Both the position numbers and the translations under genes were made by a program. The notes under the pieces are model-generated. The model made no database searches. It saw nothing but the letters and a program-made list of their open reading frames with translations, and had not been told where the DNA came from. 52,560 bases of DNA from Flavobacteriaceae bacterium UBA7433. Its GTDB lineage: Bacteria > Bacteroidota > Bacteroidia > Flavobacteriales > Flavobacteriaceae. The stretch lies in the NCBI GenBank assembly GCA_002477565.1, contig DLQL01000104.1, forward strand, positions 1 through 52,560, written 5' to 3'. Of this stretch, positions 1-52,560 are shown one piece after another (the first letter of the stretch is position 1; every line of letters begins with the position of its first letter).

Positions 1-2156
1 AGTTCGATTTGAGAATAATCTGCAGCAAATAATACGTATTCCTTGTTTTTTGGAACAAAAGCAGCGCGCACCTGTTTGCCTCTTTCGGTGCGGATGGGGA
101 TGTTTTGCAAATTGGGGTTGTTGGAGCTCAGTCGGCCGGTTGCGGCTACTGTTTGTCCAAAAGTAGTATGGACTCTTTTTGTCTTTGCGTTTACCTCATT
201 GGGCAAGGCGTCTATATACGTACCCTTAAGTTTGACCAAGCCACGCCATTCCATGATTTCTTTGATGATGTCATGTGAAGCTGCTAGTTTGGACAAGACG
301 TCTTCGTTGGTGGCGTATTGCCCTGTTTTGGTCTTTTTTGGTTTTTCCACCAATTTCATTTTTTCAAACAAGACGATCCCCAATTGTTTGGGCGAGGCCA
401 AATTGAAATCCTCTCCAGCTTGTTGGTAGATGCTTTTTTCTAGTTTTTCAATGTCTTCCGTGATGACGACTGACAGTTTTTTCAAGGCCTCCGTATCCAA
501 ATTGATTCCTGCAAGCTCCATTTTTGCCAAGACCTTGAGAAGTGGAATTTCCAAAGTGGTATAGAGTTTTGACAAACCATTTTCTTCCAGTTCTTTTTCG
601 AAAAGAGGTTTCAATTGGAAGGAAAGGTCTGCGGCTTCTACACAGTATTCGGCTTGTTCTTTCAAAGGCAGGGCATTCAATTCTACTTGACTTTTTCCTT
701 TGCCCAACAAACTTTCTTTAGGAATGGTTTGGTAGTTTAGGTAGTTTTCTGCCAAGACGGAGAGCTGGTGTCGCATGTCTGGGTTGATCAGGTAATGCGC
801 CAACAGGGTATCAAACAATGCTCCTTGTACCTCGATGCCGTTGTGTCCGAGAATTTTGAGGGCTTGTTTGAGCTGTTGTCCAACTTTTTGAATGGAAGCG
901 TCTTCGAAAAACCCGCGAAATTGTTTTAGAATAGTACTGGTTTCCTCTTCGTCTGCAGGAAGTGGTAGAAAATACCCTTTGCCCGCTTCGTAGCAAAACC
1001 CGATTCCGAGAATCTTTGTCTCAGCACGGTCGGTGGCAATTGAAAAACTGACTTCTTTTTGTTGAAGGAGTTTGTTGAGAAGCAATCTCCGTGCAGTGGC
1101 AGTATCGGCAAACTGGTACAAGTGATTTTTTGTTGCTGCGGTTTGGTATCCGCTGTGTGTTTCAGGAGCTTCAGAAGGGCTAAGTGCAAACAGGTCCAAT
1201 TGTGCAGAGGCAAGAGGCGTCTTCTTTTCTGAGGGATCTGCGGAAGTCGCTTCTGTTTGCTCCGCTTTTGGATGTTGGAACAATTTGTTGACCGAATCCA
1301 GAGACCTTCGAAATTCCAACTCTTGAAATACCGCTGTTACTTTTTCAAAATTAGGATGCGTCAATCGGTAGTTTTCCTCGTGGAATTCAACGGGGCAGTC
1401 GAGCATGATGGTCGCCAACTGTTTGGACAACAAGCCAAGTTCTTTGTTGGCCTCTACCTTTTCTTTCATTTTTCCTTTGAGCTCATGCGTGTGGGCTAGC
1501 AACCCCTCCATATTCCCATAGGCTTTTAGAAACTTTTTGGCCGTTTTGTCGCCCACTCCAGGAAGCCCTGGTATGTTGTCGACTGCATCTCCCATCATGC
1601 CGAGGTAATCGATGACTTGAAGTGGGTGTTCAATTTCAAACTTTTCTTTTACCTTTTCAACATCCCAAATCTCAATACCGTTGCCCATTCTCGCGGGTCG
1701 GTACATAAAAATATTTTCAGAAACGAGTTGTGCATAATCTTTGTCGGGGGTAACCATATAGACTTGGTATCCTTCTTTTTCCGCCTGTTTGGACAAGGTT
1801 CCGATCAGGTCGTCTGCTTCAATTCCATGCGATTCCACAATCGGAATGTTCATCGCCTCTAAGATCTTATGGATGTAGGGTACCGCAATTTTGATGGCTT
1901 CGGGGGTCTCTTGGCGGTTTGCTTTGTATTCTGGAAACACCTCCTTGCGCGCCGAAGATCCTCCCTTGTCAAATGCAACTGCCAAATGGTCGGGTTTTTC
2001 GCGTTTGATGACGTCCAACAGGGAGTTCGTAAAGCCTAGAATCGCTGAGGTATCCATGCCTTTGGAATTGATTCTCGGGTTTTTGATCAAGGCGTAATAC
2101 CCTCTAAAAATCAATGCAAATGCGTCTAGTAAAAATACCCGTTTTTGAGCTGCCAT
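1..2156 (-). CDS. polA: DNA polymerase I, 3' end runs off the window (absent from ORF track)
   Basis: Manual translation from ATG 2156: MAAQKRVFLLDAFALIFRGYYA...EADDLIGTL...TPDKDYAQL...GDAVDNIPGLPGVGDKTA (5'-3' exonuclease). The same frame reaches motif A AADYSQIEL at the window edge. Confidence 0.97.
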   Translation of the reverse strand, partial: MAAQKRVFLLDAFALIFRGYYALIKNPRINSKGMDTSAILGFTNSLLDVIKREKPDHLAVAFDKGGSSARKEVFPEYKANRQETPEAIKIAVPYIHKILEAMNIPIVESHGIEADDLIGTLSKQAEKEGYQVYMVTPDKDYAQLVSENIFMYRPARMGNGIEIWDVEKVKEKFEIEHPLQVIDYLGMMGDAVDNIPGLPGVGDKTAKKFLKAYGNMEGLLAHTHELKGKMKEKVEANKELGLLSKQLATIMLDCPVEFHEENYRLTHPNFEKVTAVFQELEFRRSLDSVNKLFQHPKAEQTEATSADPSEKKTPLASAQLDLFALSPSEAPETHSGYQTAATKNHLYQFADTATARRLLLNKLLQQKEVSFSIATDRAETKILGIGFCYEAGKGYFLPLPADEEETSTILKQFRGFFEDASIQKVGQQLKQALKILGHNGIEVQGALFDTLLAHYLINPDMRHQLSVLAENYLNYQTIPKESLLGKGKSQVELNALPLKEQAEYCVEAADLSFQLKPLFEKELEENGLSKLYTTLEIPLLKVLAKMELAGINLDTEALKKLSVVITEDIEKLEKSIYQQAGEDFNLASPKQLGIVLFEKMKLVEKPKKTKTGQYATNEDVLSKLAASHDIIKEIMEWRGLVKLKGTYIDALPNEVNAKTKRVHTTFGQTVAATGRLSSNNPNLQNIPIRTERGKQVRAAFVPKNKEYVLFAADYSQIE

Positions 2157-2392
2157 AGGTGCTGTTTTGAATCAAAAGGTAAAGGTACTGAATTCCGTCA
2201 ACAATCAAATCTACAAATGCAAATGTGGCAGGACGAATCCTTAAAAAACCCACGCCTGGTATCGCAGTAGGTTTTTACAGTCCACAACCGTCACAAAAAA
2301 ATAATTTTCATAAATCGCCGAAATACAGTATATTGCAGGGATTTTTATTTTCCGAATTTGGATTTTAAAAATGAACCAAAACCCAACTGACT

Positions 2393-2689
2393 ATGACTAA
2401 ATTTGGAGAGCTGATCAACTTAGACATTCCCGTCTTAATCGATTTTTACTTTGAGTGGGATAAAACCGGTGAAAACCCGCACGAAGTTTTGCGTGACGTG
2501 GTGGCCGCTTTGGGAGACAAGGCCAAAGTGATAAAAATTGACATTGAAAAAAACGAAGTTTTGGCAGACGCGCTCAAAGTGAAAGCAAACCCCACATTTA
2601 TCATCTACAAAAATGGCGCGATGAAATGGCGTCAATCGGGAGATTTGGACGCAAATACACTGATTACTTTGGTTCAGAAATACGCTTAG
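2393..2689 (+). CDS. Thioredoxin-fold protein lacking CxxC
   Basis: PVLIDFY.EW...KVIKIDIEKN..LADAL.VK.NPTFIIYKNG thioredoxin pattern; no Cys in the protein. Confidence 0.85.
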   Translation: MTKFGELINLDIPVLIDFYFEWDKTGENPHEVLRDVVAALGDKAKVIKIDIEKNEVLADALKVKANPTFIIYKNGAMKWRQSGDLDANTLITLVQKYA

Positions 2690-3327
2690 TCCAATCTTAA
2701 AAAACGGTAGCCTTTTTTTGAAAAATGCGCCAAGACTTTGGGCAGAAGGTATTTGAGTTTTTCCTCCGCTTTGACACTGTCGTGAAAAACAAGTATGCTT
2801 CCTTTTTGACTGTGTTTTTCAAGTGTTTTCCAGCATGTTTCTTTTGGAACTTTCGTGTCGAAATCCAAACTCAATACATCCCATAAAACGATTCGATATC
2901 CTTTTTTTTTAAGGGCTCGAATTTGTGAAGGCAAGAGTTTTCCGTAGGGAGGGCGAAATAGTTTTCTGTCGTTTTCTCCCCCTTTTTCTTTGTAGATTTC
3001 TTGTGCTTTGAGGATGTTTTGAACGTAGTGGTGGGTGCTTGTTTTCCAACCTTTTTTGTGGTCGAAACTGTGGTTTCCGATGCGGTGACCGGCTGCAGTG
3101 ATTTTCTGAAAAAGCAATGGGTGTGCCACGCAATTTCTACCCAAACAAAAAAAGGTTGCTTTGGCACCGTACTTTTTCAACAAGTCCAAAGTCCATTCAG
3201 TGATTTCAGGAGTTGGGCCGTCATCAAAAGTCAAATACAGCTCTTTTTGTTTGGTTTGCACACGCCAAACAAGCCCAGGAAATAGGCCTTGTATCCATTT
3301 TGGGATGTGTGCAAACAAGGTGTTCAT
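2686..3327 (-). CDS. Polysaccharide deacetylase (CE4/NodB family)
   Basis: LTFDDGP, GNHSFDH, LFRPPYG and ILVFHD motifs. Confidence 0.95.
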   Translation of the reverse strand: MNTLFAHIPKWIQGLFPGLVWRVQTKQKELYLTFDDGPTPEITEWTLDLLKKYGAKATFFCLGRNCVAHPLLFQKITAAGHRIGNHSFDHKKGWKTSTHHYVQNILKAQEIYKEKGGENDRKLFRPPYGKLLPSQIRALKKKGYRIVLWDVLSLDFDTKVPKETCWKTLEKHSQKGSILVFHDSVKAEEKLKYLLPKVLAHFSKKGYRFLRLD

Positions 3328-3339
3328 CGCCGTGGTTTG

Positions 3340-6300
3340 TTATTCGATAAGGTGTTGAAACAATTTGATATGAGAGACAAAGTCGGCGGCTGCTTTTTCC
3401 AAGTAGTCTGTGTCTTGTTCGTAGTTTTCCATATCGCTCACGACGGATCGGTACATGTTCAAATTGCGTTCGATGTCGTCAAAGATCAACTCCAAATAAC
3501 TTTCGTCAAAGCTGCTGTAGTAGGCGATTTTCTGTTGGAAGATACCGATCAATACTTCAGCGATGGCTCTTGCCTTTTCTGTTTTTTCAATCTGGTAATA
3601 ATAAGAGGGGTATCCCAGACAGATTCCGTAGTGACCAAACTTTTGGACGGGCATTTTCTCCAAACTAAAATCGAGTACTTTTTCGGCTTTTTGAAATTTG
3701 CCTTCAGCAATCAAGCTCTCTGTCAAGCGCATCATGTTGTTGCGAAAGGAAATGGAGTTTTTTCTCGTCTCCACGTCTAAATAGGTATTTTCAGGGTCGA
3801 TTTCGTCCCAGTCCCATCCGAGAATGGTCGTGTAAAGTGTTTCGGAATCGATTCTACCCATGTCAAACATGCCTCCTTTGTTGGGGGTGTAGATGGGGAC
3901 AAATTTATAGGCAAGACCATCCAATTGCAGGTAGTCTTTGAGCCAGATGTATTCTTCTGCAGCGTTGGCGCCACCCGTGAAGTAAATCGGATGTTTCCAA
4001 TCGTTGTTCGCCAAGATGTCCAGCATGAGAATTCTATTTTTTGTCAAGCCTTGTGCATCGATGTTTAGGTCGATATAGGGCACAATTTGCGCACTGTCTT
4101 TCAGGGCCACCAAACCGCTTTTCAAGACCTTTTCTTTGTCCACTTGCAAACGAATTTTGTCGGTGGGGTAGAATTTTTCTCGGTGGCCACTTTCCGTCTC
4201 AAAATAGGTTCTTTTGTCTTGAGAACTGATCCAGGTCATCAGGTCTTTGAGGTCCCACCGCGCTTCTGTTTGCGGAAAGTGATAGGCGACATCCAAGGTG
4301 CCGTATTTGTATTGGTCATGTGTCAATTGGGAGGGGATGGGTGGTGCTTCGTAGGTGGCGCGCTTCATCTGGTCGATGTACCAATCGGTAGCCAAGAGGC
4401 TGCTGTTGATCAGTTTGATGTCAGTTCGGTAGTCTTCCACTTCTTGCAAATACCACAAAGGAAATGTATCGTTGTCTCCGATGGTAAACATGATGGCATT
4501 TTGATCACAGGAGTCCAGATAGGCTTTTGCATTGAAGTGGGCTGTGTATTTGTCGGAACGGTCGTGGTCGTCCCAGTTTTCAGCGGCCATCAATGCTGGG
4601 ACTGCCAAGAGGCAAAGCAGGCTTAGCGCCATGGCTAGAGGTTTTTTGGGCAGGTGCTTTTTGAGCGCATCGTAAAGAGCGTACACGCCAAAACCAATCC
4701 AAATGGCAAAAATATAAAAAGAGCCCACGACCGCATAGTCGCGTTCTCGAGGTTCAAAGGGTTTGGGGTTGGTGTAAAAGATAATCGCCAAGCCCGTAAA
4801 GGCAAAAAACAAAAACAAGGTGTAAAAATTGTTGGGATCTCGTTTGAGTTGAAACACCAGTCCCAGCAATCCCAAAAGGAAAGGAAGGAAGTAATAGGTA
4901 TTTCTCGCCTTGTTGTTTTCCACTTCTTCGGGCAAATTGCGCTGCGGCCCCAATCGGGCTTCATCGACAACTGCAATGCCACTCAGCCAGTTGCCGTTTT
5001 GAATGTCCAAATTCCCTTGCACGTCGTTTTGGCGTCCCACGAAATTCCACAAGAGATAGCGGCCGTACATGTAGCCGAATTGGTACTGGATCATAAACCG
5101 AAGGTTTTGCGCAAAGCTTGGTCTCTTTGTACTGTTGGCAGGGATTCCTGCAATAGCTTTATAATTGTCAATGGCTGCGGGGTTGGTCATTCTCGGAATC
5201 AGGCCTTTGTGTTCGTCGGTATAGACCGGTCTGGCATTTTTGTACTTGTTTACGATCACATAGGTGCCCGTTTTGTGGTCTTTTTCGTATTTGGGTTTTT
5301 CGTCTTCAAAGAGGGGATCTCCGTAAGCGTCTGTCTTTTGTTCTCGGTTGTAGCTGATGGAGTAGTAGGTGTCGTAAAATACGTTGGCATCTCCATACTG
5401 CTCCCGGTCGTAATAAGCGAGCAGCTCTCTTGCACTCGAAGGGTTGTTTTCGTTGATGGTCGTATTGGCGTTGGAGCGAATTGGCAGCATCAGCCAACAA
5501 GAAAATCCAATCATGAGAAACAAGACGGACAAGGTCAAGGTGTTTGCCCAAAAGAGTTGCTTTTTGCGGGTGTATTGCAACCCAAAATAGAAAGCAATGC
5601 AAAGAAGTAAGCCTGCGATGATGCTTCCCGAGTTGAAAGGCATGCCCACCGTATTGACAAAAAAGAGCTCTGCCACGCTAAAGAATCGCAAGGTAAAAGG
5701 AAATAGAAATTTAAAGACAAAGGCAAGGACCAAAATGGCCACCAAATTGGCGATGACAAATCGTTTTCCCTTGATATTTGTATGGTTTTTATAAATGTAA
5801 ATAAAGACAATTGCCGGGATGACGAGGAGGGACAGGATGTGCACTCCAAAGGAAAGTCCTACGATATAGCAAATCAGCAAAAGCCATTTGTGACCGCGTG
5901 CTTCGTGCATCTCGCTTTCCCATTTCAAGGCCAGCCAAAACAAGAGCGCCATCAAAAAGGAGGACATGGCATAGACTTCCGCTTCGACGGCACTGAACCA
6001 GAAGCTGTCTGAAAATGCATAGGCCAAGGAGCCGACCAAGGCGCTTCCAAAAACAGCGATGGCTTTGCTTTCTGTAAACTCCCCCGATTTCAACGCCAGT
6101 TTTTTGGCCAAGTTGCTCAGCGTCCAAAAGAGAAAAAGTATGGTAAAGGCACTGGCAAGTCCCGACATAAAATTGACCATTTTGGCAATTTCAGTGACTT
6201 CTGAACTGAACAAGGCAAAAAAGGCCCCCAGCATTTGAAACAATGGAGCTCCCGGCGGATGTCCTACTTCTAATTTCACGGAGGTGGAGATGTATTCTCC

Positions 6301-6414
6301 ACAGTCCCAAAAACTAACTGTGGGCTCTAAGGTCAAGGTGTAAGTGACGCCTGCGATTGCAAAGACCAGCCAGCCCAACAGGGCATTCCATTTATTGTAG
6401 TTTGTCAAGAACAT
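3340..6414 (-). CDS. DUF2723 / TMEM260-like multi-pass membrane glycosyltransferase (GT-C type)
   Basis: 1024 aa, many TM helices, SFWDCGEY, HPPGAPLF, AVEAEVYA and GDNDTFPLWY motifs. Confidence 0.88.
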   Translation of the reverse strand: MFLTNYNKWNALLGWLVFAIAGVTYTLTLEPTVSFWDCGEYISTSVKLEVGHPPGAPLFQMLGAFFALFSSEVTEIAKMVNFMSGLASAFTILFLFWTLSNLAKKLALKSGEFTESKAIAVFGSALVGSLAYAFSDSFWFSAVEAEVYAMSSFLMALLFWLALKWESEMHEARGHKWLLLICYIVGLSFGVHILSLLVIPAIVFIYIYKNHTNIKGKRFVIANLVAILVLAFVFKFLFPFTLRFFSVAELFFVNTVGMPFNSGSIIAGLLLCIAFYFGLQYTRKKQLFWANTLTLSVLFLMIGFSCWLMLPIRSNANTTINENNPSSARELLAYYDREQYGDANVFYDTYYSISYNREQKTDAYGDPLFEDEKPKYEKDHKTGTYVIVNKYKNARPVYTDEHKGLIPRMTNPAAIDNYKAIAGIPANSTKRPSFAQNLRFMIQYQFGYMYGRYLLWNFVGRQNDVQGNLDIQNGNWLSGIAVVDEARLGPQRNLPEEVENNKARNTYYFLPFLLGLLGLVFQLKRDPNNFYTLFLFFAFTGLAIIFYTNPKPFEPRERDYAVVGSFYIFAIWIGFGVYALYDALKKHLPKKPLAMALSLLCLLAVPALMAAENWDDHDRSDKYTAHFNAKAYLDSCDQNAIMFTIGDNDTFPLWYLQEVEDYRTDIKLINSSLLATDWYIDQMKRATYEAPPIPSQLTHDQYKYGTLDVAYHFPQTEARWDLKDLMTWISSQDKRTYFETESGHREKFYPTDKIRLQVDKEKVLKSGLVALKDSAQIVPYIDLNIDAQGLTKNRILMLDILANNDWKHPIYFTGGANAAEEYIWLKDYLQLDGLAYKFVPIYTPNKGGMFDMGRIDSETLYTTILGWDWDEIDPENTYLDVETRKNSISFRNNMMRLTESLIAEGKFQKAEKVLDFSLEKMPVQKFGHYGICLGYPSYYYQIEKTEKARAIAEVLIGIFQQKIAYYSSFDESYLELIFDDIERNLNMYRSVVSDMENYEQDTDYLEKAAADFVSHIKLFQHLIE

Positions 6415-6672
6415 AAGGTTTTTTCTAGGTGTATGCGAATTTAATAATTTAATGCGAATAGTTCTTTGGTTTTTACTTTCGAATACGTTTTTAACATTTC
6501 TTTTTTGTCAAATTGCAAACAGATGCCTTGGAATGCAATTTCTCGGCGGTTATTTTTGAGGGCAGCAAGGCGATTTCAATTCCAAAGAGTTGTCTGTAAT
6601 TTCTTTTGAACACAAGGATGTCTTGACTTTAAAAACCCCGTTTTGTACGCCTGTAAAAAAGTTAAAAAAACC

Positions 6673-6703
6673 TTTGTAAGAAGGAAACTTTGCGTTAAAT
6701 TTG
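6673..6703 (+). promoter_or_regulatory. Bacteroidota sigma-A promoter of tRNA-Gln
   Basis: TTTG (6673-6676) - 19 nt - TAAATTTG (6696-6703), exact -33/-7 consensus. Confidence 0.85.
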
Positions 6704-6723
6704 CACCCGCAATACCCAATTAT

Positions 6724-6794
6724 TGACCCATGGTGTAATGGTAGCACTCCGGTTTTTGGTATCGTCAGTCAAGGTTCGAGTCCTTGTGGGTCAA
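6724..6794 (+). tRNA. tRNA-Gln (anticodon TTG), CCA not encoded
   Basis: Acceptor stem TGACCCA/TGGGTCA, D arm GTGTAATGGTAGCAC, anticodon loop TTTTGGT, T arm CAAGG-TTCGAGT-CCTTG. Confidence 0.95.
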
Positions 6795-6803
6795 CAACTT
6801 CAC

Positions 6804-6842
6804 AACGCAATTCTTTTACAATAAAGGAGTTGCGTTTTTTTT
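6804..6842 (+). terminator. Intrinsic terminator after tRNA-Gln
   Basis: AACGCAATTCTTTT / AAAGGAGTTGCGTT stem followed by a T run. Confidence 0.8.
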
Positions 6843-6932
6843 GTGCTTTTATGGAAGATTTCTTATCTTTTTTACAAGTCCTGAATCACGAATTGCCAAT
6901 CACAGTTTCTCGAGCAAAGTTTGGATTAGGCT

Positions 6933-8288
6933 TTAGATGGTTTTCGAAGGGGTTTTCAAACTGGCGATAAAAAACCCAGTTGCAATTACTGAAAAGCCCA
7001 AGCATGTCGGGGAGCCCCATTGTTGTCTTGAGAGACAAAAAAAGACGAGTGCAAAATACAGCAGGGGCAAGAGTTGTTTTTTCACCAAGCTTTTCAACAC
7101 ATCAATCCCTAAAAAAATCAACAAAACAGCACGGCATCCATAGACGATCAGACCAAGGATTAGGCCCCGCTCACCAAACAAACGACCGACCTCATCTTCC
7201 GAAATCAAAAAGCCTGACTTTCCCATGAGCGCAGCTCCTGCAATGGTGCCCATTCCCAATCGTCCATCAATGAGGGGGTAGTTTTTTAGTTGCAACAAAG
7301 GACCAATAAGTTGGTCTAGCATCCGCAAGCCAAAGGATTCTTTTAATGTTTCCCCATGATTTGCTTTTTCGATACGTGCTGAAAAAACCTCCAAGCCCAC
7401 TTGGAACAGGGCAGAATTTTCAAAGACCAAAAACAGCAATCCAATGATAAGAATCAGGATAAAAAGTTTAAGGTATGTGACGGTTTTGTTTTGGATAAAG
7501 ACACCCAATATTGCAGCTACCCCAACTGCGAGGACCCAAAAAACTGCAGCTCTCGAAATGGTCAATGGCAATACAAACAACATGCTTGCAGCTGCTAGGA
7601 ACAATACAAGTCGATTGCAAGCAGCTTTGGAAAGCCAAAAGTAGAGAACAGATACGGCTGCAAGTGGGTAAAAAGAAGACAGGCCAATGATAAACGAAAA
7701 GGTGCCAGGTGGGCGGTAATAACCAAGGATTTCATCGAAACCTGCTCCATTAGAATCTCCTCCAACTCCTCGGTTGACCCAAGCAGATTGGGGACTGTTA
7801 AATTGCAAGGCAACCAAAACAGACATCAAAGGGGTTAACAACAGTACAATCCGTCCAACTTTTTCGATATCTATTTTTGTGAATACTTTTCCAATGATGA
7901 AAATCAGTGGGAAATGCAACAGCATGATTCGTGCCCCAAACAGGGAGGCAAAGAGGTTTTTATGCCCCATTGTGAGCGTTATGATTGCAGCTATAACAGT
8001 GGAAATCCACGCTACATAGATGTACCTGTTGAGAAAGGGCAGTTGTTGTTTGAACGCCATGAATAGAATGCCAATTGCCAGCGGGTCGCGAACAACCAAC
8101 AGGGGAGTTGCCAATTCGGGTAGGATCCATTTGCGCAAGGATCCTTCAAACAGCCACAAGCCAAAATAAATCCAAATAGCAATTTTTATGGAGTGGTAAG
8201 GGGTTTTTGAATTGCTTGTGTTTTCATCGCCAGTTAACATGGCCCTAGTTTTTGCAATAAGGGAAGGCTGTGGGAGGGGGCTGTGCAT
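6933..8288 (-). CDS. Polytopic membrane protein, Wzy/O-antigen ligase-like
   Basis: About 11-12 hydrophobic segments, YYRPPGTFSF loop and LTISRAA motif; lies beside the EPS locus. Start uncertain (8288 or 8240). Confidence 0.6.
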   Translation of the reverse strand: MHSPLPQPSLIAKTRAMLTGDENTSNSKTPYHSIKIAIWIYFGLWLFEGSLRKWILPELATPLLVVRDPLAIGILFMAFKQQLPFLNRYIYVAWISTVIAAIITLTMGHKNLFASLFGARIMLLHFPLIFIIGKVFTKIDIEKVGRIVLLLTPLMSVLVALQFNSPQSAWVNRGVGGDSNGAGFDEILGYYRPPGTFSFIIGLSSFYPLAAVSVLYFWLSKAACNRLVLFLAAASMLFVLPLTISRAAVFWVLAVGVAAILGVFIQNKTVTYLKLFILILIIGLLFLVFENSALFQVGLEVFSARIEKANHGETLKESFGLRMLDQLIGPLLQLKNYPLIDGRLGMGTIAGAALMGKSGFLISEDEVGRLFGERGLILGLIVYGCRAVLLIFLGIDVLKSLVKKQLLPLLYFALVFFCLSRQQWGSPTCLGFSVIATGFFIASLKTPSKTI

Positions 8289-8496
8289 GGTTTTTGTTTG
8301 ATTTCAATTACGTAGCAAGATAGGAACATATTTTTGAGATGTAAAGGAACTTTAAAAGAAAAGAAGGCACTACCTAAATTTATAAGGTGAATTTTAATTA
8401 ACTATCAACGCTGAATTATTCATTTTACATCACAGGTCACCATTTCACATAATCTTTGCTTCACCGACACTGAATTTAGGATTTCAAAAAAAGGAC

Positions 8497-8530
8497 AAAA
8501 AAAACCACTTGAGAAATCAAGTGGTTTTTT
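8497..8530. terminator. Bidirectional intrinsic terminator downstream of wzc
   Basis: AAAAAACCACTTGA-GAAA-TCAAGTGGTTTTTT perfect hairpin flanked by A/T runs. Confidence 0.9.
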
Positions 8531-8552
8531 AGCTTTATAAAAACGAGACTTT

Positions 8553-10982
8553 TTAAGCTCTGAAAATGTTTCTCCAGGTTTTTTTCTTGTCTACTTTTTC
8601 GGAATAGCCATAGCTGTAGCCGTAGTTGTATCCGTATTTGTATCCGTATTTGTATCCATAGCCGTAGCCGTATGCATTTTTGGGACCCAAACCATTGATG
8701 ACAATTGCCAGATTTTTTAGTTTCCCTTTTTGTTTCAGGTCTTTGTAAAAGGCAATTAATTTTTTGTCGGTATGGTTGGCACGCGTCAAATAAATCGTAA
8801 CATCTGCCAAATCGGCCATCAGTAAGGTATCGGTGACCAATAAGGTGGGTGCACTGTCAATGACGATGTAATCGTATGAACTTTTCGCTTCCTCAATCAA
8901 TTTTTCAAAGTTGCCATTGGTCAAAAGTTGGGTGGGTCTTGGAGGCAAAATCCCTGCAATTAAGATTTCGTGAGTTGGGTGGTTTTCAAAACTTTTGATA
9001 ATGGAACTTTTCCAGTCATAGCTGTTGTCCATGAGGTAGTTGACCAAGCCGCCTCTTTTCTTGTCGATTTTGAGGTATTTGTGAATTTGTGGATTTCTCA
9101 AATCTCCGCCGATCAACAGTACTTTTTTGTTCAAACTCGACATTGCTAAGGAGAGGTTCATCGCTGCAAAACTCTTTCCTTCCCCTTGGATACTAGATGT
9201 GCAGAGAACAACATGCGCTTTTCCTTTTTCTTTTCCTTTTTTGGACAGGAAAAATTCCAAATTGGCACTTAAGATACGTGTCGCTTCCGCAAGAATTGTA
9301 CGTTCGTTGGGATTTGTATAGAGCAGGGCTTGTGATCTGGGTACTTCAGGGATCTCTCCAATGATATTTGCATCCGACACTTCTTTTTCGATGTCTTTTC
9401 TGTTGTGAATTTTAGTGTCCATTGCAAATAAGACAAAAAGGACCGAAAAGGGAAGTAACAACCCCAAGGCAATGCCCGCTGTATAGACAATTTTGCTTTT
9501 TGTTGCTACAATACCAGCTGATGACAAGGCATAATCCACGACCTTGACGATGGGTTCAGTCACGGCCAATTGGATGGCTGCGATTTCTCTTTTTTCGAGT
9601 AGCAATATGTACAAACTTTCTTTGATTTTTTGTTTTCGTTCGATTTCACGCAGCCGTTTTTCTTTGAGTGGTAAGGAAGCCACACTGTTGTCGTGTAGTT
9701 GATTGCGGAGTTTCCATTGTTTTTTTGACTCTTCGATTTGTTTACTGTAATCGTTTAACGAGCGGTCCAAATTGGCTCTAAATTCTGAAATAGATTTGTT
9801 GAGTAACAGGACATTTGGATTGTTGGCTCCCCCGCTATTTAAAAGCTTGGTTCGCTCTAAAATCATCTCATTGTAGTTGTTTACAATGGAGTTAACGGAC
9901 GTATTGTTTACCCCAATGTTTTCTGGGAGGAGCTCACTGTTTTGTGTTTGCAAACTTTCAAGAAGCATTTGCGTCAACACCTGCTGGGTTTCAATGTCAA
10001 ACAAAGCAGCATCCGCGCGGTTTTGTTTTTCCAAATTAAAAGGAGCACTTACCCTTAGGTCGACAAAACTGTTTTCTTGTTTGAAAACCTTTATGTTTTC
10101 TTCAATGGTATTCAACTCTCCTTCCAAAGACTCAAATCGCTTGTCAATGAATTCGATGGTATTTCGGTCGACCAATTGTTTGTCTTTGACTCCGTCCGAG
10201 TTGTAAACGTCAATCAAGCTGTTTAGGATTTGTTCGTTTTTGTCCTTCAATTGGCTGCTAATAGAAAGCTGCATTACATCACTAAATTCCCCTGCACGTT
10301 TGACTTGAATCCTTTGTTGCAAGGACAAACTTGCGTCATGAATGGGCACAAAGTTAATTAGGAAGTGCTGATTGGTAAATTTCCTTTCAATCAACTCAGG
10401 AACCATCGATTTTGGAATGTCAATCTCAAAGGGCAGCGAATGTTTTTGGTTTCGGGTGTTAAAATCTTTAAAGAGATAACTTTGCTCTTTTTCATTGATT
10501 ATCGAATTGATGCGCAGTTCTTCGGTACTCAAGTATACTTCATAGGATTTGAAACTTTTAATGCTGTCTTGGTTAATGGTTTGTTCAAAGTTAAAAGGTG
10601 GTTTTTCAATGTCTACCGACTTGAAACGTTCTATTCGCGAAAAACTATGTGTCAAATTTAATTTGCGCACTAATGCTTCCTTCAATCGGTAGGAGGATAG
10701 AATTTCGATTTCGTTTTCATGGTTGATGTCATTGGCAGCCAAGGAACTGAGGTTGGCGATACTTGGAATGGTAGCTGCTTCTGCATCCGTCAACAATTTG
10801 ATTTTTGCAGAACTAGAGTATGTAATGGGGGTATGTCGCAGGTAAAAGAAAGCAATGGCCAAGGAAATTAAGACCGATCCTACAAACCATAACTTGTAAT
10901 CGAGGTATTTTCTCAGTATTTCTTTGAGGTCGATAATGTTATCTTCTGCAAATAAATCTTCGTTCTTGTAGGAGGTATTCAT
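8553..10982 (-). CDS. wzc: Polysaccharide co-polymerase / BY-kinase Wzc
   Basis: Two TM helices, Walker A GEGKS, GGDLRNP, IVIDSAP, C-terminal Tyr cluster. Confidence 0.95.
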   Translation of the reverse strand: MNTSYKNEDLFAEDNIIDLKEILRKYLDYKLWFVGSVLISLAIAFFYLRHTPITYSSSAKIKLLTDAEAATIPSIANLSSLAANDINHENEIEILSSYRLKEALVRKLNLTHSFSRIERFKSVDIEKPPFNFEQTINQDSIKSFKSYEVYLSTEELRINSIINEKEQSYLFKDFNTRNQKHSLPFEIDIPKSMVPELIERKFTNQHFLINFVPIHDASLSLQQRIQVKRAGEFSDVMQLSISSQLKDKNEQILNSLIDVYNSDGVKDKQLVDRNTIEFIDKRFESLEGELNTIEENIKVFKQENSFVDLRVSAPFNLEKQNRADAALFDIETQQVLTQMLLESLQTQNSELLPENIGVNNTSVNSIVNNYNEMILERTKLLNSGGANNPNVLLLNKSISEFRANLDRSLNDYSKQIEESKKQWKLRNQLHDNSVASLPLKEKRLREIERKQKIKESLYILLLEKREIAAIQLAVTEPIVKVVDYALSSAGIVATKSKIVYTAGIALGLLLPFSVLFVLFAMDTKIHNRKDIEKEVSDANIIGEIPEVPRSQALLYTNPNERTILAEATRILSANLEFFLSKKGKEKGKAHVVLCTSSIQGEGKSFAAMNLSLAMSSLNKKVLLIGGDLRNPQIHKYLKIDKKRGGLVNYLMDNSYDWKSSIIKSFENHPTHEILIAGILPPRPTQLLTNGNFEKLIEEAKSSYDYIVIDSAPTLLVTDTLLMADLADVTIYLTRANHTDKKLIAFYKDLKQKGKLKNLAIVINGLGPKNAYGYGYGYKYGYKYGYNYGYSYGYSEKVDKKKTWRNIFRA
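8604..8673 (-). repeat. Degenerate 12-nt tandem repeat encoding the (YG/YK/YN/YS) Tyr tail of Wzc
   Basis: Plus strand tgtatccgtatt tgtatccgtatt tgtatcc and variants; peptide AYGYGYGYKYGYKYGYNYGYSYGYS. Confidence 0.85.
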
Positions 10983-10985
10983 AGC

Positions 10986-11765
10986 TTAATTGGTTAGGAG
11001 GACTAAGGTACTGATGAGTAAAGAGGCAATGGCGACGAGCGTAGACGGGTTGCCAATATATCCCGCACTTTGAATTTTCGCATGATTGGGTTTGACTATG
11101 ATGACATCGTTCGGTTTGACGAAGTAGTATGGACTGTCAAGCAGTTCGATGGAGGTCAAATCCAACATTGCTGTTCGGCGTTGTCCATCCTCTTCACGAA
11201 TCAACAAGACTTCTTCTCGTTCTCCAGTAATGGTCAAATCTCCCGCATAACCAAGCACTTGAAAGATATTTAGTTGGGGTTCTACAAGTCCAAAGGTGCC
11301 TGGTATTTTTACCTCTCCCAAGACGGTTACTTTGTAGTTTAACAAACGAACATTTACGCGAGGATTAATGAGATGCCCTTCTGTTATCAATCGCTTTTTT
11401 AAAAGTCTTTCTAATTTTTTAGGACTCAAGTTCTTGACCAAAACATTTCCCAAGGTTGGAAAATCAATGCTGTAATTCGAATTGACCAAATATCCTTCCA
11501 TTTTCATAAGATCCATGCTATTTGCAAACCTTCCTCCATCCAGATCTTTGCTATAGGGAATCGCTGCTTCGGGGACAGAAGTTACTACTTCTATTTTCAG
11601 TATGTCATTGGGTTGCAATGTGTTTTCAACCGTTTGGACTTGTTTTTGAACATAGTTTTCTTCGTTTTGGAGATAAAGAATTTCTTTTTTACTAGCACAA
11701 GAATAAAAGTTCAAAGCAGCAGCCAACATCATAAAAAAAATTTTTGCTTTACGAAGGATTTTCAT
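10986..11765 (-). CDS. wza: Polysaccharide export lipoprotein (OPX/Wza)
   Basis: Lipobox-like FYSC, LQPNDILKI, VTVLGEV, AGDLT motifs; directly upstream of wzc. Confidence 0.92.
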   Translation of the reverse strand: MKILRKAKIFFMMLAAALNFYSCASKKEILYLQNEENYVQKQVQTVENTLQPNDILKIEVVTSVPEAAIPYSKDLDGGRFANSMDLMKMEGYLVNSNYSIDFPTLGNVLVKNLSPKKLERLLKKRLITEGHLINPRVNVRLLNYKVTVLGEVKIPGTFGLVEPQLNIFQVLGYAGDLTITGEREEVLLIREEDGQRRTAMLDLTSIELLDSPYYFVKPNDVIIVKPNHAKIQSAGYIGNPSTLVAIASLLISTLVLLTN

Positions 11766-11873
11766 AGATATGGGTATTGAATTTATGAATGAATAGAAAT
11801 ATCATGTATGATTTGAATGGCCAACTTTGTAGTTTGAAATGTGAGTTGGTTCTTTTTGGTTTTTACGACTAAA

Positions 11874-13241
11874 TTAGCGAGCATTTTGAAAACTTTTTTC
11901 ACTAAAAAGAGTGGCAAAGACGATTTTGATGTCTTTGATCAAGGACCAGTTTTCGATGTAATCCATATCGTACTCTACGCGTTTTTCCATCTTCCACAAT
12001 TGTTCGGTTTCCCCGCGAAATCCATTGACCTGCGCCCAACCCGTGATGCCAGGTTTGATAAAATGCCGGGACTTGTAGTGGAGGATTTCTTTGGAGTAGA
12101 GATCTGTATGAAACAGCATGTGTGGCCGCGGCCCCACCACAGACATTTGTCCGAACAAGACACAGATAAACTGCGGCAATTCGTCTAAGTTGTACTTGCG
12201 TAGAAATTTGCCAATTTTCGTAATGCGCAGGTCCTCATTTTCTGCCTGTTTTTCTTCGGAAGCTTTGTTTTGTTTCATGGTACGCAGTTTGAGGCAGTTG
12301 AAAGTTTTGTTGCTCACGCCGGTTCTTTTTTGGACAAAAAACACAGGACCTCTGGAGTCTATTACAATCAGCAGGGCCAAGATGGGCAGCAACCATGACA
12401 AAATTAATAGAATGACTGCTGATGAAAAAAGGACATCTGCGACTCTTTTTTGAATTCGGTTTCTAATTTTGTCCATAGGAAAATCAAAAGGATCGATGAC
12501 GGTAATTCCCCCCACAGAATTTTCAGTTTTAAAATTGAACAACGCCTCTTTTTGGGGCACCAACTTGATGCGAATTCCTTTTTTGATGGACAACTGCAAC
12601 ATTTTTTTTAGATGGGGCTGTTCTTTAAAAACAGAAAAAGTCACAAAAAAGACCTGTATTTTTAGTTTTTCGATGAGTTCTTCCAACTCTTCAATTTTCC
12701 CCAAAGTAAAGCTTTCATCTTCCTTCGAAACATATCCCAAAAAATTATACCCCAAAATTTTGTTGTTGGACAAGATGGCTGCCAAGGATTTGGCCGTATC
12801 ATCAGAGCCCACGATCAAGGTGCTTTTTACATAGCGGCCCTTGGAACGCGAACTACGGACATACTTGTAGACCATGTAATAAGCGATGAGGCACAAGCCG
12901 TAAAAAAGAAGCAAAAAGACAGTGTAATCCTCCCTTAGTAGAAAGGGTTTTTCTACGATTAAAACATTGACAATGATAGAAACCAAGGCATAGGCGGCTG
13001 TTCGATAGGTGATGCGCCACGCACGGTTGTAAAAACCATCTCTTAGGTAGAGGTTTTTTTTGGAAATCAGAATATAGGTAATGAGATAAGCAAAATTTTC
13101 TTGAATGAAACTTCGATATTGAAAATCCTCTGTAGAATGATTGATTAACTCATAACTGATGACCAGATAGTAGGAGAGGTTTAAAACAAAGAGTTCTAAA
13201 ACGAGGTAATAAAGAATCAGATCTATTTTTCTTGTGTTCAT
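11874..13241 (-). CDS. wcaJ: Undecaprenyl-phosphate sugar phosphotransferase (initiating, WcaJ-like)
   Basis: N-terminal TMs; KLRTM, LDELPQF, MSVVGPRP and KPGITGWAQVNG motifs. Confidence 0.92.
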   Translation of the reverse strand: MNTRKIDLILYYLVLELFVLNLSYYLVISYELINHSTEDFQYRSFIQENFAYLITYILISKKNLYLRDGFYNRAWRITYRTAAYALVSIIVNVLIVEKPFLLREDYTVFLLLFYGLCLIAYYMVYKYVRSSRSKGRYVKSTLIVGSDDTAKSLAAILSNNKILGYNFLGYVSKEDESFTLGKIEELEELIEKLKIQVFFVTFSVFKEQPHLKKMLQLSIKKGIRIKLVPQKEALFNFKTENSVGGITVIDPFDFPMDKIRNRIQKRVADVLFSSAVILLILSWLLPILALLIVIDSRGPVFFVQKRTGVSNKTFNCLKLRTMKQNKASEEKQAENEDLRITKIGKFLRKYNLDELPQFICVLFGQMSVVGPRPHMLFHTDLYSKEILHYKSRHFIKPGITGWAQVNGFRGETEQLWKMEKRVEYDMDYIENWSLIKDIKIVFATLFSEKSFQNAR

Positions 13242-13338
13242 TTGGGGTGGGGGATGAACTCGCTATTAGAAGCAGTATGCTAACAACTTTTTTTTAAAGC
13301 CGATGTAAATATAAGGATATTTAACAAATTAAATGGAA

Positions 13339-14109
13339 CTACCTAAAGCTTTTTGATGGGGCGAATCTAGGAATTAAGTACTGAGGGATTTTGTTTAGAA
13401 TTTTAAAAACAAGCGTAATTTGACCAAGTAGGTTGTGTTTTTTGATGATTTTTAAATCTTCCATAGATTTTTTTTTCTGCAATTTGGCGGTGGTGCTTTT
13501 GCCTCCCAAGCGCATTTTGACCACCCAATTATTTAGAAATAATTTCTTGATTTTTGGTTCTAAAAACCACCGCAAGGAAATGTCGTAATCGCTGGCTATT
13601 TCATAGTCTTCGTTGTACAATCCATACTCTTGAAATACTTCTTTTTTTACGTAGATGGTGGTGTGCAGTGGAATCCATCCCATTCTTAAGGAGTGATTTT
13701 GAAAGGGCTTTGCTTTGTAAATACGACGAATTCGATCGGTGTTTTCGCGCTTTACATACAGCCCGTTGGCATAGACCAAATCGGCTTGGCTGTTTTGAAA
13801 TTGGGTCGCTATTTTTGCAAGCGTGGAAGTTTCGTAAAAGAGGTCGTCTGAATGCAAAATCCCAATGACATCTCCAGTACATTTTTGAATTCCCTTGTTC
13901 AAAGCATTGTACAAACCGCTGTCTTTTTCGGAGACATAGTAGCCTAATTTTTCAACGTATGGAGCAATCACTTCTTGGGTTCCGTCGGTGGAACCTCCAT
14001 CGATGACCACATGTTCTATATTGTGATGGGTTTGTGCAAGAACGGATTCTATGCAAGCTGCAATACAGGCCTTGTTATTGTAAACAATGGTGATGATGGA
14101 GATTTTCAA
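13339..14109 (-). CDS. GT2 glycosyltransferase (WcaE/WfgS-like, often fucosyltransferase)
   Basis: ISIITIVYN, IDGGSTDGT, GLYNALNKG, LHSDD. Confidence 0.88.
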   Translation of the reverse strand: MKISIITIVYNNKACIAACIESVLAQTHHNIEHVVIDGGSTDGTQEVIAPYVEKLGYYVSEKDSGLYNALNKGIQKCTGDVIGILHSDDLFYETSTLAKIATQFQNSQADLVYANGLYVKRENTDRIRRIYKAKPFQNHSLRMGWIPLHTTIYVKKEVFQEYGLYNEDYEIASDYDISLRWFLEPKIKKLFLNNWVVKMRLGGKSTTAKLQKKKSMEDLKIIKKHNLLGQITLVFKILNKIPQYLIPRFAPSKSFR

Positions 14110-14123
14110 GATTTTTTTGGGAT

Positions 14124-15059
14124 TTAGAGTACCGAATCAAAATAGGCAATGGTTTTGGTCAATCCTTCGTTGAGTTGGGTAGTCGGCATCCAGCCATCCA
14201 ATTTTTCAAAAGCCAAGTCTATATTAGGTTGTCGTTGTTTGGGGTCGTCTTGCGGCATGGGCATGTAGCGCAATTTGGATTTGGATTCAGTGAGTCTCAG
14301 GACTGTTTTTGCCAGTTCGAGCATGCTAAATTCATGCGGATTTCCGATGTTAACAGGACCTAAAAAATCAGGGGTTGAATTCATCATACGAATGGTTCCT
14401 TCCACCAAATCATCTACGTATTGAAACGAACGTGTTTGCAAACCATCTCCAAAAATGGTGATGTCTTTTCCTTTGAGAGCTTGCACAATAAAATTGGAGA
14501 CCACACGTCCGTCATTGGGATTCATGTTTGGTCCGTAAGTGTTGAAAATACGTATAATTTTGATGGCAACCTCATTTTGAGTGTGGTAGTCCATAAACAA
14601 AGTTTCCGCGCAGCGTTTTCCTTCGTCGTAACAAGAGCGAATTCCAATCGGGTTGACATGCCCCCAATAATCTTCTGTTTGTGGGTGAACATGCGGATCG
14701 CCGTAAACTTCACTCGTACTAGCTTGTAAGACTTTTGCTTTTACGCGTTTTGCCAAGCCCAACACATTGATGGCCCCCATGACAGAGGTTTTGATGGTTT
14801 TGATGGGATTGTATTGGTAGTGGATGGGTGAAGCGGGACAGGCCATGTTGTAAATTTCATCTACCTCTGCATAAAAAGGTTCGGTGATGTCGTGGCGTAC
14901 CATCTCAAAATAGGGATTGTCTAGTAGTTCTACGATGTTTTTTTTGGTGCCTGTAAAGTAATTGTCCAAGCAGACCACTTCATTCCCTTCGTTTAACAAA
15001 CGTTTGCACAAATGGGAACCTACAAATCCAGCACCTCCAGTAATCAGTATTTTTTTCAT
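14124..15059 (-). CDS. UDP-glucuronate decarboxylase (UDP-xylose synthase)
   Basis: [48 protein letters not shown]. Confidence 0.93.
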
Positions 15060-15068
15060 AAGGAGTTA

Positions 15069-15887
15069 TTATTTATTCGAAATTTCTTTGATTTTTGTTT
15101 GAATCTGGAAAAAGTAATGAGCTTTGAAGCGCGCCAAATAAAAGCCGGCTCTCCCATCTAAAAACCCCAATTTTACAAGGTAAGCACCTATAAAGTAAAC
15201 CATCGGTAACAATCCTGTAGCCATCAGTCCGTATTTGATTTTTTGATTTAAAGACAAGACTCTGTTTTCTTCTTGTTTGATTTGAAAGTACCTTTGGGCT
15301 TCCCAGCTTGAATAGGCATTGTGTTTTTGAATATAATGTTCCAAAGATTTGAAATCTTTGTGCGTTATTTTGGATTTTATCAAACCTATTTCACCCTTAA
15401 TGATAGGGTGTTCATGGATTTCCATGTCCAAGTGACTCCATAAATCTTCCTTTACTTTTTCATAAGCTCCCTTTGTTTTTTTAAACAAGGCATTTTTGTG
15501 AAAACCATAACCATAACGCAGTTTTTTTTCCATAAAATAATTTTCAAACTGAAGAGTAAATCCATTGCAGTTTGTATTTGCTGTCTTTGTTGCTATTTCA
15601 GATACAAAAGCCTCCGATACAAATTCATCCGCATCTAAAAACAACACCCATTCGTGTTTGATGTCTGCGTTTTGAAGTGTCCAATTCCGTTTTTTCGGAA
15701 ATTTTCCATTCCATTGGAACTGCAGTATTTCGGCACCCATATCATTCGCGATCGCTATTGTTTTGTCTGTACTTTGAGAGTCGACTACAATTATTTGATC
15801 AAAGCGAACGAGTTTTTCAAGACAAGAAGGCAGGTTGAGCTCTTCGTTTTTTACGGAAACCACAACAGTAATTGGTATTTTATTCAA
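15069..15887 (-). CDS. GT2 glycosyltransferase
   Basis: VVDSQSTDKT, WVLFLDADE, IHEH motifs. Confidence 0.88.
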   Translation of the reverse strand: MNKIPITVVVSVKNEELNLPSCLEKLVRFDQIIVVDSQSTDKTIAIANDMGAEILQFQWNGKFPKKRNWTLQNADIKHEWVLFLDADEFVSEAFVSEIATKTANTNCNGFTLQFENYFMEKKLRYGYGFHKNALFKKTKGAYEKVKEDLWSHLDMEIHEHPIIKGEIGLIKSKITHKDFKSLEHYIQKHNAYSSWEAQRYFQIKQEENRVLSLNQKIKYGLMATGLLPMVYFIGAYLVKLGFLDGRAGFYLARFKAHYFFQIQTKIKEISNK

Positions 15888-16428
15888 GATTTCTGTTTTT
15901 AATGAATTGTGCGGGATTTCCTCCTACAATGGTGTTTTTTGCAACGTTTTTGACAACAACACTTCTTGCGGCAATAACGGCATTTTTTTCGATTGCAACT
16001 CCAGGTCCTATAAAAGTTTCCGCTGCCACCCAAACACCTGTTCCGATTGTGATGGGTTTTAAAACCAAAGGGAATTCTTTTTTGTTGAAATCGTGTGAGG
16101 AGGCACACAAGTAGCTTTTTTGGGAAATTACGGTATTGCTGCCAATACTTATTTTTCCTTGGTTGTAACAATCCACTTTAGGACCTAGACATGTGTTTGC
16201 TCCCATTTCTAAATTCCAAGGCGCCCATATTTTTGTTGAAGCATAGACATGTGCGGACCAAGCCAACTTTGCACCAAAACATTTCAATACCAATATGCGC
16301 CATTTTTTGAAAAAACGACTTGCAAAGGGTCGAAATAAAAAAAGTGATGTCACATTCCAAAGCACTCTTTTTATTTTGTTTTTAAATCCAAAACTATGGT
16401 TGTAATTTGACAGTTCCAATGCGCTCAT
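15880..16428 (-). CDS. wcaF: WcaF-like hexapeptide-repeat O-acetyltransferase
   Basis: IWAPWNLEMG, SQKSYLCASSHD, VGGNPA. Confidence 0.85.
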   Translation of the reverse strand: MSALELSNYNHSFGFKNKIKRVLWNVTSLFLFRPFASRFFKKWRILVLKCFGAKLAWSAHVYASTKIWAPWNLEMGANTCLGPKVDCYNQGKISIGSNTVISQKSYLCASSHDFNKKEFPLVLKPITIGTGVWVAAETFIGPGVAIEKNAVIAARSVVVKNVAKNTIVGGNPAQFIKNRNLE

Positions 16429-17504
16429 TATTCTAGGATTATTTGATTGTACAATGCGCTTATGTCTTCAGCTACTGCCTTGGTATCGTATTTTTCTTTG
16501 ACCAATACTGTTCCGCGTTTGCCCATGGCTACAAATTCCTCTATGGGACTGTTGACAATGTTTTCAAGGGTGTTTTTTAAATTGGCAACTGACAGTTCAA
16601 TCCACCAACCGCACTTATGGGTTTCTAGATCTTCCCACGGTGTTCCCATGGTCGTTAAGACCGGAACACCAACTGCCAAGGCTTCTGCAACCACAATGCC
16701 AAAGTTTTCGCTGAAGGTGGGCAAGACCATCACATCTGCCGAGCGAATGCAATCCCATTTGGCTTCTCCGTATTGGGGGCCTATGAAACACACTTCTTTT
16801 AAGTCGGATGCGCTCTTTTTCAGTGTCTCGACATAAGAGGGGTTCCCATCACCTGCAATTTCCAAAGTCCATTCTTTGGAGTCCATCGTTCGCCAGGCTT
16901 CCAAAAGCAATTCGATCCCTTTTTTGGGATGGATTCGAGACAAAAACACCATTTTTTTGGTGCCATAATTAGTTTTAAGAGTTTTGACTTCACTCAAATC
17001 AATGCCATTGGGAATGTTGGTGATGGGGGTTTTGTATCCTAATTTTCTGATGTTATCTGCCTCCATTTGGGCGGTGGCATGCAAGTGGTCTGCTTTGCGG
17101 ATGGCTGTGTTTTGGTACAACCACATGCCCAGTTTTTTCTTCCAAGGATTGCAAGCCAAAATCCAAGGTTCCAACATGCCCCTTGTGCTGATAATATATG
17201 GGATGTTTTTTTTTCGAGCCCAATAGGCCATGACATTTACATAGGGATTCCAAATGTGTTGGATGTGGATCAAATCAACGTCTGACTTATTTAAATTTGA
17301 TCCGAGTTTATTGAGCGCCCTAATCGATTTATACACAAGCTTAAGATTTTCATTTTTTGGAATCTTAACAGGGTTTGGTGAGGTTTGGGTTATTATTTCG
17401 ATATCAACGCCCAATTTCGCCAATTCAATGCAAGTTTTTGGAACCGAACGAGACGGTCCGCCAGCACTTTCGTCTATGGATGCTATAATGTGAAGGACTT
17501 TCAT
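16428..17504 (-). CDS. GT4 glycosyltransferase
   Basis: GGPSRSV, FLSRIHPKKG, ENFGIVVAEALA (EX7E). Confidence 0.92.
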   Translation of the reverse strand: MKVLHIIASIDESAGGPSRSVPKTCIELAKLGVDIEIITQTSPNPVKIPKNENLKLVYKSIRALNKLGSNLNKSDVDLIHIQHIWNPYVNVMAYWARKKNIPYIISTRGMLEPWILACNPWKKKLGMWLYQNTAIRKADHLHATAQMEADNIRKLGYKTPITNIPNGIDLSEVKTLKTNYGTKKMVFLSRIHPKKGIELLLEAWRTMDSKEWTLEIAGDGNPSYVETLKKSASDLKEVCFIGPQYGEAKWDCIRSADVMVLPTFSENFGIVVAEALAVGVPVLTTMGTPWEDLETHKCGWWIELSVANLKNTLENIVNSPIEEFVAMGKRGTVLVKEKYDTKAVAEDISALYNQIILE

Positions 17505-18334
17505 GAAGAATATTTATTCCCAAAGATTAATTTTACCAAAGAATCAGGAAGGGTATTCAAGACTAATTGGAATGCGTAAAAAGAAAAGGCATTCAGAAAT
17601 CCGAAATGACGTTTTCGGAAATAAAAGTTTAGTTTTGGAGGGGAACCCAAAGGAGAGTACAATTTTTGAAATCTTTCTTTTAGGCTGCAATTTTCCACAC
17701 GCATTCTGCATAGGTCATTTACTTGGCCACTCCCAACAACTACTCTAGTTGAGCAAACAGAAAACCCCTCCTTATGAGTACGGTATCCATAATCGACATC
17801 ACCTAGGTCATGGTGAAAAGTAGGATCCAAATTGCCAAGTTTTTCGAACACGGCGCTTGGAATCAAAACGACATTTCCATTCATGTTTGTGATCTGCTGT
17901 AAATGTCCGTTGGGTTTGATAATGTTTCGCTGCCTGTCTGTGCCGCCATATATAATTTTTGATTTGTCAGCGGTTTCTATAATTCCAGAAACAATGCCTT
18001 TGCAGCTTAAAATATTTGTACATGCATACAATTCATCAAAACAATTTTCATAAAGGATCACATCATCATTCAACCATAAATAGAAATCGTATTTGTTCTT
18101 GCTTGCATGTTCCCATGCCAAGTGCATGCCTCTGCTCCAAAACAAATCTCCGTTCCCTTTAATTAGATGTACATCTGGATATTTTTTTAAAATCGCTGCA
18201 GAAGTTCCGTCAGATGAATTGTCATCTACCACATACACATCTATATCTTGACTCAAAAAAAACAATTGATTGAGACACTTTAGAGTATCTTTTTTTCTAT
18301 TGAAGCAGGTCAGTAGCACCGCTGTTTTGTTCAT
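17501..18334 (-). CDS. GT2 glycosyltransferase
   Basis: VVDDNSSDGT, LWLNDD, GDVDYGYR. Confidence 0.88.
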   Translation of the reverse strand: MNKTAVLLTCFNRKKDTLKCLNQLFFLSQDIDVYVVDDNSSDGTSAAILKKYPDVHLIKGNGDLFWSRGMHLAWEHASKNKYDFYLWLNDDVILYENCFDELYACTNILSCKGIVSGIIETADKSKIIYGGTDRQRNIIKPNGHLQQITNMNGNVVLIPSAVFEKLGNLDPTFHHDLGDVDYGYRTHKEGFSVCSTRVVVGSGQVNDLCRMRVENCSLKERFQKLYSPLGSPPKLNFYFRKRHFGFLNAFSFYAFQLVLNTLPDSLVKLIFGNKYSS

Positions 18335-18958
18335 TTAAACTTTTTTAGATGCGTTTTTATTTGGAATTCTATTTTCTTTATCACATTAGCTGGGTTTCCA
18401 ACAGCTATTGACATTTGGGGTATATCCTGAGTGACAACTGATCCGGCTCCTATGACAGATCCAGCTCCAATTCTAACTCCTTTCAAGATAATTGACCGAG
18501 CGCCAATAAACACATCATCTTCAATAGCAACAGGTGCTGTTTTGATTTTTGAATCTTCTTTTCTTTCCCAATAATTGATAGCGTGTGCATTATTGTCTGT
18601 AATGAGAACCCCACTTCCAATCAAAACATTGTTCCCGATTTCTATCTTTTGATAACAAGATAGTGTTGCCCCTGATATTCCAACACGATTTCCAATCTTG
18701 AGATATGAATTACTTTTTAAGGCGTATAACTTGACCCGTTGAAACACACCAATGGATTTTTTTTTGATGGCTACAGGCGACAAAATTTTTGCCAATTTTA
18801 ATTTCTGCATCCCTGTGTTTTCTGATAAGTGGTAGCTTGTGAAAAACCCAAGACCTATCCCAATTCCCCTTTCCTAATTTCACTTTGCAAAAGACAAAAT
18901 TTATTAACAGTTTGTATGCATGGTATGGCGGCAGCTTTATAAATTTAGAGAGATGCAT
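18331..18958 (-). pseudogene. Hexapeptide-repeat acetyltransferase split by a frameshift in an A9 tract
   Basis: ORF 18958-18710 (..EIKIGKNFVACSHQKK) and ORF 18810-18331 (KKSIGVFQ..IGSGVLITDNNAH..VGNPA) join at the T9 run 18757-18765. The span is 628 nt; removing one base gives one 208-aa ORF. Confidence 0.8.
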
Positions 18959-18973
18959 ATGAGTTAGTAATTT

Positions 18974-19669
18974 TTATTTTGAGAATCCTTCTAGTTTTTC
19001 AAAAACCCGCTCTTTATTACTTCCTATTAATTTAGCTGGATAGCCTCCTATTATTGAAAAGGAAGGAAGGTTTAAATAACTTTTGTTGCATAGACTGTTT
19101 GATGCAACTGTGAAATTTTTAGGGGTTTTGGTGTTTTTCATCACGGTGATTCTATTTCCCAACCAATTGTACGAGCCAATTTCAATTTCTCCAATCATTT
19201 CTTCAATAGAGTTGTCAATTCGATTTCTTAGGTAATGAAAATTCGTGTCAAAAACTTGACACTCCCAACTGATGTCTATTTGATTTTTAAAAACAATTTT
19301 ATTGACACAAAATATTTTTGATTGTGCTCCTACAGTAACATTGTTTCCAAAACTCAAGACACCCTTTTTATCCACTCTTATCAAGCAACCATGGCCAATG
19401 TCCAAATTGCCATCAATGACAACAGTTCCTTTCAAATCAATCACAGTAGCTGAGTGTGGAAACATATCGGAGCCTCTGGCACCTATTTTAACAATCCCTC
19501 TTGAAATCTTCTTGTTCTTTAGAATTATTTTACCAGAGATGTTTTCAAATCGTATTTTGTGATTAAAAATAAATGGCAATTTCAAAGCCTGCTTGAATTT
19601 CAGCATTTTAAAATTGAAATACAGTGTTGCAAGAATGTTGAAGGAACGAAATCTTTTTAGGGGTCTCAT
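18974..19669 (-). CDS. Hexapeptide-repeat acyltransferase
   Basis: ISWECQVFDTNFH, IEIGSYNWLG, IIGGYPAK. Confidence 0.85.
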   Translation of the reverse strand: MRPLKRFRSFNILATLYFNFKMLKFKQALKLPFIFNHKIRFENISGKIILKNKKISRGIVKIGARGSDMFPHSATVIDLKGTVVIDGNLDIGHGCLIRVDKKGVLSFGNNVTVGAQSKIFCVNKIVFKNQIDISWECQVFDTNFHYLRNRIDNSIEEMIGEIEIGSYNWLGNRITVMKNTKTPKNFTVASNSLCNKSYLNLPSFSIIGGYPAKLIGSNKERVFEKLEGFSK

Positions 19670-19672
19670 TTT

Positions 19673-20668
19673 TTACCAGTATGTTGCCTCATCAATTTTC
19701 GAGGCTGTTTTTGGAGTGTCATCTTGCAATGGCCTGGTCCAATAGTTATTATAAAGACTGCAGTAAGGTTCCGCCATTAAAAATTCATGTTCTTTAAATT
19801 CATCAACTCCATAATTTGGGTTGTCCCATCTTTTTCCTTTGATGCCAAACAACAATTGCAAACCGCCTCCGATATGGAAAGCTTTTTTACCGATTCTTTT
19901 TACATGTGCTGCCAACGGTAACCCATATGCACCACAGCCAATAATGGCAATGTCAAAATCAATTTCATCAATTTGTTTTTTCATGTGTTCAAGAGCTTCA
20001 TGCCAATCGTTGAGGTCATTTGGTCTTATTCCTGCAGCAGATTGAACAGATTTAAGGGTGATTAGCTCAAACTCTGGAAGCACGTCAGAATTGTTAAAAA
20101 GTTTTTCCCGGATTGAGTATTGTTTTTTTATGGTGTCTTCAAAAGGGTGAATGACCAATACTTTTTTCCCTTTCAGCACCCGTGTCCACGGATTGTTGAC
20201 AAAGAAGGGATACAGTGCCTCGAGGTGTATATTCTGAACATTATCAGACAGAGGCATGAATTTTTCGTAGTATTGAAACGAGCCCAAAACATCGATTTCA
20301 GGGATATCTTTTAAATACCTTTTGGAAAAGCGTACTGCCATCTCTTTTGTCGGAGGGAAGACACCTGAATATTCATCCAGGTATTTGAAGTTTTTTTCAT
20401 CCCACCAAGGCAGGTGTGTTTTGTCAGAAATAAATTTTTTAAGTTTCTTGACGATTGGGTCTTTTTGGGTAATGCATAAATAGTTGTTGATTGTGATGAG
20501 TTCTGTGGTTCCAAATCTCGAAATCATACATGGACTCTTGGAACTTAACAATTTATAAATGAATTCATTAGCTAAAGTCCTATCTATTACACAATTGGGA
20601 TTTGTAAATCTTTTTTTGAAAAGAAAGAAATTTAATTTCCTGAAACATTTCATTAATTGGCTAAGCAT
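19673..20668 (-). CDS. Conserved polysaccharide-locus protein, possibly GT-D-fold-like
   Basis: MISRFGTTE, KKVLVIHPF, DFDIAIIGCGAYGLPLA..GGGLQLLFGIKGKRW; fold assignment from memory. Confidence 0.55.
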   Translation of the reverse strand: MLSQLMKCFRKLNFFLFKKRFTNPNCVIDRTLANEFIYKLLSSKSPCMISRFGTTELITINNYLCITQKDPIVKKLKKFISDKTHLPWWDEKNFKYLDEYSGVFPPTKEMAVRFSKRYLKDIPEIDVLGSFQYYEKFMPLSDNVQNIHLEALYPFFVNNPWTRVLKGKKVLVIHPFEDTIKKQYSIREKLFNNSDVLPEFELITLKSVQSAAGIRPNDLNDWHEALEHMKKQIDEIDFDIAIIGCGAYGLPLAAHVKRIGKKAFHIGGGLQLLFGIKGKRWDNPNYGVDEFKEHEFLMAEPYCSLYNNYWTRPLQDDTPKTASKIDEATYW

Positions 20669-20679
20669 GGTCTAAAGAT

Positions 20680-20832
20680 AAAAAAGTTTTAAAATTATTC
20701 ACAAAGAAGCTGAAAGATATTTTATTTGTTACTATTAATTGAGGTTCAAATGCAATGATTTTTTTCTAAAAAATTGTTGGCAATTTAAGTATTTAAGGGG
20801 ATTCTTTTTGAAAGGTTTTTAAAATACATCAT
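20680..20832 (-). pseudogene. Possible remnant of an FkbM-type methyltransferase
   Basis: An ATG overlaps the GT4 stop (MMYFKNLSKRIP..); a shifted frame then reads KKIIAFEPQLIVTNKIS..VNNF. Confidence 0.3.
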
Positions 20833-21953
20833 TGATTGGGTCTTGTTTTTTCTAAAAACTGTTGATATCGAATTCCGTAGGCCTCCCAAGAAAATTTGCT
20901 TTCTAAAGATTTGGAATAGGATCTTTTTCCTTTTTGTGTTTTTGAGATGTCCAATGCAATCTTGACACACTCAGTTAATTCTTTACAATTATAGTCTTCC
21001 ATAACGGTGATAAATTTGTCGTCTTCAAGCAGGTCTTTTATCTCTTTTGAACCTGTTTCACCTGAGCATACGACAGGCAAACCACAAGCAATCGCCTGCG
21101 TCAAAACCATCCCAAATCCATCTTCTCTCGAGGGGAGAATTAATATCTTGGATTTTTTGTAATAATCGATGATTTTTTTTTCATTTACAGCACTAACATG
21201 AACGATGTTTTTTAAGTTGGAAAGAGGAACATCTCCAACGGTCCCCAAATGAATCAAACTCAATTCAGGATTTTTTTTGCACAATTCAATCATCAAATCA
21301 GCTCCTTTTCGATACGACCATTGACCGACAAAAATCATGTCAAAATGAGATTTAGCATCCAGTTCTGTCGGTTGAAAGTCAGTTAAATCTACACCGTACG
21401 GATTTACAAATAGTTTTTTTTTGGGAATCCCATGTCTAACAAAACTTTCGGCTACATAATTTGAGGGAATGCTTATGTAATCAGCATGTTCGTAACCAGC
21501 TAAATCCCGCTGAATATTTTTTTCAGAAATTGTTGATTTTTTAAGAGGATTCTCTTTTAATAGATCAATGAAATTTAAGACATGACTCGTCCCTCTCTCT
21601 AAAAACACCGTGGCATTGAATTTGTTTTTTGCAACCAATAGCGACTTTAGGTGCATTGGACTGTGTCCGATAAAGACATCACAAGGTTCCATAATTCTAG
21701 ATATGTACCAGTCAAAAAATCGATGGTACATATAAACAGCCCATTGCGCTCTTTTTGTTATTCTTAACAGCAGCAAAAACGGCAAAGCAATGGTGAAATA
21801 ATTTTTGTTGTGTTCTTTTTTTAACCCGAACACCTTTGCCCGTTTATTGGGAAGGTAGGAATAGAAATTTACGCTATGTCCATGTTTTATGAGTTCTATT
21901 GAAAGATTCAGCAGGTGACTTCTTCCCCCAAAAGAGGCAATGTTAATTTTCAT
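20829..21953 (-). CDS. GT4 glycosyltransferase
   Basis: NPYGVD, FVGQWSYRKG, PSREDGFGMVLTQAIACGLPV. Confidence 0.9.
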   Translation of the reverse strand: MKINIASFGGRSHLLNLSIELIKHGHSVNFYSYLPNKRAKVFGLKKEHNKNYFTIALPFLLLLRITKRAQWAVYMYHRFFDWYISRIMEPCDVFIGHSPMHLKSLLVAKNKFNATVFLERGTSHVLNFIDLLKENPLKKSTISEKNIQRDLAGYEHADYISIPSNYVAESFVRHGIPKKKLFVNPYGVDLTDFQPTELDAKSHFDMIFVGQWSYRKGADLMIELCKKNPELSLIHLGTVGDVPLSNLKNIVHVSAVNEKKIIDYYKKSKILILPSREDGFGMVLTQAIACGLPVVCSGETGSKEIKDLLEDDKFITVMEDYNCKELTECVKIALDISKTQKGKRSYSKSLESKFSWEAYGIRYQQFLEKTRPNQ

Positions 21954-23217
21954 ATTTTTTTATTTTTTTTGTCAAAGAAAACCCTTTCAAATGACTTCTT
22001 AAATACGCTTTTATTTCCCTTTCGTTCATAGCTCTGAGCTCTCTGTTAAGACACATCCCGATCATAAAAAAACTAGATAAGGTGTTAAGGTTATACATTA
22101 GTCGGTCTGCAATAAATGACATCACAAAACCAATCGAAACAAACAGGCCTAATGTAATCATAAACCAGTTTTTCGATTGATAGATTGCCAAATACGATGC
22201 TCTTGCAATTAGTACAAGGTATATCAATCCTCCACACACACCTCCCCATTGGTAATAATTCAGGATACGAGTTTCAGTACCTCTTCGTCCTTCTTCATAA
22301 ACTTTTCTAAAAGTTTGATTGTTTTCGTTTTTAGTAAGGAACGTGTCGGTTTTACCAGACCCCCCCAATCCAATTAAAACCTTGTTTTGTTTTAAAAGTG
22401 CTGAGTGTACATCATTGTAGATCCCGGTTCTCGAATCGACCAACAAGTCTTGCTTTTGCTTGTTTTCTTCGTTGGAGAGTTCAATGGATTCAAAACTTGC
22501 CCCGTGTTCAAAGACATTAAGGATGCCTGATGCCCCCAAAACAGCGAATAACAAAGGGAAAAACAGAAGTGTTTTTCTCAAGGCCTTAAATAAAATCAAT
22601 ATCTCATTACTTCTAAAGTAATAAGGTAAGATGCAAGAAATAATCAAAAGGCCATACAGGAGTGATGCGCGAACTCTGATGTCATAAGAGAAAATAACAA
22701 TAAGAACTAGAATAACAAAAAATTTGAGTTTTTTGTTTAAATAGGGGAACATTAAAAGGATTAAAAAAGAACATGATAAGGTCTTGACAAAACCATAAGG
22801 ACCCGTATCGTCTTTACCAAGAATTAAGATGAAAATAAAAGGAATAGCAATCAACAAAGCACGGATGAATGGGCCAACATATTTTTTTTGTGCGCCCAAA
22901 TAAATAGTTAAGGGAAAAAAAATAAAATTTGCAATCATATTTGATAAAAGAACTGTCCAATCTTGTAAGGACTTTGCATCGTAAATACCTCTTGCAAAGA
23001 TGAAAATCCAGTAAAGAAGAAATATCAGAACTGTTTTTTTTTCATCCATCAAAACAAATCTTTCTGTAAAAATCAGTACTAATACAAGAAGCAATGATGG
23101 ATACAAGGTTAAAAGTGTAGGAATAACTACTACACCAGGATTGAAACTGATATACAAAGTAGGAATCAAAGAAACCAAAACAATGAACTTTATAAAAGAG
23201 ATCTTATTAATCATCAA
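21943..23217 (-). CDS. wzy: Putative Wzy polymerase
   Basis: About 11 TM segments with a periplasmic loop (DSRTGIY..RRGTE); directly after the flippase. Confidence 0.65.
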   Translation of the reverse strand: MMINKISFIKFIVLVSLIPTLYISFNPGVVVIPTLLTLYPSLLLVLVLIFTERFVLMDEKKTVLIFLLYWIFIFARGIYDAKSLQDWTVLLSNMIANFIFFPLTIYLGAQKKYVGPFIRALLIAIPFIFILILGKDDTGPYGFVKTLSCSFLILLMFPYLNKKLKFFVILVLIVIFSYDIRVRASLLYGLLIISCILPYYFRSNEILILFKALRKTLLFFPLLFAVLGASGILNVFEHGASFESIELSNEENKQKQDLLVDSRTGIYNDVHSALLKQNKVLIGLGGSGKTDTFLTKNENNQTFRKVYEEGRRGTETRILNYYQWGGVCGGLIYLVLIARASYLAIYQSKNWFMITLGLFVSIGFVMSFIADRLMYNLNTLSSFFMIGMCLNRELRAMNEREIKAYLRSHLKGFSLTKKIKKYEN

Positions 23218-24694
23218 TTTTATTTTTAGAATCGCTGTTCGATTTGAATCTTCTGGGTGATTGAAATTTAATCATTTCATCCCCAAATCTTTGGTTTCGT
23301 TCAGCATGTTTGGCTTCTAATTTTTTTCCGAATACCTGTACTGTCATGTTTTTGAAATCTTTGAACCCCTCAGTTATTAGGTCTATCTTTTTTATTTTCA
23401 GTAGTTTGCAAGCGTAGGGAAGCATGAGAAATGAAAGTATTAGATCTAAGGATAAACTTCCAATGGCAACGCCATTCAAACCTATGTATTGTCCCAAAAA
23501 ATAAGAAGCGACAACAGATACAATGGAAGCTAAAATACCAGACAATGCAAAAAAATAGGGTTTGTCAAGAGCGGAATACACCATTGTCGAAGCCCACCAA
23601 AGCGAATTAAATAAAATGCTTACAATGAAGATATTCCACATTATAACAGGCACTTCGATTGCAGAATTTGTCCAGATTTCATAAAACCAGAGGCCAAATA
23701 CTGAAAGAGAAAAGACGCCAATCATTGCTACAAAAAAAACAGTGATTATCGAGACTCTAAATAACTTATGATATTTTTTTGTGTTTCCCTGTGCAATTTC
23801 ATATTGAAATTCTGGGAGGATTGTTTGAGTGACCATATTGATCACTTGATTTACAGTTCTACTCAGTTTTCTTACGGTATTGAAAAGCGTGACTGCTTCC
23901 GGGCCCAAAATAATTCGAACGACAAATGTAGTCCCCTGAAAATAAATGGACTGCCAAACTGGAGACATGAGGTATGCAATTCCCTTTTGAGCAATGCTTT
24001 TGGCGTATTTCTTTTTTATGCTTCCTTTGTACTCCGTTTCAATTTTTAAAACGTTCAATGCTTTGAAAGCATAAAAAGCAGTAAACAAGATAGTAATTGC
24101 CAATTCAGTTATTGCATAAGGAATGATTCCGTACCCCAAGTTTAAAATAAACAATCCACCAATTAATACAGAGATGAACTTTATGTTTACCAAATGAATA
24201 CTCAAAGAAGCTTTTCGAGCAGCAACATAGCGACCTGAAAAAAGGGGATTGTAAAATCCAATCAAACGGGCCAGAATAAGAAGTGATACTGCCCAAATCG
24301 CTTCTTCTTTCTGGATTAAAGATTTTTCAAATACTTCAAATTCATTCAAGACGAATAGCGCAATTGCACTGATGATAATTCCACAAACCAATGCAATTGT
24401 CACTAATGCAAAGCCGGTTTTAAAAATGTCTTCTGCTTTTTTTTTTGCTTTTGACCCGTAGTTCAAAACAAAACGATTGGATACTGCTGTGCCAAAACCA
24501 AAGTTAGATAAGCTTAATACCGTGGGAATCATTGTCAATGTCAACCATTCTCCATAGTAGGCTACTCCCCAATTGTAAATAAAAAAAGGAACCAACAGCA
24601 ATGAGTCCAACATCAACACAGCTTTTCTGCTACCGGTTGCGATGCTGTTTTTTAATAAGTTTTTTTTTAGTGTCCCCATTTTAATTTTTGACAA
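23207..24694 (-). CDS. wzx: Wzx flippase (MOP family)
   Basis: 12-14 TMs, LLVPFFIYNWGVAYYGEW and LGPEAVTLFN motifs. Confidence 0.85.
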   Translation of the reverse strand: MSKIKMGTLKKNLLKNSIATGSRKAVLMLDSLLLVPFFIYNWGVAYYGEWLTLTMIPTVLSLSNFGFGTAVSNRFVLNYGSKAKKKAEDIFKTGFALVTIALVCGIIISAIALFVLNEFEVFEKSLIQKEEAIWAVSLLILARLIGFYNPLFSGRYVAARKASLSIHLVNIKFISVLIGGLFILNLGYGIIPYAITELAITILFTAFYAFKALNVLKIETEYKGSIKKKYAKSIAQKGIAYLMSPVWQSIYFQGTTFVVRIILGPEAVTLFNTVRKLSRTVNQVINMVTQTILPEFQYEIAQGNTKKYHKLFRVSIITVFFVAMIGVFSLSVFGLWFYEIWTNSAIEVPVIMWNIFIVSILFNSLWWASTMVYSALDKPYFFALSGILASIVSVVASYFLGQYIGLNGVAIGSLSLDLILSFLMLPYACKLLKIKKIDLITEGFKDFKNMTVQVFGKKLEAKHAERNQRFGDEMIKFQSPRRFKSNSDSKNKIDD

Positions 24695-24759
24695 TCTAAA
24701 AGATGCAATTAAACATCTTTAAAATTTTTCATTGAGTCGCGAGTTTTTTTTCGTTAATT

Positions 24760-25467
24760 TTATGATATGAACAATTCATAAATTTTATTGGCTTCTTCCA
24801 TCAATTTTTTTTCCTTCTCACTTTTCAATTCATTCTTCACTATTTTTTTTTCATTTTCTCTAAATTCAGTTGGAAACATATGATTCCTAGGTTTTTTTGT
24901 GTCAATATTTTTTACTGTTGTAGCAACATCTTTAATAACAGTAAAATTTGTGGAATATTTTTCGTTAAAATCAACAATTATTTTGCTAAAATTAGTGGTT
25001 ATGTCTTCAAACCTTCCGATAACAAAAAGATCTTTTTTTTCTAAAAGAGAAGAATAAAATATAATGTACCATTTAAGATACCAATAAATAGGAGTTTCTA
25101 TGTGTTTTTCATTGCGAATAATGGCATCTTCTTTAGTCAAGACCTTTAATGAAAGCACAGCATCTTCGGGTTTTCTTACAAGCACAAGAGTTGGCACACC
25201 TAACCGGATTGCTTCTAAAACATTTGTATGTGAATGCATGTGCGTTGCAATACCGTTGTTTATACCGCTGCATATTTTGAATGCAGCAACTGTAAAGCTA
25301 TTCGCAGACCTAGGAAACCCCTCTATGCACATAGTTGAGTTTTTTGTAACCAATCTGAATGCTGTCTTTTTATTTGTTATCTTAAAATAGAGCTTTGCAA
25401 TGTTATTGTATTGTTTGGGGTAATTTTTTTGTAAAAGTATTCTTATGTATAATTTAATTTTTTTCAT
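24760..25467 (-). CDS. PAPS-dependent sulfotransferase-like protein
   Basis: 5'-PSB-like IEGFPRSANSF and 3'-PB-like VLVRKPEDAVLS; next to cysC/cysQ. Confidence 0.72.
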   Translation of the reverse strand: MKKIKLYIRILLQKNYPKQYNNIAKLYFKITNKKTAFRLVTKNSTMCIEGFPRSANSFTVAAFKICSGINNGIATHMHSHTNVLEAIRLGVPTLVLVRKPEDAVLSLKVLTKEDAIIRNEKHIETPIYWYLKWYIIFYSSLLEKKDLFVIGRFEDITTNFSKIIVDFNEKYSTNFTVIKDVATTVKNIDTKKPRNHMFPTEFRENEKKIVKNELKSEKEKKLMEEANKIYELFIS

Positions 25468-25521
25468 TAACTATTTTAAATTTTGGAATGATATTACTTA
25501 AAATATAAATCTATTGAATGT

Positions 25522-26538
25522 TTAGTTTGCTTTAAGATATTGATACTTGATCATTTCTTTCCTTGTGTAACCCAATTTATTTAAGAGTTCTAAGTTGCTT
25601 TTCTCATATATTTTGAAAACTTTTAATTTTTCGTCGGCAGTAAGTCCCCTTGATTTATTTTTAAATTTAAGATCTAAAATAGCATTCGGGACGCTTTTAA
25701 TTAGTTTGATTTTTATTTCTTTTGCTTTCTCGGGTCTGATTAAAAAACGTAGGTATTTACTGTAAAAATATTTTAGTTTATTAACCAAGCTACTTGGGCT
25801 TGCTTCTATTTGATTTAAAGTGTTTTTAATTGTGACATTTTTTTTGTTTTTCTGGAATGCATATTTGGTAACAAAACCTTTATCAATACAAAACAGTGAT
25901 GACAGTGTATTCAAAACACTACTTTGCTTGTGTTTTAAATCTTCAAAGAGACAAACCTTAACGTTGTCTTCTCCAAATTCCTTTACATATGAATTGTATA
26001 TGAGATTGTAATTAAAAATTATTTTAGAGTCAGTTAAAACTTCAAAAAAATTAGTTTCTAACCATTTACTCATTTTTTTAAATCTAGGTTGGATAGAAGT
26101 AATGTGATTGAATAGTTGAGCATAAAATGAGGGGATTATAGTCACCTGAGCTCTCGTAAACATTAGAATTTGGATTTCATCAAAATATGGTGAAAATATC
26201 TTTCGAATTCTTCTTGCATTTTTTTTGGCATTTGAATTGTGGATTGCCATCGAATAATCTTCGCTAAAAAATGAAATGTTTTCATTTGAGATAACCGAGA
26301 TAGGATTATTTATAAGTTTAATCTTTTCAAGTTCCTCTTCAAAATCAAAATCATTTGACATACCCATGACATAACTCAGTGTTTTTCTGCAATAAAAGTC
26401 ACCTAAATACGATGACTTTTTATTCAGATGATTCAAGTATTCGATTTTATTTTCTTCATGCATTTTAGCATAAAAATTCAATTGCATTGAAGTCGTAGCT
26501 GTTTTTGGGTATCCGATATGAATGATAAGTTTTTTCAT
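25522..26538 (-). CDS. PAPS-dependent sulfotransferase-like protein
   Basis: Start reset to MKKLIIHIGYPKTATTSMQ (5'-PSB-like); FTRAQ....SFY 3'-PB-like. Confidence 0.75.
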   Translation of the reverse strand: MKKLIIHIGYPKTATTSMQLNFYAKMHEENKIEYLNHLNKKSSYLGDFYCRKTLSYVMGMSNDFDFEEELEKIKLINNPISVISNENISFFSEDYSMAIHNSNAKKNARRIRKIFSPYFDEIQILMFTRAQVTIIPSFYAQLFNHITSIQPRFKKMSKWLETNFFEVLTDSKIIFNYNLIYNSYVKEFGEDNVKVCLFEDLKHKQSSVLNTLSSLFCIDKGFVTKYAFQKNKKNVTIKNTLNQIEASPSSLVNKLKYFYSKYLRFLIRPEKAKEIKIKLIKSVPNAILDLKFKNKSRGLTADEKLKVFKIYEKSNLELLNKLGYTRKEMIKYQYLKAN

Positions 26539-26546
26539 GCGTTTTT

Positions 26547-27338
26547 TTAGGGCTTTACCAAAAACCAATTGTTCAACAATTCTTCTCTGTTGTAAAGCAT
26601 GGGTTCTTTTGTCTTCCAATCAATGACTTTAAATCCTGCGTGTTCGCAAATGGCTTGTCCTGCTGCCGTGTCCCATTCCATGGTAGGAGCAAAACGAGGG
26701 TAACAATCGGCTTGCCCTTCTGCAACCATGCACAACTTTAAAGAACTTCCTTTCGAAATCAATTTGACGTCTCCGTGTTTCATGCGCATTTCCTGTACAT
26801 AAGCCTCTGTATCTTGAGACATATGGGAACGACTGGCCACGATGGTAAAGGTTTTGTTTGTGCGTTTTAAAGGCAATTTGTTTCCTTTTGAAATTATAGT
26901 TGTAACATCATAATTTTCAAGATCGACATTCAATTTGTACGAACCTTTCTCTCTAGTGGAAAAATACAAGTCCTTAGTAGCAGGTACAAATATTACTCCA
27001 ATTGAGGGTTTTTGATTTTCGATTAAGGCAATGTTTACCGTAAACTCTCCGTTTCTTTTGATGAATTCTTTGGTGCCGTCAATCGGATCTACAATCCACA
27101 ACTGCTTCCATCCTTTGCGTTCTTTAAAAGGAATCGCTTTGCCTTCTTCCGAAAGAATTGGAATGTTCGTTTTTTCTAAATAAGCTGCGATTTTTTGATG
27201 TGATGCCATATCGGCTTTGGTCAAGGGAGAGTTGTCTCCTTTGACTTGGATATCAAAATCGCCAGATTGGTAAATTTCGAGAATGGCTTTTCCCGCCTCC
27301 AATGCAGCTGTAATTGCCGAATATAAGTGTTTCTCCAT
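26547..27338 (-). CDS. cysQ: 3'(2'),5'-bisphosphate nucleotidase
   Basis: SPLTKAD, LSEE, IVDPIDGTKEF, GSSLKLC, WDTAAGQA. Confidence 0.96.
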   Translation of the reverse strand: MEKHLYSAITAALEAGKAILEIYQSGDFDIQVKGDNSPLTKADMASHQKIAAYLEKTNIPILSEEGKAIPFKERKGWKQLWIVDPIDGTKEFIKRNGEFTVNIALIENQKPSIGVIFVPATKDLYFSTREKGSYKLNVDLENYDVTTIISKGNKLPLKRTNKTFTIVASRSHMSQDTEAYVQEMRMKHGDVKLISKGSSLKLCMVAEGQADCYPRFAPTMEWDTAAGQAICEHAGFKVIDWKTKEPMLYNREELLNNWFLVKP

Positions 27339-27412
27339 CTCAGGAATTTCGTTTAATTGTGGTCTTGAAATTAAGTTAAATCAGTGTTGGCACGTCAGTT
27401 ATTGTATCAACA

Positions 27413-27548
27413 TTTTTTTGCCAGATATCTCAATTAAATCGACTTTTGCTTCTAGAAAAGAGCTTGTCAGGATTTTTAAATTGAGTTGAAATTTCTCGAA
27501 AGACAAATTTGATTTTCGATGAAAGCTCTCCCAGGGGTTTAATTTATA
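27413..27548 (-). pseudogene. cysD: Decayed 5' fragment of sulfate adenylyltransferase subunit 2
   Basis: Across two frameshifts reads YKLN / LGELSSKIKFVFREISTQFKNPDKLFSRSK / SI*LRYLAKK, against the CysD pattern YLxELESEAIxxFREVxxQFENPVxLFSGGKDSIxLxHLAKK; lies right after cysC. Confidence 0.75.
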
Positions 27549-27561
27549 AACAACCAATCTT

Positions 27562-28149
27562 TTAAAGTGCTTTTTGAGTTAGAAAACGCATTATTTTTTT
27601 GAGAGACATTTCTGTCGTTTCGTTTTCTGTGGCAATTTCAAGATCAGGTTGGGTCGGAGCTTCGTAAGGTGCTGAAATACCCGTCATGTTTTGAATTTCT
27701 CCTGCCCGCGCTTTTTTGTACAATCCTTTCACATCACGACGTTCGCACTCTTCCAAACTCGTATTGACATAAATTTCAATAAAATTTGATGCTCCAACCG
27801 TTTTTTTGATGTTTTCACGATCTTTCAAATAAGGTGAGATAAAAGCTCCGAGAGTGATGATTCCCGCATCGATCATCAAATGGGCGATTTCTGAAATTCT
27901 TCGAATGTTTTCGGTCCGGTCTTCAGCAGAGAAAGTCAAATTTTTGTTAATACCTCTTCGGATGTTGTCTCCGTCTAAGGTATAGGTGGAATGTCCCAAC
28001 TTGTGTAATTCTAGCTCTACCAAATTGGCCAGGGTCGATTTCCCAGAACCGGATAGTCCTGTAAACCAAATTAAAAAGGAGGGATGCTTGTGAAGCCTTT
28101 GCCGTTCTTTTTTCGATAATTTGTAGTGTTGTTGGAAAGTATTCTCCAT
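27562..28149 (-). CDS. cysC: Adenylyl-sulfate (APS) kinase
   Basis: IWFTGLSGSGKST, LDGDNIR, RDVKGLY, TGISAPYEAP; start reset to MENTFQ. Confidence 0.96.
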   Translation of the reverse strand: MENTFQQHYKLSKKERQRLHKHPSFLIWFTGLSGSGKSTLANLVELELHKLGHSTYTLDGDNIRRGINKNLTFSAEDRTENIRRISEIAHLMIDAGIITLGAFISPYLKDRENIKKTVGASNFIEIYVNTSLEECERRDVKGLYKKARAGEIQNMTGISAPYEAPTQPDLEIATENETTEMSLKKIMRFLTQKAL

Positions 28150-28178
28150 TTCAAAGTAATTAGAATTGTTTGTTCTCT

Positions 28179-28589
28179 TTAAATATTCCTTTTTCTCTGG
28201 TTCAAACCATAATTGATGCGGTACCACAATTTTTCGTGCAAAAAATACAAAATCATTTTTGTAAATACCTCAAATCCACCAATTTTTAGACCTGTTAAAG
28301 AGTTTCCTGTAATCACCCATCCCAATAGAAAAGTGTCTACTGTCCCAACTGCTCGCCAGGAAAAAGTTTTCAAGATGTGCCGCTTGTTGCTGTCTGTCAT
28401 TTTGGATTGGAACCAAGCCCGCTCGTGAGCGAAGTAGAGGAGCATCTTCGTGAACAACTCCGCAAAACCTATCTGAAATCCTGTCAAAAGGCTTCCTGTT
28501 ATCAACCAAGATAAAAAGAGCGTGTCAAGGGTTCCAATGCAGCGCCATGTTAGCGTCTTTGCAAGGTGTCTTTTGCTGATTTCAAGCAT
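28179..28589 (-). CDS. Tandem DUF2061 small membrane protein
   Basis: Two copies of KRH..KT.(T/S)WR..GT.DT......ITG..LTG..IG..E.FTKM.LY..HE..W. Confidence 0.85.
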   Translation of the reverse strand: MLEISKRHLAKTLTWRCIGTLDTLFLSWLITGSLLTGFQIGFAELFTKMLLYFAHERAWFQSKMTDSNKRHILKTFSWRAVGTVDTFLLGWVITGNSLTGLKIGGFEVFTKMILYFLHEKLWYRINYGLNQRKRNI

Positions 28590-28690
28590 TTTTTAATGTT
28601 GGTGATTTGTAATTGCTGATTTATTTTAAATTTTATGCCATCTGATAAGTGCCTTTTTTCATGAAACTTACTTTCATTGCTTGATAAAAC

Positions 28691-30103
28691 TTACCCTTTT
28701 CCAATTCCCTTGTATTGGAATCCAATTGTTTTAAGCTTAACAGCGTCTAGGATGTTGCGTCCGTCAAAGAGAAAGGCAGGTTTGTACATTTTTTCGTAGA
28801 TGCTGGCCCAGTCGTAAGTTTTGAATTCGTCCCATTCCGTCAAAATCGCAATGGCATGGCTCTCCGCTACAGCTTCCATAGCTACGGAGTGTACAAAAAC
28901 TTGTGCCAATTTTTGTGTGATTCGCGCTTCGGGAATGTTATTCAATTCCCATAAATAACTCAGATCTCCCTTTATTTTTGCTTCCGATACTTTGGGGTCG
29001 TAGACGTGGATATTGGCACCGTCTTCGAGAAGTTGGTCGGCTACATAGATGGCTGCTGATTCTCGGGTGTCGTTGGTGTCTTTTTTAAAAGACCAGCCAA
29101 ACAAAGCAATCTTTTTGCCGTTGACCGTGTTGAATAAGGAGGTGATCATGTTTTTGGCAAAACGCTTTTTTTGATAATCGTTCAGTAGGATTACTTGTTC
29201 CCAATAATCTGCCACTTCTGGTAAATTGAAATAACGACAGAGGTAAACCAAGTTTAAAATGTCTTTTTGAAAGCAAGACCCTCCAAAACCAACGGAAGCT
29301 TTTAAGAATTTGGGGCCAATGCGACTGTCCGTTCCAATTGCGTGTGCTACTTCGTCCACATCGGCTTCGGTCGCTTCGCACAAGGCCGATAAGGCATTGA
29401 TGGAAGAGATGCGCTGTGCCAAAAAGGCGTTGGCGGTGAGTTTGGATAATTCCGATGACCAAACATTGGTGGTCAATATCTGATCGTCTTGCAACCAGTG
29501 TTTGTAAATATCGATCAAGGCTTGGGTGGCTTTTTTTCCAGAAGAAGTTTGGTTGCCACCAATCAAGACACGGTCTGCTTTGAACAAATCGTCGATGGCG
29601 GTGCCTTCTGCTAAAAATTCGGGATTGGACAAGACTTCAAAATGCACGCCATTTCCGGTACTGTCCAAGATTGTTTGCAAGGTTTCGGCAGTACGTACGG
29701 GCAAGGTCGATTTTTCAACAATGATTTTGTCGTTTTTAGCCACGCGGGCGATTTGTCGCGCACAGAGCTCTACAAATTTCAGATCGGCGGCCATTCCTTT
29801 GCCCTCACCATAGGTTTTGGTCGGGGTGTTGACTGCGATAAAAATCATGTCCGCCGCATCAATTGCAGCATCTACATCTGTAGAGAAAAACAGGTTTTTT
29901 CCGCGCGCTTCAGCAACCACTTCCGCAAGTCCCGGTTCGTAAACAGGCAAGTTGTCCAAGTCTTCGTTGTTCCAAGCGGCAATGCGCGCTTCGTTCAAGT
30001 CGACGACGGTAACCTTTATTTCAGGACACTTTAAAGCAATGACAGACATGGTAGGACCACCTACGTAACCGGCACCAATACAGCAGATGTTTTTTATTTT
30101 CAT
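28691..30103 (-). CDS. ugd: UDP-glucose 6-dehydrogenase
   Basis: [35 protein letters not shown]. Confidence 0.96.
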
Positions 30104-30223
30104 GATTTTAGAATGTTTTATTTTTTGATTTGTGAATGAGAAAGTGAAGCAGGGATTTGTTGTTAATTGATTCTTTATTTAATTTGGTACGTAATCAATT
30201 TTATAAAATCCATGATCCTCTAA

Positions 30224-31180
30224 TTACAGTTTTACTTCTTTGAAATTTTCTTGGTTTTTTAGAAACCAGCCATAGGTATTTTCAATCCCTGCTTTCAGGG
30301 AGTATTTTGCTTTCCAGCCCAAGGCGTTCATCTTGGAGCTGTCCATCAACTTGCGCGGAGTTCCATCTGGTTTGTCAGTATCCCAAACGATTTCTCCAGC
30401 GTGGCCTGTTTGGGCTTGGATGGTTTCTGCCAATTCTCTGATGGTTACATCAGTTCCCGTTCCAACATTGTACAGGTGTTCAGGAAGCACGTTTTCCAAA
30501 GCGAAAATCACGGATTGTGCCAAATCGTCTACGTGTAAAAATTCACGCATCGGGGTTCCTGACCCCCATAATTTTACAGGGCTGTTGTCGTTATTGGCTT
30601 CGTGGAATTTGCGCAGCATGGCAGGTAAGACATGTGAGGTTTCTAAATCAAAATTGTCAAAAGGCCCGTATAGGTTTGTCGGCATCAGACTCACAAAGTC
30701 TTTGTCGTATTGTTTGCGAATGGCTTCACAGAGTTTGACCCCCGATATCTTGGCAAGCGCGTACCATTCGTTTGTCGGTTCCAAGCTGTCCGTTAAGAGG
30801 TATTCCTCTTTGAGGGGTTGGGGTGCAAATTTTGGATAGATGCAGGAGCTCCCCAAAAAGATAAATTTTTGAACCTCTTCTTCGTGGGCTGCAGCAATTA
30901 GATTGTTTTGAATCTGCATGTTTTCCATTAAAAAGGGGTAGGGATAATTGTTGTTGGCCAAGATGCCTCCCACTTTTGCTGCAGCATCGATGACCACCTC
31001 TGGTTGTTCGCTTTTAAAAAAAGCTGTCACAGCTGCTTGGTTTTTGAGGTCCAATTCTTTGGAGGTCTTGCCGATCAGACGGGAATATCCTTTCGCCTCA
31101 AGGGCTCTCCAGCAAGCAGATCCCACCATACCTCGGTGGCCTGCAATGTATATTTTTGTGGTTTTTGTAATTTTTTTCAT
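30224..31180 (-). CDS. fcl: GDP-L-fucose synthase
   Basis: GHRGMVGS, AKVGGI, LGSSCIYP, YALAK, SHVLPA, KPDGTPRK; start reset to MKKITK. Confidence 0.96.
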   Translation of the reverse strand: MKKITKTTKIYIAGHRGMVGSACWRALEAKGYSRLIGKTSKELDLKNQAAVTAFFKSEQPEVVIDAAAKVGGILANNNYPYPFLMENMQIQNNLIAAAHEEEVQKFIFLGSSCIYPKFAPQPLKEEYLLTDSLEPTNEWYALAKISGVKLCEAIRKQYDKDFVSLMPTNLYGPFDNFDLETSHVLPAMLRKFHEANNDNSPVKLWGSGTPMREFLHVDDLAQSVIFALENVLPEHLYNVGTGTDVTIRELAETIQAQTGHAGEIVWDTDKPDGTPRKLMDSSKMNALGWKAKYSLKAGIENTYGWFLKNQENFKEVKL

Positions 31181-31287
31181 TTTTTTAGCCTGATTGTTGA
31201 TCCAGTGATGTTTGGTTGAGGATTTGCTATTCGGAATTTGATTTACTGACAATGTTTGTAGAATCTACGATTCATTAAGTCCAATTT

Positions 31288-32403
31288 TTACTCAAAATAA
31301 TTCAAGGTTTGGTGTCCTCCTTCATTCAAATACTTGTCTCTTTTAAAGAGATTCAAATCAGAGGACATCATGTCGTCTACCAATTCTTCCAATTGAATTT
31401 TTGGTACCCAGCCTAGCTTTTCTTTTGCTTTGGTCGGGTCTCCAATCAAAAGATCTACTTCTGTTGGACGGAAATATTTGGGGTCAATAGACAAAATCTC
31501 TTTTCCTATTTCCAATTGGTATTCCGAATTTGAACAAGCTGCAATTACTGCGGTTTCATCCAATCCTTCTCCTTTGAACTCGAGGCTTATCCCAATGTGG
31601 GCAAAGGCCATTTTTACAAAATCACGGATGGTTGTGGTGCGTCCAGTGGCGATGACCCAATCCTCAGCAGTGTCTGCTTGTAATATCATCCACATCATGC
31701 GAATGTAATCTTTGGCATGTCCCCAATCTCGCTTGGAATTCAAATTCCCTAAATAAAACTTGTCCTGAAGTCCCAAAGCGATGCGAGACACCGCACGGGT
31801 AATTTTACGGGTGACAAAAGTCTCCCCTCTCAAAGGCGACTCATGGTTGAACAAAATTCCGTTGCACGCAAATATGTCATAAGCTTCACGGTAGTTTACG
31901 GTGATCCAATACGCATACATTTTTGCAACGGCATAGGGAGATCGCGGATAAAAAGGCGTGGTTTCTGTCTGCGGTACTTCTTGCACTTTCCCGTATAATT
32001 CTGAAGTAGAGGCCTGGTAGATGCGTGTTTTTTGTTCAAGGCCCAACAAACGAATGGCCTCCAAAAGACGCAATGTCCCAATGCCATCGGCGTCGGCCAC
32101 GTATTCAGGCATGTCAAATGACACCCTTACATGACTCATCGCCGCGAGGTTGTAGATTTCATCAGGTTGGATTTGTTGCAACAAACGCGTCAGGTTCGTG
32201 CTGTCCGTCATGTCACCATGGTGTAGTATGAATTTTTGGTTGTCCACATGTGGGTCTTGGTACAAGTGATCGATGCGATCGGTATTAAACAAGGAGGTAC
32301 GGCGTTTCAAACCGTGAACGGTATAGCCTTTTTTTAATAAAAACTCTGACAAATAGGCGCCATCTTGGCCGGTTACTCCTGTAATCAATGCTACTTTGTT
32401 CAT
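31288..32403 (-). CDS. gmd: GDP-mannose 4,6-dehydratase
   Basis: [41 protein letters not shown]. Confidence 0.97.
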
Positions 32404-32445
32404 CTTATTTTAATTTTAAACTGTATTTTTTTTTATTTCGATCCC

Positions 32446-33459
32446 TTACAGAAGTTCCGGGTTTGTTTTTTTGATTTTGTTGTGGATTTTTTTTACTTCC
32501 TGACTCTCACCGATGGGCAACAGCAAAATTGTGTCCGATGTTTCCACCAAAAAGAAATTGTCCATACCAGCGGTAGTGATCAGTTTTTTTGAAAAGGCAA
32601 GGGCGTTTTCAGCACCTTCAATTTTTTTGATGCCGTTCACCAAAGATTTTTCTTGGGCATAGTCTATCAAGGCATCAAAAGAACCGAGGTCTGTCCATTC
32701 GAAATCTGAGGGAACTGTTTTGACCAGTTTTGATTTTTCGAGTACTGCGTAGTCAATGCTGTCATCGGGAATAGCAGCCATGGCCTCGTAAGTGATCTGA
32801 CCGGCTACTTTTGATTGGTGCGCGTGTTCGCATGCCGCCAATATTTCGGGGTGGTATTTTTTTAATTCTTTTAAATAGGTTTTTGCTTGAAAGCAGAACA
32901 TCCCAGAATTCCAATAAAAATTTCCAGAAGCGAGGTATTCTTTGGCAGTTTTAAGATCTGGCTTTTCCCGAAATTTTAAAACATCTTCTCCAGCAGCTTC
33001 AATATAACCAAATCCAGTTTCCGGGTGTTTGGGTTGAATGCCGAAGGTCACCAAATAGCCTTTTTCTGCGAGGAAGATGGCTCGATCCAACGCCGTTTGG
33101 TAGCGCTCATCATCTGCGATCATTTGATCGGATGGCGTGACAAATAAAATACTGTCTTCTTGCAAATCCATACAAGCAAGGGCGATGGCCGGTGCTGTAT
33201 TGCGCCCAACGGGCTCACTGATTTGATACGGGATGTTGAGGTCAATTGACTTTGCTTGCTCTTGAGCCATGTCTAATTGGGTTTCATTGGTGATCAACAT
33301 AAAATCTGAAACCTTGTTGCTGTTGCGCAACATCGTGTGTTGGAACAATGATTTTTTTTGAAATATTTTTAAAAATTGTTTCGGGTTTTTGTGCCTGGAC
33401 AAAGGCCAAAGTCGGGTCCCGGATCCTCCACTGAGGATGACGTTGATACAAGTTGCCAT
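32446..33459 (-). CDS. manC: Mannose-1-phosphate guanylyltransferase
   Basis: ILSGGSGTRLWPLSR, EPVGRNTAPA, FREKP, SIDYAVLEKS, WTDLGS. Confidence 0.94.
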   Translation of the reverse strand: MATCINVILSGGSGTRLWPLSRHKNPKQFLKIFQKKSLFQHTMLRNSNKVSDFMLITNETQLDMAQEQAKSIDLNIPYQISEPVGRNTAPAIALACMDLQEDSILFVTPSDQMIADDERYQTALDRAIFLAEKGYLVTFGIQPKHPETGFGYIEAAGEDVLKFREKPDLKTAKEYLASGNFYWNSGMFCFQAKTYLKELKKYHPEILAACEHAHQSKVAGQITYEAMAAIPDDSIDYAVLEKSKLVKTVPSDFEWTDLGSFDALIDYAQEKSLVNGIKKIEGAENALAFSKKLITTAGMDNFFLVETSDTILLLPIGESQEVKKIHNKIKKTNPELL

Positions 33460-33508
33460 TTGTTTGTTTTTAAATTTAGTATTTTCCCTAAGTAACGGGA
33501 TGCACCAC

Positions 33509-33799
33509 TTAGTTTTCGTGGTTCATTATTTTTTTGAGTTCTTCCAGGGTTTTGTTCCCAAAACCTCGAATCCCTTTTAGGGTGTTTAAGTCTTCTGAGG
33601 CAGCTCTTCGAACGTCGGAAAGTGTCACCAACGGATACCCTAAGATTTCATTGTTGTTTACGAGATCGATGATGTTTCGCAAACGTTTTGAAAAAGGGTG
33701 GTCTTTGATGAGTTTTTTGTCAGCGCTTTGCTTTGTAAACTCACTTTCAAAATCTTCAATGATTTTTTTTGCCAATAAATAAGAATTTTTGTCTGCCAT
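33509..33799 (-). CDS. Stand-alone RNA polymerase alpha-CTD-like (helix-hairpin-helix) protein
   Basis: KDHPFSKRLRNII..TLSDV..LKGIRGFGNKTLEELKKIM aligns by eye to alpha-CTD DLSVRALNCL..TLGDL..LMKFRNFGKKSLTELEEL. Confidence 0.7.
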   Translation of the reverse strand: MADKNSYLLAKKIIEDFESEFTKQSADKKLIKDHPFSKRLRNIIDLVNNNEILGYPLVTLSDVRRAASEDLNTLKGIRGFGNKTLEELKKIMNHEN

Positions 33800-33857
33800 T
33801 ACAATGGATTTTAAAAATTAGATATCGGGGGGTGTTTTCTTTTGTTAATTAGGGTTT

Positions 33858-34364
33858 TCAAATGACTTTGATTTCTGTCTGGTAATCCAAAGTTACTTTT
33901 AGACCGAGGTCTGTCAATAGAATTTTAATTTTCTTTTTCCCCACCTGCTTTGCGGTTCCTTTTTTGCCTTTGAAAGGGCCAGATTCAATTGCGACGAGAT
34001 CTCCGGAAGTTATTTTTTCAACTTTTGAGGAAACGACGTCTTTATCAAGCCATTTTTTGATCAGTTCAATTTCTTCTTCTCGAACGATTGCAGCTTGCCC
34101 AAGCCATCTCAAATAGCCCAATACCCCTGGTGCTTCAAAAACACGGTTGCGTTCCTTTTCTTCTGTCTGAACAAAAACGTAGGTAGAAAATAAAGGGACT
34201 TGTATTTTTTTTTTGCGATCCGACCATTGGTGTATTTGTGTTGTTGTTGGACAATACACACGGATTCCTGATTTTTCAAGCCGTTCTGCAGTTTTTTTTT
34301 CATACCGTGGCTTTACACGAATGACAAACCAGTTTTTGTGAGGGGGCGTTTTTTCGGTTTGCAT
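33858..34364 (-). CDS. upxY: UpxY-family (NusG paralogue) transcription antiterminator
   Basis: NGN domain NWFVIRVKPRYEKK..HQWSDRKKKIQVPLFSTYVFV; KOW GDLVAIESGPFKG; first gene of the operon; start reset to MQTEK. Confidence 0.93.
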   Translation of the reverse strand: MQTEKTPPHKNWFVIRVKPRYEKKTAERLEKSGIRVYCPTTTQIHQWSDRKKKIQVPLFSTYVFVQTEEKERNRVFEAPGVLGYLRWLGQAAIVREEEIELIKKWLDKDVVSSKVEKITSGDLVAIESGPFKGKKGTAKQVGKKKIKILLTDLGLKVTLDYQTEIKVI

Positions 34365-34381
34365 TTTTGTTTGATTTTGGA

Positions 34382-34425
34382 ACGGCTTCGCCGTGTTGAG
34401 CCCCATTAAAAGCGGTGGGGGTCAA
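34382..34425 (-). promoter_or_regulatory. ops-like UpxY loading/pause element with upstream RNA hairpin
   Basis: Minus strand: hairpin TTGA-C-CCCCA..TGGGG-C-TCAA followed by ACGGC-GAA-GCCGT (contains GCGAAGC) in the upxY leader. Confidence 0.7.
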
Positions 34426-34436
34426 TTGGGGTATTG

Positions 34437-34490
34437 CAAAATTGAAGTCTGCTGTGTTTTTTTTGACAACTTAAAAATAACAACACAGCA
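34437..34490 (-). promoter_or_regulatory. Putative capsule-operon promoter overlapped by a 9-bp inverted repeat
   Basis: -7-like CAATTTTG (34444-34437), TTG about 22 nt upstream; TGCTGTGTT (34450-58) / AACACAGCA (34482-90). Confidence 0.5.
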
Positions 34491-34745
34491 TTCCATTCCA
34501 AAAATACATTAAGTATTGCTCTCTAAAGTAGGGTTTGTACATTCAGCTCAAAATTTTAGAGTAAACAGACGCTATTTTAAATGAAATGATAATTTTAAAT
34601 TCAATTTTCATTAAGTATTTTATGTATTTGACATCTATTTTTTGATATTATAATATATAGTAATCTTAAAATTTAATTCAAAAAAAGCAATTTTACGTCT
34701 TTTAATATGTAGTTTTACACAATTTCATGACTTGCATCTAAATCT

Positions 34746-35903
34746 ATGGACACATTTCAATTCAGCTATGTTTTTGCATCGGTATCAATCCTTGTCTTGC
34801 TTTTCTTTTTCCGTGTCAACAGAAAGAAAAATCCAATAGCAGATTCGTATTTTATTTTACTTCTTTGCGTCTTGCTTCTTCGTTTTTTGTATCTTATAAT
34901 TTATCCTCCCTCTGTCGATGGGCTGGTGTTGAATGATGTTCTGCTCTTACAGTCTCAAATCTTTGTTGTTGTGTTGTTTTATTTGCATTTACTCAACCAA
35001 ACAGAGGTTCAAAGATTGTCGCGTTTGAAGTTGGAATTTCACCTCATTTATTCCTGCCTGCACTTGCCTGTATTTTATCTTTTGTACAAGGTTTTTTTTC
35101 CGAAAACACCTATACACATTGCTGTAGCCATTATTGTTTTTACGTATGTTCTTTTGTATTTTCTCCTGTTGATTCGTGTTTTTTTAAAGTATTCAAAGGC
35201 TGCAAATGGGAGTTACGATTCTTATACGGATAGTGAGAACGCTATTGTTCAAAAGTGGGTTTTTTTTCTTTCTGTAACTTTTGTGATTTTTCTTTTTTCA
35301 AAACTTTTCGTCTTTTTTTACAACCGTATCAGTCACCAACATATTTCTGCACCCTATTACTATTTTATTTCCTCCTCTTTTTGGCTCCTTGTTTTGCTTC
35401 GAATTTTGACAGATCCACTTTTTTTGATGGGCGCTAAAAATAGATCAATTAGGTCAAACCGACTAAATAAGAACAACTCTTCACTGGGCCCTTGTTGGTC
35501 ACATACGAGTTCTGAAATTACAAACCAACAAGATCTTTTGTTGTCCCAAAAAATTGAATTTCAAGTTCAGTTCTACATAAGAGCAACCGAAGACTTTTTT
35601 GAAAATTCTTTTGACTTTTCACAGCAAAAATTTGGAATCACTGACCTGTCGTTCAAACTTCACGTTCCACAAAGTCATTTGAAATTTATTTTCAAATACC
35701 ACTGTGAGTTTGGTTTTTCCTATTATTTGGTTTCTTTGAGAATCCAAAAAGCCACCGATTTGATGTTGAGTGATTTTATCAAGTTCAATACCTTGGAGAA
35801 AGTTTCTTCAATGGTCGGCTATTCAAACTACAACACCTTTTTTTTAAATTTCAAATCAGTGGTCGGGATGACTCCCAATCAATTTGTCAAAAAGATGGTT
35901 TGA
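34746..35903 (+). CDS. Membrane-anchored AraC-family regulator
   Basis: About 7 TM segments, then a C-terminal AraC HTH (LRIQKATDLM..TLEKVSSMVGYSNYNTFFLNFKSVVGMTPNQF). Confidence 0.88.
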   Translation: MDTFQFSYVFASVSILVLLFFFRVNRKKNPIADSYFILLLCVLLLRFLYLIIYPPSVDGLVLNDVLLLQSQIFVVVLFYLHLLNQTEVQRLSRLKLEFHLIYSCLHLPVFYLLYKVFFPKTPIHIAVAIIVFTYVLLYFLLLIRVFLKYSKAANGSYDSYTDSENAIVQKWVFFLSVTFVIFLFSKLFVFFYNRISHQHISAPYYYFISSSFWLLVLLRILTDPLFLMGAKNRSIRSNRLNKNNSSLGPCWSHTSSEITNQQDLLLSQKIEFQVQFYIRATEDFFENSFDFSQQKFGITDLSFKLHVPQSHLKFIFKYHCEFGFSYYLVSLRIQKATDLMLSDFIKFNTLEKVSSMVGYSNYNTFFLNFKSVVGMTPNQFVKKMV

Positions 35904-35989
35904 CGCTCGTTTTGTTTAAAGATTCAGTTATTTATTCATGTCGTGTTGATGTAGGGTTTCATTTTTCATTCTTTACTGTTAATTGTGCG

Positions 35990-35997
35990 TACCTTTG
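35990..35997 (+). promoter_or_regulatory. -7 promoter box for the CotH gene
   Basis: TACCTTTG, 27 nt before ATG 36025. Confidence 0.65.
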
Positions 35998-36024
35998 ACA
36001 GATACTCAAACCCCAAACAAAAAA

Positions 36025-39000
36025 ATGATTTTTAAAAAAGATGTTTTCAGATTGTTGTTTTTGTTTACGGCAGTACTTTCCGCTCAAACAGTCCAAATAA
36101 GCGAAGCCGTTTCTTCTAATTCTACGTATACAGATGAAGATGGAGACACGCCAGATTGGTTTGAGTTGTACAATACTTCTTCTCAATCCATTTCTTTAAA
36201 AGATTGGACCATATCTGACGACCCTGACAATCTATCAATGTTTGTTTTTCCAAATATCAGCATCCCGTCCGATGGCTATCTTCGGGTGTGGGCTTCGGAC
36301 AAAGACCGTTCAGAAATCACTTCCGTGAGGACATTTGTAGATCGAGGAGCTCTTTTCAACTACCTTATTCCTACGAGCGAACCGCCTTCAAATTGGACAG
36401 CTCCTAATTTTCAAGACGGCTCCTGGGCACAAGGAACCTCAGGGTTTGGATACGATGATGGAGACGATGCAACACAGGTGCCAACAGGAACGCGCTCGGT
36501 CTACACCAGAATATCTTTTCAAGTTACTGACCTAGAAGCATTGACTCAGTTGGTTTTGGACATGGATTACGACGACGGTTTTGTCGCATACATCAACGGC
36601 AATGAAGTAGCACGTGCCAACATCACCGGTGTGCCTCCTGCTTTTGATTCCGGTACATTTACAGATCACGAAGCTAAAATATACAGAGGTGATGTGCCGG
36701 AACGTTTTTCAATCGCCAATCCCCAAACGGTTTTACAAGAAGGAAGCAATACGTTGGCCATACAAGTTCACAATGTAAGCGAGTGGTCTTCGGACATGAC
36801 CTTAATTCCCTTTTTGTCCGCTGTCTTTTCAAGGCCCAATTCTAGTGGAACGACCCCTCCAAATCTTTTGAATTTTTCCAATGGGAGTTTGCACACCAAC
36901 TTTAAAATCTCATCGAAATCTGATCAGTTGTTGTTGAGCAACCCTGAAGGAGAATTGGTAGATGATTTGTTGGTAGAAGGACTCAAACAAAATGTTTCGA
37001 TGGGTATTTCTCCTCAATCTGGCAATTTGGTTTATTTTTTGGAAACCACACCAGGAGCCCCCAATTCTTCTGAGGAATACATCGGCGTTTTTAAAGATCC
37101 TGTGGTCTTTTCAGTTCCGGGGGGACGCCTCAATGCTCCCGTCAATTTGGAACTTTCAGGAGCTGGCGAAGGACAAAAAATCCATTACACAACGGATGCC
37201 AGTTTGCCAACCGAAAATTCTCCCATATACACCGCTCCCATTCGCATTGCGAATAACCAAGTCGTGCGTGCAGGGTTTTTTGCGACAGGGTACCTTCCCG
37301 CCGAAATCGATTCTAAGACCTACCTATTCAATGCCAATCACGAGATAGATTTTGTAACTTTAGTGACGGATCCTGACAATTTTTTCGATGCGGATACAGG
37401 AATCTATGTCACGGGGCCTCCAGGAACATTTGATACCAACATCCCTTATTTTGGAGCCAACTTTTGGGAAGATTGGGAGCGCCCAATTCATTTCTCATTT
37501 TACGAAAAAGAAACGGGTGACTTGGGCGTCGCTTTCAATACAGGTGTAAAAATTTATGGTGCTTGGAGCCGTGGGCAAAATGCACAAAGATCACTAGCTG
37601 TTTTTGCACGTGGAAAATACGGTACTTCAGAATTTGACTATCCTTTTTTTGAAGAACGCAGCTATGATAAGTTCCAGGCCTTGGTGTTGCGGAACTCAGG
37701 ACAAGCTTGGTTGAAATCCACCATCCGAGACATCACTTTGACAAGTCTCATGGAAGGATCTGGTCTGGATCTTCAAGCTTATACTCCCGTAGCGACTTAT
37801 TTGAATGGGGATTATTGGGGCTTGTACAACCTCAGGGAAAAAAACAACGAACACATGCTGGCTTCCAAGCACGAAATTGATGCCGAAGGAATTGATCTTT
37901 TGACAGCAAATGCCGAAGTTGTAGAGGGAACCAATCAAGAGTACAGCGCCTTGATCAATTATATCTCGAGCACGAATTTGTCCGTCGACGCAAATTTTGA
38001 CTACGTGCGCGAACGGATAGATATTCCAAATTACACCATGTATCAAGTTGCCCAAATCTATATCAACAATCAAGATTGGCCGGGAAACAACATCAAATTT
38101 TGGAAACACCCCGAAGGCAAATGGCGTTGGATTTTATACGACACTGACTTTGGATTCAGTCCTTGGTTCCGTCCGAGCAATGACTATGTAGCCAACACCC
38201 TTGAATTTGCTTTAGAACCCTACGGCCCAGGTTGGCCAAACCCAGCTTGGTCAACCCTGTTGTTTCGAAAGCTCATTGAAAATACAAGGTTTAGAAATGG
38301 TTTTATCAACCGCTACGCGGATGAGCTCAATACTCGATTTTTAGCGGAAAATGTCAAAACCCACATCGAGTCGGTATTGGCAAAAGTAGCTCCTGAACTG
38401 CAAGCGCACTACACACGCTGGAATGGGAATTTTGACGACGTAGGCTATTATGTAAACTTGATGAAAGTCTTTGCTCAAGAGCGACCTCAATTCGCAAGAA
38501 GTCATTTGAGGTCTAGATTTAATTTGACAGCTGAACACCGTCTTACGATCAACAACACCCAACAAGACAGGGGTTATGTCGAAGTCAATGACAATTTAAA
38601 AATTGACCAAGCATCCTGGTTTGGCACTTATTTTCAGAATGTTCCGATACGCTTGCATGCCATTCCGCTTCCTGGATTTGTCTTTTCGCATTGGAGTGGG
38701 AGTGATAATACATCTGAAGCTAGCATCGATGTCAATCTGCAAAATTCTTTTCAAATTCGTCCGAATTTTGTTCCTGCTGAAACCCCTCTTAAATTAGTGA
38801 TCAATGAAATCAATTACAAGTCCAGCGATCAGAAAGATTCCGGAGATTGGGTAGAGTTGTACAATCCAAATGAAACAGCGTTGGACCTTTCCAATTGGGT
38901 GCTCAAAGATATGAAAGACACCAATACATTTGTTCTTCCAGCTGCAACGACAATTCCGAGCAAGGGGTTCTTGGTACTCGTCAAAAATGGCAATGATTTT

Positions 39001-39501
39001 TCTGTGGTTTTTCCATCAGTAGACAATGCCATAGGAGATTTTGATTTTGGTTTTGGTTCGGAAGATGCGGTGCGCCTGTTTGATGACAAGGGAGTTTTGA
39101 TAGATGAAGTATTCTATACGTCCCAAGCTCCATGGCCCGAATGTGCTGACGGTTTGGGACCTACATTGTTACTAGAAAGTGATGATTTGGACAATGCTTT
39201 GGCAGAGAGTTGGTTTTGTGGTGATGCTTATGGGACACCTGGGCTTGACAATGCCACAGCCAGCACCCCAGAAGACCCTGTAGAAGAAATAAAGTTGTAT
39301 CCCAACTTGATTACTGATTACTTGTATTTTGTGGGGCCTGCTTTGGAAATGAACATGCGGGTTTATGACGTGATGGGAAAACTGGTATTTGCTCAAAAAA
39401 CTGCAGCTCAAATGGAGGTTAGTTTCTTGAAAAAAGGCATCTATTTTGTGCAACTATCAGACAGTACACAATCCAAGACTTTTAGAATTGTAAAGCATTG
39501 A
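36025..39501 (+). CDS. T9SS-secreted CotH-family kinase-like protein with lamin-tail domains
   Basis: Signal peptide; LTD motifs (DEDGDTPDWFELYN, INEINY..DWVELYN); CotH core (YWGLYNLRE, DWPGNN, WRWILYDTDFGF); C-terminal IKLYPN..KKGIYFVQ..RIVKH sorting domain. Confidence 0.85.
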   Translation: MIFKKDVFRLLFLFTAVLSAQTVQISEAVSSNSTYTDEDGDTPDWFELYNTSSQSISLKDWTISDDPDNLSMFVFPNISIPSDGYLRVWASDKDRSEITSVRTFVDRGALFNYLIPTSEPPSNWTAPNFQDGSWAQGTSGFGYDDGDDATQVPTGTRSVYTRISFQVTDLEALTQLVLDMDYDDGFVAYINGNEVARANITGVPPAFDSGTFTDHEAKIYRGDVPERFSIANPQTVLQEGSNTLAIQVHNVSEWSSDMTLIPFLSAVFSRPNSSGTTPPNLLNFSNGSLHTNFKISSKSDQLLLSNPEGELVDDLLVEGLKQNVSMGISPQSGNLVYFLETTPGAPNSSEEYIGVFKDPVVFSVPGGRLNAPVNLELSGAGEGQKIHYTTDASLPTENSPIYTAPIRIANNQVVRAGFFATGYLPAEIDSKTYLFNANHEIDFVTLVTDPDNFFDADTGIYVTGPPGTFDTNIPYFGANFWEDWERPIHFSFYEKETGDLGVAFNTGVKIYGAWSRGQNAQRSLAVFARGKYGTSEFDYPFFEERSYDKFQALVLRNSGQAWLKSTIRDITLTSLMEGSGLDLQAYTPVATYLNGDYWGLYNLREKNNEHMLASKHEIDAEGIDLLTANAEVVEGTNQEYSALINYISSTNLSVDANFDYVRERIDIPNYTMYQVAQIYINNQDWPGNNIKFWKHPEGKWRWILYDTDFGFSPWFRPSNDYVANTLEFALEPYGPGWPNPAWSTLLFRKLIENTRFRNGFINRYADELNTRFLAENVKTHIESVLAKVAPELQAHYTRWNGNFDDVGYYVNLMKVFAQERPQFARSHLRSRFNLTAEHRLTINNTQQDRGYVEVNDNLKIDQASWFGTYFQNVPIRLHAIPLPGFVFSHWSGSDNTSEASIDVNLQNSFQIRPNFVPAETPLKLVINEINYKSSDQKDSGDWVELYNPNETALDLSNWVLKDMKDTNTFVLPAATTIPSKGFLVLVKNGNDFSVVFPSVDNAIGDFDFGFGSEDAVRLFDDKGVLIDEVFYTSQAPWPECADGLGPTLLLESDDLDNALAESWFCGDAYGTPGLDNATASTPEDPVEEIKLYPNLITDYLYFVGPALEMNMRVYDVMGKLVFAQKTAAQMEVSFLKKGIYFVQLSDSTQSKTFRIVKH

Positions 39502-39712
39502 TTTAAACTGTTTAAAAAAGGGATGAGTTCTTAGTTTTTTTCGTTCACGAACTGCTGCAAGTATCTAAAATTACATTTGTAAAAATCAAAGGCCTTTTTT
39601 GTCGAGCTGTTATAGCGGTATTTGTACTAGAGGATAAATAAATCGAAACCTCAAGAGCTTTTGATTGGGTTCAATACGTTGAATGTCTCTTATTAGAAAC
39701 ACTCTATAAGAC

Positions 39713-40129
39713 TCAGGAATGAGGTAGTTTTTCCTTCAGGACGCCGTACAAGAAGGTTCCTAAGAGGGCTGCTGCAATCACAATGGCAATGGAGTAAAAT
39801 CCTGCGCCCAAAAGGGCAAACATCGGTCCTGGGCATGCGCCGGCCAAAGCCCATCCCAATCCAAATAAAATGCCTCCGTAAAGGTAGCGCTTGACACTTT
39901 TTTCTTTTGGCTTGAATTCAATTTTTTCTCCGTAAAAAGAGTTGATTTTAAATCGCTTGATTGCCTGTGTTGTAAAAATCCCAAGGCAAAAAGCTGTTCC
40001 AATAATTCCGTACATGTGAAAGGATTCGAATCGAAACATCTCATAGACGCGAAACCATGAGGCGGCTTCCGATTTAAAAAGGGTGATTCCAAAAAAGATT
40101 CCAATGCTCAAGTAACTAAGTGTTCTCAT
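39713..40129 (-). CDS. YeeE/YedE-family sulfur-compound transporter subunit
   Basis: LFGLGWALAGACPGP motif, 4 TMs. Confidence 0.88.
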   Translation of the reverse strand: MRTLSYLSIGIFFGITLFKSEAASWFRVYEMFRFESFHMYGIIGTAFCLGIFTTQAIKRFKINSFYGEKIEFKPKEKSVKRYLYGGILFGLGWALAGACPGPMFALLGAGFYSIAIVIAAALLGTFLYGVLKEKLPHS

Positions 40130-40132
40130 AAT

Positions 40133-40690
40133 TTAAAAGATTAGTGGAAATAATAAATGAACCATGGTCAAACCGCCGATAAAAAAGCCAATTACGGCTA
40201 GTAAGGAAGGCAGTTGTAGGTCGCTCAATCCGGAGATGGCATGTCCAGAAGTACAGCCTCCAGCATACCGAGCTCCAAAGCCAACAAGCACTCCTCCAAC
40301 AACAAGCATCAAAAGGATTTTTGGGTTTTGAAAAGATTCGGAACCAAAAAGTTCTTCGGGCAAATACCCTGCTCCAGCACTTTTAAATCCCAGGTTGTTT
40401 AAATTTTCAATGGTTTTAGAGCTGATTGCTACAGCTGTATCAGTGCTTAAAAAATGGGCGCCGATAAATCCGCCAATCAAAACCCCTAGCGCAACCACCA
40501 AGTTCCAACGCTGTGCTTTCCAATCGAATTTAAAGAACTCTGAGGTGTTTCCTGCTCCGCATAGAGTACACAGGGTACGCAGGTTGCTAGACATCCCAAA
40601 ATTTTTACCGACCATTAGCAATAAAAATAAAGTAAGCGCAATAAAAGGGCCAGCGATGTACCAAGGCCAAGATTCGTATATCCAATTCAT
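40133..40690 (-). CDS. YeeE/YedE-family sulfur-compound transporter subunit
   Basis: GFGARYAGGCTSGHAISG motif; start reset to MNWIYESWPW. Confidence 0.9.
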   Translation of the reverse strand: MNWIYESWPWYIAGPFIALTLFLLLMVGKNFGMSSNLRTLCTLCGAGNTSEFFKFDWKAQRWNLVVALGVLIGGFIGAHFLSTDTAVAISSKTIENLNNLGFKSAGAGYLPEELFGSESFQNPKILLMLVVGGVLVGFGARYAGGCTSGHAISGLSDLQLPSLLAVIGFFIGGLTMVHLLFPLIF

Positions 40691-40788
40691 AAGAGAGGTT
40701 TTTTTTAAGGGAGTCACTGTGTAAAAGTATTGAAAATTCCTTATTTTATTGTAACGAGAATTAATTCCTCGCCTTCAATCGTTAGGTT

Positions 40789-42204
40789 TTAAGACGTTGA
40801 TTTTGAAGGGCATTGGTAATCTGAAAGCGATATACCAGTTTCTTTGATGGCTTTCATTCCTCCTGATACCTCAATAAAATTATGAATGCCTCTTCGCTTT
40901 AAAAAGGAAGCGGCGATCATGCTGCGGTAGCCTCCAGCACAGTGCAGGTAAAAGGTTTCTTTTTCAGGAAAGTCCTCTAAATGTTGGTTTAGGGCAGCCA
41001 ATGGGCTGTTGTTTGCTTGTAAGATATGCTCGGATAAAAATTCGCCTTTGGATCGAACGTCAAATACAGGTGCCCTGTTCTTTTTCAGAAGGGTTTTGAA
41101 ATCAGTGGCATCCATAGATGTGACTTTGTCAACTTCTTTACCCGCTTTTTTCCAAGCCTCAAAACCGCCTTTCAAATAGCCCAATGTGATGTCAAATCCG
41201 ACTCTTGAGAGTCGGGTAATTGCCTCTTGTTCTTTCCCTATTGGTGCAACTAGCAAAAGGGGTTGTTGTACATCGGCAATCAAAGCGCCTACCCAAGGGG
41301 CAAAACTTCCGTCCAATCCGACAAATACAGCCCCAGGAATGTGTCCTTTTCCGAAGTCTTGTTGGCTCCGAATGTCCAAGATAATAGCTTCAGTAGCGTT
41401 TGCAACCGCTTTAAAATCTTTAGCTGACAATGCACGTGTGCCGCGTTTTAAAACAGAAGCTATGGGGTCGCAACCTTCTTTGTTCATTTTGACATTCATA
41501 GGGAAATAAGCTGGGGGATCGGTCAATCCAACGGTAACTTCTTCTATAAATTCCTCTTGTCTCATGGAGGTGCGTAGTGCATAATTTGTCTTTTTTTGAT
41601 TGCCCAAGGTGTCGGTCGTTTTCTTGCTTAGGTTTTTTCCGCAAGCGGAACCGGCTCCGTGGGCTGGGTAGACCACCACCGTATCTGGCAATGGCATGAT
41701 TTTAGTGCGCAAGCTTTCGAACAACATTCCTGCCAAGTCCTTTTCGCTAAGGCCCCCTGTTTGTTGAGCCAAGTCAGGTCTGCCGACATCCCCTAAAAAT
41801 AAGGTGTCTCCACTAAAAAGTGCACGTTCCTTGCCATGTTCGTCTTTCAATAGGTAGCAAGTACTTTCCAGCGTATGCCCCGGAGTGTGCAGGACTTTGA
41901 GTATCACATTTCCCAAGGGAAATTCCTGCCCGTCTGTTGCGATCAGTGATTCGAAATGCGTTTCTGCATTGGGGCCAAAGACAATTGGAGCGCCTGTCGC
42001 TTTGGAAAGGCTGAGGTGTCCACTGACAAAATCTGCATGGAAATGGGTTTCAAAGATGTATTTGATTGTCGCCTTGTCCTCTTTTGCTTTTTCGAGGTAG
42101 GGTTGGACTTCTCGAAGGGGGTCGATGATCGCCACTTCGCCTTCACTTTCAATGTAATAGGCAGCTTGTGCCAAACAGCCGGTATAGATTTGTTCTATTT
42201 TCAT
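40789..42204 (-). CDS. MBL-fold persulfide-dioxygenase-like protein fused to two rhodanese domains
   Basis: ETHFHADFVSG, TPGHT, GDTLF.GDVGRPDL, PAHGAGSACG, HCAGGYRS; start reset to MKIEQIY. Confidence 0.9.
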   Translation of the reverse strand: MKIEQIYTGCLAQAAYYIESEGEVAIIDPLREVQPYLEKAKEDKATIKYIFETHFHADFVSGHLSLSKATGAPIVFGPNAETHFESLIATDGQEFPLGNVILKVLHTPGHTLESTCYLLKDEHGKERALFSGDTLFLGDVGRPDLAQQTGGLSEKDLAGMLFESLRTKIMPLPDTVVVYPAHGAGSACGKNLSKKTTDTLGNQKKTNYALRTSMRQEEFIEEVTVGLTDPPAYFPMNVKMNKEGCDPIASVLKRGTRALSAKDFKAVANATEAIILDIRSQQDFGKGHIPGAVFVGLDGSFAPWVGALIADVQQPLLLVAPIGKEQEAITRLSRVGFDITLGYLKGGFEAWKKAGKEVDKVTSMDATDFKTLLKKNRAPVFDVRSKGEFLSEHILQANNSPLAALNQHLEDFPEKETFYLHCAGGYRSMIAASFLKRRGIHNFIEVSGGMKAIKETGISLSDYQCPSKSTS

Positions 42205-42251
42205 ACACGAGACAATCTTTTGGAAAAGGTTTTTATTTTTCTTCTGTGTCG

Positions 42252-42295
42252 CAAAGATAAAAACACGAACGCTAGCTGGCAGTAACATTGGTTAC
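42252..42295 (-). promoter_or_regulatory. Promoter with putative Crp/Fnr box
   Basis: TATCTTTG -7 box (42259-42252) and palindrome GTAAC-N4-GTTAC (42282-42295). Confidence 0.7.
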
Positions 42296-42303
42296 AGAAC
42301 AGT

Positions 42304-42936
42304 TCATTTCTTTTTGAGGAGAATGTAGTTTCTGTGTAAGGTCAGTTCGTTGAGGTTTTCCAATTTCTTTAGCAGCCGAGAAACCACGACTCTGGAGGTG
42401 TGCAATTCAAAAGCGATTTCTTGGTGTGTCGTTCGAATGCGTTGGTCTTTGGCAATCCTCGCTTTTTCTTTTAGCAAATTCAGGAGGCGTTCGTCCATTT
42501 TTAAAAAAGCGATGTTGTCAATCGTTGCCAGCATTTCGTTCAGCCGATTGTGGTAACTTTTAAAGACAAATTTTCTCCAACTTTTGTACTTGGCAGCCCA
42601 TGTTTCCATTTTTTCAATGGGGACCATGACAAGTACCGTTTCCGTTTCTGTAAGGGCTCGAATTTCACTTTTGGTTTCTCCCACACAACAGGTTAAGGTC
42701 ATGGCACAGGTGCTTCCTTTTTCTACAAAATACAGCAATAGTTCGTCTCCTTGTTCGTCTTCACGCACTATTTTTATTGCGCCAGAGATCAGGAGCGGCA
42801 TCGCTTTGACATAGTCTCCGATATCCATCAGGACAACCCCTTCAGGGATGTGTTTTAAGGTTCCTACTTTGAGAATCTCATCGAGTAGGGCTTTTTCAAA
42901 AAGGGGGCCAAAATTCTCTTTTAATTCTTGTTGCAT
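42304..42936 (-). CDS. Crp/Fnr-family regulator
   Basis: cNMP-like domain plus HTH THQEIAFELHTSRVVVSRLLK; TACCTTTG box at 42979-42972; start reset to MQQEL. Confidence 0.92.
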   Translation of the reverse strand: MQQELKENFGPLFEKALLDEILKVGTLKHIPEGVVLMDIGDYVKAMPLLISGAIKIVREDEQGDELLLYFVEKGSTCAMTLTCCVGETKSEIRALTETETVLVMVPIEKMETWAAKYKSWRKFVFKSYHNRLNEMLATIDNIAFLKMDERLLNLLKEKARIAKDQRIRTTHQEIAFELHTSRVVVSRLLKKLENLNELTLHRNYILLKKK

Positions 42937-43096
42937 GGTGTTTGTCTCACGAGGGGTGTGTATGTTGAACTCAAAGGTAGGGAAAAGCGCTCCAAAAAAA
43001 ACGGCTTGCGCAAAATGCACAAACCGTATTTTTTTAATGGAGTGAGTGGGCCATGCCCTTTTTTTTACTCCATTAGTGTAGTTTGGGATTCCTTAT

Positions 43097-43672
43097 TTAG
43101 AATTCCAAGTTTACCTGCAAGTCGAATTCATCGTAAATGGCTTTGTCTTTCAATCCTTCAAAAAAGCTGGTAGAACCGTATTTGACATCGTATTTTGCGC
43201 GGTTTATTTTTAGAGTTGTTGTCGCATTGTGCTCGTTGACAGTAAGGTCAAAAAGAATGCTGTTTGTCTTTCCTTTGATGGTCAAATCGCCTTTGACGGT
43301 ATAGACGCCCTTGTCGCCTGCAGTTACGTTGGTAAAAACCAAGCGCGCAGTGGGGTTGTTTTCAACCCCGAAGAAATCGTCTGACTTCAAGTGGCCTTCT
43401 AGTTTCCCCTTGTAGACACCTTCCAAGTCGGTACATGCGATACTGTTCATGTCCATGACAAAGGCACCTCCTACGAGTTTGGAGTCTTCAAAAGACAAAG
43501 AGCCTGATTTCAATGCGATGGTTCCGGTATGGGAACCTGTGACTTTGTAGCCCTTCCAAGTAACACTACTCTTTGTGATGGAAACTTCTTTTTCGTCGCT
43601 GTTAATTTGTGGTGCAAAGCTTTGCAAGACCAAAGTGGCTGCGAGTGCCAATGTTGCTGTGATTTTTTTCAT
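43097..43672 (-). CDS. yceI: YceI-family lipid/polyisoprenoid-binding protein
   Basis: Signal peptide, WKGYKVTGSHTG, HLKSDDFF, GDLTIKG; start reset to MKKIT. Confidence 0.9.
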   Translation of the reverse strand: MKKITATLALAATLVLQSFAPQINSDEKEVSITKSSVTWKGYKVTGSHTGTIALKSGSLSFEDSKLVGGAFVMDMNSIACTDLEGVYKGKLEGHLKSDDFFGVENNPTARLVFTNVTAGDKGVYTVKGDLTIKGKTNSILFDLTVNEHNATTTLKINRAKYDVKYGSTSFFEGLKDKAIYDEFDLQVNLEF

Positions 43673-43720
43673 TTTGTTTGTTTTTAAGTGAGTGTATTTC
43701 GTTTTGTTTAAAGAACATTG

Positions 43721-43764
43721 CAAAGGTACCTATGGGAAAAGAGAGGTGCATTCACATAGGTTCA
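43721..43764 (-). promoter_or_regulatory. yceI promoter with putative Crp/Fnr box
   Basis: TACCTTTG (43728-43721) and TGAAC-CTAT-GTGAA (43764-43751) just after the crp stop codon. Confidence 0.6.
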
Positions 43765-43769
43765 TATTT

Positions 43770-44351
43770 TTAGGCTTTCCTTTCTTTTCGAATTCTACTG
43801 AGTGACTGGGGTTGAATACCGAGGTAGGAGGCAACCATGTATTGAGGGATGCGTTGTTCGAGTTGCGGGTAGCGTTTTTGAAAAGCAGTGTATTGCTCTT
43901 TTGCGGAAAGGCTAAAAGCATCTGTAATTCGGTTTTGGGTGGCGACGTAAGCACGTTCTACAATTTTTCTAAAGAAACGTTCTAATTTTGGAATTTTAAG
44001 GTATAGGTTTTCCATTGCGTCGAGCGGGATTTCTATCATTGAGGTGTTTTCAAGGCATTGAATGTTGTAAGCTGCAGGAGTTTGTGAAATCAAACTTCCG
44101 AGATCAGCAGCCCACCAATTTTCAATGCAAAATGTAAGAATGTGTTCCGTTCCTGCCTTGTCCAAGTAAAATGTTTTTGTGGCACCAGACAGAATGAAAT
44201 AGTATGTTTTGCAGATGTCTCCTTGGGACAAAAGCATGTCTCTTTTCCGGTATTTTTTAAAGTGTATTTTGGAAGTCAAGAATGAGCTTTCTTCGTCGGT
44301 TAGAGCAATGTGTTGCTTTATGTAGTCTGTCAAAGGTTTTGTTTCTGTCAT
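43770..44351 (-). CDS. Crp/Fnr-family regulator
   Basis: LSAKEQY..F..RYP.LEQRIPQYMVASYLGIQPQSLSRIR; TACCTTTG box at 44394-44387. Confidence 0.92.
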   Translation of the reverse strand: MTETKPLTDYIKQHIALTDEESSFLTSKIHFKKYRKRDMLLSQGDICKTYYFILSGATKTFYLDKAGTEHILTFCIENWWAADLGSLISQTPAAYNIQCLENTSMIEIPLDAMENLYLKIPKLERFFRKIVERAYVATQNRITDAFSLSAKEQYTAFQKRYPQLEQRIPQYMVASYLGIQPQSLSRIRKERKA

Positions 44352-44643
44352 CTTTTTTGGCGACAACCCAACAAGTGATGTCCTAACAAAGGTATTGAAA
44401 TCTTCATTGAATTCGGTCAGTTTGCCAAAAACTCATTTTCCTCACTAACTTTGACAGACGATTTTTAAGGAGTTTTCAAATTGAAGAAAACGAGGTTGCT
44501 GCAGTATTTGTAGTGACCAAAGCTTTGAGGGATTTTTGAAATAAGAAAGGGTTTTGTGGTCGGATTCTTATATCTTTTTTGATAAAAAAAAGTTAAACAT
44601 TTAGAGGCTAAAAGTAATACTGTTATATTTGCAATGATTCGTT

Positions 44644-44958
44644 ATGGAAAATTTAAGCGCACACATTCAAGTCATTGTTTCAGAGCCGTCAAAAGCCTTC
44701 CATTCCAAGGAGATTGATGTGGACAATGAAAAAGGATATGTCAAGGCTTACAAGTGCTTGGTGGAGTGCTTGAGCTCCTTTGCCTTGGAGTTCAATTCAA
44801 ATTTTGAATTTTTCCATGTCTTGGAATCCACAGTCATTGAGGGGGCTCACAACCAACGGTTTTTTTCTGCTCACCTTCCTTCTTTGACAAACGTTGAGAA
44901 AGGAGAAAATAACATCGTACGTTTTTACAAGAACTTTGTGTTAAAAACCATCCAATGA
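44644..44958 (+). CDS. Hypothetical protein
   Basis: TATATTTG box at 44624-44631; ATGA overlap with the next ORF. Confidence 0.55.
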   Translation: MENLSAHIQVIVSEPSKAFHSKEIDVDNEKGYVKAYKCLVECLSSFALEFNSNFEFFHVLESTVIEGAHNQRFFSAHLPSLTNVEKGENNIVRFYKNFVLKTIQ

Positions 44959-45284
44959 ATTTACAAAAAGCCCATCGTTCTTTCTTTTTAAAGCAACTCG
45001 CTATTGTTTTGTTGGCAGTCGTGTTGTTGCAACCTTTGGTCAATGCGGTTGTTCTTTTGTCAATAGAAAACTACGAATTGGAATTGGTACAGGCAGATGA
45101 TGAAACAACATCCAATGAAAATGAAAAACAAGAAAAGGATTCGGAAGAGAAACTCGAACTTCAGATGGCAGGTTCTTCCGATTCTCAATTCACTTTGCTA
45201 GTTGCACTGGCGTTCTACACTTCTGCAGAACAGGTTTGGGACTGTAGCATGGAAATTCCGATTCCTCCTCCTGAACCCTGTTAG
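44955..45284 (+). CDS. Small protein with N-terminal signal/TM helix, acidic linker and C-terminal IPIPPPEP; candidate leader/arrest peptide
   Basis: Sequence architecture and position directly upstream of SulP. Confidence 0.65.
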   Translation: MNLQKAHRSFFLKQLAIVLLAVVLLQPLVNAVVLLSIENYELELVQADDETTSNENEKQEKDSEEKLELQMAGSSDSQFTLLVALAFYTSAEQVWDCSMEIPIPPPEPC

Positions 45285-45411
45285 TTTGGAAGTAGTGTGC
45301 CAACTTTCTAGGTGGCCTTTTACTTCTCCAAAGAAAAGCTTAAAAATATATTTATTTACCGAGCAACGTTCCTTTTTTTACAAAAGCGTTCTTGCTCATT
45401 TTATTACAATT

Positions 45412-47004
45412 ATGAATACTTTGAATCCATTTAAAAATTTAAAAGCCGACTTTCCGGCAAGTATTGTTGTTTTTTTTGTCGCACTTCCCTTGTGTTTGGG
45501 AATAGCACTAGCCAGTGGAGCGCCCTTGTTTTCGGGTTTGATATCGGGGATCGTAGGAGGTGTCATCGTAGGAGCGCTCAGCGGTTCTTCTGTCGGTGTT
45601 AGTGGCCCCGCAGCAGGTTTGGCTGCAATCGTGTTGACAGCCATAGGTTCTTTAGGAGGCTATGAAAACTTTCTTCTAGCCGTGGTGCTCGGAGGGATCA
45701 TCCAACTGGTTTTCGGACTTTTAAAAGCGGGAGTGATTGCGTATTATTTTCCGTCTTCTGTGATCAAAGGCATGCTGACCGGAATCGGATTTATCATCAT
45801 TCTAAAGCAAATTCCACATTTTTTTGGTTACGACAATGATCCTGAAGGAGATTTTGCCTTCTTCCAACTGGATGGGGAAAACACGTTTTCAGAAATTTCA
45901 AACGCCTTTTCTTTTATCAGTCCAGGAGCTACGTTGATTGCGGCAATTGGCTTGGGAATTTTGTTGTTGTGGGACAAGGTTTTGTCAAAGAAAGGCAAGT
46001 TCTTTCAGGTTGTACAAGGCCCTCTAGTAGCTGTTGTTGCAGGGATTGTCTACTTTGTGGTTTCGGAAGGGAATGGTACTTGGGAGATTTCCAAAGAGCA
46101 TTTGGTCAGTGTGCCGGTGCCCAATGACACTGCTTCCTTTTTGGCTCAGTTTAGTTTTCCCAATTTTGGTGCCATTGCCCGTCCAGAAATTTGGGTGACT
46201 GCTTTTACCATTGCACTTGTTGCAAGTTTGGAGACCCTCCTTTGTGTGGAAGCGACAGACAAATTGGACCCGAGAAAAAGAGTGACGCCTACAAACAGAG
46301 AATTGCTTGCGCAAGGTACTGGAAATGTCGTTTCAGGATTGATTGGTGGATTGCCCATTACTCAGGTCATTGTCAGAAGTTCTGCCAACATCCAATCGGG
46401 AGGAAAGACAAAAATGGCCGCTATTTTACACGGGCTTTTGTTGCTGATATCCGTACTTCTTATTCCGAACTTTTTGAATAAAATTCCGCTGTCTGTATTG
46501 GCTTCTATTTTATTGATTGTTGGGTACAAGTTGGCCAAGCCCTCTTTGTTCAAAACAATGTATGCACTGGGTTGGAAACAGTCGGTTCCTTTTGTAGTTA
46601 CAGTTTTGGGGATTGTTTTTACGGATTTGTTGGTCGGTATCGGCCTCGGTCTTGCTGTTGGAATCGTGGTTATCCTCTTTAAGAGTTTCCAAAATTCCCA
46701 TTTCTTGCACATTGAGGATAAAAGCAATGGCAAGCAAAAAATCAAAATGACTTTGGCTGAAGAAGTAACCTTTTTCAACAAAGGAGCCATTCTCAAGGAG
46801 TTGGATCGTTTGCCAACAGAAACGCAACTCGAGTTGGACGTTCGAAAAACACGTTATTTAGACAACGATATCATCGAGATTCTCGAAGATTTTTCACTGA
46901 AAGCCCGCAACCGAAATATTGACATTCGATTGATTTCAGAAAGGGGCATTGCAGAAAATCCAGAAAGTTTTATACAGTTTTTCAAACTGAATCCAAAAGT
47001 TTGA
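45412..47004 (+). CDS. SulP/SLC26 anion (probably bicarbonate) transporter
   Basis: VALPLCLGIALASG, VSGPAAG, RELLAQG, IVRSSAN, degenerate STAS; start reset to MNTLNP. Confidence 0.94.
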   Translation: MNTLNPFKNLKADFPASIVVFFVALPLCLGIALASGAPLFSGLISGIVGGVIVGALSGSSVGVSGPAAGLAAIVLTAIGSLGGYENFLLAVVLGGIIQLVFGLLKAGVIAYYFPSSVIKGMLTGIGFIIILKQIPHFFGYDNDPEGDFAFFQLDGENTFSEISNAFSFISPGATLIAAIGLGILLLWDKVLSKKGKFFQVVQGPLVAVVAGIVYFVVSEGNGTWEISKEHLVSVPVPNDTASFLAQFSFPNFGAIARPEIWVTAFTIALVASLETLLCVEATDKLDPRKRVTPTNRELLAQGTGNVVSGLIGGLPITQVIVRSSANIQSGGKTKMAAILHGLLLLISVLLIPNFLNKIPLSVLASILLIVGYKLAKPSLFKTMYALGWKQSVPFVVTVLGIVFTDLLVGIGLGLAVGIVVILFKSFQNSHFLHIEDKSNGKQKIKMTLAEEVTFFNKGAILKELDRLPTETQLELDVRKTRYLDNDIIEILEDFSLKARNRNIDIRLISERGIAENPESFIQFFKLNPKV

Positions 47005-47042
47005 TGATCGAGATTAATTTACAAATTAAAAAAAACTAAAAA

Positions 47043-47675
47043 ATGATGAATGCACATACAAAAGAAACACAAGATCAAATGACTCCAGTTCTTTCGTTGG
47101 AGGTTTTAAAGAAAGGAAACGAAAGATTCAGAGCCAATCTGAAAGCGCCAAGAGATTTGATGCAGCAGGTGGCGGCAACTAGTACAGGGCAATATCCTTT
47201 TGCAACTGTATTGAGTTGCATTGATTCCCGAGTGTCTTCAGAACTTATTTTTGACCAAGGAATTGGGGATTTGTTTAGTGTTCGAATCGCCGGAAATTTT
47301 GTCAACGAAGATATTTTAGGGAGCATGGAATTTGCGTGCAAGTTGGCAGGAACGAAGCTTGTGGTTGTTTTAGGACATACAGCTTGTGGCGCCGTAAAAG
47401 GTGCTTGTGACCATGCGCGTTTGGGGAATCTGACTGCATTGATTAAAAAAATTGAACCGGCAGTCGCAGCTGTAAAGGAGCCAGAAGAGGACTCTTTGAG
47501 AAATTCCAGCAACCTCGACTTTGTCAATGATGTGGCCGTAAAAAATGTGTTGATGACCATCGATCAGATCCGTAGCGAAAGCCCTGTGTTGGCGGAGATG
47601 GAGAAGAATGGAGAGATTCATATCGTTGGAGGGATGTACAACATCGATTCAGGGGAGGTCAACTTTTTCGAATAA
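47043..47675 (+). CDS. Beta-class carbonic anhydrase
   Basis: Zn ligands in CIDSR and GHTACGA; GNERF, RIAGN. Confidence 0.96.
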   Translation: MMNAHTKETQDQMTPVLSLEVLKKGNERFRANLKAPRDLMQQVAATSTGQYPFATVLSCIDSRVSSELIFDQGIGDLFSVRIAGNFVNEDILGSMEFACKLAGTKLVVVLGHTACGAVKGACDHARLGNLTALIKKIEPAVAAVKEPEEDSLRNSSNLDFVNDVAVKNVLMTIDQIRSESPVLAEMEKNGEIHIVGGMYNIDSGEVNFFE

Positions 47676-47692
47676 TCAGCCAAATTCTTCTA

Positions 47693-47732
47693 AAAAACGA
47701 ACACTGCTTTTTTTGGAGCAGTGTTCGTTTTT
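47693..47732. terminator. Bidirectional intrinsic terminator
   Basis: AAAAACGAACACTGCT / AGCAGTGTTCGTTTTT. Confidence 0.9.
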
Positions 47733-47769
47733 ATAAGGGACTAAGTCTGTGCTTTGGTTTTTTTTATTG

Positions 47770-47890
47770 GAAAGTATATGAAGAACTAAGCGACTACGAA
47801 GCACAGATTTTTCTTCAAGAATCCTCAAACCGGCTACAAACCAGGTTATTGCTTCTATTTAGCTAATTTTTTTACATGCATTGTTGGTGG
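47770..47890 (-). repeat. Decayed attC-like imperfect inverted-repeat element
   Basis: AAC 13 nt after the stop at 47899; 47774-47791 pairs with 47862-47879 (15/18 counting G-T on the plus strand). Confidence 0.45.
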
Positions 47891-47898
47891 TGTGTGTT

Positions 47899-48753
47899 TT
47901 ATTCCGCGACATAGATTGTTGTGTGTTCGCGCGTTACTAATTTCTCTCCTAGTTTCTTAGACAAATCTTTAGCTCCTCGACAATTTAAATGAGATAAATC
48001 TCTAAAAACATTTTTGTTTTTGTTTAATTTAATCGTGTCAATTTCGAATTTTTCAAATAGATTGCCTATTTCAAATAAAAGGCCATCGGTTTTTTCTTTT
48101 ATGGGGGATTTATTTTCAATGTTTACTAATTCGGCATGATAAGGGAATGTTAAAAATGATATTTTACAATTTTTATTTATTAAATTTTGAATACCTGTTA
48201 AATAAATATTTTGTTTCTCATAAAAGAATGATGGTATTTTTTGATAATAGCTTTCAAAGTTAGACAGATTTAATATCTGGATTGAATCAGAATAAGCATA
48301 TAATTCAGTTGATTTTCTAATATTACTTCTAGGCTTAAGGTTTGGTTTCAAGATAGAGATGATTTCTTTTGTAGTATAAGCATTATGATACAGTTTTTTG
48401 AGAGCCCATATAGATAGTCCACTACGATTAAAGTCATTTTTTTTTCTTCTAACTTGAACAAGTTTAGATATTGAAACAATCACTTCTGAGTTTTCAGGAA
48501 CTTGTTCTGTAAATACTAAAAAGTCATATACACCTGCACCATGGTTTGCAGAAGTATAAACTTTTTTTTCTATCGTAGTTGATAATTTATTTAAATCAAT
48601 ACCTTGATATGCTTGAGAGTCACCCCAAATAAAAATAGCATTTTTGTTCGTAAAGGAGCTGTTTAAATATGCGTTAGAGCAAAAATAAAATAAAGTATAT
48701 GAGCTTATTAAGCCTAGAGGGAAGAATAAACTCTTTAAAATGAATTTTCTCAT
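47899..48753 (-). CDS. SGNH-like O-acyltransferase partner (AlgJ/DltD-like)
   Basis: N-terminal TM, IFIWGDSQ, FRDLSHLN (DxxH); directly after the MBOAT gene. Confidence 0.7.
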   Translation of the reverse strand: MRKFILKSLFFPLGLISSYTLFYFCSNAYLNSSFTNKNAIFIWGDSQAYQGIDLNKLSTTIEKKVYTSANHGAGVYDFLVFTEQVPENSEVIVSISKLVQVRRKKNDFNRSGLSIWALKKLYHNAYTTKEIISILKPNLKPRSNIRKSTELYAYSDSIQILNLSNFESYYQKIPSFFYEKQNIYLTGIQNLINKNCKISFLTFPYHAELVNIENKSPIKEKTDGLLFEIGNLFEKFEIDTIKLNKNKNVFRDLSHLNCRGAKDLSKKLGEKLVTREHTTIYVAE

Positions 48754-48759
48754 GAATTC

Positions 48760-50208
48760 TTAAAATTGAAAATATATGAATTGTTGTTCCTTGCCTCCAA
48801 ACCAAAAGATTGCAACGATTATCATATAGTACATTGCATATCTTAACGGTAGACTCCATTTAAGACCTAGATTCTGAATCGCGAATTGTTGTTCTCGCCC
48901 GAACCATTCGATTAAAACGAAAGTACCTGTAAGAATAGTGGTTGTCAAGGCACTCCTTATTCCTGAAAATTTTGGAATTTCAAAAAGAGTAGCAGAAAAA
49001 ACCCCTGAGATATAGCTCAAAGCATGACCGATATTTTCCGCCCTAAAGAATATCCAAGCAAAGGCAGTTAGTCCAAACGTGAGTAATATACATGAAAGTT
49101 CTTTTAGGGTTGGAAATAATTTCCCTCGTGCTACTATTTCTAAATTATTTCGATTATTATTTGTCAATAATAGTGGTAGAAAGTAAATAGCATTTAGGGC
49201 TCCCCATATGATAAAAGTCCAATTTGCTCCGTGCCAAAAACCGCTGACTATAAAAATGATAAAAGTATTTCTAATTTTCATCCAAGTACCGACACGACTG
49301 CCACCCAATGGAATGTATAAGTAATCTCTAAACCAAGTTGAAAGTGAAATATGCCAACGTCTCCAAAATTCGGAAATGTCTCTTGAAAAATATGGGAAAT
49401 TGAAGTTTTGCATTAAGTTAAAACCGAAAAGACGAGACGTGCCAATTGCAATGTCTGAGTAACCTGAAAAGTCTCCATAAATCTGAAAGGTAAAAAACAA
49501 AGCTCCTAAAGCGAGCGTACTACCGTTCATGTCAGCTGAATTATTAAAAATTTGATTTGCGAATTCAGCACAATTGTCGGCAATCACAATTTTTTTGAAC
49601 AAGCCCCAAAGAATTTGACGCATTCCGTCAATAGCTTTTGAGTAATCGAAAGTTCGTTTTTTATAAAATTGAGGCAGTAAATGTTTTGCTCTTTCAATTG
49701 GCCCAGCAACCAACTGAGGAAAGAAACTCACAAATGCTGAAAATGCAATAAAATCATTTGAAGGTTCAAGTTTTCGTTTGTATACATCTATAGTATAACT
49801 CAGGGTTTGGAAAGTATAAAAGCTAATTCCAACTGGCAAAATAATATCTAAAGAATTCGCTTGAATCTCTTGTCCGAAGAACGAGAATGCTGAAATAAAG
49901 TTATCGAGAAAAAAATTGTAATATTTGAAGAAACTGAGAAACCCTAAGTTTACTAGAATACTTATCCATAAAAGCACTTTTCTTTTTTTTTGACTGGCTT
50001 CTGTCTTTAGTTTCATTCCAACGGAATAGTCAACAAGTGTACTGAAAAAGATTAACGTTAGAAATCTCCAATCCCACCAGCCATAAAAAACATAACTAGC
50101 TATAACAACTAGCAGGTTTTGAAGTTTTAGGTTTTTATTCGTTACGAACCAATAGAGGATGAAAACTATCGGTAAGAATATTGCAAAATCAATTGAGTTA
50201 AATAGCAT
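48760..50208 (-). CDS. MBOAT O-acyltransferase (AlgI/PatA/DltB-like)
   Basis: LPVGISFYTFQ, FFPQLVAGPI, DFSGYSD, FWRRWHISL, SGFWHGA, FIYFQF. Confidence 0.95.
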   Translation of the reverse strand: MLFNSIDFAIFLPIVFILYWFVTNKNLKLQNLLVVIASYVFYGWWDWRFLTLIFFSTLVDYSVGMKLKTEASQKKRKVLLWISILVNLGFLSFFKYYNFFLDNFISAFSFFGQEIQANSLDIILPVGISFYTFQTLSYTIDVYKRKLEPSNDFIAFSAFVSFFPQLVAGPIERAKHLLPQFYKKRTFDYSKAIDGMRQILWGLFKKIVIADNCAEFANQIFNNSADMNGSTLALGALFFTFQIYGDFSGYSDIAIGTSRLFGFNLMQNFNFPYFSRDISEFWRRWHISLSTWFRDYLYIPLGGSRVGTWMKIRNTFIIFIVSGFWHGANWTFIIWGALNAIYFLPLLLTNNNRNNLEIVARGKLFPTLKELSCILLTFGLTAFAWIFFRAENIGHALSYISGVFSATLFEIPKFSGIRSALTTTILTGTFVLIEWFGREQQFAIQNLGLKWSLPLRYAMYYMIIVAIFWFGGKEQQFIYFQF

Positions 50209-50265
50209 TAAGTTAGTCTGTTGTTTAATCGTTTGATGTTCTTACTGTGGTTTTATCGACTTGAT

Positions 50266-50378
50266 GCGTAACGTTTAGCATATCTCAAATAGGGAATTAT
50301 AAAGCGATGCGCTTTTTGGTTTGTGCTAAGCCAAAACATTGTTTTTGGTTTTTAATTAAGACCACACCTATGTTAGCT
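50266..50378 (-). repeat. attC-like intergenic element
   Basis: Minus strand AGCTAAC ... GTTACGC ends, 113 nt, between a gene stop and the next gene start. Confidence 0.4.
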
Positions 50379-50414
50379 AGCAAACACACTATTTTTTGTA
50401 AAAAGTTTTGTCTA

Positions 50415-51332
50415 CTAGTGATTGTTTTTTACATAATGCGTTATCGTATTTGCTAATTTTCTCTGTCCATTGGAATTGAGATGAATATAATCACGGAAAT
50501 CTGATAATTTCAGACCATTCTCTAAGTCTAAAATTATAGGGATGTTATTATCATTCGCAAATTTGATTATTTTTTGCCCCTGATCGTTATAAGATTCTAA
50601 TTTCAATTCTTTTGTGTCGGCATGCAAATAAATTGTCAAAGGGATGTTTTTACTTTTAGAATAGTCAAGAAATGAGGAAAAACCGGTATTAAATAGAGTA
50701 TTGTTTTTTTTCTTATTGATTCCTAAATTGTCAATTTGAGTTCTTTTCTTTTTTAATTTACGCTTGATCTTATTAACCAAATACCTGTTCACTAATTCGT
50801 ATTGTGCAATTGAATATTGTTTACTCTTGAAACTTGAATGATTGTCTACAATTTTTTCAAAATTCATGTTGTCATATGCGTCATGTGAACTAAAAAACAG
50901 GAAAATTGACTTCGCTCCAAAATCACCATATTTTTTTAAATATGCATAACAATTATCCGGTCCCCAGCTACCTGCAGAAATATTTAGAAATTGAATTTTA
51001 GTACCGTATATTTTTGAAAGTGTATCAGATAAAATTGTAGTTGCTAAAGAGTCTTGATCTGTTAGAACCCCGCCATTAATGATAGAATCTCCAAATCCTA
51101 AAATTTTTATTGATGAAGTGTCAACCTCTTCACTTCGCATAGAAAATGAATTGTAAATTACATGATTTCTAAACCTGAATCTTTTCTGGTTTGGTTGAGC
51201 TATGTATTCAAATTCGGAATCTTCTCTCACTAAAACCGTATCACAAAAACCAAAATACATTCTTAGAAATATTTCCAAACAGATACTTAACACAATTGAA
51301 AATCCTAAAACAAATAATTTTTTTTTCATCAA
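50415..51332 (-). CDS. SGNH/GDSL hydrolase-family protein
   Basis: N-terminal TM, LGFGDSIING, NISAGSWG, FRDYIHLN; TATATTTG box at 51397-51390. Confidence 0.8.
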   Translation of the reverse strand: MMKKKLFVLGFSIVLSICLEIFLRMYFGFCDTVLVREDSEFEYIAQPNQKRFRFRNHVIYNSFSMRSEEVDTSSIKILGFGDSIINGGVLTDQDSLATTILSDTLSKIYGTKIQFLNISAGSWGPDNCYAYLKKYGDFGAKSIFLFFSSHDAYDNMNFEKIVDNHSSFKSKQYSIAQYELVNRYLVNKIKRKLKKKRTQIDNLGINKKKNNTLFNTGFSSFLDYSKSKNIPLTIYLHADTKELKLESYNDQGQKIIKFANDNNIPIILDLENGLKLSDFRDYIHLNSNGQRKLANTITHYVKNNH

Positions 51333-51750
51333 TTTTACTCGTAATTCGTTGAAATTATGTCAATTAGGTGTTTTTGTTTAAGTCCACTTCAAATATATGT
51401 CATATTTCTTGAAATTGTACAATCTATTGCTGCTGAATAGCGTCACTTTTTAAATTTAAAACACAGTTTTAAAAAATGCCTATTAAAAAATAGACGCCAA
51501 GAAAGTTTAATTTTTTGATAGTAACATAATTAGTTGAATTTTTTAAAAATTAGAAAAAAAATAATTTTCTAAAGTTATTTAATATATTTAGTGATCAATT
51601 ATTTACAATATAATTTTGAAGGTAAAAAGAAATTTAAATACAGATATATCGTTTTTAAAAATATTCTTGTTTTTAATGCCGTGAAGGCAAGAAGAGTAAA
51701 ATCCAATTATTTTGGGGAGGATTTGAGTGAACTGGTTCACATTGAGTCCA

Positions 51751-51918
51751 TTATCGCTTCCAAGTACCTCCATAGGTGTAGTTTGGATTGTCTTTTTTAA
51801 CGTTTAACAAACACGCTTTACAGACAAAGACCCACTCTTTCGGGTTTTTATATTGTAATCGGTACATCGTAGAAAAATCTACTTTACATACTTCACAATG
51901 TTTTATTCGTTGTTTCAT
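51751..51918 (-). CDS. 55-aa CxxC/CxxC small protein (below the ORF-track cutoff)
   Basis: MKQRIKHCEVCKVDFSTMYRLQYKNPKEWVFVCKACLLNVKKDNPNYTYGGTWKR*. Confidence 0.8.
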   Translation of the reverse strand: MKQRIKHCEVCKVDFSTMYRLQYKNPKEWVFVCKACLLNVKKDNPNYTYGGTWKR

Positions 51919-52163
51919 ACGTTACTTGAGTTTCCTGTAACTTAACTTTTAGAATACAATATAACACCTTTTCAGATTTCTTTTTTACCTCCCGAGCAAT
52001 TAAAATAGCAAAGAGATATCAAACCAAATAACAAGGATTTAAACCTACCGATCAACCTCTCGAGCAACCGGTATTCTTGCCATATCTTAAATTTAAAAGG
52101 AATTTTACAACTTATTTGTTTAATCGTAAAAGAGTTGTAAAAAAGAAAGGTTTTTGTTAAAAT

Positions 52164-52560
52164 TTAATCGCTATCAATAGCAATAAAAGAAATTCTATCA
52201 TTATTGGCTGGAAACCCCGATGTTTTAATAGTTATTGTTCCGTTATTATTCGCAATAGCAGTAACTATAGACCTTTGAAAAGAATTTACAGAAAAGGTAG
52301 CTGTTACTATGTAGCCTGTATCTACGCCAACGACCGAAGTAACAATAGTAGAACTAGTTCCATCAAGTGTTATAGACCCAGAAATAATGCCTAGATTTGT
52401 TCTTGAAGATAAATTTGTATTTCCTCCCGTTCCACCATTTTGAATTTGCAATGCTCCGGTCACTTTAGAAGTTAAATTAATAGTTGCATTAGCAATCTTA
52501 GCATTAGTTATTGCATCATTTTCGATTGTCACCGCTCCCGTATTGTCAAGTGTAACATCT
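52164..52560 (-). CDS. C-terminus of a fibre-like beta-repeat surface protein; 5' part outside the window
   Basis: Frame open to the edge: DVTLDNTGAVTIENDAITNAKIA..VTGALQIQNGGTG. Confidence 0.55.
   Translation of the reverse strand, partial: DVTLDNTGAVTIENDAITNAKIANATINLTSKVTGALQIQNGGTGGNTNLSSRTNLGIISGSITLDGTSSTIVTSVVGVDTGYIVTATFSVNSFQRSIVTAIANNNGTITIKTSGFPANNDRISFIAIDSD

Follow-up and report, generated by a model that had tools for sequence, protein, structure and literature searches.

A predicted alpha-CTD-like protein encoded behind upxY in the capsule operon of one narrow marine Flavobacteriaceae lineage

The capsule operon and its control region

The window analysed here, a stretch of 52,560 nucleotides from Flavobacteriaceae bacterium UBA7433 (contig DLQL01000104.1), carries a Wzy-type capsule/exopolysaccharide cluster on its minus strand (8553..33459), in which a Pfam scan recognises manC, gmd, epimerases, a UDP-sugar dehydrogenase, an APS kinase, glycosyltransferases, and Wzy-like, Wza and Wzc proteins. 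The host assembly amounts to 1.75 Mb and is 87% complete, and the metagenome runs that contain the stretch are marine or seawater. At the head of the cluster, the gene order on the minus strand is upxY first, a 96-aa ORF (33509..33799; hereafter P0001) second, and manC third; with upxY and P0001 included, the cluster spans ~8553 to 34364. P0001 starts 58 nt past the upxY stop, manC follows 49 nt after the end of P0001, and an AraC-family regulator (34746..35903, plus strand; HTH_18 at 37.2 bits against a cut-off of 33.6) is encoded divergently, its N-terminal part being hydrophobic and, by eye, membrane-spanning. The description of P0001 in the initial annotation, as the second gene of the capsule operon and one without the N-terminal domain of the RNA polymerase alpha subunit (alpha-NTD), is confirmed. 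Further down the cluster, a DUF2061 gene, the APS kinase and an inositol-monophosphatase-family gene (Pfam) lie together at 26547-28589 (minus strand), and this combination suggests that the capsule polysaccharide may be sulfated; three genes neighbouring them, at 23207-26619, matched neither Pfam nor NCBIfam.

The antiterminator gene upxY (33858..34364, minus strand; 168 aa) was correctly named from the outset, as NF033644 matches its product at 132 bits against a cut-off of 100. Its start is likely the second ATG (34364) rather than the one at 34406, because in relatives the stretch between the two ATGs is shifted by one base (the ORF of one metagenomic copy, L007, is 168 aa); the upstream ATG, in frame here and out of frame in the relatives, overlaps the ops element. 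The ops leader that had been proposed is present at the sequence level: an ops-like element (34382..34394, minus strand) with a 5-bp stem and a 3-nt loop contains the core GCGAAGC at 34385-34391, and a predicted 9-bp pause hairpin (34396..34425, minus strand) stands just upstream of that core, although its fold is not significant alone (19/200 shuffles fold as well). The opsE of B. fragilis has the identical GCGAAGC core, and the opsX layout described there likewise places a hairpin upstream (PMC11685472). Within the clade that carries P0001, the motif extends to TG(T/G)G(A/G)(C/G)T-N7-GCG(A/G)AGC upstream of upxY (34385-34405 of the window, minus strand), and this extended form is also seen before upxY in 6 of 32 other loci of the family (L018, L020, L021, L022, L030 and L044, the last partly displayed).

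Between the divergent araC and upxY genes lies an AT-rich spacer (34500..34745), and the early claim about its composition was accurate: it is 79% A+T, a level reached by 1 of 7080 genome windows. This fits two back-to-back promoters, and a special ligand is not needed to explain it. A candidate box for the upxY operon, TAnnTTTG, which we take to be a -7 promoter motif, occupies 34499..34506 (minus strand) and is kept in 4/4 aligned copies; across the host genome this motif is 4-fold enriched upstream of genes (2.0 per kb, versus 0.5 per kb inside genes). A second and weaker candidate, TTG-N19-TAnnTTTG, is found in the 3' end of upxY (33888..33917, minus strand), ~90 nt before P0001; this pattern has 98 sites genome-wide, and the N19 spacing is only slightly enriched upstream of genes. 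A scan for E. coli-type promoters stayed at chance level (8 versus 7.6). No terminator-like sites were found in 33300-36100 and, given this and the 58-nt gap, we infer that P0001 is co-transcribed with upxY. Contigs from RNA runs cover the region to different extents (X1 and X2, 30/30 bins including the spacer; X9, 13/30; X10, 12/30), and those of X1 and X2 extend across the spacer too, so they may hold DNA and cannot show transcription.

Full-length copies of P0001, 90-97% identical, are present in a second genome (G002) and in three metagenomic loci; the ORFs of loci L005 and L007 are identical, and a further locus with a 97%-identical copy (L039) possibly duplicates a counted assembly and was not counted separately. 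Among these close-kin copies the variable columns fall 9/1/13 at codon positions 1/2/3, and pN/pS against L006, L007 and L008 is 0.26, 0.15 and 0.32, respectively (small counts, close kin), compared with 0.39-0.50 for upxY and 0.08-0.09 for manC. Pooled over the three metagenomic copies, 12 of 25 changes are synonymous, versus 20% expected (p 0.002). By this codon pattern P0001 is a genuine gene on which purifying selection acts; its GC3 of 0.41 is ordinary for the locus, every clade locus seen carries it, and no joint in the strain contigs skips P0001 alone. One 143-aa database relative (P0005) is a frameshifted read-through of P0001 into the manC region and is probably an assembly error.

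Resemblance to the alpha-CTD in sequence, fold and contact residues

The initial annotation had read P0001 as a stand-alone version of the alpha-subunit C-terminal domain (alpha-CTD) from paired short motifs. The quoted pairs are indeed present: the S-x-R (helix 1), T-L-x-D and R-x-F-G-x-K-x-L-x-E-L patterns match host RpoA, and the alignment of P0001 with the host RpoA CTD scores 52, a value reached by 9 of 5000 shuffles (mean 28.7, sd 5.5). The two differ by an 8-residue insertion past helix 1 and a 3-residue insertion ahead of the second hairpin. P0001, a 96-aa ORF, has no alpha-NTD; a full rpoA stands elsewhere in the host genome, and no longer form of P0001 appeared among 7993 scored candidates, a weak test, or among representatives of any length. 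Profile methods return a fainter signal. The Pfam check that had been suggested does give a PF03118 (RNA_pol_A_CTD) match, at 16.0 bits (15.1 bits in the genome search), but one that covers profile positions 43-66 only and stays below the gathering cut-off of 23.8; for the distant homologue P0007 there is no Pfam or NCBIfam match. When the family alignment of P0001 (A2) is compared by hhalign, the probability is 65 (E 6e-5) with the host RpoA CTD as target and 44 with an RpoA alignment of six rows. The best and only PDB sequence match of P0001 is a Thermus alpha-CTD (1doq, E 0.64), and a PDB search with the A2 profile yielded integrin noise only. A purpose-built RpoA-CTD profile proved insensitive, with E 0.24 for P0001 itself, and ESM Atlas matches are leads only (all <0.9; PF03118 on 15% of one cluster). 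The alpha-CTD signal in the sequence of P0001 is, accordingly, weak.

Predicted structures point more firmly in the same direction. AF2 models of P0001 and P0007 were compared with 48,161 chains by VIA-align and were also searched with Foldseek. The model of P0001 has a mean pLDDT of 67.8 (69-80 per block across residues 31-90) and places a helical, alpha-CTD-like domain with the two insertions (8 and 3 residues) at residues 28-96 (33512..33718, minus strand); that of P0007 reaches 83.7, with its domain above 90. Alpha-CTDs take VIA-align ranks 1-5 for both models, with Z 7.6-6.0 and rmsd 1.9-2.1 A for P0001, where the Rad51C N-domain comes next (Z 5.6), and with Z 7.6-6.5 for P0007, where AF1548 (6.5) and Rad51-N (6.2) stand close by; superpositions of both models on alpha-CTDs have an rmsd of 1.8-2.1 A over 53-65 residues. 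Alpha-CTDs also make up 5 of the 6 top Foldseek rows for P0001 against the PDB. These scores call for some caution: VIA-align itself warns that Z <8 may mean merely a common helical arrangement, AF1548 (6.5) and Rad51 N-domains (5.6-6.2) trail the best alpha-CTD match by ~1-2 Z, no Foldseek match of either model reached E <0.001, and the two models are not fully independent because their alignments have rows in common. Even so, the comparison favours alpha-CTDs over an isolated helix-hairpin-helix, as had been claimed, and P0001 very probably adopts an alpha-CTD-like fold.

Ahead of this domain, residues 4-23 (33731..33790, minus strand) are predicted, at a pLDDT of about 55, to form an amphipathic helix with a hydrophobic moment of 0.39. 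The helix is common to P0001 and P0007, with K4, Y7, L9, A10, K11 and I13 conserved; that it serves for dimerisation is a guess.

Mapping P0001 onto E. coli RpoA places the equivalents of R265, N268, G296 and K298 at R39, N42, G81 and K83, that of S299 at T84 and that of N294 at G79, precisely as the motif comparison had proposed. P0001 also keeps D280 and E302, has R293/F295 as in host RpoA, and differs from E. coli RpoA by V264K, C269I, E261P, K271D, N294G and K297N. P0007 keeps R265, G296, K298 and S299 and has Lys for N268; neither family varies at the R265, G296 and K298 equivalents, and both have Gly at N294. Position 261 is Pro or Asn and position 271 Asp or Glu across P0001 and P0007, where host RpoA has Asp and Lys, respectively; we take 261 to be the acidic sigma-contact position, and 261 and 271 presumably serve sigma or activator contact. 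The minor-groove contacts of the alpha-CTD with UP elements are reported as R265, N294 and K298 (PMC5101437), of which P0001 keeps two (R265 and K298) with Gly at N294, and its domain is only slightly basic (11 K+R, 9 D+E). For Rob, an AraC-family activator, the described contacts are V264, R265, P293, N294, L295 and K298 (PMC9178005), and P0001 matches host RpoA at 4 of these 6 positions (R, R, F, K). Residues alone cannot separate DNA binding from activator decoying, because Rob uses the DNA-binding face of the alpha-CTD.

Distribution of the gene and of what stands behind upxY

The P0001 family is rare. It turned up in 2 of 61 relatives and in 2 of 13 genomes of the genus, accounted for 2 true matches and 2 chance ones among 401 family-level genomes, and was missing from 400 other genomes of the class. 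The chance matches are weak hits of A2 that fall, in G212 and G132, within long open frames at loci unrelated to this one; a 13-bit RpoA-profile match in L034, antisense to a transporter gene, was dismissed likewise. A search of 1.84 billion representatives with P0001 returned three proteins, namely two copies, one near-identical and one truncated, and the distant P0007 (35% identity, E 1.3e-4), which aligns end to end with P0001 and has both insertions in common with it. The locus of P0007 was not found in viral contigs, phage records or genome contigs, nor in 401 family and 401 class genomes.

Adjacency to upxY was surveyed at 60 upxY loci outside the P0001 clade (28 from the family, 4 from the genus and 28 from the class), which reach ~1.5 kb beyond upxY, seven being shorter at contig ends. 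An alpha-CTD-like ORF stands behind upxY in 0 of these 60, by ORF listing, profile and Pfam scan. Because the purpose-built profile was insensitive, the basis of this negative is the ORF listings together with Pfam scans, which did give a score to P0001 and to its copy in G002. In the first listing 41 of 54 short ORFs were Pfam-scanned besides the two clade copies, at the class loci 15 of 15; the 11 unscanned short ORFs either overlap other frames within loci of the P0001 clade itself or are identifiable as biosynthetic genes. Mostly biosynthetic genes occupy the position behind upxY, and by eye none of the 60 loci has an UpxZ-like gene there. Of 199 genomes from other genera, 11 have a homologue of the AraC regulator (24-33% identity), and in none of the 11 does upxY or P0001 lie within 1.5 kb of it. 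Several of these homologues (L071-L073 and L081) face unrelated divergent genes, whose products look secreted by eye and are not polysaccharide genes.

The idea of a conserved regulatory circuit occupying an "UpxZ slot" found no support in these counts, and the neighbourhood survey places the P0001 family beside upxY in this clade only. There, araC, upxY and P0001 are together in every locus seen, and the shared order reflects recent descent rather than a conserved circuit because the clade copies are 90-98% identical. Between the host genome and G002 the cluster head is 91% identical over 9.4 kb and the middle varies. In the two genomes with the closest cotH orthologues (G010 and G011), cotH has other genes upstream, and in G011 upxY and manC are located elsewhere, without P0001. 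The araC-upxY-P0001 block is thus, as far as the compared genomes indicate, confined to one narrow clade.

In 7 of the 60 non-clade loci, from several families (L017, L035, L036, L100, L103, L114 and L116), the gene first in line behind upxY encodes an ArsR-like winged-helix protein of 170-190 aa; in L037 such a gene lies directly upstream of upxY. Its family matches are below cut-off only. Outside Bacteroides it is the small regulator that recurs next to upxY, and it has a stronger claim than P0001 to belong to a conserved module.

Likenesses by fold lead elsewhere. The best viral match of the P0001 model is a 98-aa phage protein named as alpha-CTD-containing (95 columns, 27% identity; Foldseek probability 0.99, E 0.082), and several further phage entries of that name match the P0001 and P0007 models in the fold search. 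No sequence relatives of either protein were found in viral contigs or phage records, and PHROG gave no match for P0001 below E 0.16, so a mobile or phage origin would follow from fold only. Among 121 genomes of the order, a second short PF03118-like ORF occurs in 5 genomes of genus g31. These ORFs (85-87 aa; L063-L067) stand at an equivalent place in a VOC/SRPBCC-like cluster (names by eye) that is unrelated to polysaccharide genes, and match NCBIfam PRK07758 weakly. Between P0001 and the g31 set the hhalign probability is 3.4, and P0001 has no match to PRK07758 at E up to 10.

Possible roles and known counterparts

The reading that we favour, tentatively and at somewhat less than an even chance, is that P0001 binds AT-rich DNA as a competitor, occluding rather than recruiting polymerase. 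Under this model-based proposal, P0001, whose gene is fixed behind upxY throughout one small lineage of marine Flavobacteriaceae, would be a diverged, free-standing protein of alpha-CTD fold with an added N-terminal helix, and may descend from the free alpha-CTD-like genes that phages or mobile elements carry. Its kept Arg39/Lys83 surface would engage the minor groove of AT-rich DNA, and the change of N294 to Gly, which gives a plain G-x-G hairpin, would make for binding with little sequence specificity. Because the alpha N-terminal domain is missing, P0001 would compete with polymerase and not recruit it; it may mildly damp AT-rich promoters, its own spacer being one plausible target.

A different use of the same surface would be as a protein decoy that titrates the AraC activator or the acidic tail of NusA, feeding back on initiation or on ops-leader pausing. 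We consider this unlikely. P0001 does resemble host RpoA at most of the positions contacted by Rob (PMC9178005), the alpha-CTD and the NusG-NTD compete for NusA-AR2 in E. coli (PMC4937328), NusA strengthens opsX pauses (PMC11685472), and araC, upxY and P0001 keep company throughout the clade; on the other hand, V264 and N294 are changed, the acidic repeats AR1/AR2 are placed in gamma-proteobacteria in the account available (PMC4937328), and the gene is absent from the other upxY loci and the AraC homologues, the clade order being recent descent. The product of the host nusA (L068:1300-1530, minus strand) does run on for ~65 residues past the NusA model; this acidic C-terminal tail looks by eye like a single acidic repeat but matches no family and no acidic-repeat model. 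Just as unlikely is a phage-facing passenger, parked in a surface-polysaccharide island as a decoy for phage proteins that target the alpha-CTD. T4 Alt and ModA reportedly ADP-ribosylate the alpha-CTD at R265, whose equivalent is invariant in both families, and the phage protein that is the closest whole-length fold match, the very patchy distribution and the possible promoter of the gene's own in the 3' end of upxY all suit such a passenger. Against it, there are no flanking defence or phage genes and no phage homologue by sequence, and P0001, present in all clade loci with no gene-skipping joint, is steadier than typical defence cargo.

It is improbable that P0001 is simply a generic two-hairpin helical domain of the Rad51-N, AF1548 or SAM-like kind, binding nucleic acid non-specifically and alike by fold rather than by descent. 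A Pfam score below cut-off and confined to the hairpin, the lack of any Pfam or NCBIfam match for P0007, the closeness of AF1548 and Rad51-N in Z, and the naming of P0007 cluster members after DNA polymerase X in one source would be expected of such a domain; alpha-CTDs nevertheless head the structural ranking for both models, and the three sequence patterns follow those of host RpoA. Finally, a functional UpxZ analogue that binds UpxY directly is highly improbable. In Bacteroides, UpxZ inhibits non-cognate UpxY (PMC11685472), and the position of P0001 directly behind upxY invites the comparison. The setting for such inhibition did not emerge: UpxZ (PF06603) matches neither P0001 nor anything else in the host assembly, although a B. 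thetaiotaomicron control was positive, and with one UpxY above cut-off in this 87%-complete assembly, no non-cognate UpxY is known that it could inhibit. Nor does any counterpart of P0001 stand behind the other 60 upxY genes.

To return to P0001 as a competitor for AT-rich DNA, it is tempting to extend this to a feedback element of the capsule operon, made together with UpxY and either masking the AT-rich spacer or soaking up AraC or NusA, so that capsule transcription is damped. Such recruitment is quite unlikely. Were it true, it would be the first function assigned to the widespread and unstudied free alpha-CTD-like proteins, and a way of tuning a UpxY operon that does without UpxZ. P0001 offers a direct test because the output of the operon, the capsule, is measurable and the AT-rich spacer is an obvious candidate target; the payoff would be limited even if P0001 regulates the capsule, because it is confined to one narrow uncultured lineage. 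As it stands, P0001 looks like a local add-on, lineage-restricted and likely acquired, and not a standard part of UpxY control or a conserved capsule switch, since it is found beside upxY in this narrow lineage only.

Set beside the Bacteroides UpxY-UpxZ-opsX system (PMC11685472, PMC12632263), the present operon shares an upxY in first position, the GCGAAGC core and an upstream leader hairpin, and differs in having no UpxZ, one UpxY found and a second gene unrelated to UpxZ; in these accounts the "UpxZ slot" is a Bacteroides arrangement, and it is no rule in the loci surveyed here. From the alpha-CTD of RpoA itself (PF03118; 1z3e_B, 2max, 4mex_A, 5vi8_T), which it resembles in predicted fold and in the R265, N268, D280, G296, K298 and E302 equivalents, P0001 departs by its missing alpha-NTD, its extra N-terminal helix, the 8- and 3-residue insertions, the substitutions N294G, V264K, C269I, E261P, K271D and K297N, and a Pfam score below cut-off. 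The nearest counterparts are the free alpha-CTD-like proteins of phages and bacteria (UniProt A0A6J5N2B9 and similar BFVD entries), on whose function no paper was found in the open-licence PubMed Central and bioRxiv literature. Like P0001, they stand alone and share the fold and an x-G-F-G hairpin; however, they sit in VOC/SRPBCC-like clusters or in phages, whereas P0001 sits in a capsule operon. Taken as a whole, the P0001 family appears to be a new and very small variant of an annotated but functionally unstudied kind of protein, in a place that is suggestive and non-recurrent.
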